This document shows, piece after piece, positions 1 to 39,846 of a stretch of 39,846 nucleotides of DNA. Each line of letters opens with the position of its first letter. Within the stretch, counting starts at the first letter, position 1. Made by a program: the position numbers and the translations under genes. Where the stretch lies: NCBI RefSeq assembly GCF_003334335.1, contig NZ_QOWQ01000039.1; one strand, 5' to 3'. A model generated the notes under the pieces. It made no database searches. It had not been told where the DNA came from and saw nothing but the letters and a program-made list of their open reading frames with translations. This stretch comes from Escherichia coli (GTDB taxonomy: Bacteria > Pseudomonadota > Gammaproteobacteria > Enterobacterales > Enterobacteriaceae).

Positions 1-77
1 AGTTATCGTGAGAGTAATTCATCGGCACGTTAAATCATATCAGGCGTAATACCACAACCCTTAAGTTAGCGCTTATG
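1..77. mobile_element. IS186-like insertion sequence, terminal fragment (element continues beyond the window start); 23-bp terminal inverted repeat at 55-77
   Basis: Positions 55-77 (caacccttaagttagcgcttatg) are the exact reverse complement of 39771-39793 (cataagcgctaacttaagggttg). Sequence inward of the repeat differs between the two edges, as expected for the two different ends of one IS type. The 23-bp sequence matches my recollection of the IS186 terminal repeat. Confidence 0.75.
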
Positions 78-98
78 GGATTACTCCCCGCACAACGG

Positions 99-251
99 CT
101 ACTTCTTCGGTTCGTAAGCGAGAACAGCCTTAAACTCAATATTACGTTCCTTCACCGTAAACTCACACAGCGAGTCTCCGACCAGAAGCGTAAATCCCAG
201 CACCGTTAAACACAGCACTATGACTGCCGCAAGGGCATATTTCGTCAGCAT
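99..251 (-). CDS. hokE: Hok-family small membrane toxin HokE (50 aa), type I toxin-antitoxin
   Basis: The last 50 codons of the 99..350 ORF translate to [50 protein letters not shown], which has the Hok family hydrophobic N-terminus and conserved Cys/Glu pattern. ATG at 249-251, TAG stop at 99-101, GGAGG Shine-Dalgarno just upstream. Confidence 0.85.
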
Positions 252-480
252 GTTTATATTGCCTCCATGCGAAGAAGGGACTACCATCCAAATTGTTCGG
301 GTTTGGAGTGGCAGCCCCAGGGTTGATAGAAATATCTCCTGGGGCTTCATCTTTCCAGACCTCAGAGTAAACCTGAAACCGGAAAGCTTCAGGCACCCGC
401 CGTTATCTTACCCTTCCTCAACAAAATAGCTGTTTATTTATACAGTGAGTCCTGTTTCGGACTTCTCACTCCTCATTTAA
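252..480 (-). promoter_or_regulatory. hokE mRNA leader region, expected to hold the overlapping mok-like frame and the antisense sokE RNA; exact boundaries not determined
   Basis: By analogy with hok/sok loci. A GTG-initiated 77-aa frame (163..396, minus) overlaps hokE out of frame like mok in plasmid R1, and an in-frame upstream ATG (350) also exists. Promoters and antisense RNA ends cannot be fixed by eye. Confidence 0.35.
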
Positions 481-694
481 TCAACTGAAGCTGAACCCGT
501 TTTTTTCTGCATGACTCAATCGTCAAAATTCTTCGCCACCAGTCAGCACTGCCATAACTTGTCACATTGCAAAAGTAGCCAAATTGCTTCAGGCACCATC
601 AGTTCACCATCACCAAAAAAAAGAAACATTCCAGAACTTCCGCATCTCGCCCAGCCGCTCCGACTTCTATACTGAATAGAAAACGCCAACATAA

Positions 695-1822
<1,128 letters not shown>

Positions 1823-1887
1823 GCCGGGAATTGCCTTACAGAAGAATATCCCTGACAATGGTGTTTTAACTTACATTTAACAATGTT

Positions 1888-2136
1888 ATGAAACACCCTT
1901 TAGAAACCTTGACCACCGCAGCAGGCATTTTGCTGATGGCTTTCCTCTCTTGCCTGCTGCTGCCCGCCCCCGCACTGGGGCTGGCGCTGGCACAAAAACT
2001 GGTGACCATGTTCCATCTGATGGATCTTAGTCAGCTTTACACTTTATTGTTTTGTCTGTGGTTTTTAGTGCTGGGCGCTATTGAGTATTTTGTTCTGCGC
2101 TTTATCTGGCGACGCTGGTTCTCGCTGGCGGATTAA
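1888..2136 (+). CDS. ybdJ: Small inner-membrane protein YbdJ (82 aa)
   Basis: 82-aa ORF with two hydrophobic segments; position and size match ybdJ between ybdK and ybdF. Confidence 0.8.
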
Positions 2137-2200
2137 ACGTCGATTATCGCCGTACTTCGCGGCATACTTTGCTTATTCTCCTTCGCCTAAAGGAACGTTT

Positions 2201-2569
2201 ATGGATAAGCAATCACTGCACGAAACGGCGAAACGCCTGGCCCTTGAGTTACCCTTTGTCGAGCTTTGCTGGCCTTTTGGCCCGGAGTTCGATGTTTTTA
2301 AAATTGGCGGCAAGATTTTTATGCTGTCGTCGGAGCTACGCGGCGTCCCCTTTATCAATCTGAAGTCCGATCCACAAAAATCCCTGTTAAATCAGCAAAT
2401 ATACCCAAGCATTAAGCCAGGGTATCACATGAATAAAAAGCACTGGATTTCAGTGTATCCCGGCGAAGAAATCTCCGAAGCGTTACTTCGCGATCTGATC
2501 AACGATTCGTGGAATCTGGTGGTTGATGGTCTGGCTAAACGCGATCAAAAAAGAGTGCGTCCAGGCTAA
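2201..2569 (+). CDS. ybdF: Uncharacterised protein YbdF (122 aa)
   Basis: ORF 2081..2569 trimmed to the internal ATG at 2201 ([19 protein letters not shown]...), giving the expected 122 aa; synteny with nfsB. Confidence 0.8.
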
Positions 2570-2662
2570 AGCGGAAATCTATAGCGCATTTTTCTCGCTT
2601 ACCATTTCTCGTTGAACCTTGTAATCTGCTGGCACGCAAAATTACTTTCACATGGAGTCTTT

Positions 2663-3316
2663 ATGGATATCATTTCTGTCGCCTTAAAGCGTCATTCCAC
2701 TAAGGCATTTGATGCCAGCAAAAAACTTACCCCGGAACAGGCCGAGCAGATCAAAACGCTACTGCAATACAGCCCATCCAGCACCAACTCCCAGCCGTGG
2801 CATTTTATTGTTGCCAGCACGGAAGAAGGTAAAGCGCGTGTTGCCAAATCCGCTGCCGGTAATTACGTGTTCAACGAGCGTAAAATGCTTGATGCCTCGC
2901 ACGTCGTGGTGTTCTGTGCAAAAACCGCGATGGACGATGTCTGGCTGAAGCTGGTTGTTGACCAGGAAGATGCCGATGGCCGCTTTGCCACGCCGGAAGC
3001 GAAAGCCGCGAACGATAAAGGTCGCAAGTTCTTCGCTGATATGCACCGTAAAGATCTGCATGATGATGCAGAGTGGATGGCAAAACAGGTTTATCTCAAC
3101 GTCGGTAACTTCCTGCTCGGCGTGGCGGCTCTGGGTCTGGACGCGGTACCCATCGAAGGTTTTGACGCCGCCATCCTCGATGCAGAATTTGGTCTGAAAG
3201 AGAAAGGCTACACCAGTCTGGTGGTTGTTCCGGTAGGTCATCACAGCGTTGAAGATTTTAACGCTACGCTGCCGAAATCTCGTCTGCCGCAAAACATCAC
3301 CTTAACCGAAGTGTAA
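2663..3316 (+). CDS. nfsB: Oxygen-insensitive NAD(P)H nitroreductase NfsB (217 aa)
   Basis: ORF trimmed to ATG at 2663; [50 protein letters not shown] is the recognised NfsB N-terminus. Confidence 0.93.
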
Positions 3317-3375
3317 TTCTCTCTTGCCGGGCATCTGCCCGGCTATTTCCTCTCAGATTCTCCTGATTTGCATAA

Positions 3376-4671
<1,296 letters not shown>

Positions 4672-4673
4672 TT

Positions 4674-4711
4674 AAAAAAACCGCTCTCATCGAATGGATG
4701 AGAGCGGTTTC
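4674..4711. terminator. Bidirectional rho-independent terminator between convergent ybdG and pheP
   Basis: A-run 4674-4680, perfect 11-bp stem ccgctctcatc / gatgagagcgg (4681-4691, 4698-4708), then TTT. The A-tract on one side and T-tract on the other allow termination from both directions. Confidence 0.7.
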
Positions 4712-4751
4712 GGATGGTTGACATCGTTTTGTCGGATGTAGCGTGAATGCC

Positions 4752-6128
4752 TTATTTCCGACGCAGCGTTTTAAATGCCATAAACAGGAATACAATCCAC
4801 ACCGGCAGCAGGATCGCTGACAAGCGCATATCATCCATCGTGCACATCAGCAGCAAAATCATGCCGAGGAAGGCAATGCAGAGATAGTTGCCGAACGGAT
4901 AGAGCAGCGCCTTAAACTGTGTTTCACGCCCCTGACGTCGCATCGCTGCACGAAAACGCAGATGCGCCAGACAGATCATAATCCAGTTCAACAGCAGCGT
5001 TGCTACCACCAGCGCCATCAGCAGACCAAACGCTTTTTGCGGCAGCAGATAGTTGATTAACACCACCAGCGAAGTGATCGCTCCGGAAAGCATCAGCGAG
5101 TTAATCGGCACACCGCGACGGCTGACGCGAGTCAAAAACTTCGGCGCATTACCCTGCACAGAAAGGCCAAACAGCATGCGGCTGTTAGAGTAAACCCCGC
5201 TGTTATACACTGACAGCGATGCTACCAGAATGACGAAGTTCAGCGCAGAAGCTACCACGTTGCTGTCGAGATTATGGAAAATCATCACAAACGGGCTACT
5301 GTTGGATTTCACTTCCACCCACGGATAGAGCGCCAGTAAAACCACCAGTGAACCGATGTAAAACAGCAGGATGCGATACACCACCTGATTTACCGCTTTT
5401 GGAATGCTTTTTTCCGGATCGCGCGCTTCAGCGGCAGTAATCCCAATCAGCTCCAGACCGCCGAAGGAGAACATAATTACCGCCAGCGACAAAATCAGCC
5501 CATTCCAGCCGGTGGCGAAGAAACCACCGTAGCGCCAGAGGTTGTCGATACTGGCTTTCTCGCCGCCGTGACCAGAAAACAGCAGCCACAGGCCAAAGCC
5601 GATCATACCGATGATTGCCAGCACTTTAATCAACGCAAACCAGAACTCGGTTTCGCCATATAAGCGCACGTTCACCAGGTTAACGGCGTTGATGATAATA
5701 AAGAAGGCGGCAGCCCAAATCCACGTTGGAACATCCGGGAACCAGTACTGCATATAGATGCCCGCAGCGGTCAGCTCTGCCATTCCCACCAGCACGAACA
5801 TTACCCAGTAGTTCCAGCCAGAGAGGAAGCCCGCAAACGGTCCCCAGTATTTATAGGCAAAGTGGGCAAATGAACCGGATACCGGCTCTTCGACCACCAT
5901 CTCGCCAAGCTGGCGCATAATCAGGAAAGCGATGATCCCGGCGACGCCGTAGCCCAGCAATACAGCCGGACCCGCCATCTGAATCGCCGGACCAATGCCA
6001 AGAAACAGACCAGTACCAATTGCGCCACCCAGCGCAATCAGTTGAATATGACGGTTATGTAATCCGCGATGAAGCGTCGGCTCTTGATTCGACGCAGTAT
6101 CTTCCGATACGGTTGACGCGTTTTTCAC
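4752..6128 (-). CDS. pheP: Phenylalanine-specific permease PheP, APC family (458 aa)
   Basis: ORF 4752..6164; canonical start taken as GTG at 6126-6128 (VKNASTVSEDTASNQEPTLHRG...), giving 458 aa; 12 transmembrane amino-acid permease. Confidence 0.9.
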   Translation of the reverse strand: MKNASTVSEDTASNQEPTLHRGLHNRHIQLIALGGAIGTGLFLGIGPAIQMAGPAVLLGYGVAGIIAFLIMRQLGEMVVEEPVSGSFAHFAYKYWGPFAGFLSGWNYWVMFVLVGMAELTAAGIYMQYWFPDVPTWIWAAAFFIIINAVNLVNVRLYGETEFWFALIKVLAIIGMIGFGLWLLFSGHGGEKASIDNLWRYGGFFATGWNGLILSLAVIMFSFGGLELIGITAAEARDPEKSIPKAVNQVVYRILLFYIGSLVVLLALYPWVEVKSNSSPFVMIFHNLDSNVVASALNFVILVASLSVYNSGVYSNSRMLFGLSVQGNAPKFLTRVSRRGVPINSLMLSGAITSLVVLINYLLPQKAFGLLMALVVATLLLNWIMICLAHLRFRAAMRRQGRETQFKALLYPFGNYLCIAFLGMILLLMCTMDDMRLSAILLPVWIVFLFMAFKTLRRK

Positions 6129-6229
6129 GCCTTTCCCCTGTGTGTCTTTTTTGTTGAGGGGCACCTTTTAACATTTAGTGCCCATCGTCGCAAGACACAA
6201 TCCACACGGTTAAACGGGGTATCCTGCTT

Positions 6230-9200
6230 TTATTTCCGTACCCGATGTCGGTGCAGCCACATCAGCTTATACGCCGCCGGGATAATAAACAGCGACAGCA
6301 AAGGTGCGGTGATCATGCCGCCAATCATCGGTGCGGCAATCCGGCTCATCACCTCTGAACCAGCCCCCGTTCCCCACAGAATCGGCAGCAGACCGGCGAT
6401 AATCACCGCCACCGTCATCGCTTTCGGGCGCACGCGCAGTACCGCGCCGTGATACAACGCCTCATCCAGCTTCTGCTCACTGAATGTTTGCGGATTATTC
6501 AACGACGGCTCGGCCTCTATGGCGTGACGTAAATACATCAGCATCACCACGCCAAATTCGGCGGCGACCCCGGCGAGGGCGATAAAGCCAGTGCCCGTCG
6601 CCACGGAAAGATGAAAGCCCATCCACCACAGCAACCAGATGCCGCCCACCAGCGCAAACGGTACGCTGCTGATAATCAGCAACGCTTCGCCCACCCGACG
6701 GAACGCCAGATACAACAGCACGAAGATGATCATCAGCGTCATCGGCACCATGAGTTTCAGCTTATGGTTGGCGCGCTCCAGCAACTCGAACTGCCCGGAA
6801 AACGCCACGCTGGTGCCTGGTTTTAACTGCACTTTTTCAGCTATCGCTTTTTGCAAATCGTGAACCACCGACACCATGTCACGATCGCGGGCATCGATAT
6901 AAATCCAGCTCGTCGGGCGCGCATTCTCGGTTTTCAGCATCGACGGTCCGGTAGAGACTTTAACGTCGGCCACGTCTGCCAGGGTGATTTGCTGCTTCAT
7001 CGGCGTCAGGATCGGCAACTGGCGCAGTGCCTGCGGACTATCGCGCCAGCTTTGCGGATAACGCAGATTAATTGGATAACGGGCAATCCCTTCCACCGTT
7101 TCGCCAACCATCGCCCCGCCCACCGCAGAAGTCACAAACAACTGCACATCCGCCACCGTCATACCGTAACGTGCGGCTTTTTCACGGTTAATCTCAACGT
7201 TGATATAGCGCCCACCTTCCAGCCGCTCGGCAAGCGCAGAAGCTACGCCTGGCACCGTTCGTGCCACTTCTTCAATTTGCTCCGCCATCGCGTCGATATC
7301 CGCCAGCACAGTGCCGGAAACTTTAATGCCGATGGGGCTTTTAATGCCGGTTGAGAGCATATCGATACGGTTACGAATTGGCGGCACCCACAGATTCGCC
7401 AGCCCCGGCAGACGCACGGTGTTATCCAGTTCCTCAATGATTTTGTCCATCGTCATGCCTGGCCGCCACTGCTCCTGCGGCTTAAGCTGGATGGTCGTTT
7501 CTACCATCTCCAGCGGAGCAGAATCGGTGGCGGTTTCCGCTTTCCCGGTTTTGCCAAATACCCGCGCCACTTCAGGTACGCTCATAATTAGCTTGTCGGT
7601 TTTTTGCAGCATACTCGCCGCCTCTGCTGCGGAAATCCCCGGCAGCGTCGATGGCATATACAACAAGTCGCCTTCATTGATCTGCGGTAAAAATTCCCCG
7701 CCAACTTTATTGAGCGGCCAGAGAACCGTCAGCACCGAAAGCGCTGCCACCAACAGCGTGGTTTTCGGCCAGTGCAGTACTTTCAGCAATAGAGGATGAT
7801 AAACACGAATCAAAAAGCGATTGAGCGGGTTACTGCTTTCCGGCGGAATTTTGCCACGGATCCAGTAGCCCATCAGGATCGGGATCACTACGATCGCCAG
7901 CAGCGCCGCGCCCGCCATCGCATAGGTTTTAGTGAACGCCAGCGGGCCAAACAGACGCCCTTCCTGCCCTTCCAGGGTGAAGATCGGGATAAACGACAAC
8001 GTGATAATCAGCAGACTGATAAACAACGCCGGACCCACTTCAACAGACGCATCGGTGATCACCTGCCAGCGCGTTTTATTATCCAGCGTGGCGTCAGGAT
8101 GCTGGTGCTGCCACTCTTCCAGCCGTTTATGCGCATTCTCGATCATGACGATAGCAGCATCGACCATCGCCCCGACGGCAATCGCAATGCCACCCAACGA
8201 CATAATATTGGCATTCAGTCCCTGGAAGTGCATGACAATAAAAGCAATACACAACCCCAGCGGCAACGAAATAATCGCCACCAGCGCCGAGCGCACATGC
8301 CAGAGAAACAGCGCACAGACTACCGCCACCACAATAAACTCTTCCAGCAACTTGCCGCTGAGGTTGTCGATGGCGCGGTCAATGAGCTGGCTGCGATCGT
8401 ATGTTGTAACTATCTCCACGCCTTCCGGCAGACTACTTTTCAGCGTTTCCAGTTTGTCCTTCACGGCGGCGATCACTTCACGGGCGTTTTTGCCGGAGCG
8501 CAGGATCACCACCCCGCCTGCCACTTCGCCTTCGCCGTTCAGTTCGGCAATGCCCCGGCGCATTTCCGGTCCAATCTGGACCTTCGCAACATCACGCAGA
8601 TAAACAGGCACGCCATTTTCACTGGCTTTTAAAACGATGTGATTAAAGTCGTCGAGCGTTTGCAGATAGCCGCTGGCGCGCACCATATATTCCGCTTCCG
8701 CCAGTTCGATCGACGAACCGCCCGCTTTCTGGTTTGAAGCATCCAGCGCGCTTTTTACTTCGGCTAGACTGATGCCATACTGTGCCAGGCGCTGAGGATC
8801 GATAACCACCTGATACTCTTTCACCACACCGCCCACCGACGCCACTTCCGCAACGTCAGGGATGGTTTTTAGCTCATATTTGAGAAACCAGTCCTGCAAT
8901 GAGCGTAAATCGGCCAGATCGTGCTTACCGCTGCGATCCACCAGTGCATATTCATAGATCCAGCCAACACCCGTGGCATCTGGCCCCAGCTCGGCGCTGA
9001 CTCCCGCAGGCAGCTTACCCTGTACCTGGTTGAGGTATTCCAGCACCCGCGAACGCGCCCAGTACGGATCGGTACCATCTTCGAAAATGACATACACATA
9101 AGAGTCGCCAAACTGCGAGAAACCACGCACAGTCTTCGCGCCAGGCACCGACAACATGGTGGTGGTTAGCGGATAAGTCACCTGATTTTCAACGATTTGC

Positions 9201-9373
9201 GGTGCCTGGCCGGGATAGCTGGTTTTAATAATCACCTGCACATCGGAGAGATCCGGCAGCGCATCCACTGGCGTGTTAATGATGGTCCAGGTGCCCCAGA
9301 TACTCAGAAATAACGCGCCCATCAGCACCAGAAAACGGTTCGCCACCGAGCGACGAATAATCCATTCAATCAT
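6230..9373 (-). CDS. cusA: Cu(I)/Ag(I) efflux RND inner-membrane transporter CusA (1047 aa)
   Basis: 1047-aa ORF starting [29 protein letters not shown]; heavy-metal-efflux RND family; last gene of cusCFBA. Confidence 0.95.
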
Positions 9374-9384
9374 TGGTTATTCCC

Positions 9385-10608
9385 TCAATGCGCATGGGTA
9401 GCACTTTCAGAGCGCATCCGCTCCAGTGCGCCAGAAATATTGGCTTCGGAATCAATCAGGAACAGGCCGCTGGAAACCACCTTTTCACCTTCCGCCAGAC
9501 CAGAGCGTAATGCGGTGACACCTTGCGATGCCTGGAAAACGGCAACGCGTTTCGGTACAAAGCGCCCGTCGGCATCAACGGTAATCACCCGCTGTTCGTT
9601 GCCGGTATCAATCAGCGCCTGTGACGGAATGAGCAGCATCGGTTCGCTGGCGGTATTGAGTTGCAACCAGGCGTTCATGCCTGGTTTTAGCGCCTCGTCG
9701 GCGTTGTCGACTTCCAGACGCAGTTGTAGCGTGCGGGTCGCGGCATCCACGCCGGGTAGCAGGGTCCATTTGCGGATGGTGAGTGTTTTATCAGGTCGCG
9801 CCGGAACGGTGAGCGTAAACTGCGAGGCATCTTTCACCAGCCAGGCGATGGACTCCGGGATCGCAGCAGTGACCCACACCGGGTCCATACCCTGAATTTT
9901 CGCGACCACGTTATCTTTGGCGATATTCATTCCCGCGCGCAGATCAAACGCGGTGATCACGCCATCAATGGGCGCTTTGAGCGTAAAGCGAGTCTGGATT
10001 TTTTGCGTGGCGATCAGGCGGCGAATATCCGCCTCCGGCATTCCCGCCAGTCGCAGCCGCTCAAGAATGCCTTCAGTCTGGGTCGCCGTACCGCCGGTTT
10101 CGCGCAGCAGTAAATACTCACTCTGCGCTTCCACCCAGTCGGGAATGGTCAGGTCGAGAAGCGGTGTGCCCTTTTGCACTTTATCGCCCACGGTAAGCGG
10201 ATACACCTTGTCGATAAACCCGGCAGCGCGAGCCTGCACAATGGCATACTGATACTCGTTGTAACTGACATTCGCCGGGAAACTCTGGGCAAAAGTCAGC
10301 GGCCCGCGCGTGACGGTAGCCGTTTTCACCCCCAGATTCTGCGTCTGAGTCGGGTCAATGCGCACACCAGACGCAGAACTCTCTTCATCGGCATATTTCG
10401 GCACCAGATCCATATCCATAAACGGCGATTTACCTGGTTTATCGAACCGCGTATTGGGATACATCGGGTCGTACCAGAATAAGACTTTACGTTCTGCGGT
10501 CGACGTTTTTTCTGCGGGCGGTTCAGCCTTTGCAAACCAGTTAAAACCTGCCGCAGAAATAATACCGCCCGCGATCATGCTGCCGATAATAAGCGCGATT
10601 TTTTTCAT
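9385..10608 (-). CDS. cusB: Cu(I)/Ag(I) efflux periplasmic adaptor CusB (407 aa)
   Basis: 407-aa ORF with N-terminal signal/anchor; membrane-fusion-protein family; 11-nt gap before cusA. Confidence 0.93.
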   Translation of the reverse strand: MKKIALIIGSMIAGGIISAAGFNWFAKAEPPAEKTSTAERKVLFWYDPMYPNTRFDKPGKSPFMDMDLVPKYADEESSASGVRIDPTQTQNLGVKTATVTRGPLTFAQSFPANVSYNEYQYAIVQARAAGFIDKVYPLTVGDKVQKGTPLLDLTIPDWVEAQSEYLLLRETGGTATQTEGILERLRLAGMPEADIRRLIATQKIQTRFTLKAPIDGVITAFDLRAGMNIAKDNVVAKIQGMDPVWVTAAIPESIAWLVKDASQFTLTVPARPDKTLTIRKWTLLPGVDAATRTLQLRLEVDNADEALKPGMNAWLQLNTASEPMLLIPSQALIDTGNEQRVITVDADGRFVPKRVAVFQASQGVTALRSGLAEGEKVVSSGLFLIDSEANISGALERMRSESATHAH

Positions 10609-10623
10609 ATCATTAAACCTGGG

Positions 10624-10956
10624 TTACTGGCTGACTTTAATATCCTGTAATAAAGAAAGGTTGCCCTGCTGGACAAAATTAAACGCCACTTTGTCGCCGG
10701 TTTTAATTTCACTCATTTTCGTCTGCGGGGTGATGGTAAAGCGCATGGTCATCTCCGGCCAGTTCACGGCAGCAATCGGATCGTGATGGATGGTGATTTT
10801 TTTGCTTTCCAGATCAACACCTTTTACCACGCCAGTGGCGCTAATAACCTGCGGTTGTACTTCGCTCATGGTTTCATGATGATGTTCGTTAGCCTGGGCA
10901 TTAAAGCCAATAACGGTAAACAGACTGAACATTGCGACTTGCAGTGCTTTTTTCAT
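10624..10956 (-). CDS. cusF: Periplasmic Cu(I)/Ag(I) metallochaperone CusF (110 aa)
   Basis: 110-aa ORF with signal peptide and His/Met-rich region (ANEHHHETMSE...MTMRF); between cusC and cusB. Confidence 0.93.
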   Translation of the reverse strand: MKKALQVAMFSLFTVIGFNAQANEHHHETMSEVQPQVISATGVVKGVDLESKKITIHHDPIAAVNWPEMTMRFTITPQTKMSEIKTGDKVAFNFVQQGNLSLLQDIKVSQ

Positions 10957-10982
10957 TTATTCTCTCCTGGAGTTAAAAATTA

Positions 10983-12362
10983 CTACTGCCAACCGCCACC
11001 AAGTGCGGTATATAAAGAAATTTCGTTGACCTGACGGGCATAATTCAGGTCAAGTAAGGTTTGTCGGGTTGCAAATAAAGAACGCTCGGCATCCAGCACT
11101 TCCAGATAACTTACCGCGCCGTGCTGATATAATGCCCGCGCCCGTTGCAAAGTAATTTGCAGCGACGCCAGATAACGCTGCTGGGCGCTGATTTGATCGT
11201 TCAGGCTTTGACGTAATGCCAGCGCATCTGCCACTTCTTTAAAGGCGTTCTGGATTTTCTGTTCATAATTCACTACCGACTGCTGCTGGCGAATTTCGGC
11301 GATATCCAGATTGGCCTGGTTGCGTCCGGCATTAAAAATGGGGATCTCAATTTTGGGTATAAAATTCCACATCCCGCTGCTGGCGTTAAATAATGACGAC
11401 AGATCGCTGCTGGCGGTCGATATTCCGCTGGTCAGGCTGATAGACGGGAAAAATGCCGCACGCGCAGCACCAATATTGGCATTAGCCGCCATTAACGCGT
11501 GTTCAGCTTCCATAATATCCGGGCGCTGCAATAAGATTTGCGACGACAAGCCCGCCGGTAATTTAACGCTTTGCAGACTGTCGCTGTTTACTGTCTGCGC
11601 TTGCGGCAGCTTGCCGTAGCTTCCCAATAACAGTTGCAATGCATTATTCGCCTGCGCCAGTTCCCCCTGACGTTTAGCGATGTCACTGCGGGTACTTTCT
11701 ATCACCCCGCGAGCCTGTTCCAGCGCCAGAACATTGCTGCTACCGGTCAACAGTTGTTTTTCGACAAACGCATATGACTGCTGATAATTACGCAGCGTTT
11801 CTTCGGCTATTTGCAATTGCGCATACGCCAGTTGCTGATTGAAATAGCTTTGCGCGACATTAGAAACCAGCAGAATATGCACCGCGCGCTGAGCTTCCTC
11901 AGTGGCTAAATAATTTTGTCGCTCGGCTTCGCTCATGTTCTTTAAGCGACCGAAAAAATCGAGGTCAAGGCTGGCGTTAAGGCCGGTCGAAAACTCCCGT
12001 GTCGTGGCGGTATTCCCTTTAAGATTACCGCTCCAGCTGCCGCTGCCCTCGCCATTGAGCTGTGGGTAGCGGTCGGCATCAGTCAGACGATATTGCGCCC
12101 GTGCCTCCTGCACTTTCAGCGTCGCCATGCGCAAATCCCGGTTATTCACCAGCGCCTCGCTAATCAGCGTCTTCACCTGATTATCAACAAAAAAGGTGCG
12201 CCAGCCCGCGTTCTGATAGTTATCTGCTGCGTTAACGAGGCCGTTCTGGCTGAGTGAGAACTGCTGCGGTACGGGCATTGCCGGGCGCTGATAATCCGGT
12301 GCCAGTGAACAACCGGTTAGCGCAAGGGCCACACAAAATGGCAGAAGTTTACAAGGAGACAT
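10983..12362 (-). CDS. cusC: Outer-membrane efflux channel CusC, TolC-like lipoprotein (about 457-459 aa)
   Basis: ORF begins MSPCKLLPFCVALALTGCSLAPD with a lipobox (LTGC); outer-membrane-factor family; first gene of cusCFBA. Confidence 0.93.
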   Translation of the reverse strand: MSPCKLLPFCVALALTGCSLAPDYQRPAMPVPQQFSLSQNGLVNAADNYQNAGWRTFFVDNQVKTLISEALVNNRDLRMATLKVQEARAQYRLTDADRYPQLNGEGSGSWSGNLKGNTATTREFSTGLNASLDLDFFGRLKNMSEAERQNYLATEEAQRAVHILLVSNVAQSYFNQQLAYAQLQIAEETLRNYQQSYAFVEKQLLTGSSNVLALEQARGVIESTRSDIAKRQGELAQANNALQLLLGSYGKLPQAQTVNSDSLQSVKLPAGLSSQILLQRPDIMEAEHALMAANANIGAARAAFFPSISLTSGISTASSDLSSLFNASSGMWNFIPKIEIPIFNAGRNQANLDIAEIRQQQSVVNYEQKIQNAFKEVADALALRQSLNDQISAQQRYLASLQITLQRARALYQHGAVSYLEVLDAERSLFATRQTLLDLNYARQVNEISLYTALGGGWQ

Positions 12363-12431
12363 AGGCTCATAATTTCTGGTGATTTTATGCCGCCAACTTT
12401 ACTCGCCAGCCTCTGATTTTCCGGTGACAGG

Positions 12432-12453
12432 AAAATGACAAAATTGTCATTTT
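12432..12453. promoter_or_regulatory. CusR box: palindromic response-regulator operator in the divergent cusC/cusR promoter region
   Basis: Near-perfect 22-bp palindrome aaaatgacaaaattgtcatttt in the 156-bp intergenic region; matches the known CusR operator motif. Confidence 0.75.
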
Positions 12454-12518
12454 GCCAATAAGCGATTGCCATCTGATCCCGCTACTCTAGAATTGCCCGG
12501 GCAACATGTGGAGGAAAT

Positions 12519-13202
12519 ATGAAACTGCTGATTGTCGAAGATGAAAAGAAAACCGGAGAATACTTGACCAAAGGGTTAACCGAAGCCGGTTTTGTGGTCG
12601 ATTTGGCCGACAACGGGCTGAATGGCTACCATCTGGCGATGACCGGAGATTATGACCTGATAATCCTCGATATTATGCTGCCGGACGTGAACGGCTGGGA
12701 TATCGTGCGCATGTTGCGCTCCGCCAATAAAGGGATGCCGATTCTGTTGCTTACCGCGCTTGGCACCATTGAACATCGCGTCAAGGGGCTGGAGTTGGGG
12801 GCCGATGACTATCTGGTGAAGCCGTTCGCTTTTGCTGAACTGCTGGCGCGGGTGCGCACTCTCCTGCGGCGCGGGGCGGCGGTGATTATCGAAAGTCAGT
12901 TTCAGGTTGCCGATCTGATGGTCGATCTCGTCAGCCGCAAAGTCACCCGCAGCGGCACGCGCATCACTCTGACCAGTAAAGAATTTACTCTGCTGGAGTT
13001 TTTCCTTCGCCATCAGGGCGAAGTGCTGCCCCGCTCGCTTATCGCCTCGCAGGTATGGGACATGAATTTCGACAGCGACACTAACGCCATTGATGTGGCG
13101 GTGAAGCGGCTACGCGGCAAAATCGACAACGACTTTGAGCCGAAGCTGATTCAAACCGTGCGCGGCGTGGGTTACATGCTTGAGGTGCCGGATGGTCAGT
13201 AA
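12519..13202 (+). CDS. cusR: Copper-responsive two-component response regulator CusR, OmpR family (227 aa)
   Basis: 227-aa [23 protein letters not shown]... with receiver domain and winged-helix C-terminus. Confidence 0.95.
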
Positions 13203-14634
13203 GCCATTTCAGCGCCCGTTTTCGCTGGCAACCCGCCTGACCTTTTTTATCAGCCTGGCCACCATCGCGGCGTTTTTCGCCTTTGCATGGATCATGATCC
13301 ACTCAGTAAAAGTGCATTTTGCCGAGCAGGATATTAATGATTTAAAAGAGATTAGCGCCACCCTTGAACGGGTACTAAATCACCCTGACGAAACGCAAGC
13401 CCGACGCTTAATGACGCTGGAAGATATCGTCAGTGGTTATTCCAATGTGTTGATTTCCCTGGCAGATAGTCAGGGTAAAACGGTGTATCACTCCCCCGGT
13501 GCGCCCGATATCCGCGAGTTTACGCGTGACGCCATACCCGATAAAGACGCGCGGGGCGGCGAGGTGTATCTCCTTTCCGGCCCGACGATTATGATGCCAG
13601 GGCACGGTCACGGGCATATGGAACACAGCAACTGGCGGATGATTAACTTACCGGTTGGCCCGCTGGTTGACGGCAAACCGATTTATACGCTCTACATCGC
13701 GCTTTCGATCGATTTTCATCTTCATTACATAAATGATTTGATGAATAAACTTATTATGACCGCATCGGTAATCAGCATCCTGATCGTCTTTATCGTGCTG
13801 TTGGCGGTACATAAAGGTCACGCGCCGATCCGCAGCGTCAGCCGTCAAATCCAGAATATTACCTCGAAAGATCTCGACGTTCGCCTTGACCCGCAGACCG
13901 TGCCCATTGAGCTGGAACAGCTGGTACTGTCGTTCAACCATATGATCGAGCGTATTGAGGATGTCTTTACCCGCCAGTCCAATTTCTCAGCGGATATCGC
14001 TCACGAAATTCGCACACCAATTACGAATCTCATAACGCAAACCGAAATCGCCCTCAGCCAGTCGCGCAGCCAGAAGGAGCTGGAAGATGTGCTCTACTCT
14101 AATCTCGAAGAGCTGACGCGAATGGCGAAAATGGTCAGCGATATGCTGTTTCTCGCTCAGGCCGATAACAACCAGCTAATCCCCGAAAAGAAAATGCTCA
14201 ACCTGGCGGATGAAGTCGGCAAAGTGTTCGATTTTTTCGAGGCGTTAGCGGAAGATCGCGGCGTGGAGTTGCGGTTTGTTGGCGACAAGTGTCAGGTCGC
14301 GGGCGATCCGCTGATGCTGCGTCGGGCGCTAAGCAACCTGCTTTCGAACGCCCTGCGTTATACGCCAACCGGAGAGACAATTGTAGTGCGCTGTCAGACG
14401 GTCGATCACCTGGTGCAAGTTATCGTCGAAAACCCCGGTACGCCCATTGCGCCCGAGCACTTACCGCGATTGTTTGACCGTTTCTATCGCGTTGACCCCT
14501 CCCGCCAGCGAAAAGGTGAAGGTAGCGGTATTGGCCTGGCGATAGTGAAATCGATTGTTGTCGCGCATAAAGGCACGGTTGCGGTAACGTCGGATGCGCG
14601 GGGGACAAGGTTTGTTATCACATTACCCGCTTAA
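13192..14634 (+). CDS. cusS: Copper/silver sensor histidine kinase CusS (480 aa)
   Basis: ORF trimmed to ATG at 13192 ([19 protein letters not shown]...); two transmembrane segments, H-box ([10 protein letters not shown]) and ATPase motifs; overlaps cusR by 11 nt. Confidence 0.93.
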
Positions 14635-14783
14635 TCCTTCAGCAAACGGCAACTTTTATAACCAGTGTAAAAATAACGTGCCGCAATAGTCATACCTATT
14701 AATGGTAAAAAGCTGTCACAATTCATAAAAAACCTTAATATACGCCACCCTAAACATAACCAGCGTTAATGTAAGGTTTTTGT

Positions 14784-17021
14784 GTGGACTGGCTTCTTGA
14801 TGTTTTTGCTACCTGGCTCTACGGCTTAAAAGTAATCGCGATAACGTTAGCGGTCATCATGTTCATCAGCGGGCTGGACGATTTTTTTATTGATGTCGTC
14901 TACTGGGTACGCCGCATTAAACGCAAGTTGAGTGTTTATCGCCGCTACCCGCGAATGAGTTACCGCGAACTGTATAAACCAGATGAAAAACCGTTAGCGA
15001 TTATGGTTCCGGCGTGGAATGAAACGGGCGTCATCGGCAATATGGCCGAGCTGGCGGCGACCACGCTCGACTACGAAAACTATCATATCTTTGTTGGCAC
15101 CTACCCCAACGCCCCCGATACTCAGCGTGATGTTGACGAAGTGTGCGCTCGCTTCCCGAATGTGCATAAGGTAGTCTGCGCGCGTCCTGGCCCCACCAGC
15201 AAAGCCGACTGTCTGAACAACGTGCTGGACGCCATCACCCAATTTGAGCGTAGCGCCAATTTCGCTTTTGCTGGTTTTATTCTGCATGACGCCGAAGATG
15301 TGATTTCACCGATGGAATTGCGTCTGTTCAACTATCTGGTCGAGCGTAAAGATCTGATTCAGATCCCGGTGTATCCGTTCGAACGCGAATGGACGCACTT
15401 CACCAGCATGACTTACATTGATGAGTTTTCAGAGCTGCATGGCAAAGATGTTCCGGTGCGTGAAGCCCTCGCCGGACAAGTGCCCAGCGCAGGCGTCGGC
15501 ACCTGTTTCAGCCGCCGCGCCGTGACCGCACTGTTAGCTGACGGTGACGGTATTGCTTTCGACGTGCAGAGTCTTACTGAAGATTACGACATTGGCTTCC
15601 GCCTGAAAGAAAAAGGTATGACGGAAATTTTTGTCCGTTTTCCGGTGGTGGACGAAGCCAAAGAACGCGAGCAGCGTAAATTTTTACAGCACGCGCGGAC
15701 ATCAAACATGATCTGCGTGCGCGAATATTTCCCCGATACCTTTTCGACTGCGGTTCGACAAAAATCCCGCTGGATCATCGGCATTGTTTTCCAAGGCTTT
15801 AAAACCCATAAATGGACCTCCAGCCTGACGCTGAACTACTTTCTCTGGCGCGACCGCAAAGGGGCAATCAGTAACTTTGTCAGCTTCCTCGCGATGCTGG
15901 TGATGATCCAGCTTTTGCTGTTGCTGGCGTATGAAAGTTTGTGGCCCGATGCCTGGCATTTCCTTTCTATTTTCAGCGGCAGCGCATGGTTAATGACCCT
16001 GCTGTGGCTAAACTTTGGTTTGATGGTTAACCGCATCGTGCAGCGGGTGATTTTCGTTACTGGCTACTACGGCCTGACGCAGGAGCTGCTTTCCGTCCTG
16101 CGTCTTTTCTGGGGCAACCTGATTAACTTCATGGCCAACTGGCGCGCGCTAAAACAGGTACTTCAACACGGCGATCCACGTCGCGTGGCGTGGGATAAAA
16201 CAACGCATGACTTCCCCAGCGTGACTGGCGATACCCGCTCGTTGCGCCCGTTAGGTCAAATTCTGCTGGAAAATCAGGTCATCACTGAAGAACAACTCGA
16301 TACAGCACTGCGTAATCGCGTCGAAGGTCTACGCCTGGGCGGTTCAATGCTGATGCAGGGGCTGATTAGCGCCGAGCAGCTGGCACAGGCGCTGGCAGAG
16401 CAAAACGGCGTGGCGTGGGAATCCATCGATGCCTGGCAGATCCCTTCCTCGCTGATTGCCGAAATGCCGGCCTCCGTGGCGCTGCATTATGCGGTACTGC
16501 CGCTGCGTCTGGAAAATGACGAGTTAATTGTCGGCAGTGAAGATGGTATTGACCCGGTTTCGCTGGCGGCCCTGACGCGTAAAGTCGGACGCAAAGTGCG
16601 TTACGTCATTGTTCTGCGGGGACAAATTGTCACAGGGTTACGTCACTGGTATGCACGCCGACGCGGTCACGATCCGCGGGCAATGTTGTACAATGCGGTT
16701 CAGCATCAGTGGCTCACGGAACAGCAGGCCGGTGAAATCTGGCGGCAATATGTGCCGCATCAGTTCCTGTTCGCCGAAATACTGACCACGCTCGGTCATA
16801 TTAATCGTTCAGCAATTAACGTGTTGTTATTGCGCCATGAACGCAGTTCTCTGCCGCTCGGCAAGTTTTTGGTCACCGAAGGCGTTATCAGCCAGGAAAC
16901 GTTGGATCGCGTCCTGACAATTCAACGCGAATTACAAGTTTCGATGCAATCACTATTACTCAAAGCAGGTTTAAACACAGAACAGGTTGCGCAACTGGAG
17001 TCCGAAAATGAAGGAGAATAA
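14784..17021 (+). CDS. nfrB: NfrB: inner-membrane family-2 glycosyltransferase needed for bacteriophage N4 adsorption (745 aa)
   Basis: 745-aa ORF starting at GTG 14784 (MDWLLDVFATWLYGLKV...), recognised as NfrB. Confidence 0.9.
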   Translation: MDWLLDVFATWLYGLKVIAITLAVIMFISGLDDFFIDVVYWVRRIKRKLSVYRRYPRMSYRELYKPDEKPLAIMVPAWNETGVIGNMAELAATTLDYENYHIFVGTYPNAPDTQRDVDEVCARFPNVHKVVCARPGPTSKADCLNNVLDAITQFERSANFAFAGFILHDAEDVISPMELRLFNYLVERKDLIQIPVYPFEREWTHFTSMTYIDEFSELHGKDVPVREALAGQVPSAGVGTCFSRRAVTALLADGDGIAFDVQSLTEDYDIGFRLKEKGMTEIFVRFPVVDEAKEREQRKFLQHARTSNMICVREYFPDTFSTAVRQKSRWIIGIVFQGFKTHKWTSSLTLNYFLWRDRKGAISNFVSFLAMLVMIQLLLLLAYESLWPDAWHFLSIFSGSAWLMTLLWLNFGLMVNRIVQRVIFVTGYYGLTQELLSVLRLFWGNLINFMANWRALKQVLQHGDPRRVAWDKTTHDFPSVTGDTRSLRPLGQILLENQVITEEQLDTALRNRVEGLRLGGSMLMQGLISAEQLAQALAEQNGVAWESIDAWQIPSSLIAEMPASVALHYAVLPLRLENDELIVGSEDGIDPVSLAALTRKVGRKVRYVIVLRGQIVTGLRHWYARRRGHDPRAMLYNAVQHQWLTEQQAGEIWRQYVPHQFLFAEILTTLGHINRSAINVLLLRHERSSLPLGKFLVTEGVISQETLDRVLTIQRELQVSMQSLLLKAGLNTEQVAQLESENEGE

Positions 17022-19980
17022 CCTTAATCGCGTCATCGGATGGTCTGGTTTACTGCTGACGTCTTTATTGAGTACCAGCGCACTCGCAGACAATATCGGC
17101 ACCAGCGCAGAAGAGCTGGGGCTGAGCGATTATCGCCATTTTGTTATTTATCCCCGTCTCGATAAAGCGCTGAAGGCACAGAAAAATAACGACGAAGCAA
17201 CCGCCATCCGCGAATTTGAATATATACACCAGCAGGTGCCGGATAATATTCCGCTGACTTTATACCTTGCGGAAGCCTATCGCCATTTTGGTCATGATGA
17301 CCGGGCGCGGCTGTTGCTTGAGGATCAACTGAAACGTCACCCAGGAGATGCCCGACTTGAGCGCAGTCTGGCGGCTATTCCGGTTGAAGTGAAAAGCGTT
17401 ACGACAGTTGAAGAACTGCTTGCCCAGCAAAAAGCGTGCGATGCTGCGCCGACCCTGCGTTGTCGCAGTGAAGTCGGGCAGAATGCCCTGCGGCTGGCAC
17501 AGTTACCTGTCGCCAGAGCGCAACTGAACGATGCGACGTTTGCTGCATCGCCGGAAGGAAAAACGCTGCGAACCGATCTGCTGCAACGGGCAATCTACCT
17601 GAAACAATGGTCCCAGGCAGATACGCTATACAATGAAGCACGCCAGCAGAACACATTAAGCGCGGCAGAACGCCGTCAGTGGTTTGACGTGCTTCTTGCC
17701 GGGCAGCTGGACGATCGGATCCTGGCACTGCAATCACAGGGGATCTTCACCGATCCTCAGTCATATATTACTTACGCGACCGCGCTGGCTTATCGTGGCG
17801 AAAAAGCACGCCTCCAGCATTATCTCATTGAAAATAAGCCACTATTTACCACGGACGCACAAGAGAAAAGTTGGCTCTATCTGTTATCTAAATACAGCGC
17901 TAACCCCGTTCAGGCGTTGGCGAATTATACGGTACAGTTTGCCGACAACCGCCAGTATGTTGTTGGCGCGACGCTACCGGTGCTGTTAAAAGAAGGTCAG
18001 TACGACGCAGCGCAAAAACTGCTCGCCACCCTCCCCGCCAATGAAATGCTTGAGGAGCGTTATGCTGTCAGCGTGGCGACCCGTAACAAGGCTGAAGCTC
18101 TGCGTCTGGCACGATTGCTGTATCAGCAAGAACCGGCAAATCTTACCCGCCTGGATCAACTAACCTGGCAACTGATGCAGAACGAGCAGTCACGCGAAGC
18201 TGCCGATTTATTGCTGCAACGCTATCCTTTCCAGGGCGATGCGCGTGTCAGCCAGACTTTAATGGCGCGACTGGCGTCTCTGCTGGAAAGTCATCCTTAC
18301 CTGGCAACGCCGGCGAAGGTGGCGATTTTATCGAAACCCTTACCGCTGGCGGAGCAACGTCAGTGGCAAAGTCAGTTGCCGGGTATTGCAGATAATTGCC
18401 CGGCAATAGTTCGCTTGCTGGGCGATATGTCGCCTTCCTACGATGCCGCCGCCTGGAACCGTCTGGCAAAGTGTTATCGGGACACGCTACCCGGTGTGGC
18501 GTTGTATGCATGGCTTCAGGCCGAACAACGACAACCGAGCGCCTGGCAACATCGTGCGGTAGCCTATCAGGCGTATCAGGTTGAGGACTACGCCACCGCA
18601 CTGGCGGCCTGGCAGAAAATCAGTCTTCACGACATGAGCAATGAGGATCTGCTTGCTGCTGCCAATACCGCCCAGGCGGCAGGAAATGGTGCGGCTCGCG
18701 ATCGCTGGCTACAACAGGCAGAAAAACGTGGACTGGGAAGCAATGCCCTCTACTGGTGGCTGCATGCGCAACGTTACATTCCTGGTCAGCCGGAACTCGC
18801 ACTGAACGATCTCACGCGCTCAATCAATATTGCGCCTTCTGCCAACGCTTACGTTGCGCGGGCGACAATTTATCGCCAACGTCATAATGTCCCGGCCGCG
18901 GTGAGTGATTTGCGCGCCGCGCTGGAACTGGAACCGAATAATAGCAACACCCAGGCAGCGCTTGGTTACGCCTTGTGGGATAGCGGTGATATCGCACAGT
19001 CGCGGGAAATGCTCGAACCGGCGCATAAAGGGCTTCCGGACGATCCGGCACTGATCCGACAACTGGCCTACGTGAACCAGCGTCTGGATGACATGCCTGC
19101 GACGCAGCACTACGCCCGGCTGGTGATTGATGACATTGATGATCAGGCGCTGATAACCCCACTGACCCCAGAACAAAATCAACAACGCTTCAATTTCCGC
19201 CGTTTGCATGAGGAGGTCGGTCGCCGCTGGACGTTCAGTTTCGATTCTTCCATCGGCTTGCGTTCCGGCGCAATGAGTACCGCTAACAATAATGTCGGCG
19301 GCGCAGCGCCAGGGAAAAGCTATCGTAGCTACGGACAACTGGAAGCCGAGTACCGCATCGGACGCAATATGCTGCTGGAAGGCGACCTGCTCTCAGTTTA
19401 TAGCCGCGTCTTTGCCGATACCGGAGAAAACGGGGTGATGATGCCGGTGAAAAATCCGATGTCCGGCACCGGTCTGCGCTGGAAGCCGCTGCGCGATCAG
19501 ATCTTTTTCATCGCCGTCGAACAGCAGTTGCCGCTGAACGGCCAAAATGGCGCATCCGATACCATGCTGCGCGCCAGCGCCTCATTCTTTAATGGCGGCA
19601 AATACAGCGACGAATGGCACCCGAACGGTTCAGGCTGGTTTGCCCAAAACCTGTACCTCGATGCGGCGCAATATATCCGCCAGGATATTCAGGCGTGGAC
19701 GGCAGATTATCGCGTCAGCTGGCATCAGAAGGTAGCTAACGGACAGACTATTGAGCCTTACGCTCACGTTCAGGACAACGGCTATCGTGATAAAGGCACT
19801 CAGGGCGCGCAGCTTGGCGGAGTCGGGGTCCGCTGGAATATCTGGACCGGCGAGACGCACTACGACGCCTGGCCGCACAAAGTCAGTCTCGGCGTCGAGT
19901 ATCAACATACCTTTAAGGCGATTAATCAACGTAACGGAGAGCGCAACAACGCGTTTCTCACCATTGGAGTGCACTGGTAA
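17008..19980 (+). CDS. nfrA: NfrA: outer-membrane protein, bacteriophage N4 receptor (990 aa)
   Basis: ORF trimmed to ATG at 17008 (MKENNLNRVIGWSGLLLTSLLSTSALA, signal peptide); TPR-like repeats then C-terminal beta-rich domain; overlaps nfrB by 14 nt. Confidence 0.9.
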   Translation: MKENNLNRVIGWSGLLLTSLLSTSALADNIGTSAEELGLSDYRHFVIYPRLDKALKAQKNNDEATAIREFEYIHQQVPDNIPLTLYLAEAYRHFGHDDRARLLLEDQLKRHPGDARLERSLAAIPVEVKSVTTVEELLAQQKACDAAPTLRCRSEVGQNALRLAQLPVARAQLNDATFAASPEGKTLRTDLLQRAIYLKQWSQADTLYNEARQQNTLSAAERRQWFDVLLAGQLDDRILALQSQGIFTDPQSYITYATALAYRGEKARLQHYLIENKPLFTTDAQEKSWLYLLSKYSANPVQALANYTVQFADNRQYVVGATLPVLLKEGQYDAAQKLLATLPANEMLEERYAVSVATRNKAEALRLARLLYQQEPANLTRLDQLTWQLMQNEQSREAADLLLQRYPFQGDARVSQTLMARLASLLESHPYLATPAKVAILSKPLPLAEQRQWQSQLPGIADNCPAIVRLLGDMSPSYDAAAWNRLAKCYRDTLPGVALYAWLQAEQRQPSAWQHRAVAYQAYQVEDYATALAAWQKISLHDMSNEDLLAAANTAQAAGNGAARDRWLQQAEKRGLGSNALYWWLHAQRYIPGQPELALNDLTRSINIAPSANAYVARATIYRQRHNVPAAVSDLRAALELEPNNSNTQAALGYALWDSGDIAQSREMLEPAHKGLPDDPALIRQLAYVNQRLDDMPATQHYARLVIDDIDDQALITPLTPEQNQQRFNFRRLHEEVGRRWTFSFDSSIGLRSGAMSTANNNVGGAAPGKSYRSYGQLEAEYRIGRNMLLEGDLLSVYSRVFADTGENGVMMPVKNPMSGTGLRWKPLRDQIFFIAVEQQLPLNGQNGASDTMLRASASFFNGGKYSDEWHPNGSGWFAQNLYLDAAQYIRQDIQAWTADYRVSWHQKVANGQTIEPYAHVQDNGYRDKGTQGAQLGGVGVRWNIWTGETHYDAWPHKVSLGVEYQHTFKAINQRNGERNNAFLTIGVHW

Positions 19981-20871
19981 ATGCGTAAGTTCATTTTCGT
20001 ATTGCTGACACTGCTTTTGGTCAGCCCTTTTTCCTTTGCGATGAAAGGTATTATCTGGCAACCACAAAACCGAGATAGTCAGGTTACCGATACCCAGTGG
20101 CAGGGGCTGATGAGTCAGTTACGTTTGCAAGGCTTCGATACCCTTGTTTTGCAATGGACCCGTTACGGCGATGCATTTACCCAGCCAGAACAGCGCACGT
20201 TATTGTTTAAGCGGGCCGCAGCTGCGCAACAGGCTGGTCTGAAGCTTATTGTCGGGCTGAACGCCGATCCGGAATTTTTTATGCACCAGAAACAGTCGTC
20301 CGCAGCGCTGGAAAGCTATCTTAATCGCCTGCTGGCTGCCGATCTCCAGCAAGCCAGATTATGGAGCGCCGCGCCTGGCATAACGCCGGATGGCTGGTAC
20401 ATCAGCGCGGAAATTGACGACCTGAACTGGCGCAGCGAAGCCGCCCGTCAGCCTTTGCTAACATGGTTAAACAACGCGCAGCGGCTGATTAGCGATGTTT
20501 CAGCAAAACCGGTTTATATCAGTAGTTTTTTCGCCGGAAACATGTCGCCCGATGGCTATCGCCAACTGCTGGAACACGTTAAAGCAACCGGCGTTAATGT
20601 CTGGGTACAGGATGGCAGCGGCGTGGATAAACTGACCGCTGAACAGCGTGAACGTTATTTACAGGCCAGCGCCGATTGCCAAAGTCCCGCCCCTGCCAGC
20701 GGCGTTGTTTATGAACTTTTTGTCGCCGGCAAAGGCAAAACCTTTACAGCGAAACCGAAACCGGACGCAGAAATTGCCTCGCTGTTAGCGAAACGTTCCT
20801 CTTGCGGTAAAGACACTCTCTATTTCTCTCTGCGCTATTTGCCCGTCGCGCACGGCATTCTCGAGTATTAA
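19981..20871 (+). CDS. ybcH: YbcH, secreted protein of the nfrBA-ybcH operon (296 aa)
   Basis: 296-aa ORF with signal peptide (MRKFIFVLLTLLLVSPFSFA); ATG immediately follows the nfrA stop codon. Confidence 0.88.
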   Translation: MRKFIFVLLTLLLVSPFSFAMKGIIWQPQNRDSQVTDTQWQGLMSQLRLQGFDTLVLQWTRYGDAFTQPEQRTLLFKRAAAAQQAGLKLIVGLNADPEFFMHQKQSSAALESYLNRLLAADLQQARLWSAAPGITPDGWYISAEIDDLNWRSEAARQPLLTWLNNAQRLISDVSAKPVYISSFFAGNMSPDGYRQLLEHVKATGVNVWVQDGSGVDKLTAEQRERYLQASADCQSPAPASGVVYELFVAGKGKTFTAKPKPDAEIASLLAKRSSCGKDTLYFSLRYLPVAHGILEY

Positions 20872-21053
20872 ATCTCCTCCAGGTAAGTCGGGTACGACCT
20901 GGCTTACCTCTTTCGCTCTCATCAGAATTCCATCAAGATTAATTGCTAAAAAGCGTGCTAAAGAAAGAAGATCGTTATCGGCGAACGGGCCGATCACTCA
21001 TGCAGGAAGCATAGATCCTTTGAGCGGAGTTTCTGATATCTGAGGAGTGCGAA

Positions 21054-21815
21054 ATGCAATTGAGCAGCAGTGAACCTTGCGTGGTGATCCTGACCGAAAA
21101 AGAGGTAGAGGTAAGCGTCAATAACCATGCTACGTTTACCCTTCCGAAAAACTACCTGGCCGCCTTCGCGTGCAACAATAACGTCATTGAACTCTCAACG
21201 TTAAATCACGTATTAATCACCCACATCAACCGTAACATCATCAACGATTATCTGTTGTTTTTAAATAAGAACTTAACCTGTGTAAAGCCCTGGTCGCGGC
21301 TGGCAACCCCGGTTATCGCTTGTCATAGCCGTACACCGGAAGTGTTCCGGCTAGCCGCCAACCACAGCAAGCAGCAACCCAGCAGACCCTGCGAAGCGGA
21401 GTTGACGCGCGCATTGCTTTTTACCGTATTGTCTAACTTTCTTGAGCAATCGCGGTTTATTGCCCTACTGATGTATATCTTACGCAGCAGCGTCCGCGAC
21501 AGCGTCTGCCGCATTATTCAAAGCGATATTCAGCATTACTGGAATCTGCGAATTGTCGCCAGTTCGCTATGTTTAAGCCCCAGCCTGCTCAAAAAGAAAT
21601 TAAAAAACGAAAATACCAGCTATAGCCAGATTGTCACAGAGTGTCGTATGCGTTACGCCGTACAGATGTTATTGATGGATAACAAAAATATCACTCAGGT
21701 GGCGCAATTATGTGGCTATAGCAGCACGTCGTACTTTATCTCTGTTTTTAAGGCGTTTTACGGCCTGACACCGTTGAATTATCTCGCCAAACAGCGACAA
21801 AAAGTGATGTGGTGA
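21054..21815 (+). CDS. envY: AraC-family transcriptional regulator EnvY (253 aa)
   Basis: 253-aa ORF with C-terminal AraC-type helix-turn-helix (...QVAQLCGYSSTSYFISVFKAFYGLTPLNY); position next to ybcH. Confidence 0.85.
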   Translation: MQLSSSEPCVVILTEKEVEVSVNNHATFTLPKNYLAAFACNNNVIELSTLNHVLITHINRNIINDYLLFLNKNLTCVKPWSRLATPVIACHSRTPEVFRLAANHSKQQPSRPCEAELTRALLFTVLSNFLEQSRFIALLMYILRSSVRDSVCRIIQSDIQHYWNLRIVASSLCLSPSLLKKKLKNENTSYSQIVTECRMRYAVQMLLMDNKNITQVAQLCGYSSTSYFISVFKAFYGLTPLNYLAKQRQKVMW

Positions 21816-21860
21816 AGGGCAAAGCGGAAACGGATAAGACGGGCATAAATGAGGAAGAAA

Positions 21861-21937
21861 TGGCGCGCCCTGCAGGATTCGAACCTGCGGCCCACGACTT
21901 AGAAGGTCGTTGCTCTATCCAACTGAGCTAAGGGCGC
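21861..21937 (-). tRNA. argU: tRNA-Arg (anticodon UCU), argU
   Basis: Reverse complement reads GCGCCCTTAGCTCAGTTGGATAGAGCAACGACCTTCTAAGTCGTGGGCCGCAGGTTCGAATCCTGCAGGGCGCGCCA: full cloverleaf, anticodon loop CUUCUAAG, encoded CCA end. Confidence 0.95.
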
Positions 21938-22179
21938 GTTGATACCGCAATGCGGTGTAATCGCGTGAATTATACGGTCAACCCTTGCTGAGTCAATGGC
22001 TTTTGATCTGGTTGCTGAACAAGTGAACGACCGCGTCTGATTTTCTGATTTATTTCGCTATAGCGGCAAACAAACGCACACCGCTGCGCGTCTGAATCAA
22101 GAAAACCCGTATTTTCATGTATCAAAGTACAATTTCCCGACCTAACGGAAAATTGTCCGCTCCTATGAGACTGGTAACT

Positions 22180-22812
22180 ATGAAACCAACGTCGGTGATC
22201 ATTATGGATACTCATCCTATCATCAGAATGTCTATTGAAGTTCTGTTGCAAAAAAACAGTGAATTGCAGATTGTCCTGAAAACGGATGATTATCGCATAA
22301 CCATCGATTATCTCCGAACCCGTCCTGTTGATTTAATCATTATGGATATAGACTTGCCCGGAACAGACGGTTTTACCTTCCTGAAAAGGATCAAACAAAT
22401 CCAGAGCACAGTGAAAGTGTTATTTTTATCATCGAAATCAGAATGCTTTTATGCTGGCAGAGCGATACAAGCTGGTGCTAACGGTTTTGTCAGTAAATGC
22501 AATGATCAGAATGATATTTTTCATGCCGTTCAGATGATCCTCTCCGGATACACGTTTTTTCCCAGCGAAACGCTTAACTATATAAAAAGCAATAAATGTA
22601 GTACGAATAGTTCAACGGTCACTGTGCTATCTAATCGTGAAGTGACCATATTACGTTATCTGGTTAGCGGATTATCTAATAAAGAAATTGCCGATAAGTT
22701 ATTACTTAGCAATAAAACAGTTAGTGCGCATAAATCTAATATTTATGGCAAGCTAGGTTTGCATTCAATTGTAGAGCTTATCGACTACGCCAAATTATAC
22801 GAATTAATATAA
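22180..22812 (+). CDS. fimZ: Fimbrial regulator FimZ, LuxR/NarL-family response regulator (210 aa)
   Basis: ORF trimmed to ATG at 22180 (MKPTSVIIMDTHPIIRMSIEVLL...); receiver domain plus C-terminal LuxR-type helix-turn-helix. Confidence 0.9.
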   Translation: MKPTSVIIMDTHPIIRMSIEVLLQKNSELQIVLKTDDYRITIDYLRTRPVDLIIMDIDLPGTDGFTFLKRIKQIQSTVKVLFLSSKSECFYAGRAIQAGANGFVSKCNDQNDIFHAVQMILSGYTFFPSETLNYIKSNKCSTNSSTVTVLSNREVTILRYLVSGLSNKEIADKLLLSNKTVSAHKSNIYGKLGLHSIVELIDYAKLYELI

Positions 22813-22814
22813 TA

Positions 22815-23330
22815 TTAATTATAATTGATCATAAATATCGCATCCGCTTTCGCCACACCTGGCCGAACACCGCTGGCTAACGCTCGATAATTGGCAAAAA
22901 AGTTTAGTGTGACATTGCCATTTGCATCTACTTCCTCAGTCGGGCTCGCCTCCCCCAGTGCGAGCCGGGAGCGATCGCTATTACGTAATTCGATGGCGAC
23001 GGTTTGTGCCATTGCGGGATCATCCAGAGCCAGCAGGTTGGTATCGGATGCCGGCGTTCCCGTAAATAAAATCGCAACTGAACCCGGAGGACATCCCTCC
23101 AGCCGCAGGCTAAAAGGGACGAGTGCCGTGGTATCGCCAGCGTTCAGTAGTTGTGTCGTAGGCCATCTGCCTAAATCTACCGTCTTATCAATATCCGCTG
23201 TGTTTACGGTACAGGAGAAATCAACAACGTTACCGTGCAAATTGATATTAATCGTTCCTAAAGGGTCAACTGCCCATCCACTGGAACTCCACAGTAGCCC
23301 GCAGAAACAGCTAAAGAGTACTCTTCTCAT
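22815..23330 (-). CDS. sfmF: Fimbrial minor subunit SfmF (171 aa)
   Basis: ORF 22815..23525 trimmed to the ATG giving MRRVLFSCFCGLLWSSSGWA signal peptide; fimbrial subunit fold with C-terminal ...ADAIFMINYN. Confidence 0.85.
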   Translation of the reverse strand: MRRVLFSCFCGLLWSSSGWAVDPLGTININLHGNVVDFSCTVNTADIDKTVDLGRWPTTQLLNAGDTTALVPFSLRLEGCPPGSVAILFTGTPASDTNLLALDDPAMAQTVAIELRNSDRSRLALGEASPTEEVDANGNVTLNFFANYRALASGVRPGVAKADAIFMINYN

Positions 23331-23340
23331 TCTCCGTACC

Positions 23341-35343: not shown

Positions 35344-36237
35344 CTACAGCGAAATACAGGTCCCCGCTTCGCCCGCCAGCGTCTCTTCAATTCGCGATAA
35401 CGCCCCAATCCACGCGGGTTTACCACGGCTTCTGACATAACCACTCACCGCCGTTACCTTCGGCCCCATCGAACCATCGGCTTTGGCAAATGGCGCTAAC
35501 TCATCCGGTGTGGCATGGCGAATGGCGCGTTGCTGCGGCGTTCCCCAGTTTTCATATACCGCATCAGCATCAGTGAGGATCACCAGCCCATCGGCGTTAA
35601 TCTGCTCAGCGAGCAACGCAGCAGCGAGATCTTTATCAATCACCGCTTCACTCCCTGCCCCATCTTCCGTCACAGGCACACCGCCGCCGCCACTGCAAAT
35701 CACCACATGCCCCTCTTTGAGCAACAACTCGATGGCTTCGCTGTCGAGAATTTTACGCGGTTGCGGAGACGCCACCACCCGGCGCAAATATTTACCATCA
35801 CGTTTCATCTGCCAGCCGTAAGCCGCTTCCAGTGCCTCTTGTTCTTCTGGCTGATAAACCGGACCAATAAATTTCTCTGGCTGCAAAAACGCCGGATCAT
35901 CAGGCGAAACCTCAATGCGCGTCAGCACCGTCGTCACGGGCGGCATCTGCGGCTGTGCGCTCAAACTCTGTGCCAGCATATAGCCAATCATCCCCTGGCT
36001 TTCCGCCACCAGCACATCCAGCGGATACGGTTCTACCTCTTTCCACGCCAGATTCTGCAATGCCAGCAGCCCCACCTGCGGCCCGTTGCCGTGAACAATC
36101 GCCAGCCGATAAGAACGGGCCAGGCGCGCCAGCGCGGGTACAGCACTGGCGATATTGCGATATTGATTTTCTGCCGTCAGCGCCTCGCCGCGCTGGAGTA
36201 AGGCGTTGCCCCCAAGAGCTACAACCAGTGTTTTCAT
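35344..36237 (-). CDS. ybcF: Carbamate kinase-like protein YbcF (ArcC family, 297 aa)
   Basis: 297-aa [33 protein letters not shown]..., amino-acid-kinase fold typical of carbamate kinases. Confidence 0.9.
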
Positions 36238-37049
36238 GGTGTTCCTTGTAATAATTGTTGACCAAGCCAGAACCCCAGCAGCGTATCTGCCCCTGACGTG
36301 TGCCCCAGCGCCAGCAGCGAATCAATCGCAACAGCGGTACGTTTCGGGCAACTCAGAGCATGAACAAAGTGCAGGAGTGGCGAGGCGAAATATCCTTGCG
36401 CGGCGTAGCGTAAATAACTGACGCTCACCGCTGTGGTAACGAGTTGAAGATTGTCGGAACAGGCAAAAAACTGGCGACCAGAGCGCGCATCTAAAGCGCC
36501 ATAATACCAGGCCGCCAGCAGCATTCCGCTCAGCGTATCATCATGACTTGGCGTTAATCCGGGTCCTTTACCCAGCCAGTGCCGCCAGTCGGTCTTAACG
36601 CCATTGAGCGCGGCCTGAAAACAGTGACGAAACTGGCGTAATTCAGCGGGCAGCGGATCGCTTGCCGCCATCGCCAGTGGCCCGAAAAGCCCGGTTTCCT
36701 CCGCGCGTTGCATCCATGCAGCTGCAAGCGGTTGAGGATGCGCAGGCGGCGTAATACGCAGCAAACAATAACGCTGTGGCTGTTTAACCGTGAAACGCCC
36801 GAGGCGAATCCCTTGAGCCACAACCTGCGGTCGTTCATTGCCGCATAATCCACCGCATAACGCATCGAATTGCGCGCGGCGAAGCACCCATCCTCCGGGG
36901 CCGAAACCACTACCCTTACGATGCAGCGTTAACAGTTCGCCGCTTTCCGTCATCAGGTTAATCGCCCGTCGCCACACTCCCGCTAACCGCCAGGACTGGC
37001 GATAATTCGGTGCGCTACTACTGGCAAGCAGAGGATGGATGATCGTCAT
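36234..37049 (-). CDS. ylbF: YlbF, DUF2877 protein of the fdrA-ylbE-ylbF-ybcF cluster (271 aa)
   Basis: ORF 36234..37142 trimmed to the ATG at 37049 ([20 protein letters not shown]...), giving 271 aa; its stop overlaps the ybcF start (ATGA). Confidence 0.8.
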
Positions 37050-37059
37050 TGTGCGTTCC

Positions 37060-38319
37060 TCAACCAATCCCCATGCTTTCAGCCAGTGCTTCCAGCGCCT
37101 GTTCAAAACACGCCAGCGGTGCCCGCACGGTGCCTGCGCCAATCTGCCCGATCCCCGCCTCTTTATGGGCGATACCGGTATTGATGAGTGGCGTAATACC
37201 GGTTTCTACCACGCGACGAATGTCCAGTCCCAGGCAGGCGCCCTGAAAATCCCAGCTTGGGATCTGCAACTGCATATTGCGTTCAAGGTAAATTTCCGCC
37301 ATCTCTTCAGATACCGCCCTGGCCGCTTCCATGCCACCCGCACCGACAAAGCGCGTTACGCCAGGCGCTGCGATCATTGCCGCACCTCCGATACCAAAGG
37401 TTTCGGTAATCGCGCTATCGCCCATATCCGGGTTCGCCTGCTCCTGCGAGAAGCCGGTGAAAAACAGACCTTGCGGAGTGTTTACAGGCGCAGTAAACCA
37501 GCGTTCACCCAGCCCGCTTACCCGAATCCCGAACATATTGCCGTTGCGGGTCATAGCCGTAACGATGCTGCCTGCGCGGATCATCGCGCCAGCATCCATC
37601 GCCGCCTTGCAGTAGGCCATCGCGAGGTTGAGGAAGAACTGATCGGTCACGCTGAGGAAATCCATCACTTCCGCAATGTGCTGTTTATCATGATCGAGGC
37701 GAGCAATTTGTGGGGCCAGCGTACGCATTAACAGTGCTGAGGAAGCAATATTGCGTTGATGGAACTCATCGCCCATGGTAATGCCCTGCGCCATCATCGC
37801 CGTGAGATCGATACCGTGCTCCATGCGCCCCAGCGCCGCGCTTAATACTGGCATTAACACATCGCGCATCCAGCGATGGCGAGTCAGGACATCTTCGCCA
37901 TAAGCGCCAAAACGCATCACTTTGCCGATACCTTCGTTGAGGTTGCAGTACGCCCGGTTGCCGTCGGTCACGTTCTCGACCACCAGCATCGGCATACTGG
38001 CAGAAGTAATACCGCCCATTGGCCCGACGGCATTCACATGGTGACAAGGAATGAAGTTCACTTCCCCCTGCTCCAGTATTGCCAGCGCCTGCGCTTCATC
38101 TTTCGCCCAACCTTCGAACAGACATGCGCCCACGCACGCCCCTTTCATAGGTCCGGTCATCTCCTGCCAGCGCATTGGCGGCCCGGCGTGAAGCAGTGTT
38201 TTGCCCTGGTTTAGTTCGCTGATAAGTGAAGAAGCCGGTTGCACATCCAGCCAGTGTGGACGAGCGCGACGAATTTGTTCGATAACCGCAGCATTGGCTT
38301 GCGCCACTGATGTAAACAT
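37060..38319 (-). CDS. ylbE: YlbE, DUF1116 protein (419 aa), a single uninterrupted frame here
   Basis: 419-aa [31 protein letters not shown]...; position between fdrA and ylbF. Confidence 0.85.
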
Positions 38320-38328
38320 GGGAACCCC

Positions 38329-39770
38329 TTATTGCAAACGTTCTAATAAACGAGCCAGTTTTTTATTGCCGCCGGCGACTGGCGACCATTGGTAATGCCC
38401 AACCGGTTTGCTGGCGCTTTGTAGCTCCAGCGCAAAGCTGCGTAATCCGATGTTAATCACGGCGACGTTTTCCAGTAATGACGGTGTGTGTTGCTGAGTG
38501 GCAGGCGAAAGCGGACGAATCAGTGCCGCCGCCAGCAAGGTGGCTTCCGGCAGCGAACTCACTACCGCGATCCCCGCATCTTCCAGCGTGGCGATTTGCT
38601 GCGAGCGGCATTGCGGGTCACGTTCAGTGCCTGTCACCGTGGCAATGGCATACAGTGGTTGATTGTCTGAACGCGCAGCACAGGCTTTTTGCCAGGCGCT
38701 TACCAGCGAGGCGGCAGGATCGGCGGTCGCACCGAAGCCAATCACGACATCAAGCAGCAATACGCGCACTTGCGGTTTAGCGCCGAGATCGGCAATTAAC
38801 TGATTGCGTAAGGCTGGGTCGATCATCGGATGGGGACGCCCGACGGTGTAGAAATCATCGCCGAGGTCAATAATCTGGTGACCATCGGCGTCGAGCATCA
38901 TGCCGTGATGATGGGTATCGTCGGCTTCCACGCCAAGGTGTCCAGCAAGTAATCCCGCCGCTTCGGCAGCCAGGGTACCGCCGGTATACAAACCGCAAAT
39001 AAATCCGCTGCTGGCAGGCGTTATCGCGTTACGTCGCGCCGTAACGCGTGAAAGCAGGCAAGCCAGGCGTGCGGCCTCATCCAGCGAGGAGGCAAACCAG
39101 ACATTCTCGTCGCGGGCCACCGCCGGGGTATAACCTAAAAACAGCGCCACCGTCGGTTTGCCGGTTGCTTTCATGGCATTAACAATTTTCAGACGCACAG
39201 CTTCGGCAGGCGGTTTTGAAACAAATGCCAGCACTTCGCTTTTCTCGTCTGCACTGAGCATTTCCAGCGCCGTCAGCGCACTGATGCCGCCCACTTCACG
39301 GCTGAGGTCGCGCCCGCCAAGGCCAATCGCGTGAGTAATTCCCTCCCCTGCCAGCGCAATCTGCGAACACAGTTCCTGAATCCCGGTACCGGAAGCGCCA
39401 ATGACGCCAATATTGCCTTCCGGCATCACGTTAGCAAAAGCCAGCGGCGTGCCGGCAATCATCGACGTACCGCAGTCCGGCCCCATCACCAGCAAGCCTT
39501 TTTCCCGCGCGCGGCTTTTAAGTTGGATTTCATCTTCCAGCGTGACGTTATCGGAGAACATCATCACGTTGAGGTTGCGATCCAGCGCCTGGTTCGCCAG
39601 CTCCGCCGCATACTCGCCAGCCACTGAAATCAGCGCCAGACTGGCGTCGGGTAATTTCTGACAGGCACTGTCCCAGCGACGCACCTGCGTCAACGCCTGG
39701 CTGCTGCCTGACCCCTGCGCCAGTTGTTTTAGCGCCTCTTCAAGCTGCTGCATAATCGCCTGCGCGATCC
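38329..39770 (-). pseudogene. fdrA: fdrA (CoA-binding / succinyl-CoA-synthetase-like protein), 5'-truncated by the IS186 insertion; about 480 C-terminal codons remain
   Basis: Frame reads ...GIAQAIMQQLEEALKQLAQGSG... down to the stop at 38329. Upstream of 39770 the frame enters the IS terminus and hits an in-frame TAA at 39784-39786. Full-length FdrA is about 555 aa by my recollection, so roughly 80 N-terminal codons are separated from this part. Confidence 0.7.
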
Positions 39771-39846
39771 CATAAGCGCTAACTTAAGGGTTGAACCATC
39801 TGAAGAATGCGACGCCTCGGTGCCTCGTTAAGACGATGCCTCGCGT
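39771..39846. mobile_element. IS186-like insertion sequence, terminal fragment (element continues beyond the window end); 23-bp terminal inverted repeat at 39771-39793
   Basis: cataagcgctaacttaagggttg at 39771-39793 is the exact inverse of 55-77; element-internal sequence after it (aaccatctgaagaatgcgacgcc...) differs from that of the left copy, consistent with the opposite end of the same IS type. Confidence 0.75.

Follow-up and report, generated by a model that had tools for sequence, protein, structure and literature searches.

Does a type I toxin gene whose promoter, leader, antisense RNA and reading frame are all complete still form a working killing module when an insertion element ends just behind its stop codon? 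The question was addressed for hokE in a window of 39,846 nucleotides of Escherichia coli DNA, i.e. the whole stretch that was analysed. Window positions 1–720 were 100% identical to K-12 strains, the same 720 nt being identical to DH5alpha, and a window position p corresponds to MG1655 coordinate 608087-p (NC_000913.3), with 1 mismatch in the first 2,787 nt. The region is very likely the hokE/sokE type I toxin-antitoxin locus of E. coli K-12 with its 3′ regulatory module severed by an IS186 insertion. The hokE promoter with its LexA box, the tac-containing leader, the antisense sokE gene and the toxin ORF are all intact in the K-12 locus. The IS186-split hokE is an already known case, described for K-12 in 1999 (Pedersen & Gerdes) and restated in current papers.

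The compared loci were an IS-free strain (L001; 99.2% identical), an IS186-occupied site (L002), an R1-type IncFII hok/sok locus (L009), the cysH-cas3 region of strain E600003 (L008), K-12 hokC (L010) and MDR_56 (L011). The 5′ end of the hokE mRNA at position 398 and every RNA structure given below are predictions.

The toxin gene and its ribosome binding site were located as follows.

99–251, minus strand: hokE coding sequence, 50 amino acids plus stop codon TAG (99–101), Hok/Gef membrane toxin (ORF list, Pfam, MG1655 annotation b4415)
262–266, minus strand: hokE Shine–Dalgarno sequence GGAGG, 10 nt upstream of the AUG

The initial annotation had described hokE as intact and well equipped with a Shine–Dalgarno sequence, and both points held. 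The 50-codon frame matched Pfam HOK_GEF (PF01848) across model positions 1–42 of 42 (E 9e-8); the NCBIfam Hok family models matched as well, but below their curated cut-offs. An identical protein (WP_000956455.1) is encoded by the window and by the IS-free strain, and HokE shares 44% identity with R1 Hok. GGAGG is present, though a spacing of 10 nt from the start codon is on the long side; R1, with 9 nt, resembles hokE in this respect. The overexpressed hokE coding sequence is toxic (bioRxiv 10.1101/2025.08.07.668861). hokE mRNA has been detected in K-12, with A-to-I editing of about 40% at Tyr46 (Y46C) (PMC12214031); the K-12 gene is therefore transcribed. The Tyr46 codon UAC was found at window positions 114–116 (minus strand) in a UACG context (GCUUACGAACC), which is the reported editing position.

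Upstream of the toxin frame, the leader, the promoter and the mok-like frame were assigned.

243–398, minus strand: hokE mRNA 5′ leader, predicted 5′ end at 398 (GGGUGCCUGAAGC...) (Rfam RF01794)
391–398, minus strand: tac element GGGUGCCU at the mRNA 5′ end, pairs with fbi in intact alleles (folding)
341–346, minus strand: ucb-like partner AGCCCC, mRNA nt 53–58, predicted tac partner when fbi is absent (folding)
405–410, minus strand: putative hokE −10 hexamer TAAGAT, 6 nt upstream of the predicted +1 (read from sequence)
428–447, minus strand: LexA box CACTGTATAAATAAACAGCT (CTG-N10-CAG), overlapping the −35 region of the hokE promoter (sequence)
163–396, minus strand: mok-like frame, 77 codons, GTG start (ORF list; frame real, start doubtful)

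Rfam RF01794 matched window positions 398–243 (minus strand) over the full model with 84.4 bits (gathering score 59, E 5e-19). The family is named "sok antitoxin" and modelled on the hok mRNA sense strand, from the leader to the hok AUG, and the strand hit is the hok strand. RF01794 also matched the hok-sense strand of the R1-type plasmid locus (L009 182–353, plus strand), ending at the hok AUG, and the hit is therefore evidence for a hok leader. Its use as a map of the antisense gene was rejected, since it lies on the hok-sense strand.

The putative TAAGAT stands at the same distance from +1 as TATGAT in the R1-type locus; no convincing −35 hexamer for hokE was found on reading the sequence. 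A consensus scan of window positions 1–720 for promoters and terminators flagged nothing, the hokE and sokE hexamers falling below its threshold; both sets of hexamers are readings of the sequence by analogy with R1. The LexA box has a heterology index of 4.9 (PMC11228462).

As to mok, the initial annotation had pointed to an overlapping out-of-frame ORF starting with GTG at 396. The frame does exist, at 163–396, whereas its start is implausible: on the predicted mRNA this GTG falls at nt +3, and nine hokE alleles differ by 1-nt indels that shift the register and, upstream of about nt 62, interrupt the frame in other alleles. It was rejected as a mok start. The only canonical starts in the mok frame are the GUG at mRNA nt 3 and a UUG at nt 108, neither with a Shine–Dalgarno sequence. 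An AUG at nt 112 (window 287–285), in frame with hokE, is conserved in all nine alleles but sits in a conserved stem. A further AUG at mRNA nt 49 (window 350–348) is in mok register in the alleles L004, L006 and L007, which carry one extra C at nt 62; in K-12 and the IS-free strain L001 the same AUG is in frame with hokE and opens an 83-codon ORF (99–350, minus strand). No AUG is present at the site that corresponds to the start of mok in R1.

The antisense gene, which the initial annotation could not delimit, was placed by the MG1655 annotation of b4835 together with its fold.

295–354, plus strand: sokE antisense RNA, 60 nt, complementary throughout to hokE mRNA nt 45–104 (MG1655 annotation b4835 mapped to the window)
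259–287, plus strand: putative sokE promoter, −35 TTGCCT (259–264), 17-nt spacer, −10 TACCAT (282–287) (read from sequence)

In its predicted fold, SokE starts with 11 unpaired nt as a 5′ tail, continues in a long hairpin and finishes in a U-rich stretch (−24.6 kcal/mol, z −2.8). The promoter hexamers agree with the consensus at 8 of 12 positions and are laid out as in the R1 Sok promoter. On the same strand, antisense to the hokE leader, PGAP annotates a pseudogene ("hypothetical protein, frameshifted") at about window positions 220–488; in some strains this ORF is intact with 89 codons (e.g. WP_009008364.1 in L006). The annotated frame is probably spurious.

On the other side of the toxin frame, the junction with the insertion element was resolved into the following parts.

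1–77, minus strand: end of IS186 (K-12 copy IS186B), co-directional with hokE (annotation, junction sequence)
55–77, no strand: 23-bp terminal inverted repeat of IS186, CAACCCTTAAGTTAGCGCTTATG (same repeat at the other IS end in L002)
78–87, no strand: 10-bp target-site duplication GGATTACTCC (empty L001 vs occupied L002; second copy beyond the IS, outside the window)
78–91, minus strand: remnant of the hokE 3′ stem-loop, with 5′ arm GCGGGGA (91–85), loop GUAA (84–81) and UCC of the 3′ arm (80–78) (comparison with intact alleles)

The element is IS186 (IS4 family), with 23-bp inverted repeats flanking an InsL transposase gene over about 1.34 kb. The start codon of the transposase gene insL2 lies at window positions 22–20, and the gene runs past the window start. 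The IS terminus had been put at 77, some 21 bp past the hokE stop, which proved accurate: 21 nt (78–98) separate the end of the inverted repeat from the stop codon. In the empty site of L001, which reads GCGGGGATTGCTCCCCGC, the distance from the end of entD to the hokE stop is 121 bp; the occupied K-12 site reads GCGGGGATTACTCC / IS186 / GGATTACTCCCCGC. Comparison of the empty with the occupied site (L002) gave 1,339 bp of IS186 between inverted repeats plus a 10-bp duplication, the boundary being ambiguous by about 1 nt, as a flanking G/C can be assigned to the IS or to the duplication. The original target at hokE was GGGGATTACTCCCC, i.e. G4-N6-C4. In the MG1655 annotation, IS186B spans 608007–609351 (1,345 bp), which on the hokE side sets its edge at window position 80, 3 nt past the last base of the inverted repeat.

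Of the 7 nt in the hairpin's 3′ arm, only 3 are left in the window, and the protective 3′ stem-loop is split by IS186. Sequence comparison shows that the element inserted inside a hairpin that begins 8 nt after the hokE stop, and not merely near the stop. In intact hokE alleles the 3′ UTR comprises, in this order, the stop, a 7-nt spacer, the hairpin (GCGGGGA-GYAA-UCCCCGC, mRNA nt 308–325), a spacer of about 27 nt, fbi and a long GC hairpin CGCCCG...CGGGCG (terminator). The fbi element AGGCACCU corresponds to mRNA nt 353–360, 53–60 nt after the stop. On sequence comparison, fbi and terminator of K-12 lie beyond IS186, displaced by 1,349 nt, past the transposase gene and outside the window.

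The initial annotation had proposed that the insertion removes the fold-back-inhibition element. This is correct insofar as fbi is gone from the hokE transcription unit; it was, however, displaced by the element and not deleted. A deletion of fbi by the IS was rejected, as fbi is intact and co-linear on the entD side of IS186. In the suggested alignment with R1-type and IS-free hokE loci, the hairpin's 3′ arm, fbi and terminator, i.e. the 3′ regulatory module, were missing from the hokE unit. A complete hok 3′ region within the window would have spoken against this, and no fbi-like sequence was found there.

RNA folding gave a matching picture. As positive control, the known tac/fbi pairing was recovered in the R1-type mRNA (nt 1–7 with 385–391). 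In the full-length mRNAs of three IS-free alleles from three lineages, nt 1–8 were predicted to pair with nt 353–360 (p about 0.99, range 0.88–1.0). In three paralogs tac and fbi differ in sequence and yet remain complementary (GGGUGCCU/AGGCACCU in hokE, GGGUGC/GCACCC in hokC, GGCGCUU/AAGCGCC in R1), as expected of a genuine long-range helix. When the truncated K-12 transcript was folded, as the initial annotation had recommended, the fold-back was lost: whether ended at the junction or at window position 1, the RNA was predicted to pair its 5′ end locally with nt 53–58 and to expose a hairpin loop to which the 5′ tail of SokE is complementary. This open form equals the predicted fold of the 1–330 "processed" version of an intact allele.

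What the loss entails was considered against the R1 system. There, the tac/fbi fold-back keeps the full-length hok mRNA stable while barring both its translation and the access of Sok; the active mRNA, which ends in a GC hairpin, arises by slow 3′ processing, and single substitutions that weaken the 3′ stem-loop (mutants G345A and C358A) eliminate the truncated mRNA and abolish toxicity (PMC9841398). At hokE, the hairpin 8 nt past the stop is made up of a G4-N6-C4 palindrome, which IS186 recognised; the element inserted within it and duplicated 10 bp, and sequence comparison shows that the hairpin expected to shield the end of the processed mRNA is split. On the R1 model and the folding, the K-12 transcript would be unable to form the closed tac/fbi fold-back (stable, untranslatable and Sok-blind); it would instead be born in the open tac/ucb form, bound by constitutive SokE and rapidly degraded. 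Since the hairpin is split, and fbi and terminator are separated from the gene, we infer that no latent pool of hokE mRNA would form: lacking a 3′ protective hairpin, the transcript should not accumulate as a reservoir of inert toxin mRNA, and the locus would be disabled as a delayed-killing module though its toxin ORF remains potent. The proposal of the initial annotation that hok loci of K-12 are inactivated by IS elements is supported by the missing 3′ module and by passages in PMC12214031 and PMC7232551, which, both citing Pedersen & Gerdes 1999, regard hokA, hokC and hokE of K-12 as inactivated by insertion elements.

Several points weigh against this account. By analogy with R1, where loss of fbi gives the translatable form, inactivation is not self-evident and would hinge on an excess of SokE and on mRNA instability; moreover, the mRNA is detected and edited in K-12 (PMC12214031), i.e. 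the gene is transcribed. The equilibrium pairing of a read-through RNA with the displaced fbi and the lack of a strong terminator inside IS186, both described below, also count against it. A rival reading is that the locus is still a working SOS-inducible toxin gene, the mRNA without fbi being constitutively translatable, so that LexA cleavage together with any drop in SokE could release HokE from a locus rewired, not inactivated, by IS186. The intact promoter, LexA box, leader, sokE and ORF agree with it, as do the identity of the predicted K-12 fold with the processed active form, the presence and editing of the transcript (PMC12214031), the toxicity of the overexpressed coding sequence (bioRxiv 10.1101/2025.08.07.668861) and the listing of hokE among SOS-induced toxins in reviews. 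The expression data, however, do not: despite the good LexA box, AZT did not induce hokE in MG1655 RNA-seq (0.47-fold), nor was a lexA dependence seen (PMC11228462). In addition, a strain lacking hokE and five further SOS toxin genes showed no persistence phenotype (PMC8406316), and judging by the R1 mutants G345A and C358A, an mRNA with a split 3′ hairpin should be unstable. A working SOS-inducible hokE was considered unlikely.

Less probable still is an essentially preserved regulation, in which transcription reads through the whole of IS186 to the original terminator and the resulting 1.76-kb RNA still closes tac/fbi. In MFE and partition function calculations nt 1–8 of this 1,757-nt RNA did pair with nt 1702–1709 (p 0.88–0.99), hokE and insL2 are co-directional, and a scan of IS186 on the hok-sense strand gave no strong intrinsic terminator, the one weak terminator-like site there being within the number expected by chance. 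Yet the pairing is an equilibrium prediction only, while about 1.35 kb of extra transcription would leave the nascent leader free to refold, bind SokE and be translated. Furthermore, 3′ processing would need to remove about 1.4 kb, the read-through transcript is likely subject to Rho-dependent termination or degradation, and the passages in PMC12214031 and PMC7232551 treat the locus as inactivated. The preferred reading remains that of a hokE locus disabled by loss of its 3′ module.

The distribution of the insertion was determined in 5,426 complete E. coli genomes. A 90-nt junction probe was covered to at least 80% in 1,871 of them, about 150–310 of the matching records appearing to be of the hokX type (~90% identity), and an empty-site probe was covered in 3,641 genomes. 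Occupation of hokE itself was estimated at approximately 1,560–1,720 of the 5,426 genomes (~30%) from an evenly spaced sample of the matches. The insertion is present in many natural isolates and is not a laboratory artefact. The intact form of hokE is carried by about two thirds of E. coli genomes. Many E. coli, among them O157:H7 and other strains (L005, L006, L007) and MDR_56 (L011), have two tandem hokE/sokE copies between entD and ybdK.

The split allele accounts for the tolerance of an intact toxin gene by K-12, which in itself is of little importance beyond bookkeeping. Results on hokE in K-12, be it on SOS induction, persistence or RNA editing, stem from an allele without the 3′ control module.

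IS186 was found at the same hairpin in further hok genes. In K-12 hokC (gef)/sokC, IS186A is inserted in the corresponding hairpin at the matching nucleotide (GCGGGGAGTGATCC/CATAAG junction) with a 10-bp duplication and a G4-N6-C4 target, and an fbi-like GCACCC and the terminator are displaced to the far side of IS186A, as at hokE. hokC differs from hokE in that the IS186 orientation is opposite, the transposase being convergent with hokC, and in that mokC is annotated as an in-frame upstream extension. At hokX of strain E600003 (cysH-cas3 region, L008 1801–2019) the junction geometry is the same (GCGGGGGTAAAACC/CATAAG) and the IS is oriented as at K-12 hokE, whereas hokX is another paralog at another chromosomal site that is absent from K-12; IS186 behind hokX has been reported for E. 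coli B. In MDR_56 each of the two tandem hokE copies has an IS186 at this hairpin position, oriented the other way round from the element at K-12 hokE.

The consensus target of IS186 has the form G4-N6/7-C4. A consensus target for this element was reportedly published by SaiSree et al. in 2001. The target was G4-N6-C4 at every compared site (hokE, hokC, hokX and the MDR_56 hokE copies), and the hok 3′ hairpin is therefore a recurrent IS186 hot spot. Repeated hits on the same hairpin of several hok paralogs, in either orientation, show that target-site preference shapes the decay of toxin-antitoxin loci. A more far-reaching reading takes the stem-loop with its G4-N6-C4 as a built-in landing pad through which hok paralogs are repeatedly knocked out, and adds that the terminator-less, LexA-controlled hokE promoter reads into insL2 and could couple transposase expression to SOS. 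The landing pad as such is supported by the hits on hokC, hokE and hokX, by the two orientations, by both MDR_56 copies and by the ~30% occupancy at hokE; as a whole, this reading was judged quite improbable. An SOS-controlled hokE promoter driving the co-directional IS186 transposase is its only part with some novelty, and it is not favoured by the available expression data.

Compared with hok/sok of plasmid R1 (parB; R1-type IncFII locus L009), hokE has the same type of Hok/Gef toxin, a leader that matches RF01794 and an antisense RNA whose promoter overlaps the hok Shine–Dalgarno sequence. IS-free hokE alleles also share the R1 order of 3′ elements, namely stop, 7-bp GC hairpin, about 27 nt, fbi and terminator, with tac/fbi pairing predicted in both. 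The hairpin starts 8 nt after the stop in hokE and 10 nt after it in R1 (GGCGGGC-GCAG-GCCCGCC), and fbi follows at 53–60 nt in hokE and at 55–64 nt in the R1-type locus (CUGAAGCGCC). R1 hok mRNAs are 398 and 361 nt long, and the end of the R1-type hairpin (L009) fits 361 nt. Unlike R1, hokE in the window has a split hairpin, with fbi and terminator absent from its transcription unit, no AUG-initiated mok at the site where mok of R1 would begin and a LexA box in its promoter. It is also chromosomal, unlike plasmid R1 hok/sok, and not known to mediate post-segregational killing; a statement in bioRxiv 10.1101/2025.08.07.668861, citing Pedersen & Gerdes 1999, holds that chromosomal hok loci do not do so. 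The closest known system is hokE/sokE with IS186B of K-12 MG1655 (b4415, b4835 and insL2 b0582), which is the same locus with the same genes, IS and junction, and identical over the finding. The sole difference, an IS edge that the MG1655 annotation draws 3 nt deeper in the flank than the inverted repeat does, is nothing of substance.

What the first reader, a model, noticed from the sequence alone, without database searches (positions are those of the whole stretch)
14784..20871. nfrB-nfrA-ybcH arranged as a tightly coupled operon
The nfrA start overlaps the nfrB 3' end by 14 nt, and the ybcH ATG directly abuts the nfrA stop, indicating translational coupling of a membrane glycosyltransferase, an outer-membrane protein and a secreted protein. 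These genes are known as the phage N4 adsorption locus. Their native function has been linked to a c-di-GMP-controlled surface polysaccharide, which is my recollection and not something visible in the sequence. The locus appears intact, so the strain is predicted to be N4-sensitive.
Basis: partly seen in the sequence, partly recalled or inferred. Interest (0 to 1): 0.3.

Follow-up and report, generated by a model that had tools for sequence, protein, structure and literature searches.

The report
Known nfrBA-ybcH operon, altered synthase
This is the already described E. coli operon that makes and exports the surface sugar polymer used by phage N4 as its receptor, but in this strain the sugar-polymerising enzyme carries an alanine where every relative has an aspartate, so an unbroken reading frame does not justify predicting phage sensitivity.

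Summary
nfrB (14784-17021), nfrA (17008-19980, 14-nt overlap) and ybcH (19981-20871, ATG directly after the TAA) lie on the + strand, as NCBI annotates them in near-identical genomes. The operon, its 14-bp overlap, c-di-GMP binding by NfrB's MshEN domain and the N4 glycan receptor were all published in 2021 (PMC8669469, PMC8669472), so the finding is already known. Tight junctions recur in five other species. Translational coupling is plausible but untested.

The prediction "intact, hence N4-sensitive" is not supported. The window differs from K-12 at three bases over about 7.9 kb (13888-21815), and all three change an amino acid.
- NfrB D110A: aspartate in 138 of 138 diverse homologues. It aligns with the first, UDP-binding Asp of the D,D,D,QxxRW signature. 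The allele occurs in 124 of 5426 complete E. coli genomes.
- NfrB G434E: this position is never charged in homologues. The allele occurs in 2 genomes.
- NfrA N712D: lies in a variable linker.

Ala substitutions of the other two signature aspartates abolish N4 plating in K-12. Sensitivity also needs wecB, dgcJ and c-di-GMP state, which lie outside the window.

YbcH models as a TIM-barrel glycoside-hydrolase fold with invariant Glu on strands 4 and 7. I read it as a probable periplasmic polymer hydrolase, not a scaffold.

The parts
14635..14783 (+). cusS-nfrB intergenic region, where the operon promoter must lie; AAGG ribosome-binding site at 14773-14776
   Evidence: 149 nt between the cusS stop and the nfrB GTG. 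No good sigma-70 match (best 8 of 12) or sigma-28 match (best 9-11 of 16). The promoter itself was not located.
14784..17021 (+). nfrB: inner-membrane, c-di-GMP-activated family-2 glycosyltransferase (745 aa, GTG start)
   Evidence: NCBIfam NF008411, 1325.7 bits. Pfam Glyco_trans_2_3, Glyco_tranf_2_3 and MshEN. The model of the GT domain best matches cellulose synthase BcsA 4p00, E 9e-13.
14991..15929 (+). GT2 catalytic domain (NfrB residues 70-382), with D169-A-E171 (15288-15296), TED 265-267 (15576-15584) and QKSRW 326-330 (15759-15773) all intact
   Evidence: D169A, D267A and W330A abolish N4 plating in K-12 (PMC8669469).
15111..15113 (+). NfrB codon 110: GCC (Ala) here, GAC (Asp) in K-12. 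It aligns with the first Asp of the D,D,D,QxxRW signature.
   Evidence: Asp in 138/138 representative homologues. Aligns with the first D of BcsA 'LDDG' (hhalign). Sits in the loop after strand beta-2 of the model. The Ala allele is in 124 genomes against 4372 with Asp, of 5426.
16083..16085 (+). NfrB codon 434: GAG (Glu) here, GGG (Gly) in K-12
   Evidence: Homologues have A 67, G 54, L 9, V 8, S 4, I 1, P 1 and never a charged residue. The Glu allele is in 2 of 5426 genomes; one of them, NCTC9038, also has A110.
16248..16403 (+). Two tandem 24-residue c-di-GMP-binding motifs (NfrB 489-512 and 517-540), intact, including L490, G491 and L537
   Evidence: NCBIfam NF053729, 66.4 bits. Motif scan. 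PDB relatives are PilF, MshE and PilB N-terminal c-di-GMP domains. Kd 1 uM measured in K-12.
17008..17021 (+). 14-nt overlap of the nfrB 3' end and the nfrA 5' end; GGAG at 16997-17000
   Evidence: The same overlap is stated in PMC8669469.
17008..19980 (+). nfrA: outer-membrane protein (990 aa) with a signal peptide, TPR repeats and a C-terminal NfrA_C domain (the published beta-barrel pore)
   Evidence: NCBIfam NF007302, 1888.1 bits. Pfam TPR_19 and NfrA_C 809-977. Codon 712 (19141-19143) is GAT (Asp) against AAT (Asn) in K-12, in a variable linker. The allele is in 0 of 5426 genomes.
19981..20871 (+). ybcH: periplasmic DUF4434 protein (296 aa), predicted TIM-barrel glycoside-hydrolase fold
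20881..20909 (+). 13-bp stem-loop 10 nt after the ybcH stop; candidate operon terminator
   Evidence: -19.1 kcal/mol, z -3.8 against shuffles. The downstream tract CUCUUUCGCUCUC is a weak U-run, and the simple terminator scan did not list it.

Best explanation
The region is the nfrBA-ybcH operon, a synthase-dependent exopolysaccharide system.

How it works in K-12 (shown in the literature):
- NfrB sits in the inner membrane. [quoted passage not shown]
- NfrA, with TPR repeats and an outer-membrane pore, takes the polymer to the surface. There it is the primary receptor of phage N4 and of several other phages.

Inferred here:
- YbcH is a periplasmic glycoside hydrolase that trims or clears the polymer, the role BcsZ or the PgaB C-terminal domain has in related systems.
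- The three genes are transcribed from a promoter in 14635-14783 and end at the hairpin at 20881-20909.
- The overlapping or abutting junctions, each with its own GGAG, allow ribosomes that finish one gene to start the next.
- In this strain the machine is probably crippled. NfrB has Ala at residue 110, which aligns with the first, UDP-binding Asp of the D,D,D,QxxRW signature, and Glu at the never-charged residue 434. I expect little or no polymer and reduced sensitivity to N4, despite unbroken reading frames.
For: Identity and architecture:
- Family and domain matches for all three proteins, with the same annotation in near-identical genomes and in K-12.
- The NfrB GT domain model best matches BcsA, then hyaluronan and chitin synthases.
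- The MshEN domain is related to solved c-di-GMP-binding domains.

Function, from the literature:
- c-di-GMP Kd of 1 uM, DgcJ specificity, and loss of N4 plating with D169A, D267A and W330A at unchanged protein levels (PMC8669469).
- The glycan receptor and the requirement for WecB only (PMC8669472).

Operon:
- Junction geometry, conserved in five species.
- Hairpin after ybcH.

Altered synthase:
- D110A and G434E.
- D110 is Asp in 138/138 homologues, against 133/139 for D169, 136/140 for D267 and 138/142 for W330.
- hhalign places D110 on the first D of BcsA 'LDDG', while PAWNE/PTYNE, DAE/DCD, TED/TED and QKSRW/QRIRW all align in register.
- The first two Asp of that signature coordinate UDP in BcsA (PMC8892547).
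- The Ala allele is a minority allele: 124 genomes against 4372.
- A single Asp-to-Ala change in nfrB arose in a phage-resistant mutant; that strain also carried a tolA stop codon, and sensitivity was restored by wild-type nfrB (PMC12548472).

YbcH:
- Fold matches and the invariant Glu pair.
Against: - No experiment addresses D110A or G434E; loss of function rests on conservation and alignment.
- The BcsA alignment has low overall probability (37.5%). The alignment to PgaC (92%) puts D110 three residues after PgaC's 'ND' aspartate, so the register of that loop is uncertain by a few residues.
- The A110 allele occurs in 124 isolates from many hosts, including old NCTC reference strains, and all 60 that were listed are annotated with an nfrB gene at the site. 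That fits retained function as well as recent inactivation.
- SNPs are not enriched in the nfr genes relative to the nearest genome: 2 of 11 in 6.1 of 39.7 kb.
- Translational coupling is untested, and no junction structure occludes the downstream starts.
- YbcH lacks the usual Asn before the strand-4 Glu. The published view is an anchored scaffold, and its loss only partly affects the system.
- The promoter was not found.
Confidence: 0.6

Rival explanations
1. The locus is fully functional. D110A, G434E and N712D are neutral polymorphisms, the polymer is made, and the strain is N4-sensitive if the rest of the pathway is present.
For: - All three frames are intact, and DAE, TED, QKSRW and both c-di-GMP motifs are unchanged.
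- A110 persists in 124 genomes from diverse hosts, and all 60 listed are annotated with an nfrB gene at the site.
- The PgaC alignment does not put D110 exactly on the canonical Asp.
- N712D lies in a variable linker.
Against: - D110 is Asp in 138/138 homologues that are 32-61% identical to the query, more conserved than residues proven essential.
- Position 434 is never charged.
- Ala substitutions of the other signature aspartates abolish function.
- All three differences from K-12 across 7.9 kb are non-synonymous.
Confidence: 0.35
2. The three genes share an mRNA but are translated independently. The overlap and abutment only reflect genome compaction, and each gene's own Shine-Dalgarno sequence sets its output.
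For: - GGAG lies at a workable distance before both downstream starts.
- No stable structure hides those starts (z +1.5 and +0.7).
- The exact junction geometry varies between species: 14, 4, 4 and 1 nt of overlap and a 1-nt gap.
- Other E. coli polysaccharide operons are similarly packed: pga with an 8-nt overlap and 1- and 8-nt gaps, bcs with a 19-nt overlap and 6- and 10-nt gaps.
Against: - Both junctions stay within one nucleotide of touching, or overlap, in all six species examined. This suggests selection for ribosome hand-over.
- The authors of PMC8669469 placed their tag so as not to disturb nfrA initiation.
Confidence: 0.4
3. The older model: NfrA and NfrB are themselves the phage receptor proteins, and no polymer is involved. 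Any full-length NfrA/NfrB would then suffice for N4 adsorption, whatever the catalytic residues.
For: - NCBIfam still names NfrA 'phage receptor', and RefSeq names it 'bacteriophage adsorption protein'.
- Some recent papers still draw NfrA/B as protein receptors.
Against: - Catalytic-site mutants with normal protein levels do not support N4.
- WecB, but not the rest of the ECA pathway, is required.
- c-di-GMP binding is required.
Confidence: 0.05

Closest known systems
nfrBA-ybcH operon of E. coli K-12 (Junkermeier & Hengge 2021; Sellner et al. 2021)
   Same: Same genes, order, lengths, 14-nt overlap and abutting ybcH start. Only 3 nucleotide differences across 13888-21815. YbcH is identical.
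   Different: NfrB D110A and G434E, and NfrA N712D. No DLP12 prophage, ompT or appY downstream of envY.
PgaABCD poly-GlcNAc system of E. coli
   Different: c-di-GMP is sensed by an MshEN domain fused to the synthase, not at a PgaC-PgaD interface. There is no deacetylase domain. The inferred substrate is UDP-ManNAc. The gene order is synthase first.
Bacterial cellulose synthase BcsA-BcsB-BcsZ-BcsC
   Same: BcsA is the best structural match of the NfrB GT domain (4p00, E 9e-13, TM 0.67). The D,D,D,QxxRW signature aligns in register. There is a periplasmic hydrolase (BcsZ) and a TPR/beta-barrel exporter (BcsC).
   Different: BcsA senses c-di-GMP through a PilZ domain. There is no BcsB homologue in the E. 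coli nfr operon. BcsZ is a GH8 (alpha/alpha)6 enzyme, not a TIM barrel.
MshEN c-di-GMP receptor domains of MshE, PilF and PilB secretion ATPases
   Same: Two tandem 24-residue motifs. Sequence relatives have solved structures (6f8l, 5htl).
   Different: Here the domain is fused to a glycosyltransferase, not an ATPase. A third motif-like stretch lies at residues 691-714.
BT_0435 (PDB 4h41), deposited as a putative alpha-L-fucosidase, and clan GH-A mannanases/mannosidases (GH5, GH113, GH164)
   Different: Sequence identity is only 7-15%. There is no Asn-Glu motif on strand 4. No activity has been shown for any DUF4434 protein in the papers searched.

Membership tests
NfrB equivalog (NCBIfam NF008411) | Full-length match above the curated cut-off | tested here: met
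   1325.7 bits against a cut-off of 1170, covering residues 7-728 of 745.
Processive family-2 glycosyltransferase (D,D,D,QxxRW) | First Asp (UDP coordination) | tested here: not met
   Residue 110 is Ala. It is Asp in K-12 and in 138/138 homologues. It aligns with the first D of BcsA 'LDDG' (low-probability alignment).
Processive family-2 glycosyltransferase (D,D,D,QxxRW) | Second Asp (DxD), third Asp (TED) and QxxRW | tested here: met
   D169-A-E171, T265-E266-D267 and Q326-K-S-R-W330 are present.
Processive family-2 glycosyltransferase (D,D,D,QxxRW) | GT-A fold related to membrane-embedded synthases | tested here: met
   Model pLDDT 82. Top Foldseek hits are BcsA, hyaluronan synthase and chitin synthase.
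Processive family-2 glycosyltransferase (D,D,D,QxxRW) | Polymerising activity | not testable with these tools
   Needs an enzyme assay or a phage assay.
MshEN c-di-GMP receptor | Two tandem 24-residue motifs with the conserved Leu/Gly positions | tested here: met
   Residues 489-512 and 517-540. L490, G491 and L537 are present. NF053729 66.4 bits. Pfam MshEN 9e-14.
MshEN c-di-GMP receptor | Binding of c-di-GMP | not testable with these tools
   Measured for the K-12 protein residues 414-745 (Kd 1 uM). Within that fragment the window protein differs only at residue 434, which is outside the MshEN motifs.
Synthase-dependent exopolysaccharide secretion system | Inner-membrane synthase, TPR/beta-barrel outer-membrane exporter and a periplasmic accessory enzyme in one operon | tested here: met
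   The same three-gene block occurs in five other species, one of them with an adjacent WecB-like epimerase gene.
NfrA equivalog (NF007302) | Full-length match, TPR repeats and the NfrA_C domain | tested here: met
   1888.1 bits against a cut-off of 1223. TPR_19 and NfrA_C 809-977.
DUF4434 (PF14488) | Pfam match | tested here: met
   1.8e-69 over residues 21-291. NF007404 520.4 bits against a cut-off of 344.
Clan GH-A glycoside hydrolase | (beta/alpha)8 barrel with catalytic Glu at the ends of strands 4 and 7 | tested here: inconclusive
   The fold and the invariant E144 and E245 are at the right places. The usual Asn-Glu motif is absent, and there is no sequence match to any solved hydrolase.
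Translationally coupled operon | Stop of the upstream gene overlapping or touching the downstream start | tested here: met
   14-nt overlap and 0-nt spacing, conserved in kind across six species.
Translationally coupled operon | Downstream translation depends on upstream translation | not testable with these tools
   Needs a reporter or nonsense-mutant experiment. No occluding RNA structure is predicted.

The most novel reading that the evidence does not exclude
The D110A allele of nfrB, joined here by G434E, is a natural, frame-preserving knock-out or knock-down of the N4 glycan receptor pathway. It would be a cryptic phage-resistance polymorphism carried by about 2% of sequenced E. coli and invisible to gene-presence or pseudogene screens. 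YbcH would be the pathway's missing polymer hydrolase and the first DUF4434 protein with an assigned activity.
Probability: 0.4. Interest if true: 0.45.

Novelty: already known. Interest (0 to 1): 0.27.

Why it matters
The operon itself adds nothing new. Its structure, including the 14-bp overlap, and its function were published in 2021.

Two small points may be useful:
- Predicting phage host range from receptor genes being 'present and intact' can fail. Here a single Ala sits at a position that is Asp in every homologue examined, in a lineage making up about 2% of complete E. coli genomes. This matters for choosing N4-like, Vequintavirinae and phi92-like phages that depend on this glycan.
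- YbcH, so far called a scaffold or auxiliary component, has the fold and the conserved glutamate pair of a glycoside hydrolase. That gives a concrete assay for a domain of unknown function and a possible tool for working out the structure of the polymer.

Tried and rejected
- Sequence searches of the PDB found no solved relative of the NfrB GT domain or of YbcH. This held for single sequences and for profiles. Only fold comparison worked.
- hhalign in global mode against BcsA failed; local mode gave a usable but low-probability alignment.
- The large homologue search with NfrB returned almost only E. coli variants. Cross-species loci were therefore reached through YbcH homologues.
- Promoter scans found no convincing sigma-70 or sigma-28 site in 14635-14783, so the promoter is not mapped.
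- The first junction probe for the 225-nt nfrB deletion allele also matched undeleted genes. The redesigned probe found only 1 genome, so the frequency of that allele in complete genomes is low or hidden by nearby SNPs.
- I tested whether SNPs cluster in the nfr genes relative to the nearest genome. They do not: 2 of 11.
- Rfam finds no RNA element in the locus.
- I rejected the idea that A110 is a sequencing error, because 124 independent genomes carry it.
Full report
**Observation**

- nfrB, 14784-17021, GTG start, 745 aa
- nfrA, 17008-19980, 990 aa
- ybcH, 19981-20871, 296 aa

The nfrA ATG lies 14 nt inside nfrB, whose TAA is at 17019-17021. The nfrA TAA at 19978-19980 is followed directly by the ybcH ATG. 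NCBI's annotation of a near-identical genome (NZ_CP051001) and of K-12 MG1655 uses the same coordinates and junctions. There are no frameshifts or internal stops. The 6.4-kb query spanning the locus matches 5252 of 5426 complete E. coli genomes.

**Identity**

All three proteins pass NCBI's curated equivalog cut-offs. Pfam gives these domains:
- NfrB: two GT2 families and an MshEN domain
- NfrA: TPR repeats and NfrA_C
- YbcH: DUF4434

The MshEN part of NfrB is related to solved c-di-GMP-binding domains of PilF, MshE and PilB. Both 24-residue binding motifs are intact. A model of the GT domain (pLDDT 82) best matches cellulose synthase BcsA, then hyaluronan and chitin synthases.

**What is already published**

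Junkermeier and Hengge (PMC8669469) describe the nfrBA-ybcH operon of K-12 and state the 14-bp overlap explicitly. They report:
- c-di-GMP binding with a Kd of 1 uM
- a specific requirement for DgcJ
- loss of N4 plating with D169A, D267A and W330A at unchanged protein levels
- that YbcH is dispensable for N4 plating

Sellner et al. (PMC8669472) show that N4 and several other phages use an NfrB-dependent glycan that needs WecB but no other ECA gene. They also show that the phosphodiesterase PdeL protects the cell.

**Operon and coupling**

- A 149-nt intergenic region precedes nfrB. I could not find a convincing sigma-70 or sigma-28 promoter in it, although the literature reports FliA dependence.
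- Ten nucleotides after the ybcH stop there is a 13-bp hairpin (20881-20909, -19.1 kcal/mol, z -3.8) with a weak U-tract.
- Each downstream start has a GGAG inside the preceding gene.
- Neither junction is predicted to fold better than shuffled sequence.
- In five other species reached through YbcH homologues, the same three genes occur in the same order. These are Citrobacter amalonaticus, Pluralibacter gergoviae, Pragia fontium, a Rouxiella, and one genome (GCA_003069545.1) whose species I did not establish.
- Their junctions are all overlapping or at most 1 nt apart. The fifth genome also has a WecB-like epimerase gene directly upstream.

Tight junctions are therefore a conserved trait, which fits ribosome hand-over. 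Dependence of downstream translation on upstream translation has not been shown, here or in the papers read. The pga and bcs operons of K-12 are similarly compact.

**The unexpected part**

Between positions 13888 and 21815 the window differs from K-12 at only three bases, and all three are non-synonymous: NfrB D110A, NfrB G434E and NfrA N712D.

In an alignment of the 150 best representatives of clusters at 50% identity, residue 110 is Asp in 138 of 138 sequences that cover it. That is more conserved than the experimentally essential residues:
- D169: 133/139
- D267: 136/140
- W330: 138/142

Residue 434 is A, G, L, V, S, I or P, and never charged.

Residue 110 lies in an invariant Y-P-N-D-x-x-T loop just after strand beta-2 of the GT-A fold. 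A profile alignment to E. coli BcsA puts it on the first D of 'LDDG', with all the other signature motifs in register. In BcsA the first two aspartates of the D,D,D,QxxRW signature coordinate UDP (PMC8892547). The alignment to PgaC has higher probability but shifts this loop by three residues, so the exact equivalence is likely but not certain.

Allele counts with 33-mers centred on each SNP, among 5426 complete genomes:

| Allele | Window allele | K-12 allele |
|---|---|---|
| NfrB 110 | A110: 124 | D110: 4372 |
| NfrB 434 | E434: 2 | G434: 1233 (exact 33-mer) |
| NfrA 712 | D712: 0 | not searched |

NCTC9038, one of the two E434 genomes, carries both A110 and E434. NfrA residue 712 lies in a variable linker.

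A single Asp-to-Ala change elsewhere in nfrB has been recovered in a phage-resistant mutant. That strain also carried a tolA stop codon, and sensitivity was restored by wild-type nfrB (PMC12548472).

Against a loss of function:
- No experiment addresses these alleles.
- The A110 allele is found in isolates from many hosts and decades, and all 60 that were listed are annotated with an nfrB gene at the site.
- SNPs are not enriched in the nfr genes relative to the nearest genome.

I put the chance that this NfrB is substantially impaired at somewhat above one half.

**N4 sensitivity**

Even with a wild-type operon, sensitivity needs WecB, DgcJ and a permissive c-di-GMP state. It is also modified by Rcs/colanic acid and other genes. 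None of these lies in the window. Together with D110A, this leaves the prediction 'intact, hence sensitive' unsupported.

**YbcH**

- A model built on 32 homologues is confident (pLDDT 92.6). It is a (beta/alpha)8 barrel.
- E144 and E245 are invariant and end strands 4 and 7. That is the catalytic geometry of clan GH-A (established knowledge of the 4/7 superfamily).
- The literature calls YbcH a putative scaffold, and I found no paper assigning it a hydrolase role.
- Its partial phenotypes fit an accessory hydrolase such as BcsZ.
- The N-terminus looks like a signal peptide with a nearly invariant Ala at -1, whereas the paper describes an uncleaved anchor. I could not test this.

**Verdict**

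The added value here is a caution about a natural active-site variant and a functional hypothesis for YbcH.

Noticed in passing
window 21054-21937: envY (21054-21815) lies directly next to tRNA-Arg(UCU) (21861-21937). The roughly 21-kb DLP12 cryptic prophage, with appY and ompT, that separates them in K-12 is absent, so this strain lacks the OmpT protease gene at this site.
   Followed up: partly
window 39772-39846: The last 75 nt diverge from the nearest genome inside fdrA. They match a multi-copy element (median 3, up to 22 copies per genome, also on plasmids) whose neighbouring gene is annotated as an IS4-like IS421-family transposase. This is an IS insertion interrupting fdrA.
   Followed up: partly
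window 16183-16195 and 16408-16420: Two perfect 13-nt direct repeats (GCGTGGCGTGGGA) flank the 225 nt encoding NfrB residues 471-545. In 670-aa NfrB variants of other E. coli and Shigella this stretch is deleted in frame, which removes both c-di-GMP-binding motifs. Several such variant proteins are each recorded on 100-330 contigs, but only 1 of 5426 complete genomes has the exact junction.
   Followed up: partly
other E. coli genomes (proteins P0129-P0186, e.g. P0150): 1268-aa proteins in which about 566 residues with PAAR and DUF6531 (Rhs-type) domains replace the first ~54 residues of NfrB, including its N-terminal membrane segment. P0150 alone is seen on 527 contigs. Whether this is a real fusion or a start-codon call was not checked.
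   Followed up: no
window 16854-16925 (NfrB residues 691-714): A third stretch fitting the 24-residue MshEN motif pattern (PLGKFLVTEGVISQETLDRVLTIQ) lies near the C-terminus and is conserved in homologues. The papers read mention only the tandem pair.
   Followed up: no
window 12519-13887 versus 13888-21815: Against K-12 there are 34 differences in cusR-cusS up to 13887 and then only 3 in the next 7.9 kb. This is an abrupt change in divergence, as expected at a recombination boundary inside cusS.
   Followed up: no
window 14635-14783: No sigma-28 consensus (best 9-11 of 16) and no good sigma-70 match upstream of nfrB, although the nfrB::lacZ fusion is reported as FliA-dependent. The FliA effect may be indirect, or the promoter atypical.
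   Followed up: partly
window 243-398, - strand: Rfam match to the sok antitoxin RNA (84.4 bits, gathering score 59), belonging to the hokE toxin-antitoxin locus.
   Followed up: no
window 8728, 10497, 24200, 38399: Private non-synonymous differences from the nearest complete genome: cusA E216K, cusB T38A, sfmH L50P and fdrA V533G. In all, 6 of 11 SNPs in 39.7 kb are non-synonymous.
   Followed up: no
window 19981-20040 (YbcH residues 1-20): The YbcH N-terminus (MRKFIFVLLTLLLVSPFSFA|M) has a basic start, a hydrophobic core and small residues at -3 and -1, and Ala-20 is nearly invariant in 32 homologues. This looks like a cleavable signal peptide, whereas the published description is an uncleaved membrane anchor.
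   Followed up: no

Follow-up and report, generated by a model that had tools for sequence, protein, structure and literature searches.

The DNA between envY and argU in the Escherichia coli stretch analyzed here raises the question of whether its phage attachment site is vacant and, if it is, whether an element once resident there has been lost or was never acquired. The stretch, referred to as the window, comprises 39,846 nucleotides (contig NZ_QOWQ01000039.1, NCBI RefSeq assembly GCF_003334335.1). Phages and islands with tyrosine integrases can use attachment cores that overlap a tRNA gene in its 3' part; the incoming element brings a replacement copy, which keeps the tRNA functional, and excision restores the site exactly. 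Among attachment sites at tRNA 3' ends in general, the argU site is a standard example with nothing unusual about it. A preliminary description of the window, made from its sequence, had proposed that the site was unoccupied.

Organization of the argU locus

ARAGORN identified a single tRNA gene in the window, on the minus strand at 21861-21937, a tRNA-Arg whose anticodon is TCT, and the Rfam tRNA model (RF00005) scored 72.1 bits on 21864-21937 against a gathering score of 29. This is argU, tRNA-Arg(UCU). It is intact and identical to the K-12 gene (0 mismatches across 21859-24006 by base-by-base comparison), and the features of a functional argU were present, namely a complete cloverleaf, the UCU anticodon, an encoded 3' CCA and the K-12 sequence.

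On the 3' side of argU lies envY (21054-21815, plus strand), which codes for an AraC-family regulator of 253 amino acids and was recognized as an open reading frame and from the annotation of strain PEC1009 at the same coordinates. No mismatch with K-12 envY was found, nor any from 19142 to 21905. The envY stop codon (ending at 21815) is 45 bp from the argU 3' end (21861), and these positions, as first described, proved exact to the base. The 45-bp spacer (21816-21860) is identical to the K-12 spacer between envY and the attR core. A terminator-like hairpin was sought in this spacer and none was found.

The gene adjoining argU on its 5' side, as in K-12, is fimZ (22180-22812, plus strand), identified from its open reading frame, the annotation and the K-12 map. 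A consensus scan located a sigma-70 promoter-like site (TTGACT, 16-nt spacer, TATAAT; 11 of 12 positions) at 21969-21996 on the minus strand. It stops 31 bp short of the argU 5' end, on the upstream side, and is probably the argU promoter.

Comparison with K-12 and location of the attachment core

In the MG1655 map argU occupies 564723-564799, DLP12 564755-586056 and envY 586147-586908, with the DLP12 feature beginning 45 nt before the end of argU, at 564755. The prophage contains intD, a decayed early region, lysis genes, appY (583681-584430) and ompT (584680-585633), and it separates argU from envY in K-12 just as the preliminary description states.

When the 28-kb K-12 locus was compared with the whole window using BLAST, only two blocks were obtained. 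K-12 562000-564801 matched window 24661-21859 (99.86%) and K-12 586054-590000 matched window 21908-17962 (99.95%), so that the two overlap on the window at the core. The DNA between them in K-12 (564802-586053; 21.3 kb, intD to ompT) had no match anywhere in the 39.8-kb window, which bears out the claim that DLP12, ompT and appY are missing at this locus. In a three-way alignment the window was composed of the K-12 attR left flank (envY side), the core and the K-12 attL right flank (argU/fimZ side), the structure of the unoccupied attachment site that had been proposed.

Alignment against the MG1655 junctions placed the common core at 21859-21905, a segment of 47 bp made up of the last 45 nt of argU and 2 nt downstream. 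Both the alignment and the base-by-base comparison found this segment identical to the attL and attR copies of K-12. The occupied form in K-12 thus consists of attL, the 21.3-kb prophage with appY and ompT, and attR, and holds two copies of the core, whereas the window holds one: a search of the window with up to three mismatches allowed, for which 0 matches were expected by chance, returned a single match. A scar, a second core copy and direct or inverted repeats were sought around the site and none was found, nor was there a sign of an attL/attR scar pointing to a different rearrangement.

The core is single and envY stands directly beside argU, so that no element is integrated: the segment 21859-21905, overlapping the argU 3' end, constitutes an empty attB of the kind used by lambdoid phages of the IntD type. 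This can be regarded as practically certain. The attB described for DLP12 in K-12 (Lindsey et al. 1989, cited in PMC6379469) agrees with it in the tRNA gene, the 47-bp core and the distances to fimZ and envY. Since the core is identical to that of K-12, the site is predicted, and likely, to be competent for an IntD-type integrase, and argU would be free to receive IntD-type lambdoid phages.

The near-identical genome PEC1009 has 6 differences from the window in 39.7 kb. Its annotation lists no prophage genes in the matching stretch, which at this place contains only envY, the tRNA-Arg gene and fimZ. Strain M217 is 100% identical over a 901-bp junction but 98.85% identical across the window, and it has an IS26/wcaM junction that is absent from the window; it was rejected as the source.

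Frequency of the empty arrangement

The 901-bp junction was used as the query in a survey of complete E. coli genomes, a genome being counted when one place covered at least 80% of the query. Uninterrupted envY-argU-fimZ was found in 2520 of 5426 genomes (46%), and each listed row among the counted genomes was a single piece. Distant lineages, among them O157:H7 strains and SMS-3-5, also have the empty arrangement, and their spacer is likewise 45 bp. Where an insert is present, the envY-side matches ended at window 21905/21908 and the argU-side matches began at 21859; these breakpoints mark the 47-bp core independently.

A second query, the K-12 fimZ-argU-intD region, identified 950 genomes in which the integrase side resembles that of K-12. 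Of 60 evenly spaced rows, about 26 broke off exactly 2 bp beyond argU and so represent the empty state; another group had an integrase fragment that was diverged (91-94%). Among the sampled rows, 100% K-12-type junctions belonged mostly to laboratory strains.

Variation at this locus has been reported before. In a study of 638 genomes (Ramisetty and Sudhakari 2019, PMC6379469), DLP12 was present at the argU locus in 74% and absent from 26%; the authors describe its integration next to argU, at the 3' end of the gene, with a repeat of 47 bp at attR. Published work already covers the site, its core and the variable presence of DLP12, and the window is an ordinary case. For strain typing, the use that had been suggested, occupancy divides E. 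coli roughly in half and adds little when used alone, the marker being weak because 46% of complete genomes share the empty state.

Presence of ompT and appY in the closest relatives

Relatives were surveyed with a query in which window 21000-25000 was joined to the K-12 appY-ompT region. At least 59 complete chromosomes shared the 4-kb junction with the window at 100% identity, and in 57 of these 59 no match to appY-ompT was found anywhere on the chromosome; PEC1009, NCTC9041 and O157:H16 98-3133 are examples. With these closest complete relatives taken as a proxy, it is probable that the strain is without OmpT and AppY altogether. For the annotator, this means a strain most probably devoid of the OmpT protease and the AppY regulator; the significance is small beyond such bookkeeping. 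The remaining two of the 59 empty-site relatives, A14 and GDSC2BY4G, each gave a second match to the appY-ompT query elsewhere on the chromosome.

Occupied argU sites in other strains

The same integration point is used by elements at argU in SE11 (PP_SE11-1), IHE3034 and S88 (PAI-argU), D2, ZJ3920 and EC6622. In such strains 4-50 kb of phage-derived DNA lies beside argU, whereas in the window argU is flanked by envY and fimZ with no element. The SE11 element is a 50.4-kb lambda-like prophage with a 47-nt duplication (PMC2608844), and argU islands carrying ompT have been described in IHE3034 and S88 (review of genomic islands, PMC7545054).

Strain D2 contains a DLP12-like remnant with the K-12 gene order (replication protein P fragment, ren, emrE, ylcJ, ybcK ... 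quuD) that is about 97% identical to K-12 DLP12. The occupied site of EC6622 contains intD, IS1 and ompT. In ZJ3920 (L004, 3440-7350), argU has folD on one side and, on the other, an integrase fragment, a tail-fibre fragment, a methyltransferase and ompT, with ybcH next; the ZJ3920 locus lacks envY as well as the entire sfm/fimZ cluster. The ompT and integrase fragment of this strain are 92-95% identical to those of K-12. In D2, EC6622 and ZJ3920 alike, ompT is inside the element.

History of the site

An apparent vacancy could arise during assembly, if an element were present at argU and the envY and fimZ flanks had been falsely joined through the 47-bp repeat. The window does start and end inside IS186 copies, which suggests a short-read contig with unresolved repeats, and it probably is such a contig, broken at the IS186 copies. 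However, a repeat of only 47 bp would ordinarily interrupt a contig, as the IS186 copies did, and not join it falsely, and the same join recurs in 2520 complete genomes, among them PEC1009 with its 6 differences in 39.7 kb. An artefact of this kind is accordingly regarded as extremely improbable.

Loss and original vacancy leave the same site, because recombination between attL and attR regenerates attB exactly, and the two cannot be told apart from the site itself; the flanks and the K-12 prophage have to be considered. IntD-type phages bring along their own version of the tRNA 3' end, so that on integration the tRNA gene stays intact at attL and a partial copy of 47 bp is left at attR beside envY. 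Recombination of attL with attR, whether mediated by Int/Xis or by RecA across the 47-bp repeats, would then restore attB exactly. Window 14001-24000, which spans the site, shows 3 true differences from K-12 in 10 kb, against 1-2% in neighbouring segments, and none within 19142-24006, the flanks being identical to K-12 over 2.1 kb towards fimZ and 2.7 kb towards envY. Such near-identity implies a very recent ancestor common to both lineages for this segment. DLP12 itself is an old, decayed element, because its decayed architecture is common to the D2 remnant (about 97%) and because the ompT and integrase fragment of ZJ3920 stand at 92-95%; the entry of a fresh phage into K-12 after the split would therefore be unlikely. 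Homologous import is likewise disfavoured, since diverged flanks would be expected and none was seen. Loss requires one recombination event, and in K-12 the excision of DLP12 is reportedly inducible by Hha (PMC4632033); a recent gain by K-12 would entail rapid decay or an import without a diverged flank. On these grounds we infer, with modest confidence, that the window descends from a DLP12-bearing ancestor common to K-12 and that the element was then lost precisely in one step.

The contrary history, in which the empty site is ancestral and K-12 gained DLP12 either through site-specific integration and subsequent decay or through homologous import of a decayed copy, is a serious but rather less probable reading. 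It draws on the same spacing of envY, argU and fimZ in 46% of complete genomes, distant O157:H7 and SMS-3-5 included, and on at least 59 natural isolates that combine an empty site with exactly the flank haplotype of the window; emptiness may even be the ancestral state of E. coli. Gains do happen, since IntD-type prophages of varying completeness are found at argU elsewhere, and intact ones (50 kb in SE11) still integrate there in the population. K-12 could be the changed lineage, the 100% K-12-type junctions among the sampled rows being mostly those of laboratory strains. What weighs against it is the exact match of the K-12 flanks over 2.1 kb (fimZ) and 2.7 kb (envY), together with the heavy decay of DLP12, whose architecture is common to remnants of other lineages that are at least 3% diverged. 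A recent gain would need very fast decay, or an import that left no diverged flank.

The usual view of the decayed DLP12 is that it is 'grounded', fixed in place. The chances seem evenly balanced that it may still excise precisely in natural populations, taking ompT and appY with it in one step, and that the window has a recently vacated site on a K-12-like haplotype. If so, whether close relatives possess OmpT or not would reflect ongoing att-site recombination and not ancient history. A recent precise loss would also make the locus a small example of a decayed prophage still acting as a mobile unit.

Other features of the window

Both ends of the window are IS186 termini, positions 1-80 being 100% identical to bases 80-1 of K-12 IS186B and positions 39768-39846 to bases 1345-1267. 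The left copy is adjoined, as in K-12, by the annotated hokE toxin gene (99-251, minus strand), and the sok antitoxin RNA (sokE) was found at 243-398 on the minus strand (Rfam RF01794, 84.4 bits). The right-hand IS186 (39768-39846) interrupts fdrA (38329 onwards, minus strand), an insertion absent from K-12 and PEC1009; the K-12 match ends at 546905, about 225 bp into fdrA.

Divergence from K-12 is distributed as a mosaic along the window. Positions 1-6000 and 14001-24000 show hardly any difference from K-12, 6001-14000 (cusA to cusR) is about 2% diverged, and 24001-39771 (sfmD to fdrA) is 1.2-2.3% diverged, a pattern that reads as a typical recombination patchwork.

The cusC-cusF spacer (10957-10985) measures 26 bp against 157 bp in K-12 (about 125 bp shorter), with the alignment break at window 10978/10986, corresponding to K-12 597109/596976; the K-12 spacer probably holds a small repeat element absent from the window. 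The annotated cusC is 6 bp longer. The sfmH homologue (23341-24348; fimH in the PEC1009 annotation) codes for 335 amino acids, against a K-12 gene of 984 bp, the difference in length being due to an indel near 24346, at the 5' end.

Follow-up and report, generated by a model that had tools for sequence, protein, structure and literature searches.

Base composition and inherited gene order probably explain the rare codons of fimZ and its argU neighbour in Escherichia coli

The stretch of DNA analysed here, which we call the window, comprises 39,846 nucleotides of an Escherichia coli genome (NCBI RefSeq assembly GCF_003334335.1, contig NZ_QOWQ01000039.1). The 5 kb of it that we tested match several complete E. 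coli genomes at 100%, and the 952 bases that carry argU and fimZ are also 100% identical to those of a K-12 derivative. The annotation of the neighbouring genes was taken from an identical genome (locus coordinates are window positions plus 501), and the gene order there is nfrB-nfrA-ybcH-envY, tRNA-Arg, fimZ, sfmF-sfmH-sfmD-sfmC-sfmA and folD. This E. coli cluster is written sfmACDHFZU in one paper, and in another, from mBio in 2013, a drawing of the sfm/fim synteny includes the tRNA-Arg genes. ARAGORN detected one tRNA in the whole window, a tRNA-Arg (tct) of 77 nt on the minus strand at 21861-21937, and RefSeq places a tRNA-Arg at the same position. It is argU, which has the anticodon UCU, decodes AGA and, by wobble, AGG (the two codons are here together referred to as AGR) and is the ortholog of Salmonella fimU. 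In K-12 argU is the sole UCU tRNA and is essential (PMC11480407). A near-consensus sigma-70 promoter for argU is predicted on the minus strand at 21969-21996, where a consensus scan found TTGACT and TATAAT with a spacer of 16 nt (11 of 12 matches); the 5' end of the mature tRNA follows about 31 nt after the end of the predicted -10 element.

The fimZ gene (sfmZ) occupies 22180-22812 on the plus strand, as given by its ORF, translation, RefSeq annotation and Pfam hits, and encodes a 210-aa orphan response regulator of the NarL/FixJ type. The protein contains the Pfam domains PF00072 and PF00196 (a receiver and a GerE/LuxR-type helix-turn-helix), is named FimZ in RefSeq and shows 71-72% identity to Salmonella FimZ. 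Nearly all full-length FimZ orthologs are 210 aa long among those listed. An alternative in-frame start, ATG at 22117, would give 231 aa, and it was rejected: we take the start at 22180 to be right because all 17 orthologs of our set are 210 aa long and the similarity across genera begins 4 nt before this position. Divergently transcribed, argU and fimZ are 242 bp apart, measured from the tRNA 5' end (21937) to the fimZ ATG (22180), and 184 bp lie between the predicted argU promoter and the ATG. Only the part of this spacer at 21938-22030 is conserved with Salmonella, Citrobacter, Kosakonia and Scandinavium. The remainder, 22031-22175, is specific to Escherichia; blastn gave no similarity between it and the regulatory regions of Salmonella or Citrobacter. 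The promoter scan showed no consensus promoter upstream of fimZ. On the other side of fimZ, and convergent with it, the chaperone-usher fimbrial genes sfmF-sfmH-sfmD-sfmC-sfmA lie on the minus strand at 22815-28455. According to RegulonDB v12 and a 2025 review, Ogawa et al. 2022 (Genes Cells 27:657) reported that E. coli FimZ activates the sfm pili genes, as the original prediction had implied.

The original prediction had described fimZ as rich in rare codons, with 3 of 8 arginine codons being AGA or AGG, including codon 16, at least 6 ATA isoleucine codons, and the UCU tRNA gene about 240 bp away, and its counts and distance agree with ours. The eight arginine codons are AGA16, CGC39, CGA46, CGT48, AGG70, AGA94, CGT153 and CGT159. 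On the plus strand, the three AGR codons lie at 22225-22227 (codon 16), 22387-22389 (codon 70) and 22459-22461 (codon 94); they are thus dispersed, with one in the first 25 codons. ATA accounts for exactly 6 of the 23 isoleucine codons, within a span of 22297-22809 on the same strand (22297-22299, 22348-22350, 22465-22467, 22582-22584, 22648-22650 and 22807-22809, i.e., codons 40, 57, 96, 135, 157 and 210). It should be mentioned that ATA is decoded by ileX/ileY, not by argU (PMC2408971).

As a background for these frequencies we took 207 intact annotated genes (66,208 codons) of the same genome; they come from five regions, one around the window and four regularly spaced over the first 2 Mb of the chromosome. 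AGR makes up 37.5% of the arginine codons in fimZ versus 7.1% in the pooled background (binomial P=0.015), and ATA makes up 26% of the isoleucine codons versus 10.4% (binomial P=0.026), so that fimZ ranks 17th and 24th of 208, respectively. A frequency no higher than the genome average, which the original prediction had named as evidence against itself, is therefore not what this sample gives. In this genome, however, rare-codon use tracks GC3 tightly. Background genes with GC3 of at least 0.5 use 2.9% AGR and 4.7% ATA, while fimZ has a GC content of 36.7% (51.7% for the window) and a GC3 of 0.38. Logistic regression on GC3 gives for fimZ an expectation of 1.5 AGR (3 seen, P=0.17) and 4.2 ATA (6 seen, P=0.24), and the 22 GC3-matched genes pooled contain 22% AGR and 17% ATA. 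Moreover, the position-specific base frequencies of fimZ itself predict 53% AGR and 32% ATA, which is more than observed. Of the 37 AT-rich sample genes, 12 also have an AGR within codons 2-25, and genes of the lipopolysaccharide core, the O-antigen and islands, with similar or lower GC3, commonly contain 30-80% AGR and 25-50% ATA. The enrichment of fimZ relative to the genome is real, but it is accounted for by base composition, and it disappears once GC3 is allowed for. The five sfm structural genes show a slight excess, with 14 of 85 arginine codons being AGR versus 8.1 expected from GC3 (P about 0.04).

Much of this had been described before. García-Contreras et al. 2008 (PLoS One 3:e2394, PMC2408971) analysed the same fimZ gene, and their Table S4 lists ATA 6 (1.6 expected), AGA/AGG 2/1 (0.3/0.16 expected), CCC 2 and CTA 2. 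They also pointed out the neighbourhood of fimZ and argU and the control of FimY in Salmonella by fimU, the argU homolog. According to the same paper, Hha binds the argU and fimZ loci, represses argU 5.6-fold and reduces fimbriation, and YbaJ binds sfmH. The combination of a rare-codon fimZ, its argU neighbour and the fimU analogy has therefore been known since 2008. The difference from the present analysis is that their counts were set against the genome average only, whereas base composition and orthologs are considered here. In our literature searches we found no report of the FimZ level in E. coli under loss or excess of the tRNA or after codon replacement.

The position of argU was examined by comparing the locus among genera. 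In Salmonella, Citrobacter, Kosakonia and Scandinavium, too, fimZ is convergent with fimF at the end of fimA..F, next to folD. In E. coli and Salmonella alike the tRNA lies upstream of the fim regulators and divergent from them, and the two tRNAs share 74 of 77 bases, two of the three differences being a compensatory anticodon-stem pair (A-U to G-C). Outside Escherichia the order is tRNA-Arg(UCU) (divergent), fimW, the EAL gene stm0551, fimY, fimZ and the convergent fimF..fimA, with fimW or the EAL gene missing in some genera, and the tRNA is separated from fimZ by 1.7-3.1 kb and up to three genes. At 12 of 16 informative loci a tRNA-Arg(UCU) is found upstream of the fim regulators, in divergent orientation. 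All eight loci in which folD flanks fimA have it, while none of three relocated clusters (Cedecea, Enterobacter sp. and Buttiauxella) has one within 7 kb, which suggests that the linkage follows the chromosomal site and not the fim module. About 23% of 5,426 complete E. coli genomes keep the tRNA and about 104 bp upstream of it and have no fimZ, and the argU-fimZ junction is intact in 4,162 of the 5,426.

When E. coli or E. albertii is aligned with the other genera, the matches are confined to the tRNA and the 93 bp upstream of it, and to fimZ from position -4 onward. Thus the alignments indicate that Escherichia has lost fimW-stm0551-fimY together with the ancestral control region of fimZ, and it is because of this deletion that argU now abuts fimZ. 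The original prediction had spoken of the same arrangement as in Salmonella, and in this respect it has to be corrected. We also considered whether the 242-bp spacer holds a decayed fimY pseudogene, but tblastn and short blastn searches for remnants of fimY, stm0551 and fimW gave nothing better than E=0.35. Integration of the sfm cluster as an island at the tRNA is unlikely as well, because fimZ sits on the promoter (5') side of argU and integrases target the 3' ends of tRNA genes. On the 3' side of argU there is an empty site adjoining envY.

The AT-richness of the sfm-fimZ block had further been taken as a sign of an ancient horizontal origin. The strong AT-richness is in fact confined to fimZ (the sfm genes have 43-50% GC), and composition does not demonstrate such an origin. 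In all 10 orthologs for which GC was computed, fimZ has 36-43% GC, and the fim locus is old and found at the same position in at least five genera. Since fimZ is persistently AT-rich and the position is shared, composition alone cannot separate an old foreign origin from maintained AT-richness; ancient horizontal origin of the locus is plausible, and maintained AT-richness fits equally.

We then turned to the conservation of the rare codons themselves. The ortholog set consists of 17 non-redundant fimZ genes, from E. albertii, Salmonella, Citrobacter koseri, C. freundii, Cedecea, Enterobacter sp., Kosakonia, Buttiauxella, Scandinavium and, for the rest, seven distinct metagenomic relatives. 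Their DNA was obtained via protein matches, exact-sequence look-ups and one degenerate-DNA scan of metagenomes. A contig scan with the single E. coli FimZ protein had returned a true ortholog only from E. albertii, and the other matches were response regulators of 26-39% identity. Codon 16 is AGA in 13 and AGG in 4 of the 17 orthologs, and it is kept as AGR also in genomes that have no tRNA-Arg(UCU) nearby. At codon 70, AGR is present in 12 of the 15 orthologs having arginine there, and five orthologs of higher GC3 have AGR at codons 16 and 70 only. Codon 94 is AGR in merely 4 of 17 and is not conserved. Codons 39, 46 and 159 are always CGN, and at codons 94, 97, 107 and 153 the class changes between one and five times. 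The six ATA positions of E. coli are not common to the orthologs across genera; the only widely shared ATA is at codon 19, where E. coli has ATT.

Under a two-state model fitted to the eight other arginine sites on a neighbour-joining tree, the probability of no AGR/CGN switch at codon 16 is P=0.0014, and it rises to 0.016 once the switching rate is scaled for the slower 5' region. Codon 16 was chosen post hoc among nine arginine sites, and it lies inside a slowly evolving 5' block. Synonymous variability is 0.52 in codons 2-21 versus 0.77 in the rest (Mann-Whitney P=0.0006, for a contrast chosen after inspection of the data), and the parsimony steps per site are 3.1 versus 5.1. A sliding test for the least variable 10-codon window gave P=0.20 with 10 sequences and a borderline P=0.054 with 17. 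Within this block the non-rare neighbours CCT13, GTC15, TCG18, TCC5 and ATT8 are conserved as much as AGA16, and the GAGG of the Shine-Dalgarno region is conserved among the orthologs as well. At codon 16 the third base varies (AGA/AGG, 3 steps), while the first base is invariant. RNAalifold predicts around codon 16 a weak structure (-5.99 kcal/mol, covariation term -0.53, a single compensatory pair). An apparent inverted repeat, CTATYG..CGATAG, flanks AGA16 in many orthologs; it is broken in Escherichia, Salmonella, Kosakonia and the ortholog L166, and the idea of a conserved RNA structure at this codon was set aside. In our analysis around codon 16 we found neither a covarying structure nor a known binding site. 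Because codon 16 was picked after the fact among nine sites, this evidence is only suggestive that selection for rarity may have retained its AGR. The presence of AGA or AGG at codon 16 of all 17 orthologs is the one modest addition to the published picture.

The natural reference for a tRNA-dependent fimbrial regulator is FimY of Salmonella. Its gene is described as having AGA/AGG at five codons, with three of these located before codon 14, and without fimU, FimY production is said to fail and to be rescued by recoding of the first three of these codons (reviews PMC6527747 and PMC11316696, through which we cite Swenson et al. 1994 and Tinker and Clegg 2001). As far as these reviews go, the statement that an equivalent tRNA limits a rare-codon fim regulator in Salmonella is well founded. 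The AGR codons were verified in the Salmonella sequence as AGG7, AGA9, AGA14, AGA94 and AGA222, and Salmonella fimZ has AGA at codons 16, 94 and 97. E. coli resembles this system in that the tRNA is orthologous, stands at the same end and in the same orientation of an orthologous fim/sfm cluster, and is accompanied by AT-rich regulators with AGA/AGG codons. It differs in that the validated target, fimY with AGR at 7, 9 and 14, is deleted in Escherichia, along with fimW and stm0551. E. coli fimZ, moreover, has only one early AGR and no 5' cluster: it has neither three AGR within the first 14 codons nor rare codons beyond base composition, two of the marks of FimY-type control. In the 2019 review, which cites Tinker and Clegg 2001 (PMC6527747), fimU deficiency affected the expression of FimY only, and FimZ is not among the proteins there reported as affected, despite the AGA codons of Salmonella fimZ. 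The distance between tRNA and fimZ differs too, being 242 bp in E. coli and about 2.7 kb in Salmonella.

Other systems are comparable in concept. In Streptomyces, the bldA tRNA-Leu(UUA) gates a few regulatory genes through the rare codon TTA, likewise a rare-codon tRNA acting on regulators. Housekeeping genes there hardly use TTA, and the bldA tRNA is non-essential and developmentally regulated. In E. coli, by contrast, AGA is spread over the whole genome, and argU is essential. A closer case is leuX (tRNA5-Leu) and FimB in uropathogenic E. coli, in which, according to papers citing Ritter et al. 1997, a minor tRNA limits a fimbrial regulator rich in its rare codon. There, however, the codon is TTG and the regulator is the recombinase of the fim switch; these citing papers present the effect as shown experimentally, and leuX as dispensable, unlike argU.

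Taken together, we put a rough probability of 0.7 on the reading that the rare codons of fimZ are a consequence of its AT-richness and that argU is its neighbour by inherited synteny, which a deletion specific to Escherichia has tightened. At this locus the well-known sfm cluster of E. coli (Salmonella-like fim) ends, and an AT-rich orphan regulator gene, fimZ, meets a housekeeping tRNA gene, argU. The AGA/AGG and ATA codons are mainly those expected of an E. coli gene with 37% GC, a by-product of base composition with no special enrichment, and such a composition is typical of silenced fimbrial regulator genes bound by Hha/H-NS. The neighbourhood of argU reflects the inherited gene order of an enterobacterial folD-fim-tRNA-Arg locus, in which argU and fimZ became immediate neighbours only through the loss of fimW-stm0551-fimY in Escherichia. 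Only the scarce argU tRNA reads AGA, so that FimZ synthesis should in principle be somewhat more sensitive to its supply than the average. While composition and gene order are shown here, it is from the three dispersed AGR codons and the absence of FimY that we infer any effect of the tRNA on FimZ to be modest and not a dedicated switch. The conserved AGR at codons 16 and 70, the AGR excess of the sfm genes, the widespread tRNA-fim linkage and the repression of argU by Hha leave room for a real but secondary tRNA effect.

The main rival explanation, which by analogy with Salmonella would make FimZ translation limited by tRNA-Arg(UCU) through the AGA/AGG codons, especially AGR16, so that changes in argU (for example its repression by Hha) would tune FimZ and then the sfm pili, seems to us unlikely. 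Translational control of FimZ by the tRNA is the idea of the original prediction and also of García-Contreras et al. 2008. AGA and AGG are reportedly most inhibitory near the start of a gene (Chen and Inouye 1990/1994), which is in its favour. AGR in all 17 orthologs at this codon and in most at codon 70, a linked tRNA at 12 of 16 loci, the fimU-FimY precedent, the binding of Hha to both argU and fimZ with repression of the former, and the reported activation of sfm by FimZ all speak for it. However, the rare codons do not exceed what composition predicts, one AGR in the first 25 codons compares with three in 14 for FimY, and the reviews attribute to fimU loss an effect on FimY only, though Salmonella fimZ has its own AGA codons. 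Furthermore, AGR16 is retained in genomes without a nearby tRNA, codons 2-21 are slow at synonymous sites as a block, and argU is an essential gene of global role, not a dedicated regulator. A stronger form of the idea seems quite unlikely: that selection has kept codon 16, and less so codon 70, rare across Enterobacteriaceae whether or not a tRNA is nearby, as a translational checkpoint that would couple FimZ, and through it the Salmonella-type fimbriae, to the available tRNA-Arg(UCU) and make FimZ besides FimY a target of the fimU/argU type.

The slow 5' block can also be read as a constraint that acts at the nucleotide level on the first ~20 codons of the fimZ mRNA, in which case AGR16 would have been kept for reasons other than rarity; an open A-rich initiation region or a site for a protein or small RNA would be candidates. 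We regard this as possible, if somewhat short of an even chance. The lower synonymous variability and fewer parsimony steps of codons 2-21, the equal conservation of ordinary neighbour codons and the conserved GAGG fit it, and the weak predicted structure would agree with selection for a start region free of structure. But the third base of codon 16 changes and the first never does, codon 70 is mostly AGR though it lies outside the block, and the searches for a covarying structure or a known binding site came back empty. Finally, the adjacency of argU and fimZ might work at the level of transcription, through a shared AT-rich control stretch bound by Hha/H-NS that would co-regulate the tRNA and the regulator, which we consider highly improbable. 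The reported binding of Hha at argU and fimZ and of YbaJ at sfmH is in line with this, as are the divergent predicted argU promoter 184 bp from the fimZ ATG and the report that complementation of argU requires its chromosomal context or a strong promoter (PMC11480407). Against it, the close spacing is specific to Escherichia and comes from a deletion, in other genera the tRNA and fimZ have as many as three genes between them, and the same 93-104 bp upstream of argU are present in genomes without fimZ.

The value of this analysis is mainly corrective. Inherited order and composition appear to account for the tRNA neighbour and the codon signature, the Salmonella target is missing, and the idea itself had been published before. 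If FimZ translation were nevertheless dependent on argU, the rare-tRNA economy of the cell, to which Hha, prophage-borne tRNAs and the burden of AT-rich foreign genes belong, would be tied to a cryptic adhesin system of E. coli, and the classic Salmonella mechanism would be extended to a second regulator.

The 3' side of argU, the tRNA-Arg(UCU) gene at 21861-21937 (- strand), is bordered by envY, with only 45 bp (21816-21860) between the envY stop codon and the tRNA 3' end. This side is a classic site of prophage integration, where DLP12 resides in K-12, and it is empty in the window. An uninterrupted envY-argU-fimZ order is seen in 2,389 of 5,426 complete E. coli genomes. Moreover, when 21861-22041 was compared with the same 5,426 genomes, approximately 23% were found to retain argU together with about 104 bp upstream (93-94% identity) and to lack fimZ. 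Many E. coli genomes also contain a second partial match, which probably stems from duplication of tRNA fragments at the ends of prophages.

The spacer between the tRNA 5' end and the ATG of fimZ (21938-22179) is reduced in Escherichia: fimW, stm0551 and fimY are all missing from E. coli and E. albertii, as is the ancestral fimZ upstream region of roughly 600 bp. Alignment with Salmonella and Citrobacter is confined to the tRNA and its adjoining 93 bp, and to fimZ starting at position -4; the stretch between them (22031-22175) is lineage-specific in this comparison and contains no detectable gene remnants. No consensus sigma-70 promoter was found upstream of fimZ. A weak terminator-like hairpin, with a 5-bp stem and a T-rich tail, lies upstream of the argU promoter (22074-22090, - strand). 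It could insulate argU against antisense transcription from fimZ, or it may be a chance match, since two such hairpins were found against 0.8 expected.

An alternative in-frame ATG at 22117 would extend fimZ by 22117-22179 to an ORF of 231 aa, bringing in one extra AGA, and P0002, a small cluster of 11 proteins, uses this ATG. However, the 210-aa length is conserved in all 17 non-redundant fimZ orthologs examined, and the GAGG ribosome-binding site is conserved as well. Both features disfavour 22117, and from this comparison of sequences we argue for a translation start at 22180.

In the sfm structural genes (sfmF-sfmA, 22815-28455, codon counts pooled), AGA or AGG accounts for 14 of 85 arginine codons, compared with 8.1 expected from third-position GC (P about 0.04), while ATA shows no deviation (13 observed, 13.3 expected). 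Within fimZ itself, synonymous variability across the 17 orthologs is markedly lower in the first 20 or so codons than in the rest of the gene (0.52 versus 0.77, P=0.0006). Codons 2-21 (22183-22242) include the near-invariant block CCT-ATY-GTC-AGA-ATG-TCG-ATA-GAA, and a search for conserved RNA structure there turned up none that was convincing. Complete fimA-F/fimZ/fimY/fimW clusters are also present in Cedecea, Enterobacter sp. and Buttiauxella (L088, L089 and L091, respectively), at chromosomal sites without flanking folD and with no tRNA-Arg(UCU) within 7 kb; fimZ of all three still carries AGA at codons 16 and 70.

Follow-up and report, generated by a model that had tools for sequence, protein, structure and literature searches.

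In Escherichia coli B and K-12 derivatives, the lon promoter is a hot spot for insertion of IS186 (SaiSree et al. 2001, as cited in PMC3045373 and PMC4618355). We describe here the same element within the first gene of another operon, formerly fdrA-ylbE-ylbF-ybcF and now named allF-allG-allH-allK (PMC11326118, PMC9843812), in which allFGH encode oxamic transcarbamylase and allK encodes carbamate kinase (PMC11326118, PMC9843812, PMC12535856). An earlier note on this DNA, made from sequence alone, was right to assign the cluster to the oxamate branch of anaerobic allantoin catabolism but called the assignment proposed, whereas the roles of allFGH and allK have been shown in those studies. The operon is driven from the allD-allF spacer by a promoter that requires both AllS and ArcA and yields about 4,000 Miller units with anaerobiosis plus allantoin, vs about 100 without (PMC12535856).

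The first gene of this operon has also been disrupted by engineering (Kim & Kim 2024, PMC11326118; Kim et al. 2021, PMC8550087); a delta-allF strain makes zero oxamate, still consumes allantoin and has raised oxalate (PMC11326118 Table 1). In addition, part of the protein has been crystallized: the structure titled 'Protein fdrA' (PDB 3DMY), a laboratory construct, covers residues 82-555, and this fragment is a dimer (PMC11326118 discussion).

The window analysed here, a whole stretch of 39,846 nt from an E. coli contig, carries on its minus strand the genes allK (ybcF, the catabolic carbamate kinase, PMC9843812; 35344..36237), allH (ylbF, 36234..37049) and allG (ylbE, 37060..38319), followed by a 3' fragment of allF (fdrA), allF', at 38329..39770. 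The first three are intact, encoding proteins of 297 aa, 271 aa (PF11392 AllH) and 419 aa (PF06545 AllG), respectively; the allH sequence is identical in Logan contig L004, described below. Intact fdrA has 1,668 nt and encodes 555 aa, about the size given in the earlier note, and allF' is its 3' 1,442 nt (nt 227-1668): two bases of codon 76, then codons 77-555, ending in the stop codon (38329-38331). Because the fragment begins at nt 227, it lacks 75 full codons; the earlier estimate that about 80 N-terminal codons are separated, along with the native promoter, is close to the actual 75-79. When 5,426 complete E. coli genomes were searched by megablast, window 38329-39771 was 99.9% identical to annotated fdrA, and among the matches listed the fdrA alignments all end at 39771 rather than running on colinearly through 39771-39846. 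Position 39771 belongs to the IS, whose opening C is by chance also the next base of fdrA, and only for this reason do the alignments reach one base past 39770. The FdrA family model NCBIfam NF004760 scores the fragment at 864 bits against a cut-off of 433, covering only profile positions 82-555.

As had been reported in that note, the fdrA frame is open from 39770 down to its stop and is cut at 39770/39771 by an IS186 end. Upstream of the remnant the frame is closed by an in-frame TAA at 39784..39786 (minus strand) within the IS terminal repeat; counted upstream from the hybrid GGG codon it is the fifth, and it is the stop, five codons into the IS, that was noticed before. The last 76 nt of the window (39771..39846, minus strand) are the transposase-distal (IRR) side of the element, with a 76/76 match to the end of MG1655 IS186A. 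They form a dispersed repeat, occurring at 8,422 places in 2,144 genomes, and the element carrying them bears the PGAP label 'IS4-like element IS421 family transposase'; IS186 belongs to the IS4 family and measures 1,339 bp from repeat to repeat. The body of the fdrA copy lies beyond the window end, but reference IS186 copies encode a 370-aa protein matching NF033592 (IS4 family transposase), whose stop lies 171 nt from the IS terminus found at 39771. This geometry places the transposase gene at the fdrA site on the minus strand, codirectional with allF'-allG-allH-allK.

The opposite end of the window, which had escaped the earlier note, is also IS186: positions 1..77 (minus strand) are the transposase-proximal (IRL) side of the copy adjoining hokE, with a 77/77 match to MG1655 IS186A. 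The terminal repeat of this copy occupies 55-77, and its transposase gene starts with an ATG at 20-22 and runs out of the window. The 23-bp terminal repeat CATAAGCGCTAACTTAAGGGTTG occurs exactly twice in the window, at 39771-39793 (+) and 55-77 (-), both copies being exact and pointing outward, where 0 are expected by chance. The hokE and fdrA copies of IS186 share the same orientation, and the one at hokE is a resident, present there in 1,740 complete genomes. Bounded in this way by IS186 at both ends, the window shows one of the two fdrA junctions; it appears to be a short-read contig that the assembler ended at collapsed IS186 copies.

The displaced 5' part of fdrA and a target-site duplication, both suggested as checks in the earlier note, were found in public read-set assemblies. 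The reciprocal product, in which the 5' part of fdrA continues into the opposite end of the IS, was predicted for each plausible duplication length. The product for an 11-bp duplication (FdrA 1-79 plus HKR, 82 aa) occurs on seven Logan contigs, adjoining allE-allC-allD; a 10-bp duplication was rejected, its predicted 92-aa product being absent from the record. In contigs L006-L008 the reciprocal junction reads ...GCGGGGATCGCGCAG|CATAAGCGCTAACTTAAGGGTTGTGGTATT, joining fdrA nt 1-237 to the IS, and the GTTGTGG following the repeat marks this as the transposase-proximal (IRL) end. Two other Logan contigs, L004 and L005, start with the IRR-fdrA junction of the window and are 100% identical to it over 4,502 and 1,647 nt. 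The 11-bp sequence GGATCGCGCAG (fdrA sense, nt 227-237; CTGCGCGATCC on the + strand at 39760..39770) is therefore present on both IS sides, on separate contigs: in the window, L004 and L005 on one side, and in L006-L008 on the other. Alignment to reference fdrA sets the junction at nt 227 and the insertion point within codons 76-79. With allG, allH and allK in the window, and allD, allC and allE beside the 5' fragment in L006-L008, the operon keeps the order allF-allG-allH-allK, divergent from allDCE, the same layout as in MG1655 and PEC1009. Both junctions show the same 5+1+1 sample pattern, which suggests the same carriers, and we infer that both lie in one genome.

These contigs bear on two other explanations of the junction. 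One is that it is an assembly chimera, with fdrA reads mis-joined to an IS186 end; the junction does lie 76 nt from the contig end, where assemblers are least reliable. We rejected this as scarcely credible, since the junction recurs base for base in independently assembled read sets under different accessions, the break falls exactly at the terminal base of the IS, and the reciprocal junction has a proper target duplication. The other is an IS186-associated rearrangement: the 39.7-kb fdrA'-hokE segment duplicated in tandem or closed into a circle through one IS186, or a deletion or inversion between copies, such that the 5' part of fdrA does not lie beside the IS or a second, intact fdrA copy exists. 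Both window ends lie in same-orientation IS186 (1-77 IRL, 39771-39846 IRR) that a single copy could join, and the window taken alone is compatible both with simple insertion and with IS-associated deletion, inversion or duplication. Such a rearrangement is nonetheless very unlikely: read sets contain the reciprocal fdrA(1-237)-IRL junction with its 11-bp duplication, which a one-junction event would not give; the hokE copy is a resident of 1,740 complete genomes; and simple insertion accounts for all of this in one event. Simple transposition of IS186 into allF/fdrA, with the operon consequences considered below, is the best explanation, and we hold it with high confidence. It is a real but ordinary gene-disrupting insertion, at a previously unreported site (in the literature searched) of a well-known IS, in a gene of established function.

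The new site resembles the one at lon in several ways: the element is the same, the target is G+C-rich and starts with GGGGATC, the direct duplication is short, and expression of the downstream gene would likewise be lost. It differs in lying within coding sequence (allF codons 76-79) and not in a promoter, and in the single orientation of IS186 (the same in all five contigs examined), whereas both orientations have been reported at lon (PMC3045373). At the two resident IS186 sites that we measured, dnaJ and nupC, the duplication is 10 bp long (GGATCACTCC and GGATCATTCC) and lies within a GGGGATC...CCC target, vs 11 bp at fdrA. The fdrA target GGGGATCGCGCAGG (site GGGGATCGCGCAG) has the GGGGATC half seen at these resident sites, the target preference being judged from resident copies only.

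The fdrA-IS186 junction was found at 0 places, at >=80% coverage, among the 5,426 complete RefSeq E. coli genomes, so there is no annotated complete genome in which to read across the IS. The junction is carried by at least seven public read sets, whose contigs include two that match the window without a difference. Genomes PEC1009 and NCTC9041 are 100% identical to the window over 24.9 kb, yet their fdrA is intact. The window fragment differs from MG1655 fdrA at 40 positions and is therefore not K-12. MG1655 itself has an intact annotated fdrA with no IS186 at that site (see also PMC3045373 Table 6), in agreement with the earlier note. Contigs L006-L008 have one private SNP each in 3.8 kb, which means that the carriers do not form a single identical clone. 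The carrier lineage is small, wild and phylogroup-A-like. The simplest reading would be that IS186 inserted once, in the ancestor of a small lineage; it may instead have entered a preferred site more than once. The literature searched contains no mention of IS186 together with fdrA.

The fragment also carries the nonsynonymous change V533G (at 38399), shared with L004 and L005. It is the sole difference from the closest genome across 4,470 nt and occurs in 0 of the 5,380 complete genomes in which the region is present. V533G is a lineage marker, and it may hint weakly at relaxed constraint on the remnant.

We propose the following course for simple insertion. A single IS186 would have jumped into allF codons 76-79, duplicating the 11 bp GGATCGCGCAG, with its transposase gene codirectional with allF. 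The operon would now be in two pieces: (i) the native AllS/ArcA-dependent promoter, driving an 82-aa product (AllF 1-79 plus HKR), and (ii) allF(82-555)-allG-allH-allK, left without a promoter 1.34 kb downstream of the native one. The insertion severs codons 1-79 and the AllS/ArcA promoter from the rest of the operon. Expression of allGHK would drop to whatever IS read-through gives, and ureidoglycolate would then enter the glyoxylate/oxalate route, not the one to oxamate plus carbamoyl phosphate, the latter giving ATP and NH3. Judged from gene structure, allF would be inactivated, with polarity on allGHK; given this structure, the oxamate branch is likely to be lost or strongly reduced.

What remains downstream of the IS is a 474-aa open reading frame, Met82-Gln555 (38329..39753, minus strand; ATG at 39751-39753), containing the Pfam domains CoA_binding and Ligase_CoA and found also on Logan contigs from SRR1815430 (contig in 5 samples) and SRR32903638. 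Its residue range, 82-555, is exactly that of FdrA in PDB 3DMY, although 3DMY is a laboratory construct and AllF(82-555) in the carrier is a predicted protein. Residues 1-79 are cut off by the IS; the N-terminal domain HMA_AllF_N, assigned from a precomputed PF27530 match, falls on the 82-aa N-terminal fragment only, and a Pfam profile search reported no N-terminal AllF domain. The interrupted allele thus encodes no complete AllF with its N-terminal domain. We considered whether FdrA has natural members without this domain, which would favour a functional remnant, and rejected this: the N-terminal region is kept in 147 of 150 diverged FdrA representatives (35-50% identity, aligning from residue 20 or earlier).

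The same conservation weighs against the allele being non-null, i.e. against transposase read-through driving allF(82-555)-allGHK, with a restart at Met82 giving an at least partly functional AllF core. Some expression of the downstream genes is possible, given a codirectional transposase gene and an IS tail without hairpins: a scan found no terminator-like hairpin in the 171 nt from transposase stop to IS end, a result that is uninformative either way. The 474-aa frame is intact with both its domains and equals a fragment that folds and crystallizes as a dimer, and allG, allH and allK are undamaged. On the other hand, neither the IS nor the fdrA remnant showed a sigma-70-like outward promoter in consensus scans (again uninformative either way), and before the Met82 ATG there is just a weak AGG, 5 nt upstream. 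The remnant also bears the private nonsynonymous V533G, and uninduced allF expression is already about 40-fold under the induced level (PMC12535856). Nothing relevant on outward or read-through transcription from IS186 turned up in the literature searched. Altogether we find a non-null allele unlikely. In a stronger form of this idea, the insertion would have rewired the operon toward low, AllS/ArcA-independent expression with an AllF core free of its N-terminal domain, while separately the 39.7-kb segment between the IS186 copies could be amplified; the IS would then sit at the boundary of N-terminal domain and catalytic core, leaving, behind the transposase gene, a frame that equals the independently folding 3DMY fragment. 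This we regard as quite improbable.

Under simple insertion with loss of function, the allele resembles the engineered delta-allF in that the first gene of allFGHK is disrupted, and by analogy the expected phenotype would be the same: allantoin would yield no oxamate, and flux would turn to glyoxylate and oxalate. Unlike a clean delta-allF, the natural insertion allele leaves an 82-aa N-terminal product and the intact Met82-Gln555 frame; it is likely to be polar on allGHK and has a codirectional IS transposase gene upstream. As delta-allF still consumes allantoin, growth on allantoin is a poor test of the allele and oxamate production is the right read-out; the most likely outcome is reduced or lost oxamate production, rather than loss of growth on allantoin.

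Nothing in the IS186-allF insertion challenges current understanding, and its value is mainly practical. Carriers would have their oxamic transcarbamylase operon, itself only recently identified, naturally knocked out or strongly knocked down, and could be used to ask if the oxamate branch matters in the gut. With a remnant frame equal to the crystallized fragment, a carrier also offers a cheap test of the need for the AllF N-terminal domain. As for method, a contig ending in an IS shows only one junction, but if the product of the other junction is predicted, that junction can be looked up in public read-set assemblies.

Other short or chimeric FdrA proteins were noted. A cluster of 241 proteins (the P0151 cluster) consists of short FdrA N-terminal fragments, including products of 64, 67 and 101 aa on complete chromosomes (P0154, P0155, P0163) and partial products of 100-101 aa on up to 25 contigs. 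Further fdrA disruptions of independent origin, or contig breaks, thus occur in E. coli. Three further FdrA-like proteins (P0002, P0007 and P0082; 313-427 aa, 92-99% identical) match residues 1-238, 1-236 and 1-160, respectively, then diverge, and may represent further fdrA alleles that are truncated or fused.

We finally note some peculiarities of IS186 and its surroundings. (i) The two direct copies bounding the window, 39.7 kb apart, are a substrate for IS-IS homologous recombination, by which duplication is possible. Between them, by collinearity with PEC1009 (checked directly only for window 14000-38900), lie cysS, lpxH, folD, purEK, the sfm fimbrial genes, nfrAB and the cus operon. Deletion between the two IS copies would remove cysS, lpxH and folD, which are essential. 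(ii) K-12 carries the DLP12 prophage at argU. In PEC1009, no DLP12 lies beside the tRNA-Arg gene (L011 20362-20438, about window 21860-21940), and the window is 100% identical there. Absence of DLP12 would account for the shorter fdrA-hokE distance, about 40 kb here vs about 61 kb in MG1655 (MG1655 coordinates including those of PMC3045373 Table 6). (iii) The dnaJ-mokC copies of strain 300709 (L002 2501-3839) and MG1655 (L009 191-1529) are identical at 1,339 of 1,339 positions and share the same GGATCACTCC duplication, but are inverted relative to each other, the result either of independent insertions at one preferred site or of inversion in place.
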